From contig CAZQLN010000003.1 of NCBI GenBank assembly GCA_964594215.1, forward strand, positions 91,447-150,496: 59,050 nucleotides of DNA, written 5' to 3'. Below the pieces are notes generated by a model, which saw nothing but the letters and a program-made list of their open reading frames with translations, was not told where the DNA came from and made no database searches. This DNA is from an uncultured Bdellovibrionales bacterium. Its GTDB lineage: Bacteria > Patescibacteriota > Minisyncoccia > Moranbacterales > UBA1568. This document shows positions 1 through 59,050 of the stretch, piece after piece; position 1 is the first letter of the stretch, and each line of letters starts with the position of its first letter. The translations under genes and the position numbers were made by a program.

Positions 1-1
1 T

Positions 2-682
2 CTCAGTGTAACCACTAAAAAGGAAAGTGGCATATTGGTGTTTAGTCAGCGAGGGGCAAGCGAGGGAGAGTCTCACGAAAAAGCGCTGGCCACTCTCAAG
101 ACTTTGATGTTGGCTACTAATCTTTACTATAACAAGCAGCATGAAGTAGAAATTAGGGTTATTGATAAACCAATGACCACTCTAGTAGTAAGTAGCTGGA
201 TTGGTTATGGAGTAACGGTTTTAGTTACAGCCGTAGTCTTCACAAGTATTTTCTTTGGGCTACTCGCTTTTGTGGCAAAGAAGAAGGAATATACGGGAGA
301 GGTATCCAATATCGAAAGTCATATAGGAGAGTCAGTTTCGTGGATTGATCCACAGAAATTTGTAGCGGTTCGTCCAGAAACGCTTAATTTTCAAGAGGCC
401 GAACCAGTGGAAAAGATAGAGGTACCACTAGAAAAAGTTTCTGTCACAGCACAAAGAACAGCTCAAAAAGTAGCTCATGCCCCAGGGAATCTCCCTATCA
501 TGTCAGGAGCCTTGCCACAATTTGGTATAGAAGAAGTAGATCTTATGACTGAGCAATCTATCCCAGAAGCCGGAAATGAGATTGTTGAAGAAACCAAAAC
601 ATTTGATCCAACTACAGAACCCACGGTTGAAGAGTACAAACGTCGCCTCAACGAACTTCTAAAAGGTAAATCATTGACCTAA
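2..682 (+). CDS. hypothetical membrane protein, 5'-partial (frame open to window start)
   Basis: ORF track 35..682. The same frame has no stop back to nt 2. One strong hydrophobic helix (VVSSWIGYGVTVLVTAVVFTSIFFGLLAFV). No family recognised. Confidence 0.4.
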   Translation, partial: LSVTTKKESGILVFSQRGASEGESHEKALATLKTLMLATNLYYNKQHEVEIRVIDKPMTTLVVSSWIGYGVTVLVTAVVFTSIFFGLLAFVAKKKEYTGEVSNIESHIGESVSWIDPQKFVAVRPETLNFQEAEPVEKIEVPLEKVSVTAQRTAQKVAHAPGNLPIMSGALPQFGIEEVDLMTEQSIPEAGNEIVEETKTFDPTTEPTVEEYKRRLNELLKGKSLT

Positions 683-687
683 ACACT

Positions 688-2067
688 ATGAAAAAATACT
701 CAACCAAGTTTTGGATTGTGTTTGTGCTGGTCTCAATTATTTTTCTGGCCTCATTTTATGCGGTCCTTGAATACAAGCGGGATGGTTTTGCTTTCCTCGC
801 AGGTTGGTTTGGGACGGTGCCAGTCGAAGAGGAGCTTCAAGCTGACCTTAAAACACTCCTTACTATTGCTGATCAACTTTCTGATACTCATGGTCAAACG
901 AAAACCTTTTTGATTCTCTTTCAGAATAATATGGAATTGCGTCCGGGTGGAGGGTATGTCGGATCATTTGGTATTCTCAAGATAAAAGACGGGCACGCTG
1001 AAAGTCTTGAGGTACATGATACGGTCAATTTTGATGGACGTATTCCTGATACCGTACCGGCGCCATATCCTATGAAAGAAACACTAGGAGTAAAGAGTCT
1101 AAAATTACGTGACTCTAACTATCATCCTGATTTTGCTTTGAACGCTAAGGAAGCAGAAGATTTTTATCATCTTGGGAACGGAGAAGAGCAATTTGATGGA
1201 GTGATTGGTATTACCACTCGAGTACTTGAATCAGTACTAGCCGTCACTGGACCAGTAGAAGTGCCGGGATACGAAGGTTCATTTGGTAAGGATAATGCTG
1301 TTTTGGACCTTGAGTATCAGGTGGAACAAAACTATTACAAACAAGGAATTAGTTTTGGTGAACGTAAATCAATAATGGGTGAGCTTTCGGCCCAAATTCT
1401 AAAAAAGGTCAAGGAGGCATCACTTAGTGACAAATACCGACTTTTCCAAGTACTCCTCGGAGATCTTCATGCCAAGGATATTCAAATTCAATTCAAAGAT
1501 TCAAAACTACAGACACAAGTAGCCCAGGCTGGTTGGGATGGAAGACTTGATGCGGCGTGGCAAAATGACTATCTCTTTCTTGTCGACTCTAATATGAATG
1601 CTTTCAAAAGTGATCTCTATGTAGAGAGAAGCTATGATTATATGATTGATTTGAGTGGAGAGCAGGGTGCAGCAACACTTACAGTTACCTACATTCATAC
1701 TGCCAAAGAAAAAAGCTATCTCACCAAGGACTATCAGAGCTATTCTCGAGTCTATGTACCGAAGGGTTCATTTATCGATACAATTAGCCCGCTCAGTCAT
1801 GAGGTGGTATATGGTGAAGAACTGGGGAAGAAATTTGCTGGGACGATAGTGCAAGTACCGCTCGGTACTGAAAAAACCTTAGTCTATAGTTACAAATTGC
1901 CAAAGACTATCGATACGGGAGACCTGTATGATCTCAAAATTCAGAAACAACCAGGTATGAAAACTATTCCGATGAAGGTAACCGTGAAACACAAAAACGG
2001 TAGTATTCAAAACTACCAATTCAATCTCGAACGTGATGTTGTATTAAGTACCCTCACGCCACAGTAA
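688..2067 (+). CDS. DUF4012-like envelope protein (N-terminal TM anchor)
   Basis: N-terminal TM helix followed by NNMELRPGGGYVGSFG, a motif I associate with DUF4012 proteins common in Patescibacteria. ATG start 5 nt after the previous stop. Confidence 0.55.
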   Translation: MKKYSTKFWIVFVLVSIIFLASFYAVLEYKRDGFAFLAGWFGTVPVEEELQADLKTLLTIADQLSDTHGQTKTFLILFQNNMELRPGGGYVGSFGILKIKDGHAESLEVHDTVNFDGRIPDTVPAPYPMKETLGVKSLKLRDSNYHPDFALNAKEAEDFYHLGNGEEQFDGVIGITTRVLESVLAVTGPVEVPGYEGSFGKDNAVLDLEYQVEQNYYKQGISFGERKSIMGELSAQILKKVKEASLSDKYRLFQVLLGDLHAKDIQIQFKDSKLQTQVAQAGWDGRLDAAWQNDYLFLVDSNMNAFKSDLYVERSYDYMIDLSGEQGAATLTVTYIHTAKEKSYLTKDYQSYSRVYVPKGSFIDTISPLSHEVVYGEELGKKFAGTIVQVPLGTEKTLVYSYKLPKTIDTGDLYDLKIQKQPGMKTIPMKVTVKHKNGSIQNYQFNLERDVVLSTLTPQ

Positions 2068-2091
2068 AAGATGTATGCATGTGCAGAAAAG

Positions 2092-2126
2092 ACGGCTCGA
2101 AACCTCATTGGTGAGCCGTTTTTTCT
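2092..2126 (+). terminator. rho-independent terminator
   Basis: ACGGCTC (2092-2098) pairs with GAGCCGT (2113-2119), followed by TTTTTT. Confidence 0.6.
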
Positions 2127-2153
2127 TTGTTAAATTATGCTAGAATAAGGGAT

Positions 2154-2846
2154 ATGTCTGATAGAGTTCCCAAAATACGTTTTGATATTATTTCGCTTTT
2201 CCCAGAAGGGATGGAGGCTTATTTGGAGACCTCTATTTTGAAGCGTGCAAAAGCTGCAGGGCTAATAGAAGTGTATCTTCATCAATTACGGGAATTTGCT
2301 ACCGATAAGCATCATACCGTAGATGATACCCCTTATGGTGGAGGCGCTGGTATGGTACTTAAAGTTGAACCATTAGTTGCTTGTCTGGAGTATGTTAAGA
2401 ATTTAGCTCCACAATTGACTACTCGAGTACTCGTTACTTCGGCCAAGGGAGAACTGTATAATCAGCGTCATGCCGAAAGGCTAGCTAGAGACTATGAACG
2501 AGTGATCTTGGTCTGTGGACGCTATGAGGGCATTGATGAACGTTTTATCGAGCACTGTGTTGATGAGGAGTTTTCTATCGGCGAATATGTATTGACTGGT
2601 GGCGAACTGCCGGCTCTGATTATACTTGATAGTATGGCTCGTCTTATTCCTGGAGTGCTCGGCAATGCGGAGAGTAGTATTTATGAGTCATACAGTGAGG
2701 AGGGAGTGAAAGAGCATGCTCAGTATACTAAGCCAGAGGTTTTTCGTGATTGGAGTGTGCCAGAAGTGTTACTATCGGGTAACCACCAAGCTATAGAGAA
2801 CTGGCGAGAAGAAAATCGTAGACAAGATAAAACACATGCCGTATGA
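2154..2846 (+). CDS. trmD: tRNA (guanine37-N1)-methyltransferase
   Basis: RFDIISLFPE, DDTPYGGGAGMVL, CGRYEGIDERF and YVLTGGELPA motifs. The ATG at 2154 is preferred over the TTG at 2127; the start is uncertain. Confidence 0.9.
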   Translation: MSDRVPKIRFDIISLFPEGMEAYLETSILKRAKAAGLIEVYLHQLREFATDKHHTVDDTPYGGGAGMVLKVEPLVACLEYVKNLAPQLTTRVLVTSAKGELYNQRHAERLARDYERVILVCGRYEGIDERFIEHCVDEEFSIGEYVLTGGELPALIILDSMARLIPGVLGNAESSIYESYSEEGVKEHAQYTKPEVFRDWSVPEVLLSGNHQAIENWREENRRQDKTHAV

Positions 2847-3952
2847 GAGGTTTTCGTTTTGACTTTGATCGTTCTTTATTTCTTGCACTCTTATTACTTC
2901 TAGGTATCGGGCTTTTGATGATTGCAAGTGCAGGGGTACTCTATGGTCAATCACGCTTTGATGATTCATATTATTTTTTTAAACAACAACTTCTTGGTCT
3001 GGGGGTAGGTCTTTTGGCACTGGCTTTTTTTCAAAGTGTAGACTATCGGGTTTGGAAACGCTTCGTAGTTCCGGTTTTTATTCTAGCGGTCGGATTACTT
3101 ATTCTGGTTTTTATTCCAGGTTTTGGAACCACAGTTTATGGTGCGGCGCGTTGGGTTACTCTGGGTCCAATTTCTTTTCAGCCGTCTGAGGTTATGAAAC
3201 TTTCTATCATCCTGTATCTTTCGGCCTGGCTCTCGACCAAGGGTCAGGGGAAGGCGGAAGACTTTTATGAGGGCTTAGTACCATTTCTTCTCATACTCTC
3301 TTTTGTTGGCTTTCTGATTATCAAACAGCCAGACACAGGAACTCTTGGACTTATTTTCATCATTGCTATGTCTATCTTTTTTGCCTCCGGAGCGAGATTG
3401 GCTCATATCGGAGGTTTGGTGGCTGCGGGCTTTGTCTTTCTGATTATTCTTATCAAGTTAGCACCATATCGCATGCAACGTCTCTTGGTGTTCCTCAATC
3501 CAGAACATGATCCAACAGGTTCTGGTTATCAGATCACCCAGGCACTCTTAGCTATTGGTTCCGGTGGCCTATTTGGAATTGGGCTCGGGCAGAGTCGTCA
3601 GAAGTTTAACTATTTGCCCGAACCAGTGACTGACTCAATCTACGCTGTTTTGGGTGAAGAGTTTGGCTTACTCGGAGCAGGGATAGTTTTAGCCCTCTTT
3701 GTTTTTATTGCTTGGAAAGGTTTTCAGATTGCGAGAAATGCTCAAGATGAGTTTGGCCGTCTTTTGGCTACTGGTATCACCACCTGGATTGTCGGACAAG
3801 CCTTTATCAATATTGGAGCGATCTCGGGTCTTATTCCACTTACTGGTGTACCACTCCCATTCATCAGCTACGGAGGAACTTCGCTTGCGGTGCTTCTTGG
3901 ATCATTTGGTATTTTACTCAATATATCCAAATCAGCTATACTAAGGAGGTAA
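2843..3952 (+). CDS. ftsW: SEDS-family peptidoglycan polymerase FtsW/RodA
   Basis: About 10 TM helices. FQPSEVMKL, QPDTGT and PLPFISYGGTS motifs. ATGA overlap with trmD. Sits upstream of murG. Confidence 0.85.
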   Translation: MRGFRFDFDRSLFLALLLLLGIGLLMIASAGVLYGQSRFDDSYYFFKQQLLGLGVGLLALAFFQSVDYRVWKRFVVPVFILAVGLLILVFIPGFGTTVYGAARWVTLGPISFQPSEVMKLSIILYLSAWLSTKGQGKAEDFYEGLVPFLLILSFVGFLIIKQPDTGTLGLIFIIAMSIFFASGARLAHIGGLVAAGFVFLIILIKLAPYRMQRLLVFLNPEHDPTGSGYQITQALLAIGSGGLFGIGLGQSRQKFNYLPEPVTDSIYAVLGEEFGLLGAGIVLALFVFIAWKGFQIARNAQDEFGRLLATGITTWIVGQAFINIGAISGLIPLTGVPLPFISYGGTSLAVLLGSFGILLNISKSAILRR

Positions 3953-3970
3953 CGAGCTAAATTTTCTTGT

Positions 3971-5098
3971 ATGGCAGAACCACTGCGTATTGTTTTGACG
4001 GGAGGAGTCTCTGGGGGACACACGTTCCCGCTTATTGCAGTAGCTGAGCAGATTAGTGCTCAAACAGGAGGTAACGTAGAGTTTCTGTTTATTGGACCAA
4101 AAGGGCGTTTTGGAGCAGGAGCCATGGAAGAGCGAGGTATTCCCGTGCGCTTGGTTTCCACTGGTAAACTCCGTCGATATTTCTCTCTCCAAAATTTTAT
4201 TGATCCCTTTTTGATACCCATTGGTTGTATTCAGTCTCTTTGGCATCTCTATCAGTTTCTACCAGATGCAGTTTTTTCTAAAGGAGGTTCTGCTTCTGTA
4301 CCGGTAGTGCTAGCAGCTTGGTTGTATCGTATCCCCGTTCTGATTCATGATTCGGACGCGGTAGCTGGTATGGCAAACAAATTTATGGGACGTTTTGCTA
4401 CGAAGGTAGCTATTGCTTATCCGACTGCTCGGGAATTTTTTCCCAGTGAGAAGGTGGCGTTGACAGGTAATCCGGTGCGAGCTGATATTCTTGAAGGACA
4501 ACGTGAACGCGGTTATCAAGAGCTTGGTCTTGATCCGGCCAAGAAGACTCTCTTTGTCATAGGAGGAAGTTTGGGAGCTACCAAACTCAACGAAGCTTTG
4601 CTTCAGATTCTACCCCAATTACTCAAGGAAAACATTCAAGTGGTACACCAGACAGGAGAAGAGCACTTTGCTCGTATCGAGAGTGCTGTCAAAGAATACG
4701 GTATTACACCCGGTGGAGCAGTGGGCTATGTACCGAAGGCATTTCTTTCGGCAGAGCTTTTGGGGGATGTATACGCTTTAGCCGATATCGTGATTTCTCG
4801 GGCTGGAGCCGGTTCAATAGCTGAGCTCGCCGCTCATGGTAAAACATGTATTTTGGTCCCTCTTTCGAGTGCAGCCAATGATGAGCAAAAGAAAAATGCC
4901 TACGCAATTGCTCATATTGGTGGAGCGAGTGTTCTGGAAGAACCCAACCTCACTGAGCATATTCTTCTCCAGGAGCTTCATGAGCTGTTGGCGGATGAGG
5001 TGCGTTCCCAAAAAATGGGCGAGGCTATCCGCGCTTTCTATCATCCAGATGCCGCTCTGATGTTGGCGCAGGGAGTTTTGTCGATGATCAAGAAATAA
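3971..5098 (+). CDS. murG: UDP-GlcNAc:lipid I N-acetylglucosaminyltransferase
   Basis: TGGVSGGHTFP N-terminus, GGSLGA, and VISRAGAGSIAEL motifs. Confidence 0.9.
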   Translation: MAEPLRIVLTGGVSGGHTFPLIAVAEQISAQTGGNVEFLFIGPKGRFGAGAMEERGIPVRLVSTGKLRRYFSLQNFIDPFLIPIGCIQSLWHLYQFLPDAVFSKGGSASVPVVLAAWLYRIPVLIHDSDAVAGMANKFMGRFATKVAIAYPTAREFFPSEKVALTGNPVRADILEGQRERGYQELGLDPAKKTLFVIGGSLGATKLNEALLQILPQLLKENIQVVHQTGEEHFARIESAVKEYGITPGGAVGYVPKAFLSAELLGDVYALADIVISRAGAGSIAELAAHGKTCILVPLSSAANDEQKKNAYAIAHIGGASVLEEPNLTEHILLQELHELLADEVRSQKMGEAIRAFYHPDAALMLAQGVLSMIKK

Positions 5099-5132
5099 GT
5101 AGTATTCACTGGAGAGAACTCATAAAAAGATA

Positions 5133-6524
5133 ATGCAACTCACTGACTTTCAAAAAATTCATCTCATCGGTATCAAGGGTGCGGGCATGACCGCTCTTGC
5201 TGAGTTGCTCGTCAATCAAGGAAGAAAAGTGACCGGATCTGATACAGAAGAGGTATTCTATACAGACGCCATTCTAGCTAAGTATCATATTGTACCCGCT
5301 ATTGGCTTTGAAGCTTCGCATATTCCGATAGATACAGAACTTATAGTGTATTCTACTGCTTACAACAAAGAACAGAACAGTGAATTAGCCCACGCAGTTA
5401 CTCTCGATTTACCAGTTCTTAGCTATCCAGAAGCAGTGGGTCTTCTGACAGAAACGCATCAGACTCTAGCGGTTTGTGGTACTCACGGTAAAACGACAAC
5501 AAGTGCTCTCTTGGCGCACACTCTTAAATCACTTGGCGCTGACCCAAGCGCTATTATCGGTAGTCGTATTGCCTCCTGGGGTGGGAGTGCCCTTGTGGGT
5601 ACGGGAAAATATTTTGTTTTGGAAGCTGATGAGTATCAGAACAAACTCGCTCATTATTTGCCTTTTGGAGTTATCCTTACCAGTGTCGACTATGATCATC
5701 CAGATTTTTTCCCAACGAAAGAGAGTTATAGAGGAACTTTTGAAACTTTTGTGAAACGTATCCCACGCCATGGATTCCTTATTGCTTGTTCGGATAGTAG
5801 TGATGTGAATACCATAACCGAAAGTGCCACGTGTAAGACAGTAAGGTATGGTTTTGTAGCTGGTGCTGACTATCAAATTATTGAGTGGCAAGCGCAAATT
5901 GAGGGTCAGTATCGTCAGAGTTTTGAACTTCTACGAGGAGAAGAGAGTTTAGGATTGTTTGAATTGCGTTTAGCCGGTAGGCACAATGCCTTAAACGCGA
6001 CGGCAGTGGTAGCGCTTCTTTTGGAGTTAGGCTTTGCGGTAGATTCTATTCGGGAAGCACTTAAAGAATTTGATGGTACCGAGCGACGTTTTGAATTTTT
6101 AGGGGAGCGTTTCGGAGCTTTGGTCTATGATGATTATGCTCATCATCCAGAAGAGATACGGACGACTCTGCGGACTTTTCGAGAGCTGTACCCAAGCCGT
6201 ACTATTCACGCTATTTTTCACCCCCATACCTACACTCGGACACGAGCACTGCTACCGGAGTTTGCTCAAAGTTTTGATGATGCAGACAGAGTCACTCTTT
6301 TACCTATCTATGGAAGCGCTCGTGAAGAACAGGGAGGAGTTAGCTCGGAAGATTTGGCAGTAGCGATTAATCGTTTTATTCCACACAAAGCAGATGTTTG
6401 TCTTGAGCCCATGTCAGTGTTGGTTGAGGAACTTGAAAAATCCATGGGAAGAAATGACCTTATCGTAACTCTCGGGGCGGGTAATGTCTGGGAGATATCT
6501 CACGCTCTTACTAAGAAAAAATAA
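5133..6524 (+). CDS. murC: UDP-N-acetylmuramate--L-alanine ligase
   Basis: IHLIGIKGAGMTALAELL, GTHGKTTTSALL and DDYAHHPEEI motifs. Confidence 0.9.
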   Translation: MQLTDFQKIHLIGIKGAGMTALAELLVNQGRKVTGSDTEEVFYTDAILAKYHIVPAIGFEASHIPIDTELIVYSTAYNKEQNSELAHAVTLDLPVLSYPEAVGLLTETHQTLAVCGTHGKTTTSALLAHTLKSLGADPSAIIGSRIASWGGSALVGTGKYFVLEADEYQNKLAHYLPFGVILTSVDYDHPDFFPTKESYRGTFETFVKRIPRHGFLIACSDSSDVNTITESATCKTVRYGFVAGADYQIIEWQAQIEGQYRQSFELLRGEESLGLFELRLAGRHNALNATAVVALLLELGFAVDSIREALKEFDGTERRFEFLGERFGALVYDDYAHHPEEIRTTLRTFRELYPSRTIHAIFHPHTYTRTRALLPEFAQSFDDADRVTLLPIYGSAREEQGGVSSEDLAVAINRFIPHKADVCLEPMSVLVEELEKSMGRNDLIVTLGAGNVWEISHALTKKK

Positions 6525-6525
6525 T

Positions 6526-7461
6526 ATGGCTATCCAAATACAAAAAAACATTCCACTAGCGCCCTTGACTACTTTCAAAATTGGGGGACCAGCCTTAGCA
6601 TATACCGAGGCTCATAGCGCTCAGGATGTTTCTGCTGCTATTGAGTATGCTAAGGAACAAAAAATTCCTGCTTTTATCTTTGGCGGTGGAAGCAATGTCC
6701 TTTTCTCTGATACTGGTTTTCCGGGCATCGTAATTCACTGCGTGGCTGATAGTATTGTTGTCCAGGGCGACAAGCTAGTGGCAGCTGCTGGCGCTAAACT
6801 TCTAGATGTAGTCTTGACCGCTGAAGAACATGGTCTCTCAGGGTTAGAGAAACTTTCTGGTATCCCCGGATTCTTAGGTGGAGCTGTGCGTGGTAATGCG
6901 GGTGCGTTTGGGGCTGAAATCAGTACTTGTTTGGTTTCGGTCACGGCTGTAGATTTGACCAGTGGTCTCATCAAGATTTTTCAAAAAGACGAGTGTCAAT
7001 TTTCTTATCGAAGTAGCTTTTTCAAACAACACAAAGAATGGGCTATTCTTGAGGCGGAATTTCTTTTTCGAGAACACAAAACGAGTAATGAACTAGCAGC
7101 TATTCGCAAAGAAACTATCACCAAACGCGAAGCCAAGCATCCTCAGAATGCAAGTTGCGCTGGTTCTTTCTTCATGAATCCGGAGGTGACTGATCAAGCT
7201 CTTCTTGATGAATTTGAAGCAGAGACGGGTCATCCATCTAAAGATGGTAAGTTACCCGCTGGTTGGCTAGTGACTCATGTAGGACTACGGGGCAAGAAGA
7301 TTGGCGGAGCTCAGATGAGCGATCGACACCCAAACTACCTCCTTAATACAGGGAACGCTACTGCTGAGGATGTCATTATGCTTTCTTCGTTAGTCAAAAC
7401 TAAAGTGCGTGATGAACTAGGTATCAGATTACAAGAAGAGGTGCAGATGGTGGGGTTTTAA
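6526..7461 (+). CDS. murB: UDP-N-acetylenolpyruvoylglucosamine reductase
   Basis: PLAPLTTFKIGGPA, GGGSNVLF and AGSFFMNP motifs. The ATG at 6526 removes the overlap with murC that the 6484 start would create. Confidence 0.9.
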   Translation: MAIQIQKNIPLAPLTTFKIGGPALAYTEAHSAQDVSAAIEYAKEQKIPAFIFGGGSNVLFSDTGFPGIVIHCVADSIVVQGDKLVAAAGAKLLDVVLTAEEHGLSGLEKLSGIPGFLGGAVRGNAGAFGAEISTCLVSVTAVDLTSGLIKIFQKDECQFSYRSSFFKQHKEWAILEAEFLFREHKTSNELAAIRKETITKREAKHPQNASCAGSFFMNPEVTDQALLDEFEAETGHPSKDGKLPAGWLVTHVGLRGKKIGGAQMSDRHPNYLLNTGNATAEDVIMLSSLVKTKVRDELGIRLQEEVQMVGF

Positions 7462-7472
7462 GTAAAAAGACT

Positions 7473-7790
7473 ATGCAGAAGTATAAGCTTGTTGTTACAG
7501 TACCACTTACTCATGCAGATATTGTACGCGAGGCTATTGGAATAGCTTCCGGTGGAAAAATAGGTAAGTATTCTCACTGTAGCTTTTCTTCTCGTGGACA
7601 GGGGAGATTTATTCCGCTCAATGGCGCCAATCCTCATATTGGTAGTATTGGGACTTCTGAAGTAGTTGAGGAGGAACGGATAGAAGTGACTGTAAATGAA
7701 GGAGTGTTAGAGGATGTCATTCAAGCTATGAAGAGAGTACATCCTTACGAAGAAGTAGCCTACGATGTATATAAACTGGAAGCTTTTTAG
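7473..7790 (+). CDS. stand-alone PII-like domain protein (YqfO/NIF3 insert-domain type, COG3323-like)
   Basis: About 105 aa. KLVVTVP..ADIVREAI...GKIGKYSHCSF...G.FIPL.GANPHIG...E.RIEV...V..A.K..HPYEE.AYD pattern. Confidence 0.5.
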   Translation: MQKYKLVVTVPLTHADIVREAIGIASGGKIGKYSHCSFSSRGQGRFIPLNGANPHIGSIGTSEVVEEERIEVTVNEGVLEDVIQAMKRVHPYEEVAYDVYKLEAF

Positions 7791-7793
7791 CCT

Positions 7794-8798
7794 ATGAATT
7801 TTGAGAGAAAATCATCGGTACAAAGAGTAGTTGGAAAAGCTCACGAAGCCTATAAGGAAGGTGTGTTGAAGGGTAGGGGAAATCAATTTAGGAACCAGAT
7901 ATTTGAAGGATTAGAAGGAAAAGAGAAAAAGAAAACTCCTGAGCAAATACAAATAATTCAAGATGTGGATGTAGCAACAAATGAGTTATTAGCGAAATAT
8001 GCTTTACCGGCATTTAGTATCCCTCCAGAGAATGTACATATTATTCATGATGATCAGTGGCACGACAAAGAGAGTGCTGGATTTTTTAGGCCCATTGCTC
8101 AAGCAATAGCAGTTCGTGAACAGCCAACAAATACTGTTTTTATGGCGACCGTATTTCACGAAATGATCCATTTCAAGAGCTACGGGGCTGAACAGGCTGA
8201 TGTCGAGGGTGGAGATCTAAGAAGATATCGAGTGGGACTTTCTTTGCAGTCTCGAACTAAAGAAAAGGGGCATTTCTTTACCGCTATCAATGAGGCAGTG
8301 ACCGAAGAGTTAACTAAAAAACATGCCAGGAGTTTACTTCGACATCCAGTATTAAGAGGAGAAATTGAAGAAACCAGGAGGACTATTAGAGAATATCCAA
8401 ACGCTATTTCATATAGAACAGGAGAGCGTTTATTAGATGAAGATACATTTTGTGCCACCAGCCATGTCACAAAAGAGTGGAATAATGCGGTTTGGCGATA
8501 TTTTGGAACAAGTGTAGGACTCAAGAATGTGGATACAAAAATTATGGTGCAGAAGTTTAGTTATCCAAAAGAGAGGCAAGCCTTAAAAATTCTTGTGAGT
8601 AAAATTTTTCAAGAAAATAAGGATGGTTTTACAAATGAAGACGAAGTTTTTGAAATTTTTGCTAAAGCAATGATGACCGGTAACATGTTACCCTTAGGAA
8701 AAGTAATAGATAAAACTTTTGGGGTAGGAGTATTTCGAAAGATTGGGGAATACAATGAAGATGTGGAAGGTTTAAAGACATATATTGAAACACTTTAA
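7794..8798 (+). CDS. hypothetical protein with HExxH zinc-metallopeptidase-like motif
   Basis: VFHEMIHF is followed about 45 aa later by INEAVTEEL, a possible third ligand. The gene is visibly AT-rich (27% GC in a 60-nt spot count at 8581-8640). Confidence 0.4.
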   Translation: MNFERKSSVQRVVGKAHEAYKEGVLKGRGNQFRNQIFEGLEGKEKKKTPEQIQIIQDVDVATNELLAKYALPAFSIPPENVHIIHDDQWHDKESAGFFRPIAQAIAVREQPTNTVFMATVFHEMIHFKSYGAEQADVEGGDLRRYRVGLSLQSRTKEKGHFFTAINEAVTEELTKKHARSLLRHPVLRGEIEETRRTIREYPNAISYRTGERLLDEDTFCATSHVTKEWNNAVWRYFGTSVGLKNVDTKIMVQKFSYPKERQALKILVSKIFQENKDGFTNEDEVFEIFAKAMMTGNMLPLGKVIDKTFGVGVFRKIGEYNEDVEGLKTYIETL

Positions 8799-8803
8799 AA
8801 GTT

Positions 8804-9364
8804 ATGAAAACAGCGATTATTCTTCACGGGATGTCTGATAGTAAGGAGAAGTATGATGGCAATGAAGCTGGGCATCATTGGATTCCATGGTTGAGTAATG
8901 AATTAGGTACTCGGGGTTATGCGGTTTATACTCCGGAAATGCCAGAGCCATACGAGCCACACTACGAAAATTGGTGCAGGGTGTTTGAGCAGTTTATTCT
9001 TGATGAGGAGACTTTATTAATTGGACATAGTTGTGGAGGGGGATTTTTAGTCAGGTATCTTTCAGAAAGAGATATCAAAGTTGGCAAAGTTATACTGGTA
9101 GCCCCATGGCTTGATCCAGATAAAGACCATTGTCCGAAGTTTTTTGAATTTACCATTAAACGCAACTTAGTTGCGTTTACCTCAGGGGTCACGGTTTTTG
9201 TTTCGAAAGACGATGATTCTGATATTCTTGAGAGTGTTAAAAAAATTCAAGTCGAATGTGACGATATTCAAGTTCAGGAATTTACCGACAAAGGCCACTT
9301 CACCCTAGACGTTATGGGTACCAGAGAATTTCCTGAGATTTTGGAAGTAGTGGTGAAATACTAA
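8804..9364 (+). CDS. YdeN/RBBP9-type alpha/beta serine hydrolase
   Basis: ILHGM....HWIPWL, nucleophile elbow GHSCGG, and LVAPW. Length is about 186 aa. Confidence 0.6.
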   Translation: MKTAIILHGMSDSKEKYDGNEAGHHWIPWLSNELGTRGYAVYTPEMPEPYEPHYENWCRVFEQFILDEETLLIGHSCGGGFLVRYLSERDIKVGKVILVAPWLDPDKDHCPKFFEFTIKRNLVAFTSGVTVFVSKDDDSDILESVKKIQVECDDIQVQEFTDKGHFTLDVMGTREFPEILEVVVKY

Positions 9365-9387
9365 ATAAGTATTTAACGCATAAACCT

Positions 9388-9597
9388 ATGGATCAGGAAC
9401 TCGAAGCTCGCCTTAAGGCTCAGGATGAAAAACTAGAACAAATATATGTGTCAGTAGAAAAAACCCGTAAATATTTTTTGTTTACGATGATTAGCACCCT
9501 TGTTTTGTTTTTGTTACCGCTGATCGGTCTTATGTTTGCGATTCCTACTTTCATTAATACGCTGAATGACACCAGCGGATTGATTAACTCTTTATAG
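9388..9597 (+). CDS. small membrane protein, unknown function
   Basis: 69 aa. Charged N-terminal coil followed by one long hydrophobic segment. Confidence 0.4.
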   Translation: MDQELEARLKAQDEKLEQIYVSVEKTRKYFLFTMISTLVLFLLPLIGLMFAIPTFINTLNDTSGLINSL

Positions 9598-9696
9598 CCC
9601 AGAAAGAGGCTTATTAAAAGCCTAAAAAGAGTATTTGGCTTTGCTCAAAAAAGAGGACGGGGTATACTAAGGGTATAACTCATAAAACTTTTTTGT

Positions 9697-10047
9697 ATGA
9701 AGACCCGTTTTCTTTACAAAGGTAATACCAAGGATGAGCGTTCAACAGCGTATATTGAGAAGAAGCTTGAGCGTTTAGAAAAACTCGTAGAGGAAACAGC
9801 TTTATTTGAAATAGAACTCAGCGAAGAGAAAGAGCATACTTTTCGGGTAGAGGTGATGGTGAGTGTGGACGGGGAACTTTTTCGAGCCGAAGAAACTACG
9901 GCCAGTATCGAAGGTTCTATCGATTGGGTAGTGGATGAACTTGAGGGACAAATCACGAAGACTCATTCCCGTGTGCGAGATCTTAATCTTCGCGATGAGC
10001 GTTCTCTTAAGAAGAGGTTAGTGGTTGATGAGGGAGCTCGCTTCTAG
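9697..10047 (+). CDS. hpf: ribosome hibernation promoting factor / RaiA family
   Basis: About 116 aa. YIEKKLERLEKL ... FRVEV.V...G..F.AEE....I..SID.V.DELE.QI.K pattern typical of the S30AE family. Confidence 0.65.
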   Translation: MKTRFLYKGNTKDERSTAYIEKKLERLEKLVEETALFEIELSEEKEHTFRVEVMVSVDGELFRAEETTASIEGSIDWVVDELEGQITKTHSRVRDLNLRDERSLKKRLVVDEGARF

Positions 10048-10063
10048 AGTATGGTTAGATCAA

Positions 10064-10092
10064 AAGGGGCCTTTATGAGGCCTCTTTTTTGA
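10064..10092 (+). terminator. rho-independent terminator
   Basis: GGCCT/AGGCC hairpin followed by TCTTTTTT. Confidence 0.5.
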
Positions 10093-10154
10093 CCAAAGAG
10101 TTAAAAATTGCTAGGGTGAGCTTATCTTAGGTGCAATAACCCAAGGAGGGTAAG

Positions 10155-10826
10155 ATGCAAGAAGCAATATTCGACACCATACCAGAAATTGCTCTTCTGG
10201 ATTGGGACGGCACTTTTTGTGATAGTCGCGAAAGTATCTATCAAATCAACCTGGTCATGGCTAAGTATTATGGTAAGGTCATGCCGAGCTATGATGAATG
10301 GCTCACCGCAGCACATCCTGGAGTTGAGCCCTGTATGCGGTCGTTGGGAGTGACTGAAGATAGAGAGGCTATCAATACCTTTTTTCATCAACTTCTCGTG
10401 GAACTACGAGGGAAAAAGGATGTACTTCAAAATCGACTCTATAAAGGAACGCACGAACTTCTCAGTCGTTTCGTAGAGTTGGACATCCCAGCTGTCATTA
10501 TCAGTCGCCACCTACACGAGCACCTCGTCCTGGACATTGAAGCTCATGGTCTCTCGCATTTCTTTTTACGAGTTATTGGTGAGCCAGAGAGCGTAGATTT
10601 GGTGAAAACCAATGAAATCCGTCAGGTTTGCGCGGAATTTAATATTTCGCTGGAGCAAGCTTTTTATTTGGGTGATACGGTTCATGACATGATCGCAGCC
10701 CGTCAGGCAGGTGTCATTGCCGTAGCTATCACGCATGGTTATGATCCGCGTACAAGGCTCGAGAATGAATCAGACCCGGATCTTATTGTGGACTCGTTGG
10801 CTGAGTTCCGAACACTACTCGGGTAG
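10155..10826 (+). CDS. HAD-superfamily hydrolase (phosphoglycolate phosphatase-like)
   Basis: Motif I LLDWDGTFCDS and a late GDTVHDMIAARQAG motif. Confidence 0.75.
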   Translation: MQEAIFDTIPEIALLDWDGTFCDSRESIYQINLVMAKYYGKVMPSYDEWLTAAHPGVEPCMRSLGVTEDREAINTFFHQLLVELRGKKDVLQNRLYKGTHELLSRFVELDIPAVIISRHLHEHLVLDIEAHGLSHFFLRVIGEPESVDLVKTNEIRQVCAEFNISLEQAFYLGDTVHDMIAARQAGVIAVAITHGYDPRTRLENESDPDLIVDSLAEFRTLLG

Positions 10827-10955
10827 ATGAATTGGGTATAAAAAGTATACTCTGGAGGGAAAATGAGCTGTATCGACAGAGTCGGTAGGCTCATTTTTCT
10901 TTTTGACCGGATGCCCAAAAACTGCTAAAATGAGGCAATCTATTACTGAAATATT

Positions 10956-13619
10956 ATGGCTTTTTTAGAGAAATTATTTGGATCAAATGAACGAGTAGTC
11001 GCTAAATTAGCGCCACTTGTAGCAGCGGTGAATCAATACGAAGAAGAGTACAAAAAACTCTCACTTGATGATATCAAAGCGAAGACAGAGTCTTTTAAGT
11101 CACGAGTGAAAAAAGGTGAAAGTCTCGATGACATCTTACCAGAAGCCTTCGCTTTGGTACGAGAAGCAGCAGGTAGAGTGATTGGGGAACGTCATTATGA
11201 TGTTCAAATCATGGGAGGTATTGTCCTTCATCAGGGTAAAATCGCTGAGATGAAAACAGGTGAAGGAAAAACCTTAACCTCCACCCTCCCTATTTATCTC
11301 AATGCTCTTACGAGTAAGGGAGTGCATGTTGTTACCGTCAATGATTATCTTGCTAAGCGTGATGCTAACTGGATGGGTCAGGTATATGAGGCCTTGGGCT
11401 TGACCACCGCCTGTATCGTGGGTCAGGGGGTATCATATCGGTACGCTACCAACGTTTCTGATACAGATGAGGTCACTATTGAGGAGGCCAACCTGATTCC
11501 CGTTGAACGTCGCGAGGCCTATGCCTGTGATATTACCTATGGAACCAATAATGAATTTGGTTTTGACTATCTTCGCGACAACATGGTTCAGTCTGAACCG
11601 GATATGGTTCAGCGCGATCTTAACTTTGCTATTGTGGACGAAGTTGACTCAATCCTTATCGATGAGGCTCGTACACCGCTGATTATCTCTGCGCCAGATG
11701 CTGAAAGTGGTAAGTTATATGAACGCTTTGCCAAAATTATCCCTCAACTAGTTGTCGAAAAACATTTTGTCGTTGATGAGAAGATGAAGGCGGTGACTTT
11801 GACTGACGAGGGTATTGAAAAGGTAGAGCAACTCCTTGGTATGGGCAATATGTACGCTACGGGAAATATAGAATACGTCCATCACCTCGAGCAGTCACTC
11901 AAAGCTGAAATTATTTTCAAACTCGATCGAGACTATGTTGTTAAGGATGGTCAGGTGATTATCGTTGATGACTTTACCGGTCGTTTGATGCCGGGTAGGC
12001 GTTATAGCGAGGGACTTCATCAGGCTATTGAAGCCAAAGAGGGAGTAACGGTTCAGAGAGAAACTCGTACGTTGGCCACCATCACTTTTCAGAACTACTT
12101 CCGTCTCTATGAGAAACTAGCTGGCATGACTGGTACGGCCACTACTTCTGCAGAGGAATTTGCTAAGGTTTATACGCTAGATGTTGTCGAAATTCCGACG
12201 CATCGTAGTATGCAGCGCAAAGATCACGCTGATATTGTTTATAAAAATGAAGAAGCGAAGTTTCGAGCCATTGCTAACCGCATCAAAGAAATCACTGTCA
12301 ATGGACAGCCTGTTTTGGTAGGTACAATTGCCATTGAGAAATCTGAATACCTAAGTGCCCTTCTTACTCGAGAGGGAATTGAACATCAGGTTTTGAACGC
12401 GAAGCAGCATGAACGTGAAGCTCATATTATCCAAAATGCTGGCCAGAAGGGTAGTGTTACTATCGCTACCAACATGGCTGGTCGTGGTACTGATATCAAA
12501 CTTGGTGAGGGAGTTAAGGAGCTGGGCGGTTTGTTTATTATTGGAACTGAACGTCATGAGGCTCGGCGTATTGATAATCAGCTTCGTGGTCGCGCAGGAC
12601 GCCAAGGTGATCCTGGAGCTTCACAATTCTACGTCTCACTTGAAGATGAACTCATGCGCCGTTTCGGTGGGGAGCGTATGCAGAGTATGATGACTACTCT
12701 AGGCCTTCCCGATGACGAACCAATTCAGAATAGTCTTATTTCCAAAACTATTGAGAGTGCTCAGTCTAAAATCGAGGGCTACAACTTCGACACACGCAAA
12801 CACGTTTTGGAGTACGATGATGTGATGAATAAACAGCGTGAAGTAGTTTATCGTAAGCGTCGCGCTGTATTGCGAGCAGAAAACTTTCGTGACGAAACAC
12901 TTAAGTTGCTTACGGAAGAGTTTGATCATCTGATCGCTTTTCATTGCGCGGGTGAAGATGCTCTATGGCAACTAGATGATGTAGTTTCTGAGGTAAACAG
13001 TCTCGCTCCAGATTTGACCGAAAAGAAAGTGCTTGAGAAGTTACTCCAAATTAGAGACGATCGTTCTAAAGATGAAATGGAAAAAAGAAGTCTTATCCTA
13101 GAGCATCTCATCAGCGAACTCAAAGTTATCTACAACGAAAAAGAGAAGCTCTTTTCCAAAGAAACCTGGGACGGTATTCAAAAAGCTCTGTATCTACGCT
13201 CATTGGATACGCTCTGGATGAATCATCTTGATGAAATCGATTATTTGCGTCAGGGTATAGGTCTTCGAGGGATTGCCCAGAAAGATCCTCTTATTGAATA
13301 CAAGCGAGAAGCCTACGATATGTTCTTGGGGCTTATGGATAGTGTCCGTAAAACCTTCCTCTCAACCCTTCTCAAATTAGAACCAGGCATTCAGGTACCG
13401 AGACAGGAGGAACGCAAGTCCCTTCAGTTTACTGGCGCTAGTGAAGATATTGAACAATTCAGCCATGAAGAACAGTCTACCAATCAACCAGCCACAAAAG
13501 CAGTGCCGCTTCATAATGAAGTCTTGATAGGTCGGAATGACCCTTGTCCCTGTGGATCAGGACTCAAGTATAAGAAATGTGGCGCTATTGGTGCTCCCGA
13601 ACATAAACAAGTAGCCTAA
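10956..13619 (+). CDS. secA: preprotein translocase ATPase SecA
   Basis: MKTGEGKTL Walker A, DEVDSILIDEARTPLIIS, TNMAGRGTDI, and a C-terminal CPCGSGLKYKKCG zinc motif. Confidence 0.97.
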   Translation: MAFLEKLFGSNERVVAKLAPLVAAVNQYEEEYKKLSLDDIKAKTESFKSRVKKGESLDDILPEAFALVREAAGRVIGERHYDVQIMGGIVLHQGKIAEMKTGEGKTLTSTLPIYLNALTSKGVHVVTVNDYLAKRDANWMGQVYEALGLTTACIVGQGVSYRYATNVSDTDEVTIEEANLIPVERREAYACDITYGTNNEFGFDYLRDNMVQSEPDMVQRDLNFAIVDEVDSILIDEARTPLIISAPDAESGKLYERFAKIIPQLVVEKHFVVDEKMKAVTLTDEGIEKVEQLLGMGNMYATGNIEYVHHLEQSLKAEIIFKLDRDYVVKDGQVIIVDDFTGRLMPGRRYSEGLHQAIEAKEGVTVQRETRTLATITFQNYFRLYEKLAGMTGTATTSAEEFAKVYTLDVVEIPTHRSMQRKDHADIVYKNEEAKFRAIANRIKEITVNGQPVLVGTIAIEKSEYLSALLTREGIEHQVLNAKQHEREAHIIQNAGQKGSVTIATNMAGRGTDIKLGEGVKELGGLFIIGTERHEARRIDNQLRGRAGRQGDPGASQFYVSLEDELMRRFGGERMQSMMTTLGLPDDEPIQNSLISKTIESAQSKIEGYNFDTRKHVLEYDDVMNKQREVVYRKRRAVLRAENFRDETLKLLTEEFDHLIAFHCAGEDALWQLDDVVSEVNSLAPDLTEKKVLEKLLQIRDDRSKDEMEKRSLILEHLISELKVIYNEKEKLFSKETWDGIQKALYLRSLDTLWMNHLDEIDYLRQGIGLRGIAQKDPLIEYKREAYDMFLGLMDSVRKTFLSTLLKLEPGIQVPRQEERKSLQFTGASEDIEQFSHEEQSTNQPATKAVPLHNEVLIGRNDPCPCGSGLKYKKCGAIGAPEHKQVA

Positions 13620-13653
13620 GAGAATAGCAGATGATGAAAGAGTATCTTTGTAT

Positions 13654-14118
13654 ATGAATAAACTCACTCGTAAATACGATCTGAAAAAGGGCTTAGATTT
13701 TATTGGAATTACCTGTGTGTTTTATTGTCATGATGGTAAGGGCAATTTACTGCTTAGTAAAAGAAGCCAAAATTGTCGTGATGAACAGGGTGTCTGGGAT
13801 TGTGGCTCTGGTTCTATGGAGTTTGGAGAAGAGTCTCTCATCAGTGCTGCCAAGCGAGAAATTCTTGAGGAGTATTGTGTGGTTCCAAAGAAGGTAAAAT
13901 TTCATTTTGCGACCAATGTTATTCGGATGCAGGGTAAACGTAAGAGTCACTGGATCGCTTTTATTTATAGTGCTTTAGTTGATCCTAAGAAGTGTAAAAT
14001 TGGTGAGCCAAAAGATATTGATGAGATTGCCTGGTTCCCAATTAACAAATTACCTAAGCCACAGCATTCTATGCTGCAAAAACACCTCAAAATCGTCCTC
14101 GCTAAAGGAGGTTTTTAG
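13654..14118 (+). CDS. NUDIX hydrolase
   Basis: Nudix box GSMEFGEESLISAAKREILEEYCV. The ATG at 13654 lies within ORF 13648..14118. Confidence 0.75.
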   Translation: MNKLTRKYDLKKGLDFIGITCVFYCHDGKGNLLLSKRSQNCRDEQGVWDCGSGSMEFGEESLISAAKREILEEYCVVPKKVKFHFATNVIRMQGKRKSHWIAFIYSALVDPKKCKIGEPKDIDEIAWFPINKLPKPQHSMLQKHLKIVLAKGGF

Positions 14119-14200
14119 GTGGATAAAGTTACTGTGAACGGTGGTCTTGATAAAGACCTCTTTTTGTTTTAGACTAGAAGCTTCTAATCACAATATTTTT

Positions 14201-15601
14201 ATGATGCCAAAAGTCAAAAGAACCAAGATTGTGGCCACCATTGGGCCTCGCACTGAATCAGTCGAAATGCTCACCAAGCTTGTCAAAGCAGGGCTCAATG
14301 TTATGCGTCTTAATATGAGTCATGGTGACCATGCTGAGCACCGTCTTCGCATCAAAAACGCTCGCAAAGTAGAAAAAACTCTTGATGTCTCTTTGCCAGT
14401 TCTCCTTGATCTCTCAGGGCCAAAAATCCGTACGGGGGAATACACTACAGACCGGATCACTATCCGCAAAGGTAAAACAGTAGTCCTCACTACCAAGAAC
14501 ATTGTGGGTGATGAAAAGCGCTTCTCAGTGAACTACCCAAAACTACCCCAAGAAGTGAAAAAAGGCTCAGTCATTATGCTTGATGATGGTAAGAAGAAGC
14601 TTGTTGTTGAGAGAATCAAAGGTACCGAAATCATCTGTACGGTAGTGGTTGGTGGAGAGCTCAAACCACGCCGCGGAGTTAATATCCCGGGAGCTTATCT
14701 TTCGGTTAGTTCCATCACGGCTAAGGATAAGAAAGACCTTCTTTTTGGTCTCGAAGAAGGGATAGATATGGTAGCTTTATCTTTTGTTCGTACAGCTAAG
14801 GATGTATTGGATCTCAAAAAACTTCTCCAAAGAGCTGATCGCTATATTCCGATTATCACCAAAATTGAAACTCAAGAAGCTATTGATAACTTAGACGCTA
14901 TTCTCGAGGTGGCTGATGGAGCAATGGTTGCTCGAGGTGATTTAGCTATCGAGGTACCAACGGAACTGGTTCCTGTCTATCAAAAAATGATTATTAGTAA
15001 GTGTAATGCTCAGGGTAAACCAGTCATTACTGCTACTCAGATGCTTGAATCGATGATTCACAGTCCAGTACCAACTCGTGCGGAAGTTTCTGATATTGCC
15101 AATGCTATTTATGATGGTACAGATGCTGTGATGCTTTCTGAAGAGAGTACTCTGGGTGAGTTTCCTATAGAAGCGGTTGAGGTGATGAGTCGAGTAGCTT
15201 TGGCTAATGAACTTCCAGAAGTGATTGATTATCCGGAACTGCCAATTGGAGATTCTATTAGTAAAAGCGTTTACAAAACGGCTAACAATATTCGAGCCAA
15301 AGTTATCGTAGCTCTTACCGAAACCGGCAAAAGTGCTCGTTTGGTTGCGCGCTTCAATCCTAATGTACCGATTATCGCTCTCACGCCTTACACTAAGACC
15401 GTCAAACGGCTCACGATGACATCGAATGTGATACCTCATGAGATCCCTAAACTGGCTACCTTTGAAGAGGTACTTAGTTTCGTGCCGAAGTATCTTATAG
15501 AGAAAAAAATCGCTAAGAAGGGGGATAAAGTAGTTCTCACAGCGGGAGTACCCTTCGGCGTACGCGGCAGTACTAACATGCTTTTGGTCATCACGGTGTA
15601 G
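14201..15601 (+). CDS. pyk: pyruvate kinase
   Basis: KRTKIVATIGP, MRLNMSHGD, KIETQEA and MVARGDLAIE motifs. The ATG at 14201 gives the canonical N-terminus. Confidence 0.93.
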   Translation: MMPKVKRTKIVATIGPRTESVEMLTKLVKAGLNVMRLNMSHGDHAEHRLRIKNARKVEKTLDVSLPVLLDLSGPKIRTGEYTTDRITIRKGKTVVLTTKNIVGDEKRFSVNYPKLPQEVKKGSVIMLDDGKKKLVVERIKGTEIICTVVVGGELKPRRGVNIPGAYLSVSSITAKDKKDLLFGLEEGIDMVALSFVRTAKDVLDLKKLLQRADRYIPIITKIETQEAIDNLDAILEVADGAMVARGDLAIEVPTELVPVYQKMIISKCNAQGKPVITATQMLESMIHSPVPTRAEVSDIANAIYDGTDAVMLSEESTLGEFPIEAVEVMSRVALANELPEVIDYPELPIGDSISKSVYKTANNIRAKVIVALTETGKSARLVARFNPNVPIIALTPYTKTVKRLTMTSNVIPHEIPKLATFEEVLSFVPKYLIEKKIAKKGDKVVLTAGVPFGVRGSTNMLLVITV

Positions 15602-15619
15602 ATCTTCTTTGAGAGCCGC

Positions 15620-15789
15620 TTGAAGTATGAGAAAATAGAGGTAGAGATAACCAGTAGCACTTATTTGAGGTGATCACAGTTCTTTTGGAACACTACGGCT
15701 GGTCAATTGAGGATATTGTTACTATTCAACAAGAAAAACGTGAGAAAAAAGGTTCTTTCAGTAAACGTATTGTTCTTGAGGAAGCTTAA
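15620..15789 (+). pseudogene. possible remnant of an all-alpha (MazG/PRA-PH-like) NTP pyrophosphatase gene
   Basis: A 39-codon frame (GTG 15670..15789) ends EVITVLLEHYGWSIEDIV..QEKREKKGSFSKRIVLEEA. This resembles the C-terminus of MazG-like house-cleaning NTPases. The expected N-terminal half is missing or frameshifted. Confidence 0.3.
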
Positions 15790-15794
15790 ATCAT

Positions 15795-16265
15795 ATGAAA
15801 AAAGTACTCACTCTCTCTCTTCTTATCAAAGATAATCAGATACTCCTCGCTATGAAAAAGCGCGGTTTTGGTATGGGCCGCTATAATGGCTTTGGGGGTA
15901 AGGTAGAGATAGGTGAGACTATCGAAGAAGGAGCGAAACGCGAAGTCTTAGAGGAGTCCGGTATACGGGTTCAGACTCTCGAAAAGGTAGGTATTCATGA
16001 ATTTGAATTTGCTCATGATAGAGGAAGCATTCTTGAGGTACATGTGTTCCGGGTACTTGAGTATAGTGGCGATCCAGTTGAGACAGAGGAAATGAAACCA
16101 GAGTGGTTCGCTCTCAATGCCATTCCCTATGCCACCATGTGGCCTGATGATGAATACTGGTTTCCAGTTTTTTTAGCGGGTAAGAAATTCCGTACGAAAT
16201 TTTTATTTGGTGAAGGCGACAGCGTGTTAGAGCAAGATATTCAAGAAGTAACTTATATAGATTAA
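15795..16265 (+). CDS. NUDIX hydrolase (MutT-like)
   Basis: Nudix box GGKVEIGETIEEGAKREVLEESG. Confidence 0.8.
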   Translation: MKKVLTLSLLIKDNQILLAMKKRGFGMGRYNGFGGKVEIGETIEEGAKREVLEESGIRVQTLEKVGIHEFEFAHDRGSILEVHVFRVLEYSGDPVETEEMKPEWFALNAIPYATMWPDDEYWFPVFLAGKKFRTKFLFGEGDSVLEQDIQEVTYID

Positions 16266-16270
16266 AAATA

Positions 16271-17488
16271 ATGCCTACAACTGCTAAGAAGATATTGCCA
16301 GTTCTTTTCGTAACCCTCCTCCTTGATGTCATTGGTATTGGTATGGTTATTCCGATCATACCAGTCATTTTCACTGATCCAAGTTCACCAGGTTTTCTTC
16401 TTCAAGGATACAGCACACAAGTTCAGTTTTTTATTGCTGGAACCATTACAGCTCTTTTTGGTTTGATGCAGTTCATCGCCGCTCCTATCCTTGGGGAGCT
16501 CTCTGACGCCTTCGGACGAAAGAAGATTCTGACTATTTGTATTGGTGTACTTGCCTTAGCTCAACTTTTGTTTGGTATGGGTATTGAGTTGGGTTTGCTT
16601 TGGTTACTCTTCGTGAGTCGTATTGTCGCCGGTGTGGCTGGTGCTAATTTTAGTATTGCCCAAGCCGTCATTGCTGATGTTTCTACTCCACAAGATCGAG
16701 CGAAGAGTTTTGGTCTGATTGGAGCTGCTTTTGGTATTGGTTTTGTTTTAGGGCCACTTCTTTCTGGCTGGTTAGCGAGTATTACTGGTAACCCAGCTTT
16801 CCCGTTCTGGTTTGCAAGTTTTCTCGGTATCGTCAACCTAATTTTTGTCAGCTTGATGCTCAAAGAGACTCATAAGGGTGATGCTTTAAGGCAGCAGTTT
16901 CATATACTCAAAGGCATACATAATATTCTGGCTGCTTTTCGTGATGTTGATGCACGTCCAGTGTTTATGACCAGCCTTTTCTTTGCTTCTGGTTTTGCAT
17001 TTTTTACTACATTTAGTAGTATTTTTCTGGTTGATCGCTTTGGTCTTCATGAAGGAGAGATTGGTACCTATTTTGGTATAGTCGGTGTGTGGATTGTTAT
17101 TACCCAGGTTCTGATACTTCGAGTGGTTACCAAACACTATACAGAACGACGGATTCTTATGGTAGCTCTTCCGGTTCTTACACTGGCTATTGGCACATAC
17201 CCTTTTTTACCGAGTGTTATCTATGCCTATACATTAGTACCTTTTATCGCTGTGCCAGTAGGTCTTTCAATGGCTAATATCACTGCTTTGATTAGTAAAG
17301 GTGTTTCTCCAGCCAAACAAGGAGCAGCTTTGGGTATTAACGGCTCTCTCAACGCTTTTGCTCAAGGTCTCACGCCACTTTTGTCAGGGATTTTTGGTGC
17401 CTTACTCGGAGTTACGGCACCTTTCATTTTTGGAAGTCTAGGAGTTTTCTTGGGGTGGTATATTCTTTTTAATTCCAAAAAAGGCTAG
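16271..17488 (+). CDS. MFS transporter (drug:H+ antiporter-like)
   Basis: About 12 TM helices. MFS loop motif GELSDAFGRKKIL between TM2 and TM3. Confidence 0.8.
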   Translation: MPTTAKKILPVLFVTLLLDVIGIGMVIPIIPVIFTDPSSPGFLLQGYSTQVQFFIAGTITALFGLMQFIAAPILGELSDAFGRKKILTICIGVLALAQLLFGMGIELGLLWLLFVSRIVAGVAGANFSIAQAVIADVSTPQDRAKSFGLIGAAFGIGFVLGPLLSGWLASITGNPAFPFWFASFLGIVNLIFVSLMLKETHKGDALRQQFHILKGIHNILAAFRDVDARPVFMTSLFFASGFAFFTTFSSIFLVDRFGLHEGEIGTYFGIVGVWIVITQVLILRVVTKHYTERRILMVALPVLTLAIGTYPFLPSVIYAYTLVPFIAVPVGLSMANITALISKGVSPAKQGAALGINGSLNAFAQGLTPLLSGIFGALLGVTAPFIFGSLGVFLGWYILFNSKKG

Positions 17489-17490
17489 TT

Positions 17491-18195
17491 ATGGCAGCTA
17501 CTTTTATTCCGAGTACATCGCGAGGTGGAGGAGACTATGGTTGGCTCAAAACTAACTACAGTTTCAGCTTTGCCAATTATTATGAACCAACTCGCATGGG
17601 TTTCGGAGCACTTCGGGTGATTAACGATGATTGGATAGCCCCTAACTCTGGCTTCGGGACTCATGAGCACGAGAATATGGAAATCATCACCATCCCTTTG
17701 ATAGGAACCCTCACCCATAAGGATAGTCTTGGAACTGAAGCTACTATCGAAGCTGGTGAAGTTCAAGTTATGAGTGCTGGAACTGGTATTGCTCATTCTG
17801 AATACAATGCAAGTATGACTGAAGCATTAGAATTGTTTCAGATTTGGATAGAGCCTAAAAGTTATGTTATTGCCCCTCGTTACGATCAGAAGCGCTTTAA
17901 CTTTGAACAAAATCCAGATGTCTTATTGCCAGTGATTACTCCGAAAGGCACAGAGGGAACCCTTTCTGTTCATCAGGAGGCTTCACTTTACCTGGGCTAC
18001 TTTACCAAAACCGCTACTGAAGAGTATTCAGTCAAGGATGGTCACGGAGTGTACCTTTTGGTTGTGGAAGGAAAAGTTTCTGTTGGTGATCAAAAACTGA
18101 GTAAACGAGATGCGCTCTCCATAACCAATGAAAACAAAATAGAGATAGTCATAGAGAGTGGGAGTCGTTTACTTTTGATAGATGTACCTCTATGA
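17491..18195 (+). CDS. pirin-family cupin protein
   Basis: GFGTHEHENMEIIT, then VMSAGTGIAHSE. Confidence 0.85.
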   Translation: MAATFIPSTSRGGGDYGWLKTNYSFSFANYYEPTRMGFGALRVINDDWIAPNSGFGTHEHENMEIITIPLIGTLTHKDSLGTEATIEAGEVQVMSAGTGIAHSEYNASMTEALELFQIWIEPKSYVIAPRYDQKRFNFEQNPDVLLPVITPKGTEGTLSVHQEASLYLGYFTKTATEEYSVKDGHGVYLLVVEGKVSVGDQKLSKRDALSITNENKIEIVIESGSRLLLIDVPL

Positions 18196-19250
18196 AATGG
18201 CAGGATGTAGAGCGTTATGATTATGCGCTACCCAAAGAGTTGATTCGGACTGTCGGAGTGGAACCGAGAGATAGTGCTCGGCTTTTTATTTATGATACCC
18301 AAACCGATACGGTTAGACTCGATTTTTTTCAAAATCTAGTTAAATATTTGCCGAGCGACTCATTGGTGGTTTTAAATGAAACCAAGGTGTTACCAGCTAG
18401 ACTCTGGCTTCGTAAGGAGACTGGTGGAAAAATAGAAGTTTTTGTTTTAATGAATCAAATTGAAGATGAAGCGCGTATCCCGGTGCTGGTAGATAGGAAG
18501 GTGGTAGTTGGTCAGAAGCTTTTGTTTCCCAATAATGAAATCTTGGAAGTGGTAGATCAGGAAGAAAATATTTTTTTTGTAAAAATATTAGGCGAAGTTA
18601 ACCTTCATGAACTATTAGCGACCTATGGTGAAACGCCGGTACCGCACTATCTTGAAGATACTAAAGTCAAGGAGAATGACCTACGTGAAAGGTACCAGAC
18701 TATTTTTGCTAAAGAAGAAATTACAACTAAAGCCTCAGTAGCCGCACCTACCGCCTCACTTCATTTTACTAAGCGAGTATTTGATTCACTTCGCGAAAAA
18801 GGTATACAACAAACCAAGTTGACCCTTGATGTAGGTTTGGGTACCTTTGCTCCACTCACAGAAGTTGCTTTTGAGAACAAAAAGCTCCACAAAGAATACG
18901 TAGTAGTATCAGAAGGTACAGCGAGTGATATCAATATTGCCAAACAAGAGAAAAGACGTATCATCGCGGTAGGTACGACAGTAACCAGAACTCTCGAGGC
19001 TCTTACAGAACAAGGTAACGTCAAAGTATACAACGGTTCGGTTGACATATTTATCTACCCGCCATATTCATTCCAAACAGTGGATATTTTATTGACCAAT
19101 TTCCACCTTCCCAAGACATCCTTGATGCTTTTAGTAGAGGCTTTCTTAGAACACAAGGGGAGTAAGCGGAATATCAAGAGTCTCTATGAAGAGGCTATCC
19201 ATAATAGGTTCACCTTCTATTCATTTGGAGATTCGATGCTTATTTTATAG
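18192..19250 (+). CDS. queA: S-adenosylmethionine:tRNA ribosyltransferase-isomerase
   Basis: YDYALPKELI...EPRDSARL, VAAPTASLHFT and AVGTTVTRTLE motifs. 4-nt overlap with the pirin gene. Confidence 0.9.
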   Translation: MKWQDVERYDYALPKELIRTVGVEPRDSARLFIYDTQTDTVRLDFFQNLVKYLPSDSLVVLNETKVLPARLWLRKETGGKIEVFVLMNQIEDEARIPVLVDRKVVVGQKLLFPNNEILEVVDQEENIFFVKILGEVNLHELLATYGETPVPHYLEDTKVKENDLRERYQTIFAKEEITTKASVAAPTASLHFTKRVFDSLREKGIQQTKLTLDVGLGTFAPLTEVAFENKKLHKEYVVVSEGTASDINIAKQEKRRIIAVGTTVTRTLEALTEQGNVKVYNGSVDIFIYPPYSFQTVDILLTNFHLPKTSLMLLVEAFLEHKGSKRNIKSLYEEAIHNRFTFYSFGDSMLIL

Positions 19251-19316
19251 GAAGACTTGCCAAAACAAGCCAAAATCCCTACAATAGACAAGTAATGAAT
19301 TTAGTCGCAATCTGAT

Positions 19317-19754
19317 ATGAAAGTCCTACTGGTAAGTGATGTGAAGAGTCTTGGTAAGCGGGGTGATGTTCTCGAAGTCAAAAACGGCTATGGGCTGAAT
19401 TTCTTGTTACCTGAAGGTTTAGCTGTCCTTGCGACGGCGCAAGCTATTAAAGGTAAGGAACGTGTACTGGCTCAGTTTGCACTCGAAGAACAGTCTCAGG
19501 CCGAAGAAATGAGCGCTCTGTATGAGAAATTAAATGGTCAGACTATTACTGTCGAAGCACAGGCTAAAGATGATAAACTTTTTGGTTCTGTCGGCGCTAA
19601 AGAAGTTTGTGAAGCATTGGCAGGCATTGAAGCTCATGTGGCTCAAGATATGGTGGAGTTACCAAAACCCCTGAAGACAGTAGGTGAACACGTAGTTAAG
19701 ATAGTACTTGGTAAGCAAGTTGCTAAAGTGACTGTCAAGATTGTCGCCATCTAG
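19317..19754 (+). CDS. rplI: 50S ribosomal protein L9
   Basis: MKVLLVSDVKSLGKRGDVLEVKNGYGLNFLLP. Confidence 0.9.
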   Translation: MKVLLVSDVKSLGKRGDVLEVKNGYGLNFLLPEGLAVLATAQAIKGKERVLAQFALEEQSQAEEMSALYEKLNGQTITVEAQAKDDKLFGSVGAKEVCEALAGIEAHVAQDMVELPKPLKTVGEHVVKIVLGKQVAKVTVKIVAI

Positions 19755-19850
19755 TCACGAGAGTAAACCTTTGTCCCTTACAAAAGCCGCCCTCCAATCA
19801 AAACGGACAGCGGCTTTTTCTCTGTAAATTTGTATCTAACGTATAATCAA

Positions 19851-21488
19851 ATGGCCAAAACAACAACACAGAAGTATATATTCGTAGTAGGAGGAGTGAT
19901 GAGTGGTGTAGGAAAAGGTATTACTACATCATCATTGGGAAATATTTTACAAGCTCGTGGTTTTAATGTTACTGCCTTTAAAATTGATCCGTATATTAAT
20001 GTCGATGCTGGAACAATGAATCCGACAGAGCATGGGGAGACTTTTGTTTTAGCTGATGGGTATGAAACAGATCAGGATATGGGTAACTATGAGCGTTTTC
20101 TGGATATCCAGCTTGATCGAGATAATTATATGACCACCGGCTTGGTCTATAAGACAGTGATTGAGAAAGAGCGTAACCTTGAATATAAGGGCCGTTGCGT
20201 TCAAGTAGTACCAGATATTCCACGTGAAGTTATTAGTCGTATCAAGCATTCGGTGGCTAAAAATAAAGCGGAGATTGCTATCATTGAAATCGGTGGCACC
20301 GTGGGCGAGTATGAAAACATTCTTTTTCTCGAGGCAGTAAGAATGCTTAAAATTGAGAACCCAGCTGATGTTATTACGGTGATGGTAAGTTATGTACCAA
20401 CACCTTCTAAGGTTGGTGAAATGAAGACTAAGCCGACTCAGCATGCTGTTCGCACACTCAATGGAACAGGTATTCAACCAGACTTCATCGTCGCTCGCGC
20501 CGACAAACCCTTAGATGAGAAACGTAAAGAAAAAATTGCTGTTTTCTGTAATGTACGTACCGAGGATGTGATTAGTGCTCCAGATGTTGAGACTATTTAT
20601 GATGTGCCAATTAACTTCGAACGTGATCATTTAAGTGATTTAGTGCTTGCTAAACTTGGCCTCAAGGCTAAAAAGAAAAACGATGGCACTTGGGCTAAAC
20701 AGGTCAAAAAACTAAAAAGCGCTAAGAAGCTAGTTCGTATCGGTATCGTGGGTAAGTACTTCAAGACCGGAGACTATGTGCTCACAGACGCTTATATTAG
20801 TGTTATAGAGGCTCTCAAACATGCAGGTTGCCAGGAAGGAGCTAAGTTGGAGCTTGATTGGTTGGATAGTACCGTTTATGAAGAAGATCCAAAACAAGTC
20901 AAAACACTTAAAAAATATGACGGTATTCTCATTCCTGGAGGTTTTGGTAGTCGTGGGATTGAAGGAAAGATTAAGGTTATTGAGTTTTGTCGTAAGAATA
21001 AGATACCGTATTTTGGGCTTTGCTATGGTATGCAGCTTGCAGTAGTGGAATTTGCCCGTAACGTAGCGGGTCTCAAAGGTGCTAATACACTCGAAGTTGA
21101 CCCTAAATCTCCTCATTTGGTAGTTGACATTATGCCAGAGCAAAAAGAAAATCTTGCCAAAAAAGACTACGGAGCTACCATGCGTCTCGGTCAGTACGAA
21201 GCAAGGATTAAGAAGGGTACACAGGCAGCCCTAGCTTATCAGAAAGGTAGTATTCTAGAACGTCATCGTCATCGTTATGAAATCAATCCTGACTATGTGG
21301 AACGTATCGAAAAAAAAGGTCTCGTGTTCTCAGCCACTTCACCGAGTGGTCAGTTGATGGAAATAGCCGAACTTCCTAAAAGTAGCCACCCATTTTTCTT
21401 AGGAACTCAATTTCATCCAGAACTCCAATCATCACTGCTCCATCCACATCCACTTTTTGTAGCTTTTATCAAAGCGGCTAAACAATAA
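19851..21488 (+). CDS. pyrG: CTP synthase
   Basis: KYIFVVGGVMSGVGKG, the glutaminase motif GLCYGMQ, and HRHRYE. Confidence 0.96.
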   Translation: MAKTTTQKYIFVVGGVMSGVGKGITTSSLGNILQARGFNVTAFKIDPYINVDAGTMNPTEHGETFVLADGYETDQDMGNYERFLDIQLDRDNYMTTGLVYKTVIEKERNLEYKGRCVQVVPDIPREVISRIKHSVAKNKAEIAIIEIGGTVGEYENILFLEAVRMLKIENPADVITVMVSYVPTPSKVGEMKTKPTQHAVRTLNGTGIQPDFIVARADKPLDEKRKEKIAVFCNVRTEDVISAPDVETIYDVPINFERDHLSDLVLAKLGLKAKKKNDGTWAKQVKKLKSAKKLVRIGIVGKYFKTGDYVLTDAYISVIEALKHAGCQEGAKLELDWLDSTVYEEDPKQVKTLKKYDGILIPGGFGSRGIEGKIKVIEFCRKNKIPYFGLCYGMQLAVVEFARNVAGLKGANTLEVDPKSPHLVVDIMPEQKENLAKKDYGATMRLGQYEARIKKGTQAALAYQKGSILERHRHRYEINPDYVERIEKKGLVFSATSPSGQLMEIAELPKSSHPFFLGTQFHPELQSSLLHPHPLFVAFIKAAKQ

Positions 21489-21496
21489 CCATAAAT

Positions 21497-21523
21497 AAAA
21501 AAGCCCTCTTACAGAGGGCTTTA
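21497..21523. terminator. bidirectional terminator between pyrG and rpmA
   Basis: AGCCCTC/GAGGGCT hairpin flanked by an A-run and a T-run. Confidence 0.6.
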
Positions 21524-21541
21524 AAATTTCAAGGGGAGAGT

Positions 21542-21829
21542 TTACTTACTCACATGTGGTTCAACATGGACAAACATACGCTGTTCGAGAGCGCCGGTAA
21601 AGCTACGAACTTTCTTGGCTTGGAATTTCACGATACCATCGATCATTGAAAAGAGAGAATCATCTTCTCCACGTTTAACATTTTTTCCAGGATGATATTT
21701 GGTACCACGTTGGCGAATGATAATATTACCTACGTTTACTTTTTGGTCACCATAAATCTTGACTCCAAGACGCTTGGAAATCGAATCACGGCCCAATTGA
21801 GTGGAGCCACCGGCTTTTCTGTGTGCCAT
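21542..21829 (-). CDS. rpmA: 50S ribosomal protein L27
   Basis: [16 protein letters not shown]... and [13 protein letters not shown]. Confidence 0.93.
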
Positions 21830-21869
21830 AAAGGTCTAAATCTTAAGTCGAATAAAGTCTATTGAAAAG

Positions 21870-21894
21870 CATTGAGAATAGTAAGTTCTCAATG
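21870..21894 (-). promoter_or_regulatory. 9-bp perfect hairpin in the rpmA 5' leader
   Basis: CATTGAGAA (21870-78) pairs with TTCTCAATG (21886-94). On the minus strand it is followed by CTTTT. Confidence 0.35.
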
Positions 21895-21905
21895 TATACT
21901 TGAAG

Positions 21906-21933
21906 AGTATAGCATATCTTATTTAATTGTCAA
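21906..21933 (-). promoter_or_regulatory. sigma70-like promoter for rpmA
   Basis: Minus strand reads TTGACA-16 nt-TATACT. Confidence 0.55.
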
Positions 21934-21947
21934 CCACCCTCATCTTC

Positions 21948-22370
21948 ATGAGCTCTCGAGTATTTATTCAGAATTGGTTTCAGGAGAAAGGTCAAAAATT
22001 GCTTTCTACAAGCGCTTTTTTGATGGTGGCAGGACTTTCTTTTGTGGGAGGAACCCTTTTTGAGAAGGATCATACCGTAGAAGAACCCAAGCTAGTGATT
22101 ACCGTACCAGACTATGAAGCTAAAAAACAAATGCTTATTGAAGAGCAGCGGGGGACTACACTGACACCAGTAGTTAAAGAAGAGACTTCCTCAAGCGCTC
22201 TCCAGGACGAATCACAAATAAATTGTCCGTACGTAGGAAGTAAAAACTCGGATAAGTATCACTTGGCTACCTGTGGGGTAGTCAAAAGAATTAAGCCGGA
22301 AAATAAACGTTGCTTTGCTTCGCCACAAGTAGCGGAGGCTTCTGGATATAGCCCAGGTTGTGTAAAATAG
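21948..22370 (+). CDS. membrane-anchored protein with C-terminal Cys/His motif domain (Ada-Zn-like / YH..C...N..F...A..GY.PGC)
   Basis: TM helix LLSTSAFLMVAGLSFVGGTLF. C-terminus CPYVGSKNSDKYHLATCGVVKRIKPENKRCFASPQVAEASGYSPGC. Confidence 0.4.
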   Translation: MSSRVFIQNWFQEKGQKLLSTSAFLMVAGLSFVGGTLFEKDHTVEEPKLVITVPDYEAKKQMLIEEQRGTTLTPVVKEETSSSALQDESQINCPYVGSKNSDKYHLATCGVVKRIKPENKRCFASPQVAEASGYSPGCVK

Positions 22371-22374
22371 AAAC

Positions 22375-23535
22375 ATGTCACCACAAAAACAAAAACAACA
22401 ACTTAAAAAAATCAACCTGACCATTTTTTTTCTTGGTTTTCTTGATGCTTTTTTGATTTATATTCTTTCGGCTTATATCACTCCACTCACTGGAGAAAAG
22501 GCGGTAGGTTGGTTTTATCTCGTGACCTTTAGCACGGTTTTTTTAGTGCTCTTCTTTTTCCATCATATTGTCCGAAAGCTCGGTCAATCGCGAACACTGT
22601 ATTTTTTTCTTGGGGTAGCTATTCTAACCAGTGTTTTGCTTTCTCATTTTGATCTTTCTTGGGGAACTGTTTTGCTCGCCCTTTTATTTATTGTAACCGT
22701 CAACGGCGCCTATGTAGCACTGGATATTCTTTTAGAAGGATATTCCAATGATGATATGTCAGGCCATATTCGAGGGCTGAATTTGACTCTCATGAATCTC
22801 GGATTACTCCTAGCCCCATTACTTTCAGTTTTGGTTCTTAAAGAGTATGGTTATTCAGGAGTTTTCTTTGTTTTGACTCTTGGATATTCAATCACTTTTT
22901 TATACGCCCTTCTCGCCTTTCGATTTGATAACCATGTTCTCAGTCAGAAAATCCATATCTTTCACAGTATCCAAAAAATATGGCAAGAGCCAGGTTTGCG
23001 TATCATCTACGGCATTTCTTTTACGATGGAGTTTTTCTACGCTCTAATGATAGTCTATATGCCTCTTCACCTGCTTGATTTGGGTATTGCCTGGGAACAG
23101 ATAGGAGTTCTCTTTACCATCATGCTTATCCCCTTTGTTCTTATCGAGTATCCTTTAGGGATACTGGCTGATAAAAGAAAAAGTGAGAAGGAGCTCTTGA
23201 TCGTTTCACTTATCATAGCTGTCCTTTCAACCGCAAGCTTAATACTGATAACTACTCCAGATTTTACCGCTCTTGCAATCCTCTTGTTTATGACTCGAGT
23301 GGGTATTGCCGGAGTTGAGGTGCTGAGGGATTCGTATTTCTATAAGCAAGTTGATGCTGATGATACAGATGTAATCGCCTTTTTTCGTACCACACGCTCA
23401 CTTGCCAATGTAATCGGTACTATAGGGCTTCTGTTCCTGTTTCTCTTTTTCCCATTGATTGTGTTCCTTTATTTAGCAGTCTTTGTACTGCTTATTGGTC
23501 TTGGATTAGCCTTTTTTCTTGGAAGTAAAAAGTAG
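22375..23535 (+). CDS. polytopic membrane transporter (MFS-like)
   Basis: About 11-12 hydrophobic helices. No strong signature motif seen. Confidence 0.5.
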   Translation: MSPQKQKQQLKKINLTIFFLGFLDAFLIYILSAYITPLTGEKAVGWFYLVTFSTVFLVLFFFHHIVRKLGQSRTLYFFLGVAILTSVLLSHFDLSWGTVLLALLFIVTVNGAYVALDILLEGYSNDDMSGHIRGLNLTLMNLGLLLAPLLSVLVLKEYGYSGVFFVLTLGYSITFLYALLAFRFDNHVLSQKIHIFHSIQKIWQEPGLRIIYGISFTMEFFYALMIVYMPLHLLDLGIAWEQIGVLFTIMLIPFVLIEYPLGILADKRKSEKELLIVSLIIAVLSTASLILITTPDFTALAILLFMTRVGIAGVEVLRDSYFYKQVDADDTDVIAFFRTTRSLANVIGTIGLLFLFLFFPLIVFLYLAVFVLLIGLGLAFFLGSKK

Positions 23536-23604
23536 GCTAGTGGGGGTTTGAATAATTCATCTTTCAGTGCTAAAATGCTTTACTAGAGCACTAGTATCTC
23601 TCCT

Positions 23605-24318
23605 ATGCAGTATCATTTTGAGCTTGAACAGTTTCAGGGACCTCTTGATGTCCTGCTTCAGCTTATTGAAAAAGAAAAGCTTGATATCACGGAAGTTTCT
23701 CTAGCTAAGATCACGGATCAGTTTCTTCTGTATATTGATGACAACCAAGATATTCACCTCGAGCACCTTGCGGGATTTCTCTCTATCGCAACTCGGCTTA
23801 TCCTAATCAAGTCGCGAGCTCTTTTGCCGGTACTTACCTTTACCGAAGAAGAAGAGGAATCAATTCATGATCTTGAAGAACATTTGCGCCTCTATCAACT
23901 CTACCGAGAACAGGCCAAAAAACTTGAAAGCCTCTCCCAAACGAGTAGACGCCTTTTTAGTCGAGAGAGCTTTCTTGGTTTCAAGAGTGTTTATTATCCA
24001 CCGACAGATATTGATGTTCATGATCTTAAGGACGCCCTTCTCGGCATTTTAGGAACTATAGAGCCATTGGTGATTTTGCCCGAACAAGAGTTGATGACCA
24101 TCGTCACACTTGAAGAACGGATTCTTCATTTCAAAAAACACCTCACCGAAAGAGTGGAGACAAGTTTTCGTGATTTTCTTGGTGACACTACAGAGCGTTT
24201 AGATATTATCGTTTCTTTTCTTGCAGTTCTAGAACTCGTCAAACAGCGCTATGTCCACGCCAAACAACATACGGTAGCGAGCTCGATTACACTTACTCGT
24301 ACAGAAATAAATCTATGA
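23605..24318 (+). CDS. scpA: segregation and condensation protein A
   Basis: FQGPLDVLLQLIEKEKLDITEVSLAKITDQF. Confidence 0.88.
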   Translation: MQYHFELEQFQGPLDVLLQLIEKEKLDITEVSLAKITDQFLLYIDDNQDIHLEHLAGFLSIATRLILIKSRALLPVLTFTEEEEESIHDLEEHLRLYQLYREQAKKLESLSQTSRRLFSRESFLGFKSVYYPPTDIDVHDLKDALLGILGTIEPLVILPEQELMTIVTLEERILHFKKHLTERVETSFRDFLGDTTERLDIIVSFLAVLELVKQRYVHAKQHTVASSITLTRTEINL

Positions 24319-24899
24319 ACCATCCTTTAGATATCCAAGCTAATATTGAGAGCATTCTTTTTATCGAAGGTGTTCCGGTGACCGAAAAAAAGCTCGCCAG
24401 TGTTCTCGGAGTAAGTTCGAAAGCTGTAACTGAGGCGCTTGAAAGTCTTGCTGCTCGTTATGAGGAAAGCACTCATTCTGGTCTCAAACTACTTTTTCAT
24501 AAAGGAGCTGTTAGTTTGACTACCAAACCAGAGCAAGCTCCCCTTATTGATCTTCTGATCAAAGAAACACTCCAGGCAAGTCTTACTAAAACTCAACTGG
24601 AAGTGCTTGCTATTATTGCTTATCGAGGGCCAGTTAGCCGTCCAGAAATTGAAGCCATTCGTGGAGTTAATTGTAGCTTCACCCTTCGGAATCTCTTGCT
24701 TCGTGAACTTATTGAACGAGAGGGGAATCCAAGTAATTTAAGAGGTTTTGTCTATACTCTTTCCGCTCAATTTCTGATGACCCTTGGCCTGTCCTCACTT
24801 TCTGAACTACCAGATTACACAAAGTTACGAGAAGACGAAAAACTGATTCAAACTCTTGATAGTAGTTTGGTAGAGAACACTGAGTCACATGAATCCTAA
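24315..24899 (+). CDS. scpB: segregation and condensation protein B
   Basis: IESILFIEGVPVT and LEVLAIIAYRGPVSRPEIEAIRGV. Overlaps scpA by 4 nt. Confidence 0.88.
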   Translation: MNHPLDIQANIESILFIEGVPVTEKKLASVLGVSSKAVTEALESLAARYEESTHSGLKLLFHKGAVSLTTKPEQAPLIDLLIKETLQASLTKTQLEVLAIIAYRGPVSRPEIEAIRGVNCSFTLRNLLLRELIEREGNPSNLRGFVYTLSAQFLMTLGLSSLSELPDYTKLREDEKLIQTLDSSLVENTESHES

Positions 24900-24914
24900 G
24901 CCCTACTTCCTGGT

Positions 24915-25934
24915 ATGAGAAAAACCATACTTGCTATTTTTATTTTGGGGACAGTCTTTTTTTTACTGCCAGAAACAGTTGTTTTCAAGGCTGATGCGAT
25001 GGATTTCCTCGGCGCGGTCTTTGGTCAAAAAAGTCGTTTCGAAGAAACTACTTTTAAGGAAAAACCCGCCGAGCCTTTTGTAACCGAAAGTCACGCTAAG
25101 ACAGCGGGGTATCAGCCAATCGCTCTGCCGAATAGTGGTATTTATGCGGTACCTACTGCTCATGCAGCTATTATTCTTGATGCTGGTTCTGGTGATATTC
25201 TTTTTGAACAAAAAGCTCATGAGCAAAGACAGATCGCTTCTCTGACAAAAATTTTCACTGCTCTTTTAGTAGTTGAGCATGTTAAAAATCTTGATGAGCC
25301 GGTCACTATCACTGAGGAGGCTCTTAATGTGGATGGCACCAAAGTTGGTTGTCCTAACTCGGGAGTCTGTCCAGGAAACCGTTTGGTGATTGGTGAAAAA
25401 CTTACCGTAAGGAGTCTGCTTAAAGCCTCTCTTATGAATAGTACGAATGATGCTATCACTGCGCTTGGCATCCATGTTAGTGGTAGTGCCGCTGCTTTCA
25501 CTGATCTGATGAATAGACGAGCCAAGGAGCTTGGTTTGGTGGATTCACATTTTTGTACACCTTCAGGACTTGAGATAGATGGCCGTGAGAGCGAGTGCTA
25601 TTCTTCGGCTCATGATATTGCTCGTATTACCGCTGTGGCTTTGAACTATCCGGTACTTTGGGATATCATGCGTATACAGAGCGAAACCATTACTTCTATT
25701 GATGGACTTCGCACTCATGATCTTGCCAATACAGACAGATTGCTTGGTCAAATCCCGAATCTGCTTGGTACTAAGACAGGATTTACTCCCTTGGCAGGTT
25801 ACTCACTTCTTGCCGTGGTCAGTGATAATACGGGAGAACGTAAGGTTATTGCAGTGGTCCTTGATGATCAAGAGCGTTGGCAAAGCATTCCGAGTATGTT
25901 TGAGTGGACATTCCGTACCCATGAGTGGAAATAA
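24915..25934 (+). CDS. D-alanyl-D-alanine carboxypeptidase (S11, PBP5-like)
   Basis: Signal/TM N-terminus. SxxK (ASLTK), SxN (NSTND) and KTG (TKTGFT) motifs. Confidence 0.85.
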   Translation: MRKTILAIFILGTVFFLLPETVVFKADAMDFLGAVFGQKSRFEETTFKEKPAEPFVTESHAKTAGYQPIALPNSGIYAVPTAHAAIILDAGSGDILFEQKAHEQRQIASLTKIFTALLVVEHVKNLDEPVTITEEALNVDGTKVGCPNSGVCPGNRLVIGEKLTVRSLLKASLMNSTNDAITALGIHVSGSAAAFTDLMNRRAKELGLVDSHFCTPSGLEIDGRESECYSSAHDIARITAVALNYPVLWDIMRIQSETITSIDGLRTHDLANTDRLLGQIPNLLGTKTGFTPLAGYSLLAVVSDNTGERKVIAVVLDDQERWQSIPSMFEWTFRTHEWK

Positions 25935-25946
25935 ATTAAAAGCCCT

Positions 25947-27059
25947 ATGAATCCAGAAATACCCCTTGCTCAAATTCAAGATATACCGATAGTCCTCAAT
26001 ATTATCAAGGTGATGACAACGGGACTCCTCGCTTTTATTTTAGCTTTTTTGATTACCCCTCTTTGGACCAACATACTCTATCGTTATAAAATCGGTATTA
26101 AAATCAAAGAAAACTCAGTTAATGGTGAAAAGCTAAGCGTGGTGAGTACTCTTCATAGTAAAAAGAGTGGCACACCAACGATGGGCGGTCTTATTGTCTG
26201 GTTAGCAGTCTGTATCCTTGTTTTTGCCTCACACTATCTTTTTCCGTTGATTGCCACGTGGACAGATACAAACTTCATTGCACGTCTTGATTTCCTCAAA
26301 CGTTCACAAGTCTGGCTGCCATTGTTTGTTTTGGTGACTGCTGGTATTCTCGGACTCTTCGATGATTATATGAGTGTTCGAGGTATTGGTAGTAACAAGG
26401 GTGGTGGGATGCGTTTCGCTATTCGTTTCTGGTGGTTGTTTGCTATTGCTTTTGCTGGTGCCTGGTGGTTCTATTCCAAACTCGGTTGGGATGTCCTCCA
26501 TATTCCAGCAGTAGGTGATTATATGATTGGATTTTGGTATGTACCACTGTTTATTTTTGTTATTCTTTTTACCGCCATTTCTTCTAATGAAACTGATGGT
26601 CTAGATGGCTTGAATGCTGGCGTACTTCTTGCAGCTTTCGCCTCTTTCGCCCTCATTGCGTTTGCTGAGAATAAGATGGATTTAAGCGCTTTTTGTGCAG
26701 CGGTTGCTGGAGCGCTTCTGGCTTTTCTCTGGTTCAATATCTATCCTGCTCGCTTCTTTATGGGTGACACAGGGGCTATTTCTTTGGGTACGACTCTCGG
26801 AGTGGTGGCTATGCTTACGAACTCAGTATTAGCACTTTTTATTATTGTCTTTATCTATAGTTTAGAATCAGGTAGTGCGGCTATTCAAATTTTTTCTAAA
26901 AAGTTTTTCAAAAGAAAAGTTTTTCTTGCTGCGCCGTTACATCACCATTTTGAAGCTAAGGGTTGGCCAGAACCAAAAATAGTTATGCGTGCTTGGGTTT
27001 TTACAAGTCTGACAGCTCTCATCGGTACTATGGTCGCCATTCTTGGTATGGGTGTATAA
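25947..27059 (+). CDS. mraY: phospho-N-acetylmuramoyl-pentapeptide transferase
   Basis: SNETDGLDGL, FMGDTGA and PLHHHFE motifs. 10 TM helices. Confidence 0.93.
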   Translation: MNPEIPLAQIQDIPIVLNIIKVMTTGLLAFILAFLITPLWTNILYRYKIGIKIKENSVNGEKLSVVSTLHSKKSGTPTMGGLIVWLAVCILVFASHYLFPLIATWTDTNFIARLDFLKRSQVWLPLFVLVTAGILGLFDDYMSVRGIGSNKGGGMRFAIRFWWLFAIAFAGAWWFYSKLGWDVLHIPAVGDYMIGFWYVPLFIFVILFTAISSNETDGLDGLNAGVLLAAFASFALIAFAENKMDLSAFCAAVAGALLAFLWFNIYPARFFMGDTGAISLGTTLGVVAMLTNSVLALFIIVFIYSLESGSAAIQIFSKKFFKRKVFLAAPLHHHFEAKGWPEPKIVMRAWVFTSLTALIGTMVAILGMGV

Positions 27060-27066
27060 TACAAAC

Positions 27067-28125
27067 ATGGATATACGAAGTATACAGGGAGTTGATTTTA
27101 CTGATGCGCGAGTTTGTTTGCGTGTTGATTTTAATATAGAGCGCACTGGTATTGGCCATACTGAAGAACACTTTCGTATTGCGGTCGTCAAAGATACTCT
27201 TGCCTATCTCTCTAAGTTTAAAGGTGTCAAAATAGCCCTCTTGACTCATCTGGGACGTCCTGATGGTAAACCAAACACGGAAGATTCTACAGAAACACTT
27301 TTACGGCCGGTGACTCAGTCATTAGGACAAAAGATTGTTTTTGTACCAGCGGTTACTGGTTCTCGAGTTGCCGATGCTCTTGATGCTTTGGCTCCGGATG
27401 AGCTCCTCCTCCTCGAAAATGTTCGTTTTGATCCTGGTGAGGAGGCTAACGACATCTCTTTTGCCTCTAAACTGACTGAACCCTTCACTCACTATATCAA
27501 CGAGGCTTTCAGTGTCTGTCATCGAACTCACGCCTCCATGGTAGCAGTTACGCACCTTTTACCAGCTTTTGCTGGGCTTCATATTCTTCGCGAATTACGA
27601 GAATTAGATTCTGTGCGCTTCACTCCGGATAGGCCTGCAGTAGCCTTAATTGGCGGTGCTAAAATAGAAACCAAATTACCATTGATCAAAGCTTTTGAGG
27701 CTAATTACGACTGTGTTCTGGTGGGTGGCAAAGTGGCCAATGAAGCTCTTGATCAGAAGATTGTTTTTGGTGAAAAAGTCTTACTTCCACAAGATTTTAA
27801 TGGTCCAGAAAAAGAAAGACTCGATATTGGCCCGACTACTATTGCTTATTATAGTCAGATTCTTAAAATGGCCAGAACCATTGTTTGGAATGGTCCTATG
27901 GGTAAATTTGAAGAAAAACCCTATAACCTTGGCACTGATGTGCTCATGCATACCATTCTCGAATCTAAGGCCAATGTAGTTGTCGGCGGAGGAGAAAGCC
28001 TCGCTGTTCTAGAACAAGCTAATGCTCTCTCTCGAGTTAGTTTTGTTTCCTCTGGTGGTGGGGCAATGCTTTCGTATCTTAGTGGTGAGGAAATGCCGGG
28101 ACTTTTAGCTTTACGTACATCATAA
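27067..28125 (+). CDS. pgk: phosphoglycerate kinase (compact, about 352 aa)
   Basis: RVDFN, LLTHLGRP, and GGGESLA...SGGGAML. The ATG at 27067 avoids overlap with mraY. Confidence 0.9.
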   Translation: MDIRSIQGVDFTDARVCLRVDFNIERTGIGHTEEHFRIAVVKDTLAYLSKFKGVKIALLTHLGRPDGKPNTEDSTETLLRPVTQSLGQKIVFVPAVTGSRVADALDALAPDELLLLENVRFDPGEEANDISFASKLTEPFTHYINEAFSVCHRTHASMVAVTHLLPAFAGLHILRELRELDSVRFTPDRPAVALIGGAKIETKLPLIKAFEANYDCVLVGGKVANEALDQKIVFGEKVLLPQDFNGPEKERLDIGPTTIAYYSQILKMARTIVWNGPMGKFEEKPYNLGTDVLMHTILESKANVVVGGGESLAVLEQANALSRVSFVSSGGGAMLSYLSGEEMPGLLALRTS

Positions 28126-28143
28126 ATTAACCGAAAATACTCT

Positions 28144-29430
28144 ATGGCTGTTATCAAAAGTATTCATTCTAAGGAAATTCTTGATTCTCGCGGTAATCCT
28201 ACCCTTGAGACAACCGTGGTACTCGCTGATGGTACCACAGGAATAGCAAGTGTTCCCTCAGGAGCTTCTACGGGCACTTTTGAGGCTATTGAGCTCCGTG
28301 ACAATGATCAGGCTCGCTATCTCGGTCAGGGAGTATTACAGGCGGTAAACAACGTCAATACACTTATTGCAGAAGCTCTTATTGGTATGGATGCCAGTGA
28401 ACAAAAGCTCATAGATCAAACTATGTGTGATCTCGATGGCACACCTAATAAAGCTAAGCTTGGGGCTAATGCTATTCTCAGTGTTTCACTCGCTGTGTGT
28501 CGAGCCGAGGCTCTTTCTTTGGGGATCCCACTTTATCGGCACATTGCTTCTTTAGCTGGATGCTCTCTTGATGCCGAGCATTTTCCGGTTCCACTTTTTA
28601 ATATCATCAATGGTGGTAAACATAGTAATTCGGGTCTTTCGGTTCAAGAATTCAAACTGGTACCATCAGGTATCGCTGGTTATCCAGAACAGTTGCAAGC
28701 AGGTAGCGAAGTATTCCATCATTTAGAAAAGCTTTTAGCCAAAGAAAATTTTGCAACGAGCGTTGGTGATGAGGGTGGGTTCGCTCCGCGTGTCGAGAGT
28801 CATAAGCGACAATTAGAAATACTTCATGAAGCCATCACAGCTGCTGGCTATACTCCTGGACAGGATATTTTTCTCGACCTCGATGTAGCGGCTGATTCAT
28901 TTTATGACCATGAAAAAGAGCAATACCATCTCAAACCAGAAAATGTTTTTCTCACTCGAGAGAGTATTATTAACCTCTACCGTGAATGGATAGAGAAGTA
29001 CCACATTGTTTCTCTTGAGGATGGTTTATACGAAGAAGACTGGGCTGGCTGGGTGGCTATGAAGGAGAAACTGGAACGCGAGAACGCTGCTTGGGGTAAA
29101 AAACTCCTTTTAGTAGGTGATGACCTTCTCGTAACCAATATTACTCGCCTTGAAAAGAGTATTGAAATGGGCGCGTCTAACACTATCTTGATCAAACCGA
29201 ACCAGATCGGTAGCCTCTCGGAAACTCTTGCTTGTATGAATCGAGCAAAAGAAGCTAAGATGGCTCGCATCGTTTCTCATCGTTCAGGTGAGACCACGGA
29301 CGACTTCATTGCTGATCTTGCCTACGGAGCTCAAGCTGAATATCTTAAAACGGGTTCACTTTCTCGAGGTGAGCGTATCGTTAAATACAATCGTCTTCTC
29401 GCTATTTGGCAAGAGATACATAAAGACTAA
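28144..29430 (+). CDS. eno: enolase
   Basis: SREILDSRGNPTLE, SGASTG..EA.ELRD, and IKPNQIGSLSET. Confidence 0.96.
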   Translation: MAVIKSIHSKEILDSRGNPTLETTVVLADGTTGIASVPSGASTGTFEAIELRDNDQARYLGQGVLQAVNNVNTLIAEALIGMDASEQKLIDQTMCDLDGTPNKAKLGANAILSVSLAVCRAEALSLGIPLYRHIASLAGCSLDAEHFPVPLFNIINGGKHSNSGLSVQEFKLVPSGIAGYPEQLQAGSEVFHHLEKLLAKENFATSVGDEGGFAPRVESHKRQLEILHEAITAAGYTPGQDIFLDLDVAADSFYDHEKEQYHLKPENVFLTRESIINLYREWIEKYHIVSLEDGLYEEDWAGWVAMKEKLERENAAWGKKLLLVGDDLLVTNITRLEKSIEMGASNTILIKPNQIGSLSETLACMNRAKEAKMARIVSHRSGETTDDFIADLAYGAQAEYLKTGSLSRGERIVKYNRLLAIWQEIHKD

Positions 29431-29435
29431 ACGTT

Positions 29436-30413
29436 ATGTGGGGGGCACCTAAAAAGGTAAGCGTTGTCGCTATCGGTTCTATCTCAAAAGATATTTTCTT
29501 TCCTACTGAGAGGGGTGTTTTCGTTGATACTCCTGAAGATATAGCCACGCCTCATAAGGTACAGTTTCCTCTCGGTGGTAAGGTATTAGTTGAAGATCGT
29601 TTTGAGGATATTGGAGGAGTGGCTGCTAATGTTTCTATTGGACTAGCTCGCTTGGGACACTCGGTTCGCATAGTGAGTCGGGTAGGGGCTGATGATATCG
29701 GTATACAGGTCATGGAACATCTCAAAAAAGAAAGAGTTTCTCTTGAAGGTCTTATTCAGCTTCCAACCACACCTTCGGATCTCTCTGCTATTTTGGTTTT
29801 TACTCAGACTGGTGAACGAACAATTTTTCATAATCGTGATGCCAATGAGCAGTTAGTGGTAGCTCCGCGTGATCTACAGAATTCTGAGTGGGTGTTTGTC
29901 TCGGCTCTCAATGGTGATTGGAAGAAAAATATAGAGACCGTCCTACTTGCTAAGGAAAAACATCAGTTTAGAATAGCTCTTAACCCTGGTCAGCATAACC
30001 TTAAAGCCGACCCGGCGTTTATGAAAAAACTCATCAATAAAGCTACAGTACTGGTACTGAACCATGATGAAGCTCTTTTTCTCTTAGGGGATACCTTTGG
30101 GCGTATGAATGAAGAAGAAATTTTACAAGCTCTTGCAGCTCTTGGACCTAAGTACATCGCTCTCACCGATGGTGCTCGAGGAGCCTGGGTTTTCAATGGT
30201 GAGAAAATGTATAGTATTGTTCCGCCACGAGTTGCTCAGGTCAAGGATACGACCGGAGCGGGGGACGCATTTGCCGCTGGTTTCTTCGGAGCCCTGTTAC
30301 ATGACCACACCATCGAGACAGCTCTCAGGTGGGGTATCGCCAACAGCATTGCTGTCATCCAAGAATACGGTGCTACCAAAGCGCTTCTTACAGAAAAAGA
30401 CATGGTCGTGTAG
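29436..30413 (+). CDS. PfkB-family carbohydrate kinase
   Basis: C-terminal DTTGAGDAFAAGF motif and an N-terminal GG dipeptide region. Confidence 0.8.
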   Translation: MWGAPKKVSVVAIGSISKDIFFPTERGVFVDTPEDIATPHKVQFPLGGKVLVEDRFEDIGGVAANVSIGLARLGHSVRIVSRVGADDIGIQVMEHLKKERVSLEGLIQLPTTPSDLSAILVFTQTGERTIFHNRDANEQLVVAPRDLQNSEWVFVSALNGDWKKNIETVLLAKEKHQFRIALNPGQHNLKADPAFMKKLINKATVLVLNHDEALFLLGDTFGRMNEEEILQALAALGPKYIALTDGARGAWVFNGEKMYSIVPPRVAQVKDTTGAGDAFAAGFFGALLHDHTIETALRWGIANSIAVIQEYGATKALLTEKDMVV

Positions 30414-30484
30414 TTTTTCTCACGACACTTTCTCGCTAAAAACTAGTAGAAAAAAGCCTCCATTAGTGGTATAATTTAACTCAT

Positions 30485-31753
30485 ATGGGACTTTTTTCAC
30501 GTTTTCCTTGGAAACAAGAAACTAATCTTTTTTTGGCGCTTGATATTGGTACTGAAATAGTCAAAGCGCTTATTTTTCGCGTCGACAATGACCAGAACCA
30601 CGCGGTAGTGATTGGCGTGGGACGCACCTTTCAAAAAGCCGGTAATATGCAAAGTGGAGCGGTTTCTGATATCGCCGGAGTTATTGAATCATCCCGTGAA
30701 GCCATCATACTTGCCAAACAGCAAGCTGGAGTGAAGCGTATCGAGCAGAGTATTATCGGCATCGCTGGTGAATTGGTTAAGGGAACGACAACCACTGTTC
30801 ATTATGAACGTGTCAATCCAGAAATTCGTATTGGTATTCCAGAACTCAAAATGATCATTCAAAAAGTCCAAGAGAAGGCCTACGAGCGTATCAAACGTCA
30901 GCTCGCGTGGGAAACTGGACAGTCTGATATTGAGGTAAAACTGATCAATGCGGCAATTGTAGATGTTCGTATCGACGGCTATCATGTAGCTAATCCTGTC
31001 AACTTCCAGGGCAAGGATGTTTCCATGAGTGTTTTCAATGCTTATGCACCAATGATCCATCTTGGAGCTCTGCAAACTATTGCTGATGAACTTGATCTTG
31101 ATCTTCTCTCTATCGCAGCTGAACCTTACGCAGTGGCTCGGTCTATTGAAGTAGAGGACATGCTTGATTTTAGTGCTATATTTATTGATATTGGTGGTGG
31201 CACTTCAGATATTGCTGTCATCCGTAACGGTGGTCTTGAGGGTACAAAAATGTTTGCTCTTGGTGGTCGCGCTTTTACAAAACGTCTTGCTCAAGAATTC
31301 AAAGTTTCCTTTGAGACAGCTGAGAAACTCAAAATTGAGTATTCCCTTGGCCAACTTCCTCCAGATAAGACTGCTCAGATACAAACCATTTTTGCTGATG
31401 ATTGTCGAGTATGGCTTGGTGGCGTGGAACTCTCCTTGATGGAGTTTGCTGAGAGTGATCTGTTACCATCGCGCATTTTTCTCTGTGGTGGGGGTTCCGC
31501 TCTTCCTGGTATCAGAGAAGCTCTCCTCAGTGACGAATGGACCAAGACTCTGCCTTTTTCTAAAAAGCCTCAGGTAAGCTACCTCCAACCAGAAGATATC
31601 ATTCGTATTAGTGATGCCACCGGAGAGCTCAATAATCCCCAAGATATTACTCCTATCGGACTAGCCAATCTCGCTCTCTTAGATCATATTGAAGAAGAGA
31701 AGATGCTTTCAAGTATTCTTAAAAAGAGTATGCAAGCGCTCGATAAAAACTAA
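30485..31753 (+). CDS. ftsA: actin-like cell division protein FtsA
   Basis: LALDIGTE phosphate-1, DIGGGTSDIAV, and LCGGGSALPG. Confidence 0.8.
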   Translation: MGLFSRFPWKQETNLFLALDIGTEIVKALIFRVDNDQNHAVVIGVGRTFQKAGNMQSGAVSDIAGVIESSREAIILAKQQAGVKRIEQSIIGIAGELVKGTTTTVHYERVNPEIRIGIPELKMIIQKVQEKAYERIKRQLAWETGQSDIEVKLINAAIVDVRIDGYHVANPVNFQGKDVSMSVFNAYAPMIHLGALQTIADELDLDLLSIAAEPYAVARSIEVEDMLDFSAIFIDIGGGTSDIAVIRNGGLEGTKMFALGGRAFTKRLAQEFKVSFETAEKLKIEYSLGQLPPDKTAQIQTIFADDCRVWLGGVELSLMEFAESDLLPSRIFLCGGGSALPGIREALLSDEWTKTLPFSKKPQVSYLQPEDIIRISDATGELNNPQDITPIGLANLALLDHIEEEKMLSSILKKSMQALDKN

Positions 31754-31757
31754 CTCT

Positions 31758-33764
31758 ATGGCTCAAACATTCTATATTGAAAGCGACGAAGAGATCATCT
31801 CTGCTATTGGTCGTTTACGTCATTCTCCTGATCAAGAGAACTATTTCGTTTTTCCAAAAAGAGCTCTCATTTTACAAAGTATTATCAATTTGCGCCTTTT
31901 CCAAAAAGAAGCTCAGAAAATGAACAAAACGATTATCATCGTGACTCAGGACGAAATAGGAAGAATGCTTGCTGAGAAATCTGGTATTCGTACTGAAACC
32001 TATTCTGATGAATTTGCCCAAAAAGCTAATCATCTTGAACTCAAACATCAGGAGCAACCACCTGAAGGTGTAGAGGCTCGAGCCGAAGAGCTCCTCCAAC
32101 AAGAGATTCCTCATGTCAAAGCGGAAGCTATCGGTAGTAGTAGTTTTTTCACTCAACCACCTAAAAAAGAAATTCCTTTACCAAGCCCAGCTCCAGTAGA
32201 GCCAGTAGCGCCGCCTAAACCTGTTCAGCAATTGCGTATTAGAAATGTCTCTCCTGAACGACCACCCGGTTTGAATTCGATGCGTACCGAAGCGACTCTA
32301 GCTCCCAAAATGATGCCTGACGTAACCCGACCAACAAGTGTGTCTACAGCCTCACCGCGCCCTCTAGTTCAGCCTCAAGCTCCTATACCACCACAACCAA
32401 GACCTGTTTACCAGGCTCCAACCCTTAAGAATCCTCCACAGGCACCGAAAACCTCTGTCCCACATACGGCAGAAAAATCTCAAATGCTTAAAAACTTTTT
32501 TGCAAATAACAAAGAAGCTGCTTCTCAACCTACTAAAGCACAACCACCAGTACCGCCTCGCGCAGCACCAGCTCCCGCACCTACTCCTCCTAAGTCACCA
32601 AAAACTCCTTCACCTGTAGTACATGGAAGTGCTAAAAAACTCCTGTACTTCTTTGGTTTTCTTTCCTTGCTTTCAGTCAGTTTGCTAGGAGCCTATCTCT
32701 TTTTTCCGAAAGTAACTGTTAAGATTACTCCTTTCACTACTGAAGAAAAAATAGAAAGCTCTCTTCGGGGAGTGACTAGTGGCGGTGAGGCACTCGATAG
32801 TACGCAGGTACGTTTACTTGAAAGAGAAATCCCAGTTACTATCACGGGCACAGCCACAGACAGCAGTGCTTCTACAACAGAAAAAGCTCGCGGTACAATT
32901 GTTATCTACAATGACTTTAGTGCAGAAGCACAGTCCCTTGTGGCCACTACTCGTCTTGAGAGTCCTGATGGTAAAATCTTTCGTCTCCAAAAAAGCATCG
33001 TCGTTCCAGGTAAAACATCCAGTCCTGGCGCTATCGAAGCTGATGTAATTGCTGATCAGGCAGGAGAGAGTTACAATATCGATCCAACCACGTTTACCAT
33101 TCCTGGTTTCAAGGGTAACCCAAAATTTGATAAATTTAGTGGTAAATCTGTCAAAAAAATGAGTGGTGGAGGTTCTGGTGGTTCAGAGGTTAAATCAATT
33201 GCTCGAGCTGACCTTGATAAAGCCGAAGCTGATGCTCGTGCTCAGGCAGAAACCGCTTTCATGGCTGACCTTGAGAGCAGTCGTGTACCTGGCGAATTTT
33301 TTCTCAAAGAAACCTTAGAACTCACTCCTCTTGAATCAGGAAACCGCCCCAAGGAGGGTCTTACTGGAGCCACTTTCGAGTATCAAAGAACCTTCAAGGC
33401 AAAAGCCTTTCTTATTCAAGAAAATATGCTGAAACAAAAAATAGAGGCTGCTGCCCAAAAGGAAAGTAGTGGTATTCGCTTAGAAGTTTCGAAGATTGAT
33501 CTTGATTATGGTGAGATTAGTCCGAATTACACTGATTCAACTGTAGGTATTCGTATCCATGCCCTCATTCATAAAAAGGCTATTCTTGATAGTGATTCTC
33601 TCAAGACTAAACTTCTTGGCCAAGATGCCGCTGGTATCCAAGCTTTTCTTGCTGAAAATCCGAGTGTTCAAAAAGTAGAGCTTGATTTCAAACCAAAATG
33701 GTTTGGTACCAGTATCCCTAAGAGTCTCAGTCGGGTTGATGTAGTTATTGTACCTGTTGAGTAA
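31758..33764 (+). CDS. bitopic membrane protein with Pro-rich linker, unknown function
   Basis: The ATG at 31758 follows the ftsA stop. An N-terminal globular domain of about 90 aa is followed by a P/A/Q-rich linker of about 180 aa, one TM helix (LLYFFGFLSLLSVSLLGAYLFF), and an extracytoplasmic domain of about 330 aa. Confidence 0.5.
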   Translation: MAQTFYIESDEEIISAIGRLRHSPDQENYFVFPKRALILQSIINLRLFQKEAQKMNKTIIIVTQDEIGRMLAEKSGIRTETYSDEFAQKANHLELKHQEQPPEGVEARAEELLQQEIPHVKAEAIGSSSFFTQPPKKEIPLPSPAPVEPVAPPKPVQQLRIRNVSPERPPGLNSMRTEATLAPKMMPDVTRPTSVSTASPRPLVQPQAPIPPQPRPVYQAPTLKNPPQAPKTSVPHTAEKSQMLKNFFANNKEAASQPTKAQPPVPPRAAPAPAPTPPKSPKTPSPVVHGSAKKLLYFFGFLSLLSVSLLGAYLFFPKVTVKITPFTTEEKIESSLRGVTSGGEALDSTQVRLLEREIPVTITGTATDSSASTTEKARGTIVIYNDFSAEAQSLVATTRLESPDGKIFRLQKSIVVPGKTSSPGAIEADVIADQAGESYNIDPTTFTIPGFKGNPKFDKFSGKSVKKMSGGGSGGSEVKSIARADLDKAEADARAQAETAFMADLESSRVPGEFFLKETLELTPLESGNRPKEGLTGATFEYQRTFKAKAFLIQENMLKQKIEAAAQKESSGIRLEVSKIDLDYGEISPNYTDSTVGIRIHALIHKKAILDSDSLKTKLLGQDAAGIQAFLAENPSVQKVELDFKPKWFGTSIPKSLSRVDVVIVPVE

Positions 33765-33808
33765 CCTCGTAATTCTCAAGCCCATTTTCCGCTTAAAGAA
33801 AACCTGCT

Positions 33809-34063
33809 ATGCTATCACCTGAAGAAAAAAGAGCCCTTCATCAATTAGAAAATGATCTTCTCATGCAAGAGGAGGAGAAACGACATCTCCTTACTCGAGA
33901 TCAGGCTCTTGCTCAAGAGGAACGTGTTTTACGGAACACTATTGCTCATGCTACCAAAAGTCTTGATGAGAACAAGGCTGAGAAGGCTAAGATAGAGCAC
34001 CTCCTTCATGAAGTGGCTGACTCTATTCAGAGGCTTCATGTTAAAATCAAGAATCACCGTTAA
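33809..34063 (+). CDS. small coiled-coil protein, unknown function
   Basis: 84 aa, highly charged with heptad-like spacing. Confidence 0.4.
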   Translation: MLSPEEKRALHQLENDLLMQEEEKRHLLTRDQALAQEERVLRNTIAHATKSLDENKAEKAKIEHLLHEVADSIQRLHVKIKNHR

Positions 34064-34081
34064 TACCTCTATTTCTACGCT

Positions 34082-35962
34082 ATGCAGGCCTCCGAAATTC
34101 GCTCACGCTACCTCAAATTTTTTCAGGACCAGAAACACACTATTGTTCCATCAGCACTCCTTGTTCCCGAAAACGATCCGACGACTCTTTTCACAGGCTC
34201 AGGTATGCAGCCAATTGTGCCGTATTTGTTAGGAGCGCCTCACCCCGAAGGAAGTCGCATCGCTGATTCCCAAAAATGTTTCCGTGCCCAAGACATTGAA
34301 GAAGTGGGTGACAACCGTCATACAACCTTTTTTGAGATGCTTGGTAACTGGTCTTTTGGTGATTATTTTAAGCAAGAACAGATTTCTTGGATGTGGCAGT
34401 TCCTTACGGAGGAATTAAATCTAGATCCAAATAAACTCTACTTCACTTGTTTTCGTGGTAATAATGACCTCGGCATTCCCAAAGACACTGAATCAGCTAT
34501 CCTCTGGCAAGAACTTTTCCGAGCCAAAGGTCTTGAGGTTGGTATTGGTGAAGATTCAGAGAAAAACGGGATGGGTGTCGGGGAGCATATTTTTTATTAT
34601 GATGAAAAGAAAAACTGGTGGAGTCGTTCGGGTGTTCCTGGTAATATGCCACTTGGTGAACCAGGTGGTCCCGATACAGAGATGTTTTGGGATTTTGGCA
34701 TAGAACACAACTTCCATGCCGAATCTGCTTGGAAGGAACTCCCTTGTCATGTGAATTGTGATTGTGGCCGTTTTATAGAGATCGGTAACAATGTTTTCAT
34801 GGAGTACAAGCGTATCGAAGGTGGTTTTGAAAAGTTGGCTCAACAGAATGTTGACTTTGGTGGTGGACTAGAACGCCTCATGGCAGCTGTCCAGAATGAA
34901 CCGGACATGTTTAAGGGAGATATTTTTGATACCTTACGAACTCACGTAGAGACTTTGTCTCACAAGAAGTATGGGGAAAACAACAATGAAACATACGCTT
35001 TCCGAGTACTCCTCGATCATATGCGAGCCAGTATTTTCTTAATCGCTGATGGCGTATTACCAAGTAATACTGACCAGGGGTATGTTCTTCGTCGCCTTCT
35101 TCGTCGCGCGATTCGCTACGCTGATGTTCTTGGTATAGAGGAAAATCAACTCTCTTCAACAGTTCTCCCCCTTGCTCAAACATACGAAGATACTTATAGC
35201 ATCCTTACTACCAAACGAGCTTCCATTGAAAAAGTTATTGCTGATGAAGAGGTAAAGTTTCGTCAAACACTTGCTCGCGGACTTAAGGAACTAGAAAAAA
35301 GACTCCGTTCAGGTACCCTGACTGGTCAGGATGCCTTTGATTTATTTACCACCTACGGCTTCCCTTTAGAGATGACTCAAGAAATTGCTATTGAAAAAGG
35401 TGTTACTGTCGATGAACTTGAATACCGTGATGAATTTGCCAAACACAAAGAACTCTCACGTACAGCAAGTAGCGGTAAGTTTAAGGGAGGTCTTGCTGAT
35501 AATAGCGCCAAAGTAACAGCCTTTCACACCGCCACTCATCTTATGTTAGCCGCGCTCCGCAAAGAACTCGGCACCGATGTTCATCAGGCTGGATCTAATA
35601 TCACTGAAGAGCGTACTCGTTTTGACTTTACCTATCCTGAGAAGGTGACTCGCGAAGTACTTGATCGTATAGAGATGTACGTAAATACTGCTATCCAGGC
35701 TGGAGCTAGTGTATCTACAATAGTTATGGATAAGGACGAGGCTCACCGCACCGGGGTAGAGGGGAGTTTCTGGGAAAAATATCCTGATAAAGTGACTGTC
35801 TACCAGGTAGCGGGTGCTGATGGCACCATCTACTCCCAAGAGCTCTGTGGAGGCCCTCATGTGACCAATACGAGTGAAATTCATCCCTTCGGACGCTTCC
35901 GAATTACCAAGGAAGAAGCCTCATCAGCAGGGGTTCGTCGTATCAAGGCTATTTTTGAGTAA
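34082..35962 (+). CDS. alaS: alanine--tRNA ligase (short form, no C-Ala domain)
   Basis: IRSRYLKFFQDQKHT...DPTTLFTGSGMQ class II core. Editing-domain motifs HTATHLMLAAL and CGGPHV. The protein stops at 626 aa. Confidence 0.92.
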   Translation: MQASEIRSRYLKFFQDQKHTIVPSALLVPENDPTTLFTGSGMQPIVPYLLGAPHPEGSRIADSQKCFRAQDIEEVGDNRHTTFFEMLGNWSFGDYFKQEQISWMWQFLTEELNLDPNKLYFTCFRGNNDLGIPKDTESAILWQELFRAKGLEVGIGEDSEKNGMGVGEHIFYYDEKKNWWSRSGVPGNMPLGEPGGPDTEMFWDFGIEHNFHAESAWKELPCHVNCDCGRFIEIGNNVFMEYKRIEGGFEKLAQQNVDFGGGLERLMAAVQNEPDMFKGDIFDTLRTHVETLSHKKYGENNNETYAFRVLLDHMRASIFLIADGVLPSNTDQGYVLRRLLRRAIRYADVLGIEENQLSSTVLPLAQTYEDTYSILTTKRASIEKVIADEEVKFRQTLARGLKELEKRLRSGTLTGQDAFDLFTTYGFPLEMTQEIAIEKGVTVDELEYRDEFAKHKELSRTASSGKFKGGLADNSAKVTAFHTATHLMLAALRKELGTDVHQAGSNITEERTRFDFTYPEKVTREVLDRIEMYVNTAIQAGASVSTIVMDKDEAHRTGVEGSFWEKYPDKVTVYQVAGADGTIYSQELCGGPHVTNTSEIHPFGRFRITKEEASSAGVRRIKAIFE

Positions 35963-35978
35963 AAAGGCCTTTTTGGGT

Positions 35979-36007
35979 TTGACAGTCAGGCGTATTTGCC
36001 GTATACT
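35979..36007 (+). promoter_or_regulatory. sigma70-like promoter for rplU
   Basis: TTGACA (35979-84), 17-nt spacer, TATACT (36002-07). Confidence 0.6.
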
Positions 36008-36037
36008 CTGTAAGTATCAAATTTCCTCTTAAAGACT

Positions 36038-36346
36038 ATGATTGCAGTGATTAAAACAGGCGGCAAACAATACAAAGTAACCGAAGGCATGAAAATCAAG
36101 GTAGAAAAACTACCAGGTGCTGTTGGTGACTCTATTACCCTAGAAACCCTCTTCGTAGGTGATGAAAAGGCTGTTTTGGTAGGTGCTCCTTTTCTGGAAA
36201 AAAATGCTGTTACAGCTAAGATTATTGATCATGACAAGCATGATAAGGTCAAGGGTATCAAGCACAAAGCCAAGAAGCGCTACCTCGTCCATTTCGGACA
36301 TCGCCAACCCTATACCGAGCTAGAGATTACTTCTATCAAAGCCTAA
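36038..36346 (+). CDS. rplU: 50S ribosomal protein L21
   Basis: MIAVIKTGGKQYKVTEG. Confidence 0.92.
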   Translation: MIAVIKTGGKQYKVTEGMKIKVEKLPGAVGDSITLETLFVGDEKAVLVGAPFLEKNAVTAKIIDHDKHDKVKGIKHKAKKRYLVHFGHRQPYTELEITSIKA

Positions 36347-36350
36347 AAGT

Positions 36351-36379
36351 AAAACCCACTCTGTAGAGTGGGTTTTTTG
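36351..36379. terminator. bidirectional terminator (rplU / recR)
   Basis: AAAACCCACTC-TGTA-GAGTGGGTTTT perfect hairpin. Confidence 0.7.
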
Positions 36380-36390
36380 TTTCCTTTAGC

Positions 36391-36981
36391 CTACATTTCT
36401 TGTCGGTTATCCATAGCTGAGCGAAGGGTAAGCTCATCCGCATACTCGATATCACCACCAGTAGACATACCGCGTCCGATACGAGTGACTGTTACTTCGT
36501 AAGGTTCTAGTTTCTTTTTGAGATAGAGGGCCGTCAAGTCACCTTCCGTAGTCGGATTAGTAGCCAGTATAACTTCAGTTACCCCAGTCTCTAAGCGTTT
36601 CAAGAGTTCTCCGATACGAAGATGATTGTTAGTAGCATTTTTGGAAGTTTCTAGCACCCCTCCAAGTACATGATAAAGACCATGATAGGTGCCTGCTCGC
36701 TCAATGGCAATGACATCGAGAGGCTCTTCTACAAGACAAATAGTGTTTTGTTCTCGTTTATTGTCTTCACAGATAGTGCAGAGCTCATCTTCAGCAATAT
36801 GAAAACAGCGTACACAGCTCTTAAGTTCTTCTAGGGCTTCAAAACTATCAGCAAAATCTTGGAGTTTAGCCGCGTCTTGTTTGAAAAGATAGAGAACAAT
36901 ACGCTCAGCCATCTTTGGTCCCACTGAGGGAAGTGATGAGAAATGAGAAATGAGCGACTGAAAAGCTTTGGGGTAGAGCAT
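36391..36981 (-). CDS. recR: recombination protein RecR
   Basis: LPSVGPKMAERI HhH motif, C4 zinc finger CVRCFHI...CTIC, and a Toprim region. Confidence 0.9.
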   Translation of the reverse strand: MLYPKAFQSLISHFSSLPSVGPKMAERIVLYLFKQDAAKLQDFADSFEALEELKSCVRCFHIAEDELCTICEDNKREQNTICLVEEPLDVIAIERAGTYHGLYHVLGGVLETSKNATNNHLRIGELLKRLETGVTEVILATNPTTEGDLTALYLKKKLEPYEVTVTRIGRGMSTGGDIEYADELTLRSAMDNRQEM

Positions 36982-36990
36982 GTTTTTGTA

Positions 36991-38349
36991 TTAGTGTAGT
37001 TTTTCGAGGTTTTTGAAGGTAGTAGAGTTTTCTTCGAAGTATAATTGAACTTTACCCACTGGACCGTTACGGTGTTTAGCAACGATAACATCAGCAATGT
37101 TTTTATTAGGAGTATCAGGCTTCACGCGATCCTCACGATACAGGAACATAACAACGTCAGCATCCTGCTCAATAGAACCAGATTCACGGAGATCAGAGAG
37201 TCTTGGTACTTGATCCGGACGAGACTCAACTGCACGAGAAAGCTGAGAGAGGGCAATAATCGGGATGTTGAGTTCACGGGCTAATTGTTTGAGGCCACGA
37301 GAGATCTCGGATATTTCCTGAACACGATTATCACTGTTACGGCTACGGCCTTCCATAAGCTGAAGGTAGTCGATGATGATAAGACCGAGATTGTGTTCGG
37401 CTTGGAGGCGACGAGCCATGGTACGCATCTCCATAATATTGAGAGAGCCTGAGTCATCTATGAAGATAGGGGCTTGAGCCAACACTCCCATAGCATCAGA
37501 AAGGCGTTCAAAGTCATTATTCTCACCTTCACTCGTCAGTTTACCGGTACGCAGTCTCCAGAGATCAACTCCTGCCTGAGCAGCAAGCATACGATCAACA
37601 AGCTGATCAGAGCCCATTTCCAAGGAGAAAACACCGACTGGAACTTTGGCATGAATACCTACCTGACGGGCAATATCGAGAGCAAAGGTAGTTTTACCAA
37701 CCGATGGACGAGCCGCAAGAATGATAAGATCAGATTTCTGAAGTCCAGCCAATAGATTATCGAGATCAATAAAAGTTGTCGGTACACCACGGAAGGCATG
37801 ATCACCTTTGTGAAGTTCATCGATACGATTGAAAGCTGTTTCAAGAATTGATTTGATTGGTACGAAATCTTGTTTGAGATACTTCTGAGAGATAGCGAAA
37901 AGCTTCTGTTCAGCTGAATCCAAAAGGCTATCAACATCTTCACTCTCGTCATAGCCCATCTCTACAATTTCGCTCGCTGCGGTAATAAGGCGGCGGAGCA
38001 GAGCTTTCTTCTGAACCACCTTGGCATAGTGAACGACGTTCGATGCAGAAGGTACAGAGTTAACCAGAGATGCGAGATAACTTGAACCGCCGATTTTCTC
38101 TAATTTTCCCTGCTCTTCAAGACGATTGGAAAGCGAAAGGACATCTATCGGATCACGAGCCTCGTAGAGAGCCAGCATAGATTCATAGATGAAGTTGTGA
38201 TCATCTTTGTAAAAATCACCCACCTTAAGAACATCAGCGATCTTGATGATAGCATCCTTATCCAACATCAAAGAACCCAAGACTGAAGCTTCAGCCTCAA
38301 TATTCTGTGGGGGAATGCGTACGTGATCTTGGTTTTGCTTGGTAGCCAT
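36991..38349 (-). CDS. dnaB: replicative DNA helicase DnaB
   Basis: PPQNIEAEASVLGS N-terminus, Walker A ARPSVGKTTFAL, and IIDYLQLM. Confidence 0.95.
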   Translation of the reverse strand: MATKQNQDHVRIPPQNIEAEASVLGSLMLDKDAIIKIADVLKVGDFYKDDHNFIYESMLALYEARDPIDVLSLSNRLEEQGKLEKIGGSSYLASLVNSVPSASNVVHYAKVVQKKALLRRLITAASEIVEMGYDESEDVDSLLDSAEQKLFAISQKYLKQDFVPIKSILETAFNRIDELHKGDHAFRGVPTTFIDLDNLLAGLQKSDLIILAARPSVGKTTFALDIARQVGIHAKVPVGVFSLEMGSDQLVDRMLAAQAGVDLWRLRTGKLTSEGENNDFERLSDAMGVLAQAPIFIDDSGSLNIMEMRTMARRLQAEHNLGLIIIDYLQLMEGRSRNSDNRVQEISEISRGLKQLARELNIPIIALSQLSRAVESRPDQVPRLSDLRESGSIEQDADVVMFLYREDRVKPDTPNKNIADVIVAKHRNGPVGKVQLYFEENSTTFKNLEKLH

Positions 38350-38446
38350 GATGGTTCTATATCAGATAATCCAGTATAGCTTGATTCCTCTTCACAGGGA
38401 AGGCTTAATTTGTGACTAAGTGGTGGAGTATTTCGAACCACGATTA

Positions 38447-38475
38447 TTGACAATAACCTATTTTAGGTGTATAAT
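38447..38475 (+). promoter_or_regulatory. consensus sigma70 promoter-like element pointing antisense into cysS
   Basis: TTGACA (38447-52), exactly 17 nt, TATAAT (38470-75). No + strand gene lies downstream. Confidence 0.35.
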
Positions 38476-38491
38476 ATAAATTGTATCTAAA

Positions 38492-39901
38492 TCACTTTTT
38501 TGCTATCACTTGCCCTTTGGCGGTATCTTCTACTCTGTACCCAAGAGCTAAAAGCTCATCACGCAAACTGTCTGAGAGAGCGAAATCCTTATTCTCACGA
38601 GCTATTCTACGTTGCTCTACAATATTACTGACTTCTTCAGGAAGAGCAGCTTCAGCTACTTCTCTTAAACCAAACAGGGTGTCGATAATCTCAAATACAA
38701 GAACCAGTCTTTTTGTGTCTAGAGTCTCATTCGCATCCATTTTGGTATTGAGGATTCTACACAGTTCTAAGATATGAGTGAGGGCCAGGGGAGTATTCAG
38801 ATCATCTTGAAGCGCCTCACGGATAGCTTGAAGCTCAGCATCAGCTCGGAATAGGCCGCCATCAACACCTTCACGCATAAGACGTCTCTTGGTATGGGTG
38901 ACGGTTTCACGATTTTTCTTAGCCTGAGTAAGAGCTTCCCAAGTGAAATTCATCTGAGTTCGATAGTGGGCCCCCAAGAACAACATCCGAAGATCCATAG
39001 GATCAAAACCTTTAGCCACGATATCTTCAAGAACATAGAAATTTCCTTTAGATTTAGACATCTTCTGACCATCAACCAACAAATGTCTGACATGCATCCA
39101 ATACTCTACAAACGGTTTCTCAGTCACACCTTCTGATTGGACTATTTCCGCTTCATGATGAGGAAAAATATTGTCCTCACCACCAGTATGGATATCAAGA
39201 GTATCGCCCAAGTACTCCATACTCATAGCGGAGCACTCTATATGCCAGCCCGGATAACCCTCACTCCATGGAGATGACCAGTGCATAAGGTGTCCACTTG
39301 GCGCCTTCAACCAAAGAGCAAAGTCCCAAGGATGACGTTTATCGGGGTGCTCCTCAAGACGAGCACCAACCTTCAGATTTACAAGGCTATTGCCCGAGAG
39401 AGCACCGTATTCAGGGAAAGTAGTAACATCAAGAAAGACATTACCATTAGACTCATAGGCATGACCTTTTTCGATCAATATCTCGATAAGGGCTATCATT
39501 TGCTTTACATGAGCAGTCGCTCGGGGAAAATAATGTGCAGGCAGAATATTCAGAGCCTTTTCAGTCTGATAAAAATAATCTTCATAAAAAGCACTGATTT
39601 CCTCTGGTGTTTTGTGTTCCCGTTTGGCTTTAGTAGCGATTTTATCTTCACCACTGTCGCCTTGATCCATATCATCATTGGTCAAATGGCCAACATCGGT
39701 GATGTTTTTGATCATCCGTACTTCATAACCTTCATCCTCGAGCACTCGACGGATAGTGTCTGAGAAAATATATGAACGAATATTACCGATATGAATATAG
39801 TCATAAACAGTCGGTCCACAAACATAAAAACCGACTTTACCGGGAAATAAGGGTTCAAAGTTTTCTTTTTGCTTAGTAAGGGTATTGTAGAAAACAGCCA
39901 T
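38492..39901 (-). CDS. cysS: cysteine--tRNA ligase
   Basis: HIGN and KMSKS class I signatures, plus [13 protein letters not shown]. The ATG at 39901 is preferred over the TTG at 39913. Confidence 0.93.
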
Positions 39902-39922
39902 AACAAGTCTCAACCAATCAAT

Positions 39923-40831
39923 TTAAAACCATTTTTTGTAACGAAAGATTACCGTCGTGATAAGAGCGATAACCAGCATGATACCAGCATGGATCCAAAA
40001 AGCATGTGGATTTCTGCCAAAAGGAATACTGGCGCTTATGGCTAGCATACTGGAGTACGCGCTCATCGGCAACATGATGGCCGAAAAGATAGTCAAAACC
40101 TTCATGGTCATGTTGAGTTTATTAGAAAGAAGTGAATTATTGGTGGCTTCAAGGGCTTCAATAGTCTCTTTTTGACTCTCTAAGATATTCCACAAACGGA
40201 TATTGGTACCAATCAAATCCTGAAAATAGACCTTCATATCACTCGGTATATACGGGTAGTCTTTCTGAACTAGAGATTCGATGATAGAGCGCTGTGGTTT
40301 GAGGGTGCGACGGAAATTTAGAATATCTCGTTTCAAGACGGAAATTTCTCGTACCATTTCTTTTTCATTATCGGCAAAGACCTGACTCTCGATATAATCA
40401 AGGCGTTCCGCAGTATGCCGTAGTTTAGGGAAGCAGGATTTAAGTAAAGTTTCAATCACCTGATACATGAGGTGGGCTGGTGTTTCCTCAAGATGGAGAC
40501 GACGCTTACCTTCGCTGTTTGTCAAAGAATCATGGAAACTATGAATCTGATAAATAGGATGCTTATGGCTGGTAATCAAGTGAGTTTTGGTGAGAATAAT
40601 ATCTAACTCACCAGAAAAAGTGGCTCGTTCTTTGGTATCGAAGAGAGGAATATGAATAGAAAGAAAAAGACAGTTTTCATACTGAACTACCTTTGGCTGA
40701 TACGTCGGGGTGATGAGTTCCTCGATAGCCAAGGGGTGGATATTGAAATTTTCTTGTAAATAGGTGATATCTTCCTGGCCGATATCAAGAAAATCAAGCC
40801 AAGCGATGTTTTTATGAGCAACGGTCTTCAT
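39923..40831 (-). CDS. CorA-family divalent cation transporter-like protein lacking the GMN motif
   Basis: CorA-like length and architecture: an N-terminal soluble domain and two C-terminal TM helices. YSSM/LAIS occupies the place of YGMN in LPMSAYSSMLAISASIPFG. Confidence 0.6.
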   Translation of the reverse strand: MKTVAHKNIAWLDFLDIGQEDITYLQENFNIHPLAIEELITPTYQPKVVQYENCLFLSIHIPLFDTKERATFSGELDIILTKTHLITSHKHPIYQIHSFHDSLTNSEGKRRLHLEETPAHLMYQVIETLLKSCFPKLRHTAERLDYIESQVFADNEKEMVREISVLKRDILNFRRTLKPQRSIIESLVQKDYPYIPSDMKVYFQDLIGTNIRLWNILESQKETIEALEATNNSLLSNKLNMTMKVLTIFSAIMLPMSAYSSMLAISASIPFGRNPHAFWIHAGIMLVIALITTVIFRYKKWF

Positions 40832-40915
40832 TTTTTTTATATTCTCCCTTCAGAGGTTTAATCTGGAAGGATTTGGATTTCGAGGTACACCTCAGTATAC
40901 CAAGCTCATAAATGT

Positions 40916-41191
40916 TTGACAAAGGCCAAAAAATGGGGTTATGCTGTAGCGGTGATACGAAAAAGCCTTCTTTTTATCATCACTTTGTATCAGAGGACCA
41001 TTTCGCCCGATCATGGTTTCTTGAAGCGTTTTTTCCCTCTGGGAACCTGTCGCTTTTATCCGTCCTGTAGCGCCTATATGTATGAAGCCATTGAAACTCA
41101 TGGCATGATACATGGAGGGGCTCTGGGACTTCGTCGAATTCTTCGTTGTCATCCTTGGCACGTTGGAGGACACGATCCCGTACCGAAATAG
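40916..41191 (+). CDS. yidD: membrane protein insertion efficiency factor YidD
   Basis: YQRTISP...[19 protein letters not shown]...[15 protein letters not shown]. The start is uncertain (TTG at 40916 or GTG at 40952). Confidence 0.85.
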
Positions 41192-41226
41192 TCATTTTGA
41201 CAATTGAATATCAGAGGGGTAAATCC

Positions 41227-41430
41227 ATGTATCGAATGTTACGAATGGGTTTAGTTTATGCTGCAGTTAGCTTTGGATTCGCAGCAGTAGCTAGCCCAGC
41301 TTCTGTTATTCTTCCACCAAAAGAGAGACCCTATAAGGTGTCTCGAAAAAAGAGTGGGAAAATTAATGGAAAAAAGAAATATTCACAGAAGGTGAGGAGT
41401 GGTCGTCGCAAGGCAAAAGCAAAACACTAA
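41227..41430 (+). CDS. small secreted polycationic peptide (orphan A)
   Basis: SD GAGGGG 8 nt upstream. Signal-peptide-like N-terminus ending AAVA-SPAS. The tail has about 17 K/R residues in 45 aa. Confidence 0.5.
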   Translation: MYRMLRMGLVYAAVSFGFAAVASPASVILPPKERPYKVSRKKSGKINGKKKYSQKVRSGRRKAKAKH

Positions 41431-41446
41431 CCCGAAAGGGGGTTTT

Positions 41447-41656
41447 ATGCCACCGCATGATTTTCAACACAATCAACGCCTTGTTCGGCATGATGCTGAT
41501 TTTGTAGAAAGAGTCCTCGACTCTTATCCGGAATACAGCCATGTGCCAGGCATGCATCATCTGACTACTCGACTGATGAGTAATCGCGATCGCCGTAGTG
41601 GGTATGGTGATAGTCGGCTCAAGCAGAAGAGGTCTCAGGAAAATAAAGGGGAATAA
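41447..41656 (+). CDS. small His/Arg-rich orphan protein (orphan B)
   Basis: SD AAGGGGG 4-5 nt upstream of the ATG. 69 codons, ending in TAA in the same frame as orphan C. Confidence 0.45.
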   Translation: MPPHDFQHNQRLVRHDADFVERVLDSYPEYSHVPGMHHLTTRLMSNRDRRSGYGDSRLKQKRSQENKGE

Positions 41657-41659
41657 AAT

Positions 41660-41863
41660 TTGGCTCTCTACGATCCACAAGGAACTCATTACCAAGCAAA
41701 GGAACTTATCTTTTGTGAGGTTGCAGAGAAGATGATGATGAGCAGTGCCGCTCGGGAAGCCTATCATCCTACCAAGGGTGTAGGGCCGCCCGGCTACCAA
41801 CCTCCGGTTGTTCGACCGGAAAATACAGTAACCTGTATGGCATGTAAAAACTGCCACCCATAG
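41660..41863 (+). CDS. small Cys-motif orphan protein (orphan C; C-terminal RPEN-x3-CxxCxxC)
   Basis: TTG start with AAAGGGGA upstream; an alternative ATG cluster lies at 41731. The C-terminus is RPENTVTCMACKNCHP. Confidence 0.45.
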   Translation: MALYDPQGTHYQAKELIFCEVAEKMMMSSAAREAYHPTKGVGPPGYQPPVVRPENTVTCMACKNCHP

Positions 41864-41874
41864 GAGTTTTTCCA

Positions 41875-42087
41875 ATGTTTCATTCTGCCATCTATATACC
41901 TGATACGGCGCTCGCTGTCCCAGAAGGATGCGTTCGTTGTTTAGCTTCAGGTGGGGAGATATTACCACTTGAAACTGCCTTCGAGAAAGTCCTCGCTGGT
42001 GATGCTGGCAATGCCATTACGCTGTGCAGGCAACTTTGTGCAACGCCATGCTCACCAGATATCAAGCTCGATGAATTTTTACTTTGA
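41875..42087 (+). CDS. small Cys-rich orphan protein (orphan D; CxxC plus Cx3Cx3C)
   Basis: SD TAGGAG 9 nt upstream. Contains CVRC ... CRQLCATPC. Confidence 0.45.
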   Translation: MFHSAIYIPDTALAVPEGCVRCLASGGEILPLETAFEKVLAGDAGNAITLCRQLCATPCSPDIKLDEFLL

Positions 42088-42107
42088 GAATCAACAAGGA
42101 GGGTACT

Positions 42108-42374
42108 ATGAACAACGCAGGCTTTTTGGGTGAATCTGTCATGTTTGACCTTGACTCTGACAAAAGACGCGGTTGTCAGAGAAGGTTGCCTCATGAGCCA
42201 GTCTATTGTGCGGTTGCCGGAATTGAAGTCACCGTAGCCACTGCACGGATGCAGTACCACTATCGCGGGGGGAAACTCACAGGGGACGTGCCTGTCACTA
42301 ATCCCCGACACACAGCACCTACACGACCAGAAAATCGCGCCCAGTGCTCTTCCTGTGGAAACTGTACTGATTGA
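42108..42374 (+). CDS. small Cys-motif orphan protein (orphan E; C-terminal RPEN-x3-CxxCxxC)
   Basis: SD AAGGAGGG 6 nt upstream. The C-terminus RPENRAQCSSCGNCTD is paralogous to that of orphan C. Confidence 0.5.
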   Translation: MNNAGFLGESVMFDLDSDKRRGCQRRLPHEPVYCAVAGIEVTVATARMQYHYRGGKLTGDVPVTNPRHTAPTRPENRAQCSSCGNCTD

Positions 42375-42396
42375 AAATGACGCAACGCGTCGCCTA

Positions 42397-42430
42397 AAAG
42401 GGTCTTCTTCGGAAGGCCCTTTTACCTTTT
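42397..42430 (+). terminator. rho-independent terminator of the five-ORF operon
   Basis: AAAGGGTCTTC-TTCG-GAAGGCCCTTT (11 bp, one G-U pair), followed by a T-rich tail. Confidence 0.65.
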
Positions 42431-42454
42431 TATAGAGCTATTTTTATACCATAC

Positions 42455-42481
42455 TTAGCACTCTACTTGACAGACTGCTAA
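42455..42481 (+). promoter_or_regulatory. CIRCE operator (HrcA binding site)
   Basis: TTAGCACTC-N9-GACTGCTAA, versus the consensus TTAGCACTC-N9-GAGTGCTAA (one mismatch). Confidence 0.8.
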
Positions 42482-42495
42482 TCACTATTTATACT
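42467..42495 (+). promoter_or_regulatory. sigma70-like promoter of the hrcA operon, overlapping CIRCE
   Basis: TTGACA (42467-72, inside the CIRCE spacer), 17-nt spacer, TATACT (42490-95). Confidence 0.6.
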
Positions 42496-42518
42496 TGAAG
42501 TACCAAAAATAAACGCGT

Positions 42519-43280
42519 ATGAATCAACGTCAACAAGAGGTTCTCAAAGCTATCATTGAACTCTACACCGAGACCGCACAACCAGTCGGTTCGCAGGTTC
42601 TTTTGGAGAACTTCGACTTTGATGTAAGCAGTGCCACCCTCAGGAATGATATGGTTTTTCTTGAGGAAGAGGGTTATCTCTATCAGCCTCATATTTCAGC
42701 CGGACGTATTCCGACTGATCAAGGATACCGCTTCTTTGTTGAAGCGATGGGAGATAAGAGTCTCTCTCGAGAAGAACAGAGTCGTCTCCAAAAGGAACTT
42801 CTCATGCTCAAGGCCAAACACGCTCGTCTCGGTCGTAGTACCGCTAAACTTCTGTCTGCCTTTTCAGGTAACTTAGCTATCACTGGATCAGTCGAACACG
42901 AAGGCCTCTATGATTTCGGGATGAAAGAGATGCTTGAGAAACCAGAATTTCGTGATATTGATGACCTCTGTCGTTTGGTAGAAACGCTTGATTCTCTTGA
43001 TGACACTATAGAAAAGATCACTGAGAATATGCAGACGGGGGAGACACGTATCTTCATCGGAGGTGAAAACCCTATCCACGGTATCGAGAACTGTTCTATG
43101 ATAGTCTCTCCCTACCAAACCAAAGAAGGTACTGCTGTCCTCGCTATTATCGGTCCAAAACGCATGGACTACGCCAAGAATAAATCTTTGATCGAATATA
43201 TGAGCCGACTTCTCTCCAGTTCCCAGAATCTTCTCCCAATTATTATCCTTGCTCCTAATGTTATTTATCTCATTCGTTAA
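42519..43280 (+). CDS. hrcA: heat-inducible transcription repressor HrcA (compact, 253 aa)
   Basis: RQQEVLKAIIELY..TAQPVGSQ and SSATLRNDM.FLEEEGYL.QPH.SAGRIPTDQGYRFFV. Confidence 0.88.
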   Translation: MNQRQQEVLKAIIELYTETAQPVGSQVLLENFDFDVSSATLRNDMVFLEEEGYLYQPHISAGRIPTDQGYRFFVEAMGDKSLSREEQSRLQKELLMLKAKHARLGRSTAKLLSAFSGNLAITGSVEHEGLYDFGMKEMLEKPEFRDIDDLCRLVETLDSLDDTIEKITENMQTGETRIFIGGENPIHGIENCSMIVSPYQTKEGTAVLAIIGPKRMDYAKNKSLIEYMSRLLSSSQNLLPIIILAPNVIYLIR

Positions 43281-43294
43281 ACACACACAAACAT

Positions 43295-43828
43295 ATGCCC
43301 AGAAAGAAACCTACACAAACTGAACCCGCCTCTCATGAAAATGAGAAACCTCTTGAGGTAAGTAAAGAAGAGGAATACCTAAACGACCTCAAGCGCCTGC
43401 AAGCTGATTTTGATAACTATAAGAAGCGTCAAGCTGAAGCAGAGAAATCACTTAAAGGCTATCTCATCGAAGGTTTAGTACTTGATCTCATTCCCGTTCT
43501 GGACAACTTCCATGCTGCCACCATGCATGTACCCGAAGATCAAAAATCAAGCCCTTGGGTAGTGGGGATCCAGTACATAGAGAAACAGCTCGAGACCGTA
43601 CTCACTGAAAATGGTGTAACTATGATTGAACCGACAGTGGGGGAAACATTCGATCCAAAGTTCCATGAGGCTATCGAAAGTATCTCTGGAGAACCAACCA
43701 ATAGTATCTATAAAGTTTTACAAAAGGGCTATCAAATAGGTGAGCGAGTAGTTAGACCAAGCAAAGTAGCCATCTATACTACCCATGAAGCACCTATTCA
43801 AACTGAGAAAGGGGGTGAGAATTCATGA
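43295..43828 (+). CDS. grpE: nucleotide exchange factor GrpE
   Basis: LKRLQADFDNYKKR and FDPKFHEAI. Confidence 0.9.
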   Translation: MPRKKPTQTEPASHENEKPLEVSKEEEYLNDLKRLQADFDNYKKRQAEAEKSLKGYLIEGLVLDLIPVLDNFHAATMHVPEDQKSSPWVVGIQYIEKQLETVLTENGVTMIEPTVGETFDPKFHEAIESISGEPTNSIYKVLQKGYQIGERVVRPSKVAIYTTHEAPIQTEKGGENS

Positions 43829-44241
43829 ATCGTTCACTAATATCCTTTCCATTTAACGACATTGAGCGCTTTTGGGGAGATGATTTCTTCGGTGGAGTAG
43901 CAGAACTCTCTCCGAAGATGGATGTCTACCAAAAAGAAGACTCTGTCATGGTGGAATTACCTCTTCCCGGAATTGACCCAAAAGATGTAAAAATTGTTGT
44001 TGAAAATGATGTTCTTACAGTTAGTGGTCAAACCGAGGAAAAAAAGGAGGTAAAGCGCGAAGATTACTATCGCAAAGAGACTCGCTCAGGCCATTTCACA
44101 CGATCAGTAGTGCTCCCAATGCCAGTGAAAAATGCTGAAGCTCAAGCTCGTTACGATAAGGGAATCCTCACTATTGAGCTCCCAAAAGACGAACAAGCTA
44201 AACCAAAACAAATTGCGATTGAAATCGCAAGTGAGAAGTAA
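43825..44241 (+). CDS. Hsp20/alpha-crystallin small heat shock protein
   Basis: PKMDVYQKEDSVMVELPLPG..KDVKI.VENDVLTVSG and GILTIELPK. 4-nt overlap with grpE. Confidence 0.88.
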   Translation: MNRSLISFPFNDIERFWGDDFFGGVAELSPKMDVYQKEDSVMVELPLPGIDPKDVKIVVENDVLTVSGQTEEKKEVKREDYYRKETRSGHFTRSVVLPMPVKNAEAQARYDKGILTIELPKDEQAKPKQIAIEIASEK

Positions 44242-44343
44242 TCTCGCACAAGGGGAAGGCAGACAACTGCTTTCTCCAAAGAGCGAGACCACTCTCTCAA
44301 AATAAATATATTTATTTGTAATTAATGTAACCAATTTAATTTT

Positions 44344-46257
44344 ATGGCTAAGATATTAGGAATCGATCTCGGTACCACCAACTCCGCTATGGCGGTAGTC
44401 GAAGGTGGGCAACCAGTCATCATCGAGAACAAAGAGGGAAATCGTACCACCCCTTCGATGGTGGCTATGTCCAAGACCAATGAGCGTCTTGTAGGACTTC
44501 TCGCGAAACGCCAAGCCGTTACCAACTCAGGTGACACGCTCTTTTCTATTAAGCGTCTGATCGGACGTCACTTTAATGATGAAGAGGTAGCTAAAGACCA
44601 AAAGACCATGCCGTATAAAATCGTCAAGGCAGGGGAAGGAATCAAGGTAGTCATGGGAGGCAAAGAATACACTCCTCAGGAAATCAGTGCCATGATCTTG
44701 AGTAAACTCAAGGCCGATGCTGAAGAAAAACTCGGAGAGAAAATTACCGAAGCCGTTATCACCGTACCAGCCTATTTCGATGATTCACAGCGTAAGGCGA
44801 CCATGGAAGCTGGTGAAATCGCTGGACTTAACGTCCGTCGTATCATCAATGAGCCGACTGCCGCTGCTCTTGCTTATGGTTTTAACAAAAAGAAAGATGA
44901 GAAAATCGCTGTCTACGACCTCGGTGGTGGAACATTCGATATCTCAATCCTCGAAGTAGCTGAAGATACCGTTGAAGTGAAATCTACCAATGGTGATACT
45001 CACCTCGGAGGTGATGACTTCGACCAACGTATCATTCACTGGATTATTGATGAATTCAAGAAAAGTGAAGGTATCGACCTTGGTAAAGACGCTCTTGCAT
45101 TGCAGCGTATCAAGGAGGCCGCTGAGAAAGCTAAGATTGAACTCTCTACTGCCCAAGAAACAGAAATCAACCAACCATTCATCACGAGTGATGCTAATGG
45201 TCCGAAACACTTAGTCTTGAAGATGAGTCGCGCTAAGCTCGAAGAATTGGTTCATGATCTTGTAGAAGCCTCTCTTGAACCAGTAAAGAAGGCTCTGGCT
45301 GATGCTAAACTCAAGGCCAGTGATATCAACGAGGTAGTCTTGGTTGGAGGTATGACTCGTATGCCACTCGTGCTCTCTACTGTTGAGAAATTCTTCGGCA
45401 AGAAACCAAATATCACCGTGAATCCGGATGAAGTAGTGGCTATGGGTGCTGCTATCCAAGGTGGTGTACTCGAAGGTAGTGTCAAAGATGTACTCTTGCT
45501 TGATGTCACTCCACTCACATTCGGTATCGAAACCATGGGAGGAGTGCGTACTCCACTTATTGATCGCAACACCACTGTACCAGTAAGCCGTAGTCAGGTA
45601 TTCTCTACCGCTGCTGATAACCAACCCTCAGTAGAAATCCATGTTCTCCAGGGAGAGCGTGAGATGGCTAATGACAACAAATCTCTCGGAAGATTCATCC
45701 TTGATGGTATTCCACCAGCACCGCGTGGAGTCCCTCAGATCGAAGTTAGTTTCGACATTGATGCTTCAGGTATTCTCTCTGTGACTGCCAAGGATAAGGC
45801 AACCAACAAAACCCAGTCTATCCGTATCGAAGCGTCTACCGGTCTTTCTAAGGAGGAAATCGAGCGTATGCAAAAAGATGCTGAACTCCATGCTGAAGAA
45901 GATAAGGCTAAAAAGGAACTGATTGAAGCTCGTAACATGGCAGATACACTCTCATACACCACCGAGAAGGCCATCAAAGACGCTGGAGACAAACTCACAG
46001 CCGAAGAGAAACAACCAGTTGAAGACGCTATTACGGAGCTTAATAAAGTCAAGAATGGAGATGATCTCGAAGCCATCAAAAAGGCTACCGAAGAACTCTC
46101 TACCAAGGCCCAAGCTATTGGTCAGAAGCTCTATGCGGCAGCTAACGAACAACCCACAACTGACAACTCACAACCCGGACAAGAGGGGACTGAGGAGCAG
46201 CCTAAGGAAGCCGAAGTGGAAACTGAGGCTCCAAAGGAAGACGAAGCAAGTAAATAA
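44344..46257 (+). CDS. dnaK: molecular chaperone DnaK
   Basis: [17 protein letters not shown] and [10 protein letters not shown] motifs. Confidence 0.98.
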
Positions 46258-46270
46258 GGTGTAATAAAAG

Positions 46271-46296
46271 CGGAGGGTTTTCCCTCCGTTTTATTT
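46271..46296 (+). terminator. rho-independent terminator after dnaK
   Basis: CGGAGGG-TTTT-CCCTCCG followed by TTTTATTT. Confidence 0.7.
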
Positions 46297-46308
46297 AATT
46301 AAAATATT

Positions 46309-46608
46309 ATGGAATCATCTCAAAACAATCAGACTCAGCCACAGATCAAAGCCAACGATGAAATCTTGAAAGGGGAGTATGCGAACGCTATGCAGGTGAT
46401 GCATACTAAGGAAGAATTTGTCATGGACTTTATATCCAACCTGCCACCGATTGCCAGTCTTGTCAGTCGCGTGATTATCTCTCCTGGTCAGATGAAACTG
46501 ATTGCCAAAGCTCTTAATGAAAATATCAAAAAATACGAAGAGCAATTCGGCTCTGTCACGCCATCCGAAGAACCCAAAAACACCATTGGCTTTCAAGCAG
46601 GGGAATAA
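46309..46608 (+). CDS. DUF3467-like small protein
   Basis: YANAMQVMHTKEEFVMDF ... ISP pattern typical of DUF3467. Confidence 0.55.
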   Translation: MESSQNNQTQPQIKANDEILKGEYANAMQVMHTKEEFVMDFISNLPPIASLVSRVIISPGQMKLIAKALNENIKKYEEQFGSVTPSEEPKNTIGFQAGE

Positions 46609-46615
46609 GTAAATG

Positions 46616-46650
46616 AAAAAGGCGCCCGCATTACTGTAAGCGCCCTTTTT
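46616..46650. terminator. bidirectional terminator T1 (paralogous to T2)
   Basis: AAAAAGGCGC ... GCGCCCTTTTT hairpin. The flank CAAGCGTTGT matches the T2 flank CAAACGTTGT. Confidence 0.6.
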
Positions 46651-46671
46651 CAAGCGTTGTTGAATTCCTCT

Positions 46672-47178
46672 CTATACTTGAAGCTCGTCATCATCATTCC
46701 AGGGGAGTCGGGCAATCATTTCAGCACCACCCTGTGGACGGTATTTTTCCTGAATAAGCATCTCAATTTTGTCGACAGTAACCTCTCCATTGATAAACAT
46801 TTGCATCACCAAACGATTGATGAGTGGCTCAATTTTTTCGACTCGTGCCATATACCAGTTCTGGGCTCTGACCTTTTGGCGCCGTACTTTGGCATCATAC
46901 CGTTCTCCCATGAGTTTTTCGAGTTTTTCTCGTGGAATTGCCCAGACTGACCGATCACTCCGCGTGATATCCCAAACGAATACTTCCTGAATGATATTGC
47001 CAGGAAAATGAGTGTGCATAATAGCAACCGTAAGTTGCATATAGCCAGATAACTCTCCGGCTTCCATTTTGACGTCAGCGTGTATCGAAAACTGAGTATC
47101 TGTGGAGATAAACATATTCCGATGAAAAAATGTGAATGGTCGCAAGTTTAGATTGGTTTTTTCTGTCGTTTCAGACAT
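46672..47178 (-). CDS. orphan 168-aa protein
   Basis: SD AAAGGGG upstream of the ATG. No family recognised. Soluble, with a charged C-terminus NDDDELQV. Confidence 0.5.
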   Translation of the reverse strand: MSETTEKTNLNLRPFTFFHRNMFISTDTQFSIHADVKMEAGELSGYMQLTVAIMHTHFPGNIIQEVFVWDITRSDRSVWAIPREKLEKLMGERYDAKVRRQKVRAQNWYMARVEKIEPLINRLVMQMFINGEVTVDKIEMLIQEKYRPQGGAEMIARLPWNDDDELQV

Positions 47179-47203
47179 GATTCTATAACCCCTTTGTTAA
47201 GTA

Positions 47204-47318
47204 AACTTGGCTTAGTTCTAGCACCTATGAAATAGATAGTCAATTACCTCTATCCTATTGACTTTTGATCGAAACAGAGCTACTTTCTAGTCACGTGTTC
47301 CATAAAAACAAGGAGAGG
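47204..47318. promoter_or_regulatory. bidirectional promoter cassette, copy 1
   Basis: AACTTGGC (47204), GTCAATT (47239; TTGAC on the minus strand), TTGACT (47258)-17 nt-TACTTT, then CTAGTCACGT and AAGGAGAGG. Collinear with copy 2. Confidence 0.5.
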
Positions 47319-47322
47319 TTTG

Positions 47323-47607
47323 ATGGCCACTATCGGTACGGTGCTCTATTTTGGCACTCTATTTCTGGGCCTCTTCCTCTGGTCCAGTTGGAAGAAGTCT
47401 AGCGAACTTGGTTATCGCAGTGCCCGCAGCCGCCTTATGTACGTGGCAATTCAGACACGAGCAGGTGGCAAGATTCTTCTCTACGTCTGCCTCGCCATTC
47501 TGGCGATCTGGGGTTTTGTCAGCATCTTGAATTGGGCTATAAGCTCGTGCATAGAGCTCATTCCTTCGGGTATTGATCTCACGAAACCAAGTCTGCCAGA
47601 ACACTAA
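47323..47607 (+). CDS. small membrane protein (94 aa, 2 TM), orphan
   Basis: SD AAGGAGAGG. Two hydrophobic helices separated by a basic loop. Confidence 0.5.
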   Translation: MATIGTVLYFGTLFLGLFLWSSWKKSSELGYRSARSRLMYVAIQTRAGGKILLYVCLAILAIWGFVSILNWAISSCIELIPSGIDLTKPSLPEH

Positions 47608-47636
47608 ACTACACTCTCTTGCTCAAAGAGCAATAA

Positions 47637-47673
47637 GAAAAGGCGCCTCCCACGAATGTGAGGGCGCCTTTTT
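47637..47673. terminator. bidirectional terminator T2 (paralogous to T1)
   Basis: AAAAGGCGCCTC ... GAGGGCGCCTTTTT hairpin. Confidence 0.6.
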
Positions 47674-47693
47674 CCAAACGTTGTCGGTTGTAA

Positions 47694-47981
47694 TTAGTCC
47701 GCATAGAGACCACCATGGAAAAGTCTGGTTGGCCGAGAAAGTTGATCGATAAGTTCCTCATAATCCCTGTTAAGAAGAATGAGAAGTGACTGACGAACCA
47801 CATAGCCAAGTTCTTGAAGAGGGATTTCCTCATTACTATGACCACTGACTCGTTCGGCTAATTCGTAGAGGACTCTTGCTAGTTGATCTGGGTCACTCTG
47901 TTTAAGATCGCGACAATCAACAGTGATCTTACGCAAAGCCATCTTGAGATGGATTTCTTGATAGGCTCTTTTTTTGGTCAC
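47694..47981 (-). CDS. orphan 95-aa protein co-transcribed downstream of GNAT-1
   Basis: GTG start with AAAGGAGA 5 nt upstream, 28 nt after the GNAT-1 stop. Confidence 0.45.
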   Translation of the reverse strand: MTKKRAYQEIHLKMALRKITVDCRDLKQSDPDQLARVLYELAERVSGHSNEEIPLQELGYVVRQSLLILLNRDYEELIDQLSRPTRLFHGGLYAD

Positions 47982-48009
47982 ACAAATCTCCTTTCAATAA
48001 AGTTCCGTA

Positions 48010-48480
48010 TCATTTTTGGTACCAGTACAGAAATTTTCCTTCTTCTAAGCTAAAGCCTGATGATTCGTATGGATTGTAGTTGACTAAGCTCTCGTTGATC
48101 GCTACAAGCTCAACATACTTACAGTCATACTGACATCCAAGTGCTAAAACTTGCTCGATTAAAATCTCTTCCACACCACGATCACGCCATTCATCCGCTA
48201 TCACAAGATCGTTGATAGATCCATTGATCCTAGAGAACTTATGGAGAGTAAAATTGAAACAAGCGATGAGCTTGCCTTTGTGAACAACGAGAGTAAAACC
48301 ACCCTTATTGAGTATATATTCTTTAAGATCAGACTCTATCTGGGTAGGATTACCAAGTTTCGTGAGAAGCTTTTTGAAATCATAGATGATCAGATGCTTA
48401 AAAGCCGCTAAGTTAGCGAGATTAACCACGTTCATAACATGGATCTCGGCACCATCCTTGAGAGTATGGTTGGTCATCAT
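48010..48480 (-). CDS. GNAT-family N-acetyltransferase (GNAT-1, divergent)
   Basis: About 156 aa. Motif A-like region VIADEWRDRGVEEILIEQVLALG, and a C-terminal YESSGFSL. SD AAGGAGA. Confidence 0.6.
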   Translation of the reverse strand: MMTNHTLKDGAEIHVMNVVNLANLAAFKHLIIYDFKKLLTKLGNPTQIESDLKEYILNKGGFTLVVHKGKLIACFNFTLHKFSRINGSINDLVIADEWRDRGVEEILIEQVLALGCQYDCKYVELVAINESLVNYNPYESSGFSLEEGKFLYWYQK

Positions 48481-48518
48481 GGGACCGGTCTCCTTGTTAA
48501 GTTACAGGTGTTATCGTT

Positions 48519-48547
48519 AGCTAACAACAACTTATCATTATTGTCAA
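48519..48547 (-). promoter_or_regulatory. candidate promoter of the GNAT-1 operon; the -10 lies inside the palindrome GTTAGCTAAC
   Basis: Minus strand reads TTGACA-17 nt-TTAGCT. A perfect 10-bp palindrome lies at 48516-48525. Confidence 0.35.
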
Positions 48548-48552
48548 GTCTT

Positions 48553-48589
48553 CTAAAAAAGAGGCCAGTCTCCAAAACGAAGACTGGCC
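48553..48589 (-). terminator. rho-independent terminator of GNAT-2
   Basis: GGCCAGTCT/AGACTGGCC perfect 9-bp stem, followed on the minus strand by TCTTTTTT. Confidence 0.7.
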
Positions 48590-48619
48590 GTGATTGAGTT
48601 CAATCAGTTAGGAGCTTAC

Positions 48620-49135
48620 TCAGCTCGGAAAACACTTATAACTATTCCTACCGCACAGACCCGTCGAGATACCCGTAAGTTTGAAACCGATACTCGGATA
48701 AAATTGATTGGCTGCCACGAGATCGGGGTGAACCTCAAGTCTCACTTCCGTGCAATCTTGGAGCCAAGCCAAACGACAAGCCTCCATCATCAAACTTCTA
48801 CCAATCCCTCTATGACGATGATGCGGTTTGACGATGACATCACCCACCTCTCCATAGATACAAGAATAGGTGTGCACGATACTCAACATAGCAGCGCCCA
48901 GAAGATCACGGGCACCAATAGCCAAGACATAACGACTGCCGAAATTGTGAAGCAGGTTGTACGGCGTGAGCTTTTCTTCTACGGCAAATGGTAGTTGGCT
49001 GAAAAGCTCTGGCAACTGATCCACGTACTTGATATACGCCGCCACATCATTGTCCGTAGCAATCACACGAAGATGAAATGGTTCCTGATCTTGTAGCGTT
49101 TCACCAACACCTACCGAATCAATAATATTTCTCAT
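48620..49135 (-). CDS. GNAT-family N-acetyltransferase (GNAT-2)
   Basis: IVKPHHRHRGIGRSLM (R-x-x-G-x-G acetyl-CoA motif), and NQFYPSIGFK. SD GCGGGAGA. Confidence 0.75.
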   Translation of the reverse strand: MRNIIDSVGVGETLQDQEPFHLRVIATDNDVAAYIKYVDQLPELFSQLPFAVEEKLTPYNLLHNFGSRYVLAIGARDLLGAAMLSIVHTYSCIYGEVGDVIVKPHHRHRGIGRSLMMEACRLAWLQDCTEVRLEVHPDLVAANQFYPSIGFKLTGISTGLCGRNSYKCFPS

Positions 49136-49182
49136 GGCAGTCTCCCGCTTTCAGTTTCTTGAGGGTTGATGGAAAACCAAAG

Positions 49183-49305
49183 AACTTGGCCTGTATCTCT
49201 GGTCTAACATATATCTCTTGTGAGCGTCAATTGGATTGACAAAAGCTTAAAAATGGGTTAATTTCTAGCCACGTCCTTCTTATAAATCTTAGAACAAAGG
49301 AGTTC
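49183..49305. promoter_or_regulatory. bidirectional promoter cassette, copy 2
   Basis: AACTTGGC (49183), GTCAATT (49226), TTGACA (49236)-17 nt-TAATTT, then CTAGCCACGT and AAAGGAG. Same order and similar spacing as copy 1. Confidence 0.5.
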
Positions 49306-49309
49306 CTTC

Positions 49310-49462
49310 ATGGCAAGACCCCCACAAAGAAGTGGTTGTCCAGGACTTATAATCGCTGTCCTGTTGGTCATACTGGTTGTTGCTGGCATACCACTGCTCA
49401 CACATACTGCAGAAAAACTCAGTCGTATGTACGGACCAGAAAAAATCGAGCAACGACGCTAA
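49310..49462 (+). CDS. 50-aa single-TM peptide (below the ORF-track cutoff)
   Basis: Hand translation: MARPPQRSGCPGLIIAVLLVILVVAGIPLLTHTAEKLSRMYGPEKIEQRR. SD AAAGGAG 8 nt upstream. Confidence 0.5.
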   Translation: MARPPQRSGCPGLIIAVLLVILVVAGIPLLTHTAEKLSRMYGPEKIEQRR

Positions 49463-49489
49463 GTGTACAACTCAAAATTGAAAGAATAT

Positions 49490-49524
49490 GGGCTATTTGC
49501 ATAACTGTGAATAGCCCTTTCTTT
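49490..49524 (+). terminator. rho-independent terminator of the 50-aa peptide gene
   Basis: GGGCTATT/AATAGCCC stem followed by TTTCTTT. Confidence 0.6.
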
Positions 49525-49532
49525 AAAATCAG

Positions 49533-49564
49533 TAATAAAGAAGGCGTCGTGTATTAACGACGCC
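49533..49564 (-). terminator. rho-independent terminator of GNAT-3
   Basis: GGCGTCGT/ACGACGCC perfect 8-bp stem, with a T-rich tail on the minus strand. Confidence 0.6.
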
Positions 49565-49585
49565 CAGAGGTTTCAATAGGTATAC

Positions 49586-50095
49586 TTACCCATTAAAAGA
49601 GAGTCGATACAACCATTGAGGACTCCCGTTATCGATTTCTTTGACCTGCACGAATCCAGCTCGCGTATATATTTTTTCAACATGCTGGTAAGCCAATTGA
49701 CGTCGAAAGATATACTCAATATGACGCACCTGTGGCATATCTCGTACATAGGCGACAGCCTCCATAAGAAGCCAACTCCCGTAACCACGTTTACGCCAAG
49801 CAGCTAGTGTCACAAAGTCTTTAATCCTGTAGAAGCGCTCTACTTCATTCAAAGACATGACCAAGAGAGCAACTCGAAAAGATTTAGTTCTCCCTGGTTC
49901 GCCTGGCTCTTCACTGCTAACAGCAAAAAAGTAGAGATCTTTGGGCTTTCGTTTGACATCTTCCCATACAAAACGAGAGGTTTGACTACTGTCGTGGGTA
50001 TGGATAGCGTTGAGACTGATAATATCCTCTGCGGTCAATTGTGAAGCATTCTTCACTTCAAGAGTGACTACTGACGTGAGATTAGTGAGTGTCAC
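49586..50095 (-). CDS. GNAT-family N-acetyltransferase (GNAT-3)
   Basis: VTLAAWRKRGYGSWLLMEAV (R-x-x-G-x-G), and YTRAGF. GTG start with GGGAGAG 5 nt upstream. Confidence 0.7.
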   Translation of the reverse strand: MTLTNLTSVVTLEVKNASQLTAEDIISLNAIHTHDSSQTSRFVWEDVKRKPKDLYFFAVSSEEPGEPGRTKSFRVALLVMSLNEVERFYRIKDFVTLAAWRKRGYGSWLLMEAVAYVRDMPQVRHIEYIFRRQLAYQHVEKIYTRAGFVQVKEIDNGSPQWLYRLSFNG

Positions 50096-50193
50096 GATGG
50101 CTCTCCCTTTTAAAGAACTATCTTCGTTACTTTGGTAATATCACTTTAGAGTGACCTACGCAAGTTTTGGCTCTCTGTGCTAAAATAGCCTAT

Positions 50194-50757
50194 ATGCAAG
50201 ATATCCCTGATCACGCTAAAATTGTTTTTGAAGGTATTCGTTGTACCATTTATCACTGGGATCAACCCATGTATGACGGCACTACCCGAGTTTTTGAAGC
50301 TGTCCATCGCCCTCCATCAGCCACTATCATCGCTTTGGTCGAGGGTAAAATTTCTCTCCAAAGGCAAACTCAACCTCATCGTGACGAATATTTCATTTGC
50401 TTACCTGGTGGATGGGCTGATGTCGAAGGTGAGGCTATCGAAGATACAGCTAAACGTGAACTGGTAGAAGAAACAGGGCTCGCTAGTGATGATTGGGAGT
50501 TATGGAAAATAGCAGGGGTGGGCGGTTTTATTCATTGGGAAAATTATATTTATATTGCTCGCGACTGTAAGCAGACTGCCGATATCCGTCTTGATGGAGG
50601 AGAACAAATCGAAAATGGTTTAGTGACTCTCGATGAATTTCTTTCTTTGATTGATGATCCTCATTTTCGTCACAAGGACTTACTCCAAGATTTTTATCAA
50701 ATCAGAGAAAATCCAGAAAAACGTCTCGCCTTTCAAAAACTACTTGGTCTTATATAA
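50194..50757 (+). CDS. NUDIX hydrolase (ADP-ribose pyrophosphatase-like)
   Basis: Nudix box GGWADVEGEAIEDTAKRELVEETG. No SD seen upstream of the ATG. Confidence 0.75.
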   Translation: MQDIPDHAKIVFEGIRCTIYHWDQPMYDGTTRVFEAVHRPPSATIIALVEGKISLQRQTQPHRDEYFICLPGGWADVEGEAIEDTAKRELVEETGLASDDWELWKIAGVGGFIHWENYIYIARDCKQTADIRLDGGEQIENGLVTLDEFLSLIDDPHFRHKDLLQDFYQIRENPEKRLAFQKLLGLI

Positions 50758-50764
50758 TAACTCT

Positions 50765-51100
50765 ATGGAAGAAACCATTAAGCCTCCAAGTCAGGCTACT
50801 ATCAAAGTCTGCGTCCATAAGGACTGCTGTCAAAAGGGGAGTGAAGATGTTTATCTTGCTCTCAAAGATGGTCTCTCCAAAGAAGAAGCTGTCGTCCTCA
50901 AGGTGGATGATTGTTTCAGCTTTTGCGAAGAGGGCCCTAACATTGCTCTTAATGACAATATCCTTAAGGGAGTTCGTCCTTTTACCGCCGTAGAACAAGT
51001 CCGTGCTGAACTTCGAGACCCGTCGTGCAAGGCTGATGGTCTGGGCTCTCGACCTCTTGATGATCTTGATGACGTTCTTGACAGTATTGAACATTTGTAG
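50765..51100 (+). CDS. thioredoxin-like [2Fe-2S] ferredoxin-domain protein
   Basis: C-x4-C (CVHKDC) then, about 35 aa later, C-x3-C (CFSFCEEGPN). The ATG at 50765 lies within ORF 50651..51100. Confidence 0.6.
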   Translation: MEETIKPPSQATIKVCVHKDCCQKGSEDVYLALKDGLSKEEAVVLKVDDCFSFCEEGPNIALNDNILKGVRPFTAVEQVRAELRDPSCKADGLGSRPLDDLDDVLDSIEHL

Positions 51101-51155
51101 CATTATCAAGTTTGGTTTTATTAAAAATTGAAACAAGAGACAGGAGGGGTTTAAT

Positions 51156-51335
51156 ATGCCAAGCAAAGAATACCCGACACGCGCTGAAGCTTTTTTTGGA
51201 GTTCTGATTATTCTTATGGCTTTTCTGATTGATGTCATTTGCGAAGCCTTGAACACCCTGAAAGGATACTGGGCCTGGATATTTTCCATCGGAATTATCC
51301 TGATAGCCACACTCATTCTTATTCACTACAACTAA
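51156..51335 (+). CDS. micro membrane protein s1 (59 aa, 2 TM)
   Basis: SD AGGAGGGG 6 nt upstream. Hand-translated; below the ORF-track cutoff. Confidence 0.5.
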   Translation: MPSKEYPTRAEAFFGVLIILMAFLIDVICEALNTLKGYWAWIFSIGIILIATLILIHYN

Positions 51336-51343
51336 GGGGGTAC

Positions 51344-51460
51344 ATGCCAATGCTTTCTGATAGTCATTCACCCAAGAAAAGCGAAGGTTTCTGGAAGCGT
51401 CTTTGGCGTCACTGGACTATTTTCAATGAACTCGTGAAACATGCCAAACCTGAAAAATAG
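51344..51460 (+). CDS. micro protein s2 (38 aa, basic, Trp-rich)
   Basis: SD AAGGGGG 4 nt upstream. Same frame as track ORF 51239..51460, whose upstream extension would overlap s1. Confidence 0.4.
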   Translation: MPMLSDSHSPKKSEGFWKRLWRHWTIFNELVKHAKPEK

Positions 51461-51475
51461 AGAGGAGATACCGCC

Positions 51476-51580
51476 ATGCAAGAATGGTCTAATTCCGACT
51501 TGTTTGTGGTCGCCGTTTTTATTGGGATGGCGATCCTACTCTGGGTAATATTCACAAACCGTAACAAGGGGAGCTCCTGA
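51476..51580 (+). CDS. micro membrane protein s3 (34 aa, 1 TM)
   Basis: SD GAGGAG 8 nt upstream. MQEWSNSDLFVVAVFIGMAILLWVIFTNRNKGSS. Confidence 0.45.
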   Translation: MQEWSNSDLFVVAVFIGMAILLWVIFTNRNKGSS

Positions 51581-51581
51581 T

Positions 51582-51770
51582 ATGGCTGAACCTAGATTTC
51601 AACAGACGGGGGTTGAGGTTGATCGCTGGATTAGCAGAATCGGCTATCCGCTGACTGTTACTGTAACCGCAGTGGGTTTCGTCGGATGGTGGTTATGGAC
51701 TCGGTTTCGTAGGCCTGATGATGGAATATATGAGCTGACTGATTCAGAACGTACAGACGAAGAGATCTGA
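51582..51770 (+). CDS. micro membrane protein s4 (62 aa, 1 TM)
   Basis: TGAtATG junction with s3; AAGGGGAG upstream. Confidence 0.5.
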   Translation: MAEPRFQQTGVEVDRWISRIGYPLTVTVTAVGFVGWWLWTRFRRPDDGIYELTDSERTDEEI

Positions 51771-51771
51771 T

Positions 51772-51954
51772 ATGGATACTCTCCAATTCGTCATCGGAAG
51801 CGCTCTCTTCTACCAGACCATCCAGTGGTGTAGGGACTATATGGTAAACTATCTGTTTCCACCACGGAAATTTCCACCTCTTAGCAAAATAGAAGAAGGC
51901 CTTTTGCTCGGCATCGCCGTACTTACAGCCTTCAGAGTCGCATTCTCAGCCTAA
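51772..51954 (+). CDS. micro membrane protein s5 (60 aa, 2 hydrophobic segments)
   Basis: Identical CTGATATGG junction with s4. Confidence 0.5.
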   Translation: MDTLQFVIGSALFYQTIQWCRDYMVNYLFPPRKFPPLSKIEEGLLLGIAVLTAFRVAFSA

Positions 51955-51980
51955 TAGGGCAGGGTGCGACTTTTTGTTTT
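51936..51980 (+). terminator. rho-independent terminator of the s1-s5 operon
   Basis: AGTCGCA/TGCGACT stem with a long loop, followed by TTTTTGTTTT. Confidence 0.5.
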
Positions 51981-51991
51981 CATACCTGAGT

Positions 51992-52021
51992 TTGACTTAA
52001 ATGAACCCTTGGGTGTGTAAT
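51992..52021 (+). promoter_or_regulatory. candidate promoter of the 161-aa orphan gene
   Basis: TTGACT-18 nt-TGTAAT. Confidence 0.35.
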
Positions 52022-52069
52022 GGAATAAATGGTTGTTTACCAACTCAAACGCTAGAAGGAGACTTCCTC

Positions 52070-52555
52070 ATGAGCGCACAGCCCAGAAAAGGTCTAAGCA
52101 CCCGTGATGAGGTGCCTGATATTGCCAATGTTCCGAAATACGTAGCCATTCACGAAAGCTTTGGGACAAATAATAATGGTGTGATGGCATTTGCTTTTGC
52201 TGATCGTGATCATAAGATCATTTACCAGCCAGCCCCTTTGTTTCGTTTTGATCTTAAGGTGAGAACCCTTATCAGTTTGGTAAGCTGCCTGGATGAGGTG
52301 ATCGTTGTGGATGACGAATATTCCTGCACACGCATCATCCCTCATCTGAAAACAGAAACTCTTCGAGTAGGTCTCGAATACGTCGTTCTCAACTCAAGAA
52401 TGGTCTATAATCGACTCAATCGACTGCATCCAGGACCACAAAGGCGCCTCAACATGGCTGCTTTTCTTCTGGAGTGTCATCAAAAATTCTTACGGGTTCC
52501 CCAAAAAGATCCACCCGAAGCAAACGGCCCGACACTCCGCCTTCCAGCCCCTTAG
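52070..52555 (+). CDS. orphan 161-aa protein
   Basis: SD GAAGGAGA 7 nt upstream of the ATG at 52070 (inside track ORF 52001..52555). No family recognised. Confidence 0.5.
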   Translation: MSAQPRKGLSTRDEVPDIANVPKYVAIHESFGTNNNGVMAFAFADRDHKIIYQPAPLFRFDLKVRTLISLVSCLDEVIVVDDEYSCTRIIPHLKTETLRVGLEYVVLNSRMVYNRLNRLHPGPQRRLNMAAFLLECHQKFLRVPQKDPPEANGPTLRLPAP

Positions 52556-52604
52556 TTATATCGGTGATGGTTTTACCCTGGGCCTAGACACACCGGTATT
52601 CACT

Positions 52605-52646
52605 GCACGCCCTTTTGCCATTGAGCAATTGTGGCGTGCTTTTTTA
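52605..52646 (+). terminator. rho-independent terminator
   Basis: GCACGCC/GGCGTGC stem followed by TTTTTT. Confidence 0.5.
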
Positions 52647-52700
52647 TCTCCTTGCCGGAATCTGGGCTTCTGTGCTACGGTGATATGTCATAACAAACCC

Positions 52701-52982
52701 ATGGATATCCAAGAAATCAAACTCCCCATCAAAAAGTGTCTCGCTCAAACAAAGTCTTTTATAGAGGCCACCTGGAACCGTTTCCAAAATATTGAGTACA
52801 CTCGACAAGAATGGCTCTTAGTTTTCGGTCTTGCCCTTGTAGTTGGTATAGGCTGTAAAGCTATCGCAATCAATACTGTCACTATTGGATATGAAGACTA
52901 TAAGCTCAAAGGAAACATCTCTGTTAATACACCTCCTCTAACCCATGATGACATCACGCGCGGTCCTATTTGCGAAGAATAA
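52701..52982 (+). CDS. small bitopic membrane protein (93 aa)
   Basis: The ATG at 52701 lies downstream of the terminator. One TM helix, WLLVFGLALVVGIGCKAIAI. Confidence 0.45.
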   Translation: MDIQEIKLPIKKCLAQTKSFIEATWNRFQNIEYTRQEWLLVFGLALVVGIGCKAIAINTVTIGYEDYKLKGNISVNTPPLTHDDITRGPICEE

Positions 52983-52993
52983 TCTCTACTCTT

Positions 52994-54016
52994 ATGACAA
53001 CTCTTACTCCTGAAAAGAAGAAACAACAAAATCTTATCGCTCTCGCTATTGTCTTGGGCGGATTATTTGCTGGTAGCTTACTCGTCGATTTTGTCCAACT
53101 AGCTACGGGGAGTGGTTTTTCACAACATATTCTCCGTAAACTCTCAGTTCTCGAAACCAATGGCAAAACCTGGGTCGCCTACAAAGAACCCAAAGTCACT
53201 CTCGAAGTTATCACTGACCAAAGCTGTCTTACTTGTAATAGTGAAGAGGCTCTGACTTGGATCCGTCGTCTCGTACCTACAGTAGAAGTAATCGAGATCG
53301 ATGGAGCAAGCACTCTGGGTAAAAAACGTATTCAAGATTTTCACCTTACTGTGTTGCCTGGTTTTATCTTTAGTGAAGAGATCAAGGACACTCAGTTTTA
53401 TACTGAAACGGCTGAGCTATTCCAGGCCGTCGATAAACGCTTCGCTTTTCAGATGCAGAAAATCGGCTTTACCGGTGGAAAATACCTTAATCCACCAACC
53501 AGAGAAACCAATGACATCACTCTCGGTAATCCAGATGCACCTGTCCAAATAGTCGTCTATACTGACTTTCAGTGTGAATTCTGCAAAGATTTCCATAAGA
53601 ACCTCTCTCAGGCTCTTAATGAGTACGGTGATCAGATCTCTGTTACCTATCGTCATCTTCCACTTTCTTTCCACACACAAGCACCCCTAGCTGCCCTAGC
53701 TTCTCAATGCGCTCACGCTCAAGGAAAATTTGCACCATTCAGTGATAAGCTTTTCGAAGATCAGGCTACTTGGAGTAATGCTACCAGTGGCACTTGGTTT
53801 CGTAATCAAGCCCAAGCTCTCAAGCTTAACTCTCGCGAGTTTAATACCTGTATGAACAACAAGACCTACGCTGAAAAAATCGCCCATGATGCTTTTTCTG
53901 CAGAAGAGTTTGGCCTTACCGGAACCCCGAGTACTTTCGTCAACACGACCCTCATTTCCGGAGCCGTAGATTATGCTACACTAAAAAGAGTGATTGAATA
54001 TCACTTAGGTAAATAG
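52994..54016 (+). CDS. membrane-anchored DsbA-like thioredoxin-fold oxidoreductase
   Basis: N-terminal TM helix. Active site FQCEFC (CxxC) in a DsbA/Thioredoxin_4-like C-terminal domain. Confidence 0.75.
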   Translation: MTTLTPEKKKQQNLIALAIVLGGLFAGSLLVDFVQLATGSGFSQHILRKLSVLETNGKTWVAYKEPKVTLEVITDQSCLTCNSEEALTWIRRLVPTVEVIEIDGASTLGKKRIQDFHLTVLPGFIFSEEIKDTQFYTETAELFQAVDKRFAFQMQKIGFTGGKYLNPPTRETNDITLGNPDAPVQIVVYTDFQCEFCKDFHKNLSQALNEYGDQISVTYRHLPLSFHTQAPLAALASQCAHAQGKFAPFSDKLFEDQATWSNATSGTWFRNQAQALKLNSREFNTCMNNKTYAEKIAHDAFSAEEFGLTGTPSTFVNTTLISGAVDYATLKRVIEYHLGK

Positions 54017-54030
54017 TCACGAGAGTTTCT

Positions 54031-54231
54031 ATGTTGTCTTGGAATAAACATGTGGTTATTGGCGGCTTATTTTTCTTCGTCTTTGTATTTGCTCTTACTC
54101 TCGGAGCTACTTTAAACGAACGACAGACTCTACTCGCAGCTACCATCCACTGTCAGAATACGGGTGGTGTCTGGAATACCAACAACTACTGTGAAAAAAC
54201 TGTTAGTGTCTGTACACCACAGTCACTCTAA
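54031..54231 (+). CDS. small membrane protein with 3 extracytoplasmic Cys
   Basis: 66 aa. One TM helix followed by C..C..C. Sits next to the DsbA-like gene. Confidence 0.4.
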   Translation: MLSWNKHVVIGGLFFFVFVFALTLGATLNERQTLLAATIHCQNTGGVWNTNNYCEKTVSVCTPQSL

Positions 54232-54250
54232 AAAATAGGTGGTAACCACC

Positions 54251-54766
54251 ATGAAAAATAAAAAGTATTACCAGATTAAGCGACGAGGGTTTACTCTCAT
54301 AGAGCTTCTTATTGTCATTGCTATTATTGGCATCCTAGCTTCTATTGTTATTATTTCCCTCAATGGGGCTCGTCAAAAATCACTGACTGCCAAAGACGCT
54401 AGTCAGCTCCGTATGATTGCGACAGCTCTTGAGGCTTATCATACTCAATTTCAATCGTATCCCGTCAGTAGTGGCTGGCAGGGTTTTTGTTCCGCTTGGG
54501 GAGCTAGTCTAGGTGCTAACTGGATACCTGAATTACAAACATCAGGAATTACCAGTGGCACAACACTTCCAGTAGATGCTCGTCAGGGGAGTAGTGCGAG
54601 TTGTGTTGATAACCAACAGCAGTACATTTATGTCAGTGATGGTGTAAATTACAAACTTGTTTCTGTTTCACACTCGAGTGTAGCCAATGTTCCAGCAGCC
54701 CTGATAGATCCCACCCGACCCACCACCGCCTATGGCTTTTGGAGCAATGGAGCAGCTTCTTGGTAG
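54251..54766 (+). CDS. type IV pilin / pseudopilin (prepilin N-terminal cleavage-methylation domain)
   Basis: KRRGFTLIELLIVIAIIGILASI class III signal peptide. Confidence 0.88.
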   Translation: MKNKKYYQIKRRGFTLIELLIVIAIIGILASIVIISLNGARQKSLTAKDASQLRMIATALEAYHTQFQSYPVSSGWQGFCSAWGASLGANWIPELQTSGITSGTTLPVDARQGSSASCVDNQQQYIYVSDGVNYKLVSVSHSSVANVPAALIDPTRPTTAYGFWSNGAASW

Positions 54767-54881
54767 TAAGCCCTTGAGTTTTTCTTATAAGTTGGCTAGA
54801 GTAGTGAGGTTACCAAGCCACCAAAGCTTCCGTTGGTATTGCGACGCACTCGCTCGTCCCGTTACCAATCAAAGCTCGTAC

Positions 54882-54954
54882 GCCAAGATAGCTCAGTTGG
54901 CAGAGCGCCGCACTCGTAACGCGGAGGTCCCGAGTTCGATCCTCGGTCTTGGCT
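54882..54954 (+). tRNA. tRNA-Thr (anticodon CGT)
   Basis: Hand-folded cloverleaf. Acceptor GCCAAGA/TCTTGGC, D arm GCTC/GAGC, anticodon loop CTCGTAA, T arm CCGAG-TTCGATC-CTCGG. One A31-C39 mismatch. No encoded CCA. Confidence 0.85.
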
Positions 54955-54978
54955 CAACGATTTGTAACGGGATAAACC

Positions 54979-55012
54979 ACAGGCCATCAGTTCGATCCTG
55001 GCCCGTCTCGTC
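54979..55012 (+). other. tRNA 3'-half-like remnant (T-loop-like AGTTCGATCCT)
   Basis: AGGCCATCAGTTCGATCCTGGCCCGTCTCG aligns with the T-arm region of the adjacent tRNA-Thr, but no complete cloverleaf can be folded. Confidence 0.3.
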
Positions 55013-55054
55013 GAGGCGACAGCCGAGGTGGATAGGTGGCTCAACATACACCCT

Positions 55055-56141
55055 ATGGAAGATTTCCGTCCCGACATAGCTAGTCTCAAAAGTAAACTCC
55101 TGCATTTGCAGGACTATCTTTGACTGGAACAAAAAAGATGCTCGCCTTAGTGAATTAGAAACCCTCAGTGAATCACCGACCCTGTGGGATGATCCCAAAA
55201 AAGCTGGTCGTCTCATGCAGGAACTCGAGCAACTTCGTACTGAGAAAGTTAATTTCAATAATCTTAAGAACCGTCTCAATGATCTCGAGACGCTCTTTGA
55301 GCTGACAAGCGATCCTGCTCAACAGCAAGAACTCGCTACTGAGTACCGTGACCTAGAAACTCGTCTAGGGGAATGGGAATGGCAAACCCTGATGCAAGGT
55401 CCCTATGATTATGACGGTGCTATTTTGACTCTGCGCAGTGGTGCTGGTGGAGTAGATGCTCAGGATTGGACTGAGATCCTTCTTCGCATGTATCTCCGCT
55501 ACGCTGAACAGAAAAATTTTCTTACCACTGTGCTTGAGGAGTCACGTGGCAGTGAAGCTGGTATTAAGAGTATTACCTTTGAGTGTAGTGGCCCGTACGC
55601 CTATGGTCTTCTCAAGTATGAAGCGGGTATTCATCGATTGGTTCGTCTCTCACCTTTCAATGCCAATAATCTACGTCAAACCTCTTTTGCCTCACTTGAG
55701 GTCATGCCTATTCTTCCCGAAGAAGATCAGAGTATCATTATCAAAGACGATGAGGTGCGTATCGATACCTTCCGTTCTTCTGGGGCAGGGGGGCAGAGTG
55801 TCAACAAGACCGAGAGCGCTGTTCGTATCACCCATTTACCCTCTGGTATAGTAGTGAGTTGCCAAAACGAACGTTCGCAACTCCAAAACCGAGAATCTGC
55901 TTGGAAAATGCTCCGTTCCAAACTCGCTCAACAAAAAATAGAAGAGCTCGCCAAAGAGCAAGCGAGTCTGCGTGGAGAATACAAGAGTGCTGAGTGGGGG
56001 AATCAGATCCGCTCTTATGTGCTTCATCCTTACAACATGGTCAAGGATCATCGTACCAATACAGAAACCACTGATACTGGTAAAATCCTCGATGGACATC
56101 TTGATACATTTATCGAAAGTGAACTTCGTTATTTTGCATAA
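55055..56141 (+). CDS. prfB: peptide chain release factor 2, requires programmed +1 frameshift at 55118-55124
   Basis: Frame 0 reads MEDFRPDIASLKSKLLHLQDYL then TGA at 55121. The +1 frame continues DWNKKDARL...; SPF and GGQ motifs are present. The site TATCTTTGAC is identical to the E. coli prfB shift site. Confidence 0.93.
55112..55124 (+). promoter_or_regulatory. prfB +1 frameshift site (CTT TGA C)
   Basis: GAC TAT CTT TGA C. 55122 and the downstream ORF (55215) are in the same frame (difference of 93 nt). Confidence 0.85.
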
Positions 56142-56212
56142 AAGTATTGATCAGCTTCCGTTTTTCTCTCTTTTTCGGTATAATAGGAGGGTACTAAAAA
56201 ACAAATCTTTGT

Positions 56213-56947
56213 ATGACCGACTCAGTCAATCCGATTATTCGCTTTGAGGGCGTGACCAAAAGCTTTCCTCACAACACCGCTGTTCTTGAGAACATCAACC
56301 TTTCTATCATGCCAGGAGAATTCGTCTCCGTGATTGGTGCGAGTGGTGCTGGTAAGTCTACTTTCCTAAAACTCATCTATGCCGAAGAAGTACCTACCAT
56401 GGGAGAGGTCTATTTCAACGAACGTGCTCTCTCACTCATCAATCGCAAACACCTTCCCTACTACCGCCGTAACATCGGAACGGTTTTTCAAGATTTCAAA
56501 CTCCTGCCCCAGAGAACCGCTTTTGAAAATGTAGCCTATGCCCTTGAGGTTGATGGTATCAGCACCGAAGAAATTAATGAGCAAGTTCCTGAAATTCTCG
56601 CGATAGTAGGTCTCTCAGAGAAGGGGGATAAGTTCCCTCACCAACTTTCTGGTGGAGAACAACAACGCGTAGCTCTCGCTCGTGCTCTTATTCATCGTCC
56701 GAAGATGATTATTGCCGATGAACCGACTGGTAACCTTGATCCACGTTCTAGTGAAGAGATCATCCATTTGTTACTCGAAATCAATTCATACGGTACTACT
56801 GTTCTTCTCGCCACTCACAACAAACACGTCGTGGACGAAATTGGCAAACGCGTCATCGTCCTGGACGATGGAATGGTCATTGGTGATGAGATGGTTGGTA
56901 AATACGTCCAAGCTGACAAACACACTCCCGCTACTAAAACATTTTAG
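56213..56947 (+). CDS. ftsE: cell division ATP-binding protein FtsE
   Basis: Walker A GASGAGKST, signature LSGGEQQRV, Walker B IIADEPTGNLD. Confidence 0.9.
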   Translation: MTDSVNPIIRFEGVTKSFPHNTAVLENINLSIMPGEFVSVIGASGAGKSTFLKLIYAEEVPTMGEVYFNERALSLINRKHLPYYRRNIGTVFQDFKLLPQRTAFENVAYALEVDGISTEEINEQVPEILAIVGLSEKGDKFPHQLSGGEQQRVALARALIHRPKMIIADEPTGNLDPRSSEEIIHLLLEINSYGTTVLLATHNKHVVDEIGKRVIVLDDGMVIGDEMVGKYVQADKHTPATKTF

Positions 56948-56956
56948 GAATTCACT

Positions 56957-57871
56957 ATGTCCAATAAGTCACTCAAACTCTGGCGCACATTCAAGGAAGG
57001 TCTCCAAAACTTCCGTCGTAACGGTTGGTTGTCTTTCGCGACAGTCAGTATTTTGACTCTCTCACTTTTCATTGTCAGTCTCTCTGTCTTGCTAGGTCTC
57101 ACCACCAGCTTGATTCTCGATACTATGCGTGAGAAAGTGAGTGTCAATGTATCCTTCAATCCCGATGTCAGTGAAGAGCGTATTATGGAGATCAAAGATG
57201 AGCTTTCTAAATACACCAAAGAGATTGCCTCTGTCCAATATGTTTCCAAAGAAAAAGCTCTCGAAGAATTTCTCGCCAAGAACAATCCGGTGATTGCTCA
57301 GGCTATCGAAGAGATAGGAGAGAATCCATTACTTCCATCTCTCAATATCAAAGCAGTAGAACCCAACAAATATCCACTTATTGTTGATCAGCTCGAGAAC
57401 TCTACTTTTCAGAATGACATCAGTCGTATCAACTACGAAGAAAATCGCCGCATCTTCGAACGCCTCGAAAAGATTAATGTTGCTACCAAAAAAGCTGGTT
57501 TAGCTATTGGTTTCACTTTTGTTTTCATAGCGATTCTCATTACCTTCAACACTATTCGTATCACTATCTACTCTCACCGAGCTGAATTTGAGATTATGCG
57601 TCTCGTCGGTGCATCGAATCTCTATGTCCGTACACCATTTATCTTTGAAGGAGTTCTCTATGGTGCTACAGCATCCGTCGTAACTATGCTTCTTTTGTTT
57701 GGTATTGCTTATTACATTTCACCATTGACCCAAGGCGCCATCCCACAAGGAAACTTCCTTCGCCTCTATCTTCTTAATTTCCATTGGATATTTCTTTCAG
57801 TACTTAGTCTGGGCACTATACTCGGTATGCTTTCTAGTGCTATCGCTATTCGACGTTACCTCAAGATCTAG
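56957..57871 (+). CDS. ftsX: cell division permease FtsX
   Basis: One TM helix, a periplasmic domain, then three TM helices; follows ftsE. Contains EIMRLVGAS. Confidence 0.88.
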   Translation: MSNKSLKLWRTFKEGLQNFRRNGWLSFATVSILTLSLFIVSLSVLLGLTTSLILDTMREKVSVNVSFNPDVSEERIMEIKDELSKYTKEIASVQYVSKEKALEEFLAKNNPVIAQAIEEIGENPLLPSLNIKAVEPNKYPLIVDQLENSTFQNDISRINYEENRRIFERLEKINVATKKAGLAIGFTFVFIAILITFNTIRITIYSHRAEFEIMRLVGASNLYVRTPFIFEGVLYGATASVVTMLLLFGIAYYISPLTQGAIPQGNFLRLYLLNFHWIFLSVLSLGTILGMLSSAIAIRRYLKI

Positions 57872-57906
57872 TGATTTGACTTCAGTAGGGGAAACCTTGA
57901 CAGCCC

Positions 57907-57935
57907 TTGCATTTAGTCAAAAAGTATGATATAAT
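57907..57935 (+). promoter_or_regulatory. strong sigma70-like promoter with extended -10
   Basis: TTGCAT (57907-12), 17-nt spacer, TGaTATAAT (57927-35). Confidence 0.55.
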
Positions 57936-57973
57936 GGACATGTAAGGGTAAAACTCTTATACAGGAGGGAACA

Positions 57974-58111
57974 ATGCGTGCACAAAATCTTGCCGCAGAA
58001 AACAAAAATAACCTTGTCGGACCTCCGTGGTCCAGCGCAAGGCAAAATCTATTTTGCTTTTGTTTGGTTGGAAGCTTCGGGATAGCATTATTTGCTAGTT
58101 TTCCCTGGTAG
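57974..58111 (+). CDS. 45-aa small protein with hydrophobic C-terminus (below the ORF-track cutoff)
   Basis: SD AGGAGGG 4 nt upstream. MRAQNLAAENKNNLVGPPWSSARQNLFCFCLVGSFGIALFASFPW. Has its own promoter and terminator. Confidence 0.4.
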   Translation: MRAQNLAAENKNNLVGPPWSSARQNLFCFCLVGSFGIALFASFPW

Positions 58112-58137
58112 CCTTCTGCCAGCCTTACCTGAAAATG

Positions 58138-58166
58138 GGCTCGTCCTCTTGTGGCGGGCCTTTTTC
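58138..58166 (+). terminator. rho-independent terminator
   Basis: GGCTCGTC/GGCGGGCC (8 bp, two G-U pairs) followed by TTTTT. Confidence 0.55.
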
Positions 58167-58172
58167 CTTGTC

Positions 58173-58200
58173 TTGAAATTTATCGTCAGTTCTGTATACT
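58173..58200 (+). promoter_or_regulatory. candidate promoter of tRNA-Gln
   Basis: TTGAAA-16 nt-TATACT, ending 14 nt before the tRNA. Confidence 0.45.
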
Positions 58201-58202
58201 AT

Positions 58203-59050
58203 TCAGGTATCTTTTGGGGAGTAGCCAAGCGGTAAGGCAATAGGTTCTGGTCCTATGATGCGGGGGTTCGAATCCCTCCTCCCCAACCAATTATCATTTT
58301 CTTGATATGCAAGCACCCCTTGGAAGGGTGTTTTCGCTTCATAGAGCAGTTTTTCACCCCTCAATTGCAAGTTCTGAAGTATGAAGTTGATAATGCTCGT
58401 TTTTTCGGGCACTTCAGAACTTTCAAACAGATCAAAGGCTCTTGAAGCAACATCCAATATCTTACCCGCTGTTATATAGAAGCTATTATCACCCTTGGAG
58501 TGCTCTTCAAGTTCTATCACTAGTTTTTCACGGTCTACCCCTAATTCTTTCACAAAAGCATCATATTCATCCGTGCTAATTCTTCCATCCAAACGGTCTT
58601 CATACATTAGCCTGAGACGCTTTGAAATAGCCTCCAAACGGCCTTGAATACGGTTAAGGTTCTGTTGATAGTAGCTTTGCTCATTTTCGTGCAAGAGACG
58701 CAATCTTTCTTTCAACTTGGCCATTTCCTCATCTGAGGGCCGAAGTCGTCCCAAAACCCCCATAATTTGCTCCACAATGCGCTCTTCTTTGACCCAAGCT
58801 TTATTGGTGCAGGTCTTATGATAGTTGGTGCAGTGATAGTAAACATAGCGTCCTTTTTTGAGCTCTGGAGTAAAGAGACACTCGCATTCAGGGCAGGTGA
58901 TGAGACCACGAAAAATAAAAGGCTTATCAACTCTCTTGAAAGGTTTCTTATCATAGCTTTCTCTCACTTCTTGCACCTGATTGTAAAGGTAGAGTGAAAT
59001 CAAAGGCTCATAGCGATGCTGAAAGAGCTTCTCTTTATAATCCATTTGCC
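58203..59050 (-). mobile_element. large serine recombinase gene, 5'-truncated by the window end (recombinase domain end, Zn ribbon, coiled coil)
   Basis: HRYEPLIS.YLYNQVQ (end of the recombinase domain), zinc ribbon CPECECLF...YYHCTNY, and a long coiled-coil region. The frame stays open to nt 59050. The last 29 or so codons are antisense to tRNA-Gln. Confidence 0.75.
58215..58289 (+). tRNA. tRNA-Gln (anticodon CTG), CCA encoded
   Basis: TGGGGAG..GCCAAGCGGTAAGGC..ATAGG-TTCTGGT-CCTAT..GGGGG-TTCGAAT-CCCTC-CTCCCCA-A-CCA. Closely parallels E. coli tRNA-Gln. Confidence 0.9.

Follow-up and report, generated by a model that had tools for sequence, protein, structure and literature searches.

A family of tandem four-cysteine micro-proteins held between yidD and hrcA in Candidatus Moraniibacteriota

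The usual zinc sites of proteins consist of two knuckles, CxxC plus CxxC. [4Fe-4S] clusters are held by ligand sets such as Cx2Cx5C, or CxxCxxC together with a remote cysteine, as at the N-terminus of FNR, in the cluster loop of endonuclease III and in ferredoxins, and the Wbl (WhiB-like) proteins carry their cysteines with the spacing C-Xn-C-X2-C-X5-C. Patescibacteria (CPR) have small genomes with few recognisable regulators and many unannotated small genes. Here we describe a locus from this group that offers a testable case: a transcribed, selectively kept and previously undescribed family of four-cysteine proteins of ~60-90 residues, which holds a single chromosomal address, from yidD to the HrcA heat-shock operon, across a class-level lineage, while its sequence and copy number turn over fast despite the fixed address.

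The locus lies in a stretch of 59,050 nucleotides, referred to below as the window, and its features are as follows.

40916 to 41191, + strand: yidD (membrane protein insertion efficiency factor; Pfam PF01809, 96 bits)
41227 to 41430, + strand: O1, 67 aa, with a hydrophobic N-terminal segment (signal-peptide-like or membrane), a polycationic tail and a pI of 11.5
41447 to 41656, + strand: O2, 69 aa, basic, His/Arg-rich, without cysteine
41660 to 41863, + strand: O3, 67 aa, TTG start, four-Cys family, type A
41875 to 42087, + strand: O4, 70 aa, four-Cys family, type B
42108 to 42374, + strand: O5, 88 aa, four-Cys family, type A
42395 to 42434, + strand: rho-independent terminator (stem 42395-42424, TTCG loop, T-tail)
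42455 to 42495, + strand: CIRCE operator (1 mismatch) overlapping the hrcA promoter, marking the start of the next unit
41412 to 41451, + strand: O2-leader RNA structure (RNAalifold, three species)
41363 to 41968, - strand: open frame of 201 codons on the antisense strand, non-coding by its substitution pattern
41892 to 42311, - strand: open frame of 139 codons on the antisense strand, non-coding by its substitution pattern

The five + strand ORFs of the first-pass annotation were recovered with their spacers of 16, 3, 11 and 20 nt, and each start has a purine-rich Shine-Dalgarno (SD) site 4-9 nt on its 5' side (GAGGGG, AAGGGGG, AAAGGGGA, TAGGAG and AAGGAGGG, from O1 to O5). The hairpin and T-tail after O5 were likewise present and act as a terminator, the stem of which has 13 pairs when re-measured. 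Between yidD and O5 there are no terminator-like sites, save for a weak 6-pair site within O2. Since no terminator separates them, we regard the block as more likely the distal part of a yidD-led operon than a set of genes 'inserted' between yidD and CIRCE/hrcA, as had been proposed, with yidD as its probable first gene; co-transcription of yidD with the small genes is suggested by two observations, their spacing and the lack of an intervening terminator. In most of the Moranbacteria loci, yidD (dN/dS 0.13-0.18) precedes the small genes.

At its other end the unit is set apart by the terminator from the downstream CIRCE-controlled hrcA-grpE-hsp20-dnaK operon. The CIRCE element is the sole match within the window, and the hrcA promoter (TTGACA-17-TATACT) has its -35 box within the CIRCE spacer. 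In relatives a terminator and then CIRCE are kept 3' of the last family gene, and a hairpin of differing sequence occupies the terminator position in L011, L012, L014, L015, L016, L018, L056 and L065. Apart from adjacency, we found no link between the small proteins and the heat-shock operon or any other partner. The predicted structure in the leader of O2 has 10 pairs (-7.2 kcal/mol by RNAalifold, from three sequences only and thus weak data); the start codon is bridged by a GGCA/UGCC pairing, inside which a CCC/GGG hairpin masks the SD, and we speculate that pairing of the SD and AUG region might serve translational control.

By sequence comparison O3, O4 and O5 are tandem paralogs belonging to a single family, which is restricted to this lineage and evolves fast. 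Its members have 60-90 residues and follow the pattern hydrophobic-C-x(20-45)-C-x2-3-C-x2-5-C. A 43-member alignment has four invariant columns, all of them cysteine, in a 1+3 rather than a 2+2 arrangement. When the 619 six-frame ORFs of the window were scored with an HMM from which the sequences of the window and of L011 had been withheld, O5, O3 and O4 were the top three (E 5e-6, 7e-5 and 3e-3, respectively); the next ORF, at 57913-58179 on the - strand, scored 0.095 and was rejected as a family member. It can also be seen that the cysteine motif occurs in 54 of 220 + strand gap ORFs vs 6 of 160 on the - strand. O3 and O5 find each other by phmmer (4e-5 to 8e-5) and share RPEN-x3-C-x2-C-x-N-C; O3, which is missing in L065, is a duplicate of the O5 lineage. 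The cysteines of O5 lie at C34...C80-x2-C83-x2-C86, and in the O5 subfamily (alignment A7) His51, Arg53 and Asn76 are invariant as well. O4, with the spacing C-x28-C-x3-C-x3-C, is the fastest-evolving copy and has type-B relatives in L011-L014, L065 and L066. The earlier description of the block as five orphans is thus upheld in that none of the five has a described relative, and falls in that O3, O4 and O5 are related to each other by HMM and phmmer.

No signal peptide was detected in the members. Conservation lies in a central strand-helix and the C-terminal cysteine core, the N-termini being variable, and most of the proteins finish 1-15 residues past the last cysteine. The predicted layout places one cysteine in a beta-hairpin, followed by a short helix, a variable loop and the C-terminal C-x2-3-C-x2-5-C. 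AlphaFold2 gave models of low confidence, with a pLDDT of 47 for O4 (12-sequence alignment) and 54 for O5 (8-sequence alignment), and with these models Foldseek returned nothing below E 2.5 against the PDB; for that reason both the fold and a cluster of the cysteines are predictions only.

The family keeps strictly to its position. Across 53 hrcA loci (6,539 six-frame ORFs) all 50 HMM matches lie on the + strand and no more than 1.7 kb 5' of hrcA, with 1-4 tandem copies per locus between yidD and the terminator/CIRCE/hrcA promoter. Family members are present in 25 of 44 Moranbacteria loci, where they are absent elsewhere in the locus, and in 0 of 9 other Patescibacteria loci. All five genes occur at the same place in L066 and O2-O5 in L011, while L065 has O2, O4, O5 and an additional paralog there, which answers the synteny check that had been proposed. 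We conclude that the four-Cys family has been inherited vertically at a fixed position with turnover of copy number.

Purifying selection acts on all five + frames, as the suggested dN/dS analysis revealed. Between the window and L066, synonymous changes per site significantly outnumber non-synonymous ones in each of them (dN/dS 0.09-0.29, Fisher p from 0.005 to 3e-11), and the compact + strand set can therefore be taken as real small protein genes (p <= 0.005 each). The individual values were 0.10-0.16 for O2, 0.09-0.15 for O3, 0.21-0.26 for O4 and 0.04-0.13 for O5. The long antisense frames do exist; they had been taken as a sign of foreign composition, and their substitution pattern instead marks them as non-coding shadows. 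Opposite O2 and O3 the antisense-frame dN/dS was 0.9-1.4, with the substitutions sitting on + strand third positions, and opposite O5 it was 2.3, the frame being interrupted by 3 stops in L011.

The genome occurs in activated-sludge samples, and the block region is transcribed. Metatranscriptome contigs with 100% identity cover O2, O4 and O5, those over O5 being found in 3 of 4 metatranscriptomes; these are unstranded assembled contigs at low depth, for which DNA carry-over is possible. An apparent excess of RNA contigs over the block in the four runs (5 of 15 pieces of the 59-kb window) was discounted, since presence of the block had been the basis for choosing those runs. Counting metatranscriptome runs for queries of equal length is a fairer control, and by this count the block was present in five runs, a dnaK segment in one and an alaS segment in one.

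O1 and O2 fall outside the family. O1 has an intact 67-codon ortholog in L066 (78% identical; dN/dS 0.29, Fisher p 0.0018) and is missing from L011 and L065, where the spacer between yidD and O2 is ~95 nt and relative to which the window carries an insertion of ~165 nt at O1. By these comparisons O1 is a young gene born from the ~165-nt insertion; four DNA runs yielded too few SNPs within the species to bear on it. When the gaps of other species were searched for further ORFs with a hydrophobic head and cationic tail, one was found on each strand, and so there is no evidence for an O1-like class. O2 was found in the closest species only (97% identical in L066, 79% in L065 and 75% in L011), and matched no Pfam or NCBIfam family.

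Database searches assigned none of the products to a described family. Pfam, NCBIfam, PADLOC and PHROGs returned nothing significant for the five products or for the two antisense ORFs, and sequence and profile searches of the PDB gave only sub-threshold matches to eL40 and WhiB; together with the AlphaFold2 and Foldseek results, these searches bear out the earlier view that the products have no described relative. Word-indexed homolog searches returned 10 proteins only, none with a name, and a single-protein metagenome scan found two loci. When 1.84 billion representatives were searched exhaustively with a profile, 13 true clusters emerged, all of 59-145 aa and none of them joined to any known domain; among them P0013 is a fusion of two domains. 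The full-length profile A2 was less effective than the domain profile A1. Nothing relevant was found in the literature on cysteine-rich proteins of Patescibacteria/CPR or on yidD with hrcA.

We favour, with some confidence, the explanation that this is a native yidD-led operon encoding cytoplasmic four-Cys mini-proteins that bind a metal, as Fe-S or Zn. That the cysteine-rich members are metal or redox proteins, as was first suggested, is plausible, and their four invariant cysteines would ligate a metal centre. A cubane Fe-S cluster is favoured because three close cysteines plus one remote cysteine form the classic pattern, the main rival being structural zinc in a Zn(Cys)4 site; the spacing of the last two cysteines, which ranges from x2 to x5 across the family, suits zinc equally to Fe-S. 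By analogy with WhiB-like proteins, the products may act as small metal- or redox-dependent adaptors or regulators.

A possible but rather doubtful alternative is that the four cysteines have a structural role only, as a Zn(Cys)4 site, so that the proteins would be small zinc-stabilised modules that bind protein or nucleic acid and lack redox and Fe-S chemistry. Four invariant cysteines in a small protein are the commonest signature of a zinc site, such sites tolerate the variable C3-C4 spacing, and the best-scoring PDB profile, though non-significant, was that of the zinc protein eL40 (E 0.08). However, three of the cysteines lie within 6-9 residues, unlike the usual two-knuckle zinc sites, and no Pfam zinc-finger family was matched. 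Classical zinc ribbons and treble-clef Zn(Cys)4 fingers have two CxxC-type knuckles where the family has 1+3 cysteines, and the low-confidence models, with a best Foldseek match at E 2.5, are too uncertain for their folds to be compared.

It is very unlikely that O3-O5 are instead a multi-copy array of Cys-modified RiPP precursors (ranthipeptide or sactipeptide) or a bacteriocin. The proteins are small and evolve rapidly, their copies are variable and in tandem and their C-terminus is rich in cysteine, all of which fits such an array in outline, but there is no radical-SAM enzyme, cyclase, peptidase or transporter within +/-10 kb in the Pfam context of L001. This context consists only of alaS, rplU, recR, dnaB, cysS, corA, hrcA, grpE, hsp20, dnaK, DUF3467, GNAT and NUDIX; the block was indeed first described as having no obvious enzyme partner, and this holds over the same distance. 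The gene calls used for that context lack O3 and yidD; standard gene callers miss the family or call only part of it. Related loci have small ORFs alone in the yidD-hrcA interval, a double-glycine leader is absent, and in place of the conserved leader and variable core of a RiPP precursor the family has a variable N-terminus and a kept mid-helix and cysteine core.

Horizontal acquisition of the block as an island, which had been inferred from its composition, is highly improbable. The GC deviation is real but mild: the block has 47.6% GC vs 43.1 +/- 2.0% in windows of the same size, placing it in the top 1.3%, and homologs occur only within a narrow clade. The excess is, however, confined to codon position 2 (0.46-0.53 vs 0.32-0.39 in neighbouring genes) and therefore reflects amino-acid composition, whereas GC3 is normal (0.29-0.47 vs 0.35-0.43), and the family occupies the same position across the 25 Moranbacteria loci. 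The signs of a genomic island, namely foreign GC3, mobility genes or repeats and patchy distribution, were not found: neither mobility genes nor repeats on its flanks were seen, relatives in phages are lacking, and the viral contigs scanned contained no match to the block. We conclude that the block is a native part of a transcription unit of Candidatus Moraniibacteriota (Patescibacteria) that comprises yidD, O1-O5 and the terminator. The notion that the ORFs, or some of them, are spurious, with the real genes on the minus strand, or are fragments of one decayed larger gene, is barely credible: the antisense frames are of exceptional length and no + strand product has a database annotation, but antisense dN/dS is 0.9-2.3 with stops in the L011 frame, the + frames have dN/dS of 0.04-0.29 with third-position excess in four species pairs and starts and stops kept in 2-4 species, and the exhaustive search found small proteins alone and no larger parent.

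If the proteins bind Fe-S or Zn and also a core machine of the cell, this uncultivated lineage would possess a new class of minimal sensors or adaptors; otherwise the locus is a clean example of birth and death of micro-proteins, including O1 with its origin from an insertion.

Among described systems, eL40 is likewise a small Cys4 protein, and the non-significant match spans 'a.kY.....vC..C.ar'; just two of the four cysteines align, and eL40 is a ribosomal protein of eukaryotes and archaea. SCIFF/ranthipeptide precursors resemble the family in being short, cysteine-rich at the C-terminus and sometimes multi-copy, but the family lacks an adjacent radical-SAM maturase and its pattern of conservation is inverted. 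The ligand sets of FNR, endonuclease III and ferredoxins share with the family three close cysteines and a distant one, often with a proline after them; FNR and endonuclease III are, however, far larger, and the similarity is limited to the motif. A search for the Fer4 clan (CxxCxxCxxxCP plus a profile match) gave only Fer4_6 at E 0.92 in 1 of 45 members, and the Cys-Pro that follows CxxCxxC in ferredoxin-type proteins is absent from the family.

The closest parallel is with the Wbl proteins, which are marked by an O2/NO-sensitive [4Fe-4S] cluster and by binding to the principal sigma factor. In the PDB profile search all four cysteines aligned with WhiB4, at E 0.39 and so as a lead only. Pfam Whib (PF02467) was hit at E 0.066-0.095 by 2 of ~48 members, at ~14 bits vs a 23.6-bit cut-off (E 0.095 for one of a set of 45, and 14.2 bits for P0005), with no match for O3-O5, and hhalign of A6 against a WhiB1/WhiB/WhiB3 alignment gave a probability of 9.8% over 20 columns. 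With these scores below every significance threshold, membership of the WhiB family was rejected and the analogy retained. The G[V/I]WGG turn and basic C-terminal segment are absent from all aligned family members, and Wbl proteins are all-helical whereas the family has a predicted beta-hairpin at the first cysteine. The four invariant cysteines nevertheless come in the same order. Members of a deep-branching subgroup (P0004-P0008, L018, L022, L024, L029 and others) have the Wbl X5 spacing, C-x24-27-C-x2-C-P-x4-C vs C-xn-C-x2-C-x5-C, from which the window copies differ (X2 in O3 and O5, X3/X3 in O4). It is conceivable, though improbable, that the family is the Patescibacteria counterpart of Wbl, convergent or extremely diverged, and that its members would be tiny tandem [4Fe-4S] sensors of O2, NO or redox state that dock on RNA polymerase or another core machine; this would place sensors in organisms with very few conventional regulators. 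Both groups consist of small (~60-130 aa), cytoplasmic proteins with several paralogs per genome and are restricted to a single lineage, the Patescibacteria for the family described here and the Actinobacteria, with their phages, for Wbl.

The genome that holds the window, a Candidatus Moraniibacteriota (Patescibacteria), is found in wastewater and activated-sludge metagenomes. Five small ORFs, numbered O1 to O5 from 5' to 3', lie in it between yidD and a heat-shock operon:

39923-40831, minus strand, corA
40916-41191, plus strand, yidD (Pfam PF01809, 96 bits)
41227-41430, plus strand, O1
41447-41656, plus strand, O2
41660-41863, plus strand, O3 (TTG start)
41875-42087, plus strand, O4
42108-42374, plus strand, O5
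42395-42434, strong terminator, 3' of O5
42455-42481, CIRCE operator, the sole CIRCE in the window, overlapping a near-consensus promoter
downstream of CIRCE, in order: hrcA, grpE, hsp20, dnaK and a DUF3467 gene

The coordinates, spacer lengths and Shine-Dalgarno sites in the first-pass annotation were all correct on re-reading. It can be seen that yidD is on the same strand as the small ORFs with no terminator between, and that the unit is closed by its own terminator; the tie to the heat-shock operon is adjacency only.

All five ORFs are present in the related locus L066 (HrcA 99% identical to that of the window), O2 to O5 in L011 (92%), and O2, an O4-like ORF, a shortened O5-like ORF and one further paralog in L065 (81%), which has neither O1 nor O3. 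Substitutions concentrate at plus-strand third positions in every pairwise comparison. Nei-Gojobori dN/dS between species carrying the locus ranged over 0.04-0.29 (O1, 0.29; O2, 0.10-0.16; O3, 0.09-0.15; O4, 0.21-0.26; O5, 0.04-0.13), comparable to yidD at 0.13-0.18, and for the window-L066 pair the per-site synonymous excess was significant in each of the five (Fisher p 0.005 to 3e-11). We conclude that all five ORFs are coding on the plus strand, as had been proposed. Two long antisense frames, previously read as consistent with a different composition, gave dN/dS of 0.9-2.3, and the one opposite O5 is interrupted by three stops in L011; they behave as non-coding shadows.

We found that the yidD-hrcA gap in related loci, which were fetched through HrcA, spans 0.4-1.4 kb and holds one to four small plus-strand ORFs with the common pattern hydrophobic-C-x(20-45)-C-x2-3-C-x2-5-C. 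In an alignment of 43 members only four columns are invariant, every one of them Cys. When the sequences of the window and L011 were left out of the HMM, its three best scores among the window's 619 six-frame ORFs went to O5 (5e-6), O3 (7e-5) and O4 (3e-3); the fourth (0.095) was examined and is not a family member. Run over the 6,539 six-frame ORFs that 53 loci contain, the full HMM gave 50 matches, each on the plus strand and no more than 1.7 kb upstream of hrcA. Of the 44 Moranbacteria loci, 25 have the family; the nine loci from other Patescibacteria gave no match. O3, O4 and O5 are therefore paralogs of one family, which holds a fixed position and is vertically inherited. O3 and O5 form one subtype (YH.R..., RPEN, C-x2-C-x-N-C) and O4 a second (EAF..(V/I)LGGDA.NAI.LC). 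Only 13 true clusters, all of 59-145 aa and none fused to a known domain, came out of an exhaustive profile search covering 1.84 billion representative proteins. The 145-aa protein, P0013, is two family domains fused head-to-tail, one O5-like and one resembling the 'CARSG..PIEIS' genes of loci L013-L015; it shows that adjacent paralogs can become a single chain by fusion or read-through. In many members the variable N-terminal extension carries a recurrent [FLY]LPG[FLI] or DFLPDH (L012 5326-5607; L013 5138-5425 and 5453-5710; L014 14-304 and 277-603; L015 5088-5300; window 42108-42140, where O5 begins MNNAGFLGES), which might serve for docking as a short linear motif.

The block had been taken for a horizontally acquired module. 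Its GC content is 47.6%, against 43.1 +/- 2.0% in same-size windows; the excess is located in codon position 2, where it reflects an abundance of Cys, Gly, Ala, Pro and Arg residues, and GC3 falls inside the range of neighbouring genes. Phage, defence and mobility signals were looked for and none was found. These results contradict horizontal acquisition, and the decisive point for a native block is its fixed position. Divergence between the window and L066, its closest relative, is a mosaic (window 41831-42330; L066 2740-3220), with dS of 0.12-0.14 in yidD and O2, 0.46 in hrcA and 0.96-1.2 in O4, O5 and grpE. Across the N-terminus of O4 nucleotide identity drops to 50-60%, from 97% before; a hypervariable segment, or recombination between lineages, is suggested.

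The first two ORFs are more restricted. O1 (hydrophobic head, polycationic tail, pI 11.5) is found in the window and L066 only, and most of it is created by a ~165-nt insertion in the window into the yidD-O2 spacer, which is ~95 nt in L011 and L065; O1 is therefore a young gene. In a distant relative, a 56-aa ORF between two family genes (L018 5510-5680) has an O1-like, signal-like hydrophobic head and polycationic tail, which may be coincidence, as a systematic scan for further such ORFs gave no more cases. O2 lacks Cys, is His- and Arg-rich (pI 9.3) and is conserved in the four closest species only. Its leader is conserved in three (window 41412-41451; ~L011 4901-4940; ~L065 2890-2929), and in the predicted fold a GGCA-UGCC pairing spans the AUG and the Shine-Dalgarno site is masked by an inner CCC-GAAA-GGG hairpin; this weak fold (-7 kcal/mol, three sequences) may be a translational switch or an RNA thermometer by the heat-shock operon.

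Four sludge metatranscriptomes, selected for holding the block, contain contigs that match the window at 100% identity; O5 is covered in three of these runs, O2 and O4 in one each, and hsp20 is covered as well. Because of that selection, equal-length queries are the fairer control; these gave five metatranscriptomic runs for the block and one each for dnaK and alaS segments. The region is transcribed, the contigs being unstranded and shallow and so not indicating strand or level.

At 42455-42495 the hrcA promoter has its -35 box (TTGACA) within the 9 nt that separate the arms of the CIRCE inverted repeat. This 40-nt stretch is matched by contigs from numerous other organisms of the same samples; depth there spikes to as much as 112x, and there are loose ends at either side. 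In most loci the array is closed by a terminator hairpin of varying sequence, then CIRCE. In the window hsp20 (43825-44241) lies between grpE, whose end it overlaps by 4 nt, and dnaK, which is followed by the DUF3467 gene (46309-46608), not dnaJ; L066 (4185-6261) has no gene call between grpE and dnaK, the spacer being just ~70 nt. Two plus-strand tRNA genes (54882-54954 and 58215-58286) are the sole Rfam matches in the window. The locus is under-called by automated annotation: yidD and O3, both with TTG starts, are missing from the stored gene calls of public contigs (L001 8809-9081 and 9553-9753), and one locus has O2 stretched to 85 aa, from a GTG start. Under the title 'uncultured Bdellovibrionales bacterium', many assemblies (L011, L014, L015, L018-L020, L022-L026, L028-L032, L034, L036 and others) encode HrcA 65-92% identical to that of the window, in most with yidD upstream; Moraniibacteriota-titled records match about equally, so the Bdellovibrionales label looks wrong.

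The first-pass annotation recognised none of the five products, and they have no relatives in Pfam, NCBIfam or PDB. Low-confidence AlphaFold2 models (pLDDT 47 and 54), in both of which the first Cys ends a beta-strand of a hairpin and a helix follows, gave no Foldseek match. As O3-O5 gave no sign of a signal peptide, the family proteins would be cytoplasmic, in which case the four invariant Cys would ligate one metal centre. We favour a cubane Fe-S cluster, of which the pattern of three close Cys and one remote is typical, over the main rival, a Zn(Cys)4 site in its place. The family diverges fast and its copy number turns over, which would fit an adaptor or regulator better than an enzyme or electron carrier. 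That O3-O5 are RiPP precursors is unlikely, as the surrounding +/-10 kb contains no maturase gene and conservation is the inverse of what such precursors show. Of the original interpretation, then, an undescribed, lineage-specific micro-protein family, probably metal-binding, stands, while the horizontal origin and the antisense frames do not.

Among the closest known systems are the WhiB-like [4Fe-4S] proteins, whose Cys spacing is shared by deep-branching family members (C-x24-27-C-x2-C-P-x4-C). In a PDB profile search WhiB4 aligned at all four Cys at a sub-threshold E of 0.39, Pfam Whib reached 14 bits in two members, also below threshold, and hhalign against WhiB gave a probability of 9.8%; the family differs from WhiB in having neither the GVWGG turn nor the basic tail. 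These proteins are therefore not placed among the WhiB family, and the resemblance remains an analogy.

What the first reader, a model, noticed from the sequence alone, without database searches (positions are those of the whole stretch)
46616..52646. Higher-GC accessory island of about 6 kb after the dnaK operon: three unrelated GNATs, orphans and many micro membrane proteins
The gene order between the DUF3467 gene and the DsbA-like gene is as follows:
- A 168-aa orphan (-).
- A 94-aa 2-TM protein (+).
- A GNAT-1 plus 95-aa orphan bicistron (-).
- GNAT-2 (-).
- A 50-aa 1-TM peptide (+).
- GNAT-3 (-).
- A Nudix hydrolase, a [2Fe-2S]-ferredoxin-like protein and five micro-proteins (+).
- A 161-aa orphan (+).

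This is the only stretch of the window with alternating strand orientation, and nearly every unit has its own promoter and hairpin terminator. Spot GC counts are 55% (47401-47460) and 58% (48701-48760), against about 40% in the core genes.

The three GNATs are 156-171 aa, the size class of tRNA-acetylating GNAT toxins and of small-molecule resistance acetyltransferases. They show no obvious mutual similarity beyond the fold motifs. Nothing here matches a system I can name, so the island is the best place in the window to look for a new toxin/immunity or host-interaction module.
Basis: partly seen in the sequence, partly recalled or inferred. Interest (0 to 1): 0.7.

Follow-up and report, generated by a model that had tools for sequence, protein, structure and literature searches.

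The report
Fast-changing native gene stretch, not an island

Summary
The gene list is correct. Pfam confirms three GNATs, a Nudix hydrolase, a thioredoxin-like [2Fe-2S] ferredoxin and the DUF3467 and DsbA-like flanks. The orphans stay orphans. Strand alternation and hairpin terminators are real.

The headline claim fails. GC is 43.8% against 43.0% for the rest of the window. Tetranucleotide usage is normal. One of the two spot counts is wrong (50%, not 58%). There is no integrase, no tRNA at the borders and no flanking repeats.

The organism is a Moraniibacteriota bacterium (Patescibacteria) common in wastewater and activated sludge. Within the species the stretch is collinear at 98.4-100% identity in 10 metagenome contigs.

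In sister genomes, ferredoxin plus Nudix and/or a GNAT always lies beside the dnaK operon or DUF3467, ahead of dsbA and/or prfB-ftsEX. orf168 is present in most. Single genes come and go: L011 lacks tm50, GNAT3 and Nudix; L012 has no GNAT; L080 lacks orf168 and GNAT1. GNAT1 and GNAT2 are distant paralogs and diverge much faster than their neighbours.

The orphans and most micro-ORFs are under purifying selection but exist only in this narrow clade. No PADLOC, PHROG or GNAT-toxin/DUF1778 signal was found.

Verdict: an ordinary lineage-specific flexible region of modest interest.

The parts
46309..46608 (+). DUF3467 gene, the last gene of the hrcA-grpE-hsp20-dnaK unit (left flank).
   Evidence: PF11950 on the identical product in public contigs. 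It is 89% identical in L011. dN/dS is 0.04.
46614..46653 (.). Bidirectional hairpin terminator between the convergent genes DUF3467 and orf168.
   Evidence: Fold of -16.6 kcal/mol, z -2.6. It shares the 13-nt arm GAAAAAGGCGCCC with the hairpin at 47637-47674.
46672..47178 (-). orf168, a soluble orphan restricted to this clade.
   Evidence: No family hit. There are 11 homologs at 67-95% identity among 5.8 billion clusters. There are 4 representatives among 1.84 billion proteins. dN/dS is 0.11. AF2 pLDDT is 59.5 with no fold match. It is absent in L080. L077 carries a recombinant patch in it.
47323..47607 (+). tm94, a 2-TM small membrane protein and the GC-richest gene of the stretch (50.5%).
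   Evidence: TM segments at residues 1-19 and 51-69. It is 73% identical in L011 with dN/dS 0.18. GC z is 3.4.
47637..47674 (.). Bidirectional hairpin terminator between the convergent genes tm94 and orf95.
   Evidence: Fold of -28.8 kcal/mol, z -3.75.
47694..47981 (-). orf95, an orphan that lies 28 nt downstream of GNAT1.
   Evidence: No family hit. Only 3 homolog clusters exist. dN/dS is 0.12. In L011 it abuts GNAT1. In L080 it persists without GNAT1.
48010..48480 (-). GNAT1, a divergent GNAT acetyltransferase and a paralog of GNAT2.
   Evidence: PF00583 at 22.5 bits. It is 27.6% identical to GNAT2 with E 2e-8. It is 48% identical to the L011 ortholog, with dN 0.39. Its weak best PDB hit is glucosamine-6-P N-acetyltransferase, E 0.004.
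48563..48589 (-). Terminator hairpin after GNAT2. It separates the GNAT2 and GNAT1 transcription units.
   Evidence: 12-bp stem followed by a T-run. The intergenic fold has z -4.3.
48620..49135 (-). GNAT2, a RimI-like GNAT. It belongs to the GNAT lineage seen in most relatives.
   Evidence: PF00583 at 48.7 bits. The best NCBIfam match is rimI at 40.8 bits, below the 86.4 cut-off. Relatives are found in L011, L073, L074 and L076 at 27-38% identity.
49310..49462 (+). tm50, a 1-TM peptide.
   Evidence: TM segment at residues 12-30. It is called as a gene on five public contigs, L001, L002, L004, L005 and L077. It is absent from L011.
49490..49565 (.). Pair of convergent terminator hairpins, for tm50 (49490-49517, plus strand) and GNAT3 (49542-49565, minus strand).
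   Evidence: fold -45.1 kcal/mol, z -7.4.
49586..50095 (-). GNAT3, a GNAT unrelated to GNAT1 and GNAT2 beyond the acetyl-CoA motif.
   Evidence: PF00583 at 22.9 bits. It has no NCBIfam hit. The only further locus in JGI metagenomes is 95% identical. It is absent from L011, L012, L073 and L074. Within the species it shows 3-9 synonymous and 0-2 non-synonymous differences.
50167..50757 (+). Nudix hydrolase of the ADP-ribose pyrophosphatase (NudF/NudE) type. Some public gene calls start at the ATG at 50194.
   Evidence: PF00293 at 47.6 bits. PDB NudF gives E 1e-9 and ADP-ribose pyrophosphatases give E 4e-8. NudE scores 33.9 bits, below the equivalog cut-off. It is 77% identical in L012 and 46% in L074, and absent in L011.
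50765..51100 (+). Thioredoxin-like [2Fe-2S] ferredoxin. It is the best-conserved gene of the stretch.
   Evidence: PF01257 at 26.0 bits. Cys16, Cys21, Cys50 and Cys54 are invariant, as is a conserved NPSCKADG tail, in 5 genomes. Identity is 93% (L011), 71% (L012), 73% (L074), 55% (L073) and 51% (L017).
51156..51335 (+). m59, a 2-TM micro-protein.
   Evidence: TM segments. It is 80% identical in L011 with dN/dS 0.12.
51350..51460 (+). m36, a basic micro-protein that is not a membrane protein.
   Evidence: It is called as a gene on L001 and L002. Its DNA is conserved in L011. No TM segment is predicted. It is covered by a metatranscriptome contig at 51314-51574.
51476..51580 (+). m34, a 1-TM micro-protein.
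   Evidence: TM segment at residues 9-27. It is 88% identical in L011 with dN/dS 0.16.
51582..51770 (+). m62, a micro-protein with a marginal TM segment that diverges fast.
   Evidence: It is 34% identical to a 65-aa ORF at the same place in L011. It is called as a gene on L001 and L002.
51772..51954 (+). m60, a doubtful ORF.
   Evidence: It has no homolog in L011 and was not called on L002. Within the species it shows 5 synonymous and 2 non-synonymous differences.
52070..52555 (+). orf161, a soluble orphan restricted to this clade.
   Evidence: No family hit. Only 3 homolog clusters exist. It is 75% identical in L011 with dN/dS 0.08. AF2 pLDDT is 50.5. It is absent from L012, L073 and L074.
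52629..52982 (+). orf117, a 1-TM protein whose end overlaps the dsbA-like start by 13 nt. It is part of the conserved right flank. The likely start is the ATG at 52701.
   Evidence: TM segment at residues 63-81. It is 65% identical in L011, 48% in L012 and 29% in L073, always just before dsbA.
52970..54016 (+). DsbA-like thioredoxin-fold protein (right flank).
   Evidence: Thioredoxin_4 at 94.2 bits and DSBA at 56.1 bits. Identity is 85% (L011), 73% (L012) and 44% (L073).

Best explanation
The stretch is a native, lineage-specific flexible segment of the chromosome of a Moraniibacteriota (Patescibacteria/CPR) bacterium from wastewater and activated sludge. It lies between the heat-shock operon (hrcA-grpE-hsp20-dnaK-DUF3467) and orf117-dsbA-pilin-prfB-ftsEX. 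It is not a horizontally acquired island and not one integrated 'system'.

It is a row of small, separately terminated transcription units in three groups:
(a) An old, clade-wide core. This is a thioredoxin-like [2Fe-2S] ferredoxin, an ADP-ribose-pyrophosphatase-type Nudix hydrolase and a RimI-like GNAT lineage (GNAT2). GNAT1 arose from that lineage by duplication.
(b) Genes confined to a few close species: orf168, tm94, orf95, orf161 and GNAT3.
(c) Micro-proteins, mostly membrane proteins.

Single genes are gained, duplicated, deleted and exchanged by homologous recombination between close lineages. The GNATs change sequence much faster than their neighbours.

Inferred mechanism, not shown: each GNAT is an independent acetyl-CoA-dependent N-acetyltransferase acting on a protein N-terminus, a lysine or a small amine. 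The Nudix enzyme clears ADP-ribose-type nucleotides. The ferredoxin is a one-electron carrier.
For: COMPOSITION
- Composition is native: 43.8% GC against 43.0%, tetranucleotide z of -1.6 to +1.1, and per-gene GC mostly within 2 SD.
- There is no integrase or transposase domain, no tRNA at the borders and no flanking repeats.

WITHIN THE SPECIES
- The stretch is stable. The identical orf168 sits on 15 contigs, and the 10 examined are collinear at 98.4-100% identity.
- Twenty runs from 12 studies hold 65-99% of its sampled words.

SHARED SKELETON IN RELATIVES
- The ferredoxin is present in L011, L012, L017, L073 and L074 at 51-93% identity.
- Nudix is present in L012 and L074.
- A GNAT lies beside the ferredoxin in L011, L017, L073 and L074.
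- orf168 is present in L011, L012, L074 and L076.
- orf117-dsbA is present in L011, L012 and L073.
- prfB-ftsEX is present in L073 and L074.

GENE-BY-GENE FLUX
- L011 lacks tm50, GNAT3 and Nudix.
- L012 has no GNAT.
- L080 lacks orf168 and GNAT1 but keeps tm94, orf95 and GNAT2.
- L077 carries a recombinant orf168 allele.

GNAT EVOLUTION
- GNAT1 and GNAT2 are paralogs.
- GNAT dN against L011 is 0.39 and 0.61, compared with 0.05-0.26 for the neighbours. pN is still far below pS for GNAT1.
- Within-species changes in GNAT2 and GNAT3 are nearly all synonymous.

CODING STATUS AND TRANSCRIPTION UNITS
- The orphans and micro-ORFs are real genes, with dN/dS of 0.08-0.18.
- Separate transcription units are supported by hairpin terminators at the four gene-end junctions folded.

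ENZYME ASSIGNMENTS
- These rest.
Against: - Substrates and functions of the GNATs and of all orphans are unknown. Nothing here shows what any of them does.
- The relatives are fragmentary MAG or metagenome contigs, some at low coverage. A few absences could be assembly artefacts, and L080 has coverage of only 0.68.
- High GNAT divergence could also reflect diversifying selection typical of conflict genes. I could not test this because dS is saturated.
- Some short ORFs and tm94 have raised GC or GC3.
Confidence: 0.7

Rival explanations
1. GNAT1 and orf95 form a two-gene toxin-antitoxin or toxin-immunity pair. The GNAT would acetylate an essential target such as aminoacyl-tRNA, and orf95 would neutralise it.
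For: The two genes are adjacent and on the same strand. They are 28 nt apart in the window and abut in L011. The pair is kept in L011 and L077. GNAT1 is in the size class of GNAT toxins. orf95 is a small orphan with a narrow distribution. GNAT1 evolves fast.
Against: - The gene order is reversed relative to the GNAT/DUF1778 family, in which the antitoxin comes first.
- orf95 has no DUF1778, RHH or any other Pfam hit at E<=0.1, and no PDB relative.
- GNAT1 has no hit to the solved TacT, AtaT, KacT or ItaT chains at E<=1.
- There is no PADLOC hit.
- The pair is fixed and invariant within the species, and is confined to a few sister lineages rather than patchily spread.
- L080 keeps orf95 without GNAT1. 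This is compatible only with orf95 being the harmless partner.
Confidence: 0.08
2. The stretch is a horizontally acquired genomic island.
For: Gene content between DUF3467 and dsbA differs between sister species. Many of the genes are orphans. An orf168 homolog lies beside an IS200/IS605 transposase gene in L081. tm94 and a few short ORFs are GC-rich.
Against: - GC and tetranucleotide composition are native.
- No mobility gene, tRNA or repeat marks the borders.
- The best-conserved gene of the neighbourhood, the ferredoxin at 93% identity, sits in the middle of the stretch.
- The interval is never empty in relatives.
- The orphans have no relatives outside the clade or in viral contigs.
Confidence: 0.05
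3. The clade-specific genes (orf168, tm94, tm50, m59, m34, m62, orf161) together with orf117-dsbA-pilin form a cell-envelope or host-interaction module of this presumably episymbiotic bacterium. The GNATs would modify envelope or secreted components.
For: Many small membrane proteins lie next to a membrane-anchored DsbA-like oxidoreductase and a type IV pilin-like gene at 54239-54766. The genes are restricted to the clade and turn over quickly. There is recombination in orf168.
Against: No signal peptides or known adhesin, effector or secretion domains were found. orf168, orf95 and orf161 are predicted to be soluble. The units are transcribed separately and on alternating strands. Co-occurrence among them is loose.
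Confidence: 0.12

Closest known systems
Lineage-specific flexible regions ('plasticity zones') of small, reduced bacterial genomes
   Same: The chromosomal position is fixed between conserved operons. The base composition is native. Gene content differs between sister species through single-gene gain, loss and duplication. ORFans and small enzymes are enriched.
   Different: The stretch is small (6 kb). It has no mobility genes in this genome. A strongly conserved ferredoxin gene sits in the middle, so it is a mosaic of core and flexible genes rather than a purely variable zone.
GNAT/DUF1778 (RHH) type II toxin-antitoxin systems: TacAT, AtaRT, KacAT, ItaRT (PMC9177977, PMC6698736)
   Same: The GNATs are small (156-171 aa). 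One of them, GNAT1, is paired with a small gene of about 95 aa.
   Different: There is no DUF1778/RHH partner. The partner gene lies downstream, not upstream. There is no detectable sequence relation to the solved GNAT toxins. The pair is not mobile or patchy within the species.
RimI / Nat-type N-terminal acetyltransferases and small-molecule resistance GNATs (streptothricin, aminoglycoside, PaiA)
   Same: The best, though weak, profile and PDB matches of GNAT2 are rimI at 40.8 bits, Naa30, PaiA and streptothricin/nourseothricin acetyltransferases. The R-x-x-G-x-G acetyl-CoA motif is present.
   Different: All scores are far below the equivalog cut-offs. No assignment of substrate is possible.
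ADP-ribose pyrophosphatase (NudF/NudE) and NuoE-type thioredoxin-like [2Fe-2S] ferredoxin
   Same: The Nudix box REUxEExGU is present, with E 1e-9 to NudF. The ferredoxin has PF01257 and four invariant Cys.
   Different: Nudix is below the NCBIfam equivalog cut-offs. The ferredoxin is a stand-alone 111-aa protein with a shorter Cys spacing (Cx4Cx28Cx3C) and a conserved NPSCKADG...DDLDDVLD tail. No respiratory complex genes lie nearby.

Membership tests
Horizontally acquired genomic island | Base composition or oligonucleotide usage deviates from the host genome. | tested here: not met
   43.8% GC against 43.0%. This is the 72nd percentile of 6-kb windows. Tetranucleotide z is -1.6 to +1.1. Per-gene GC is mostly within 2 SD.
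Horizontally acquired genomic island | Mobility genes (integrase or transposase), insertion at a tRNA gene, and flanking direct repeats. | tested here: not met
   No such Pfam domains were found. The tRNAs are at 54882 and 58215 only. Only short chance-level repeats were found.
Horizontally acquired genomic island | Presence or absence of the whole block among close relatives. | tested here: not met
   The block is collinear in all same-species contigs. In sister species the interval is always occupied (4.8-6.4 kb) and shares a skeleton. Only single genes vary.
GNAT superfamily (PF00583) | Profile match above the Pfam gathering score. | tested here: met
   GNAT1 22.5 bits, GNAT2 48.7 bits and GNAT3 22.9 bits against a cut-off of 20.7.
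GNAT superfamily (PF00583) | Acetyl-CoA pyrophosphate-binding motif (R/Q)-x-x-G-x-(G/A). | tested here: met
   Read directly from the translations. GNAT2 has RHRGIG and GNAT3 has RKRGYG. GNAT1 has RDRGVE, in which the last position is degenerate.
GNAT/DUF1778 type II toxin-antitoxin (TacAT, AtaRT, KacAT) | A DUF1778/RHH antitoxin gene immediately upstream of the GNAT gene (PMC9177977; PMC6698736). | tested here: not met
   No ORF lies upstream on the same strand for any of the three GNATs. The only partner, orf95, is downstream and has no Pfam hit at E<=0.1.
GNAT/DUF1778 type II toxin-antitoxin (TacAT, AtaRT, KacAT) | Sequence relation of the GNAT to known aminoacyl-tRNA-acetylating toxins. 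| tested here: not met
   No TacT, AtaT, KacT or ItaT chain appears among the PDB hits at E<=1 (GNAT1, GNAT3) or E<=0.01 (GNAT2). There is no PADLOC hit.
GNAT/DUF1778 type II toxin-antitoxin (TacAT, AtaRT, KacAT) | Growth arrest on expression, rescued by the partner. | not testable with these tools
   This needs expression assays.
Nudix hydrolase, ADP-ribose pyrophosphatase type | Nudix domain and box, with closest relatives among ADPRases. | tested here: met
   PF00293 at 47.6 bits. The RELVEETGL box is seen in the translation. NudF gives E 1e-9 and ADPRases give E 4e-8.
Nudix hydrolase, ADP-ribose pyrophosphatase type | Equivalog-level match (NCBIfam NudE). | tested here: not met
   33.9 bits against a cut-off of 169.
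Thioredoxin-like [2Fe-2S] ferredoxin (PF01257) | Profile match above the cut-off, and four conserved Cys ligands. | tested here: met
   26.0 bits against a cut-off of 24.8. C16, C21, C50 and C54 are invariant in five genomes.
Known anti-phage defence systems (PADLOC-DB) or phage genes (PHROGs) | Profile match of any component. | tested here: not met
   There were zero hits for the 10 proteins scanned in each library.

The most novel reading that the evidence does not exclude
One or more of the clade-restricted units would be a previously undescribed conflict or host-interaction module of an episymbiotic Patescibacterium. The most likely candidates are GNAT1-orf95, or orf168 with tm94. The fast-diverging GNATs would act as effectors or as resistance enzymes against host-made amines or antibiotics, and the rapid gene turnover would reflect an arms race.
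Probability: 0.1. Interest if true: 0.6.

Novelty: new member of a known kind. Interest (0 to 1): 0.25.

Why it matters
If the ordinary reading is right, the value is mainly for annotation. It removes a false 'GC island' call. It shows that the ferredoxin-Nudix-GNAT neighbourhood next to the dnaK operon is a conserved landmark of this Moraniibacteriota clade. It also documents several very narrowly distributed but clearly selected protein families (orf168, orf95, orf161, tm94) in a bacterium that is common in wastewater plants worldwide.

Such clade-only genes are where the unknown biology of Patescibacteria, including host dependence, is likely to be encoded. They are reasonable but low-priority targets for expression and structure work.

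Tried and rejected
1. A higher-GC or foreign-composition island was rejected.

2. Mobile-element borders were not found. The two similar hairpins that bracket orf168-tm94 are terminators. L080 loses orf168 alone, so the two genes are not a mobile unit.

3. Remote homology for the orphans led nowhere:
- Pfam, NCBIfam, PADLOC and PHROGs gave nothing.
- Word-indexed searches found only close relatives.
- A full HMMER profile search of 1.84 billion representatives with the orf168 alignment found 4 proteins.
- PDB profile searches gave nothing meaningful.

4. Structure prediction gave AF2 models of orf168 (pLDDT 59.5) and orf161 (pLDDT 50.5) that are too poor to use. Foldseek against the PDB with the orf168 model had a best E of 0.09 and TM-scores of 0.36 or less (0.25 or less normalised to the query), which is meaningless. 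I ran no further search on the orf161 model.

5. Viral contigs hold no relative of orf168. A JGI metagenome scan with GNAT3 found one near-identical locus only.

6. Transcript evidence was thin. True metatranscriptomes hold only a few short contigs of this organism, covering hsp20/dnaK and one at 51314-51574. Run X25 covers everything evenly and may contain DNA. Operon structure could not be read.

7. The literature search found nothing on GNATs in Moranbacteria.

8. A dN/dS test for positive selection on the GNATs was not interpretable because dS is saturated against L011, and within-species differences are too few.

Full report
OBSERVATION. Pfam confirms the named domains:
- GNAT1 (48010-48480, minus strand): 22.5 bits.
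- GNAT2 (48620-49135, minus strand): 48.7 bits.
- GNAT3 (49586-50095, minus strand): 22.9 bits. The PF00583 cut-off is 20.7.
- Nudix (50167-50757): 47.6 bits.
- Thioredoxin-like [2Fe-2S] ferredoxin (50765-51100): 26.0 bits against a cut-off of 24.8.
- DsbA-like protein (52970-54016): 94.2 bits.

Public gene calls on near-identical contigs (>=99.3% identity) give HrcA, GrpE, HSP20, HSP70 and DUF3467 just upstream. orf168, tm94, orf95, orf161 and orf117 have no hit in Pfam, NCBIfam, PADLOC or PHROGs.

A hydropathy scan supports 2 TM segments in tm94, 1 in tm50, 2 in m59 and 1 in m34. m62 and m60 are marginal. m36 is a basic, non-membrane peptide. Six of the window's nine strand switches fall within 46.6-50.2 kb.

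Terminator-like hairpins are enriched, 15 against 6.0 +/- 2.7 expected. Promoter-like sites are not, 12 against 12.2 expected. The four gene-end junctions folded carry strong hairpins, with shuffle z-scores of -2.6 to -7.4.

THE COMPOSITIONAL CLAIM FAILS. The stretch is 43.8% GC and the rest of the window is 43.0%. That places it at the 72nd percentile of all 6-kb windows. The 'core' is about 43% GC, not 40%.

The spot count at 47401-47460 is right at 55%, but 3.7% of all 60-bp windows reach that value. The count at 48701-48760 is 50%, not 58%. Tetranucleotide deviation of the 3-kb windows over the stretch gives z of -1.6 to +1.1.

Per gene, only tm94 (50.5% GC) and some very short ORFs stand out. 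There are no mobility domains. No tRNA lies at the borders; the two tRNAs are at 54882 and 58215. No flanking repeats exceed chance length.

WHOSE GENOME. The closest genome records are MAGs labelled Candidatus Moraniibacteriota or Patescibacteria. A few automated 'Bdellovibrionales' labels sit on the same clade. Twenty public runs from 12 studies hold 65-99% of the stretch's sampled words. Those with an organism label are wastewater, sludge, activated-sludge or aquatic metagenomes.

WITHIN THE SPECIES. The exact orf168 protein is on 15 contigs. The 10 that were read, each from a different sample, have the same gene order. They align to the window without rearrangement at 98.4-100% identity. 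One of them spans the whole stretch. Polymorphisms are mostly synonymous: ferredoxin 14:0, GNAT3 5:0, GNAT2 2:0 and Nudix 13:6.

BETWEEN SPECIES. tblastn of the window's proteins on the fetched loci, together with ORF lists and public gene calls, gives the following picture.
- L011 (DnaK 95% identical) has orf168, tm94, orf95, GNAT1 (48%), GNAT2 (38%), ferredoxin (93%), m59, m36, m34, an m62-like ORF, orf161, orf117 and DsbA. It lacks tm50, GNAT3, Nudix and m60.
- L012 (DnaK 93%) has orf168 (56%), three unrelated genes, Nudix (77%), ferredoxin (71%), orf117, DsbA and the pilin. It has no GNAT and no orf161.
- L074 (DnaK 84%) has dnaK, orf168 (71%), a 114-aa gene, Nudix (46%), a GNAT, ferredoxin (73%), a 63-aa TM gene, then prfB-ftsE-ftsX.
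- L073 and L017 again have a GNAT divergently placed next to the ferredoxin. In L073, orf117-like-DsbA and prfB-ftsEX follow.

The DUF3467-to-dsbA interval is 6.4 kb here, 4.8 kb in L011, 5.05 kb in L012 and 5.0 kb in L073. It is never empty.

A strain 91-93% identical to L011 (L080) lacks orf168 and GNAT1 cleanly. It keeps tm94, orf95 and the GNAT2-type gene. L077, otherwise 96-100% identical to the window, carries an orf168 allele that is only about 68% identical over 46800-47200. That allele resembles the L011 species' allele, which indicates a recombination patch.

The region is therefore a mosaic. It has a clade-wide skeleton plus genes that are individually gained, lost, duplicated and exchanged.

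THE GENES.
- GNAT1 and GNAT2 are distant paralogs, 27.6% identical over 145 aa with E 2e-8. GNAT3 matches them only at the cofactor motif.
- The GNAT2 lineage recurs in L011, L073, L074 and L076 at 27-38% identity.
- Against L011, the GNATs have dN of 0.39 and 0.61. Their neighbours have dN of 0.05-0.26. pN is still far below pS for GNAT1.
- The best characterised relatives of the GNATs are weak. For GNAT2 they are rimI (40.8 bits against a cut-off of 86.4), Naa30, PaiA and streptothricin acetyltransferases. For GNAT1 it is glucosamine-6-P N-acetyltransferase at E 0.004. For GNAT3 there is nothing significant.
- The Nudix protein is closest to NudF and ADP-ribose pyrophosphatases, with E 1e-9 to 1e-7.
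- The ferredoxin has four invariant cysteines (Cx4Cx28Cx3C) and a conserved C-terminal tail in five genomes. Its weak PDB matches are the NuoE/24-kDa/NuoF-type [2Fe-2S] domains.
- orf168, tm94, orf95, m59, m34 and orf161 are real genes, with NG86 dN/dS of 0.08-0.18 against L011.
- These families are tiny. orf168 has 11 clusters among 5.8 billion and 4 representatives among 1.84 billion in a full profile search. orf95 and orf161 have 3 clusters each.
- AF2 models are of low confidence (pLDDT 59.5 and 50.5), and Foldseek finds nothing.

TOXIN-ANTITOXIN IDEA. The described GNAT toxins pair with an upstream DUF1778/RHH antitoxin and acetylate aminoacyl-tRNA (PMC9177977, PMC6698736). Here:
- No GNAT has an upstream partner.
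- The only partner, orf95, is downstream of GNAT1 and has no DUF1778/RHH signal.
- None of the three GNATs hits a solved GNAT toxin.
- PADLOC is silent.
- The pair is fixed in the species and confined to a few sister lineages.
- L080 keeps orf95 without GNAT1.

Membership in that family is therefore not supported. A novel pair cannot be excluded without experiments.

CONCLUSION. The best-supported reading (confidence about 0.7) is a native, lineage-specific flexible segment of a Moraniibacteriota chromosome.
- It holds an old ferredoxin/Nudix/RimI-like-GNAT core.
- Around that core sit clade-only genes and micro-proteins, organised as separately terminated units.
- The whole evolves by single-gene turnover and recombination.
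- The enzymatic roles (independent N-acetyltransferases, an ADP-ribose-type pyrophosphatase, an electron carrier) are inferred from family membership only.

Interest is modest. The orphans are reasonable targets, but nothing here points to a new mechanism.

Noticed in passing
window 46800-47200 and 47400-47600; L077 (JGI 3300006899): A strain that is 96-100% identical over the rest of the stretch is only about 68% identical over the N-terminal two-thirds of orf168. It is 72-84% identical over the end of tm94. The divergent allele resembles that of the L011 species, which suggests a patch of inter-species homologous recombination.
   Followed up: partly
L080:1-2163 (ENA ERZ15185025): A strain 91-93% identical to L011 lacks orf168 and GNAT1 cleanly. 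It keeps DUF3467, tm94, orf95 and the GNAT2-type gene. A different gene precedes DUF3467. The contig has low coverage (0.68).
   Followed up: yes
L081:628-1275: An orf168 homolog (P0006, 73% identical) lies next to an IS200/IS605-type Y1 transposase gene in one metagenome contig.
   Followed up: no
L074:12706-13566: In a sister genome the GrpE gene encodes a 286-aa protein with both NUDIX and GrpE Pfam domains. This is a Nudix-GrpE fusion in the heat-shock operon next to this region.
   Followed up: no
window 46615-46627 and 47662-47674: The two bidirectional terminators that bracket orf168 and tm94 share the 13-nt arm GAAAAAGGCGCCC. There are 2 copies in the window against 0.04 expected.
   Followed up: partly
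window 52629-52982 and 52970-54016: orf117 is a 1-TM protein ending in GP[IL]CEE. It overlaps the start of the dsbA-like gene by 13 nt. The pair is conserved in L011, L012 and, weakly, L073, which suggests a coupled two-gene unit.
   Followed up: partly
window 50765-51100: The stand-alone ferredoxin carries a strongly conserved C-terminal tail (NPSCKADG[LI]GS[RK]..[DE]L[DE].[VL]LD) with a fifth invariant cysteine. The tail lies beyond the [2Fe-2S] domain.
   Followed up: no
L012:8972-9964 and 10900-11070: In L012 a 330-aa ORF is inserted between dnaK and DUF3467. A second, partial DUF3467-like stretch follows a 200-aa multi-TM gene. Several other relatives also have 1-2.5 kb between dnaK and DUF3467.
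   Followed up: no
window 51314-51574 and 51334: A sludge metatranscriptome (X26) has a contig over the m36/m34 region. That contig, and strains L001 and L002, differ from the window by a 1-nt indel at or near 51334, at the very end of m59.
   Followed up: partly
window 54239-54766 and 55215-57871: Downstream of the region lie a type IV pilin-like gene (N-terminal FTLIELLIV motif), tRNA-Thr, and genes whose L074 orthologs carry the PCRF/RF-1 (peptide chain release factor), ABC_tran (FtsE) and FtsX domains. These form the conserved right-hand anchor of the neighbourhood.
   Followed up: partly
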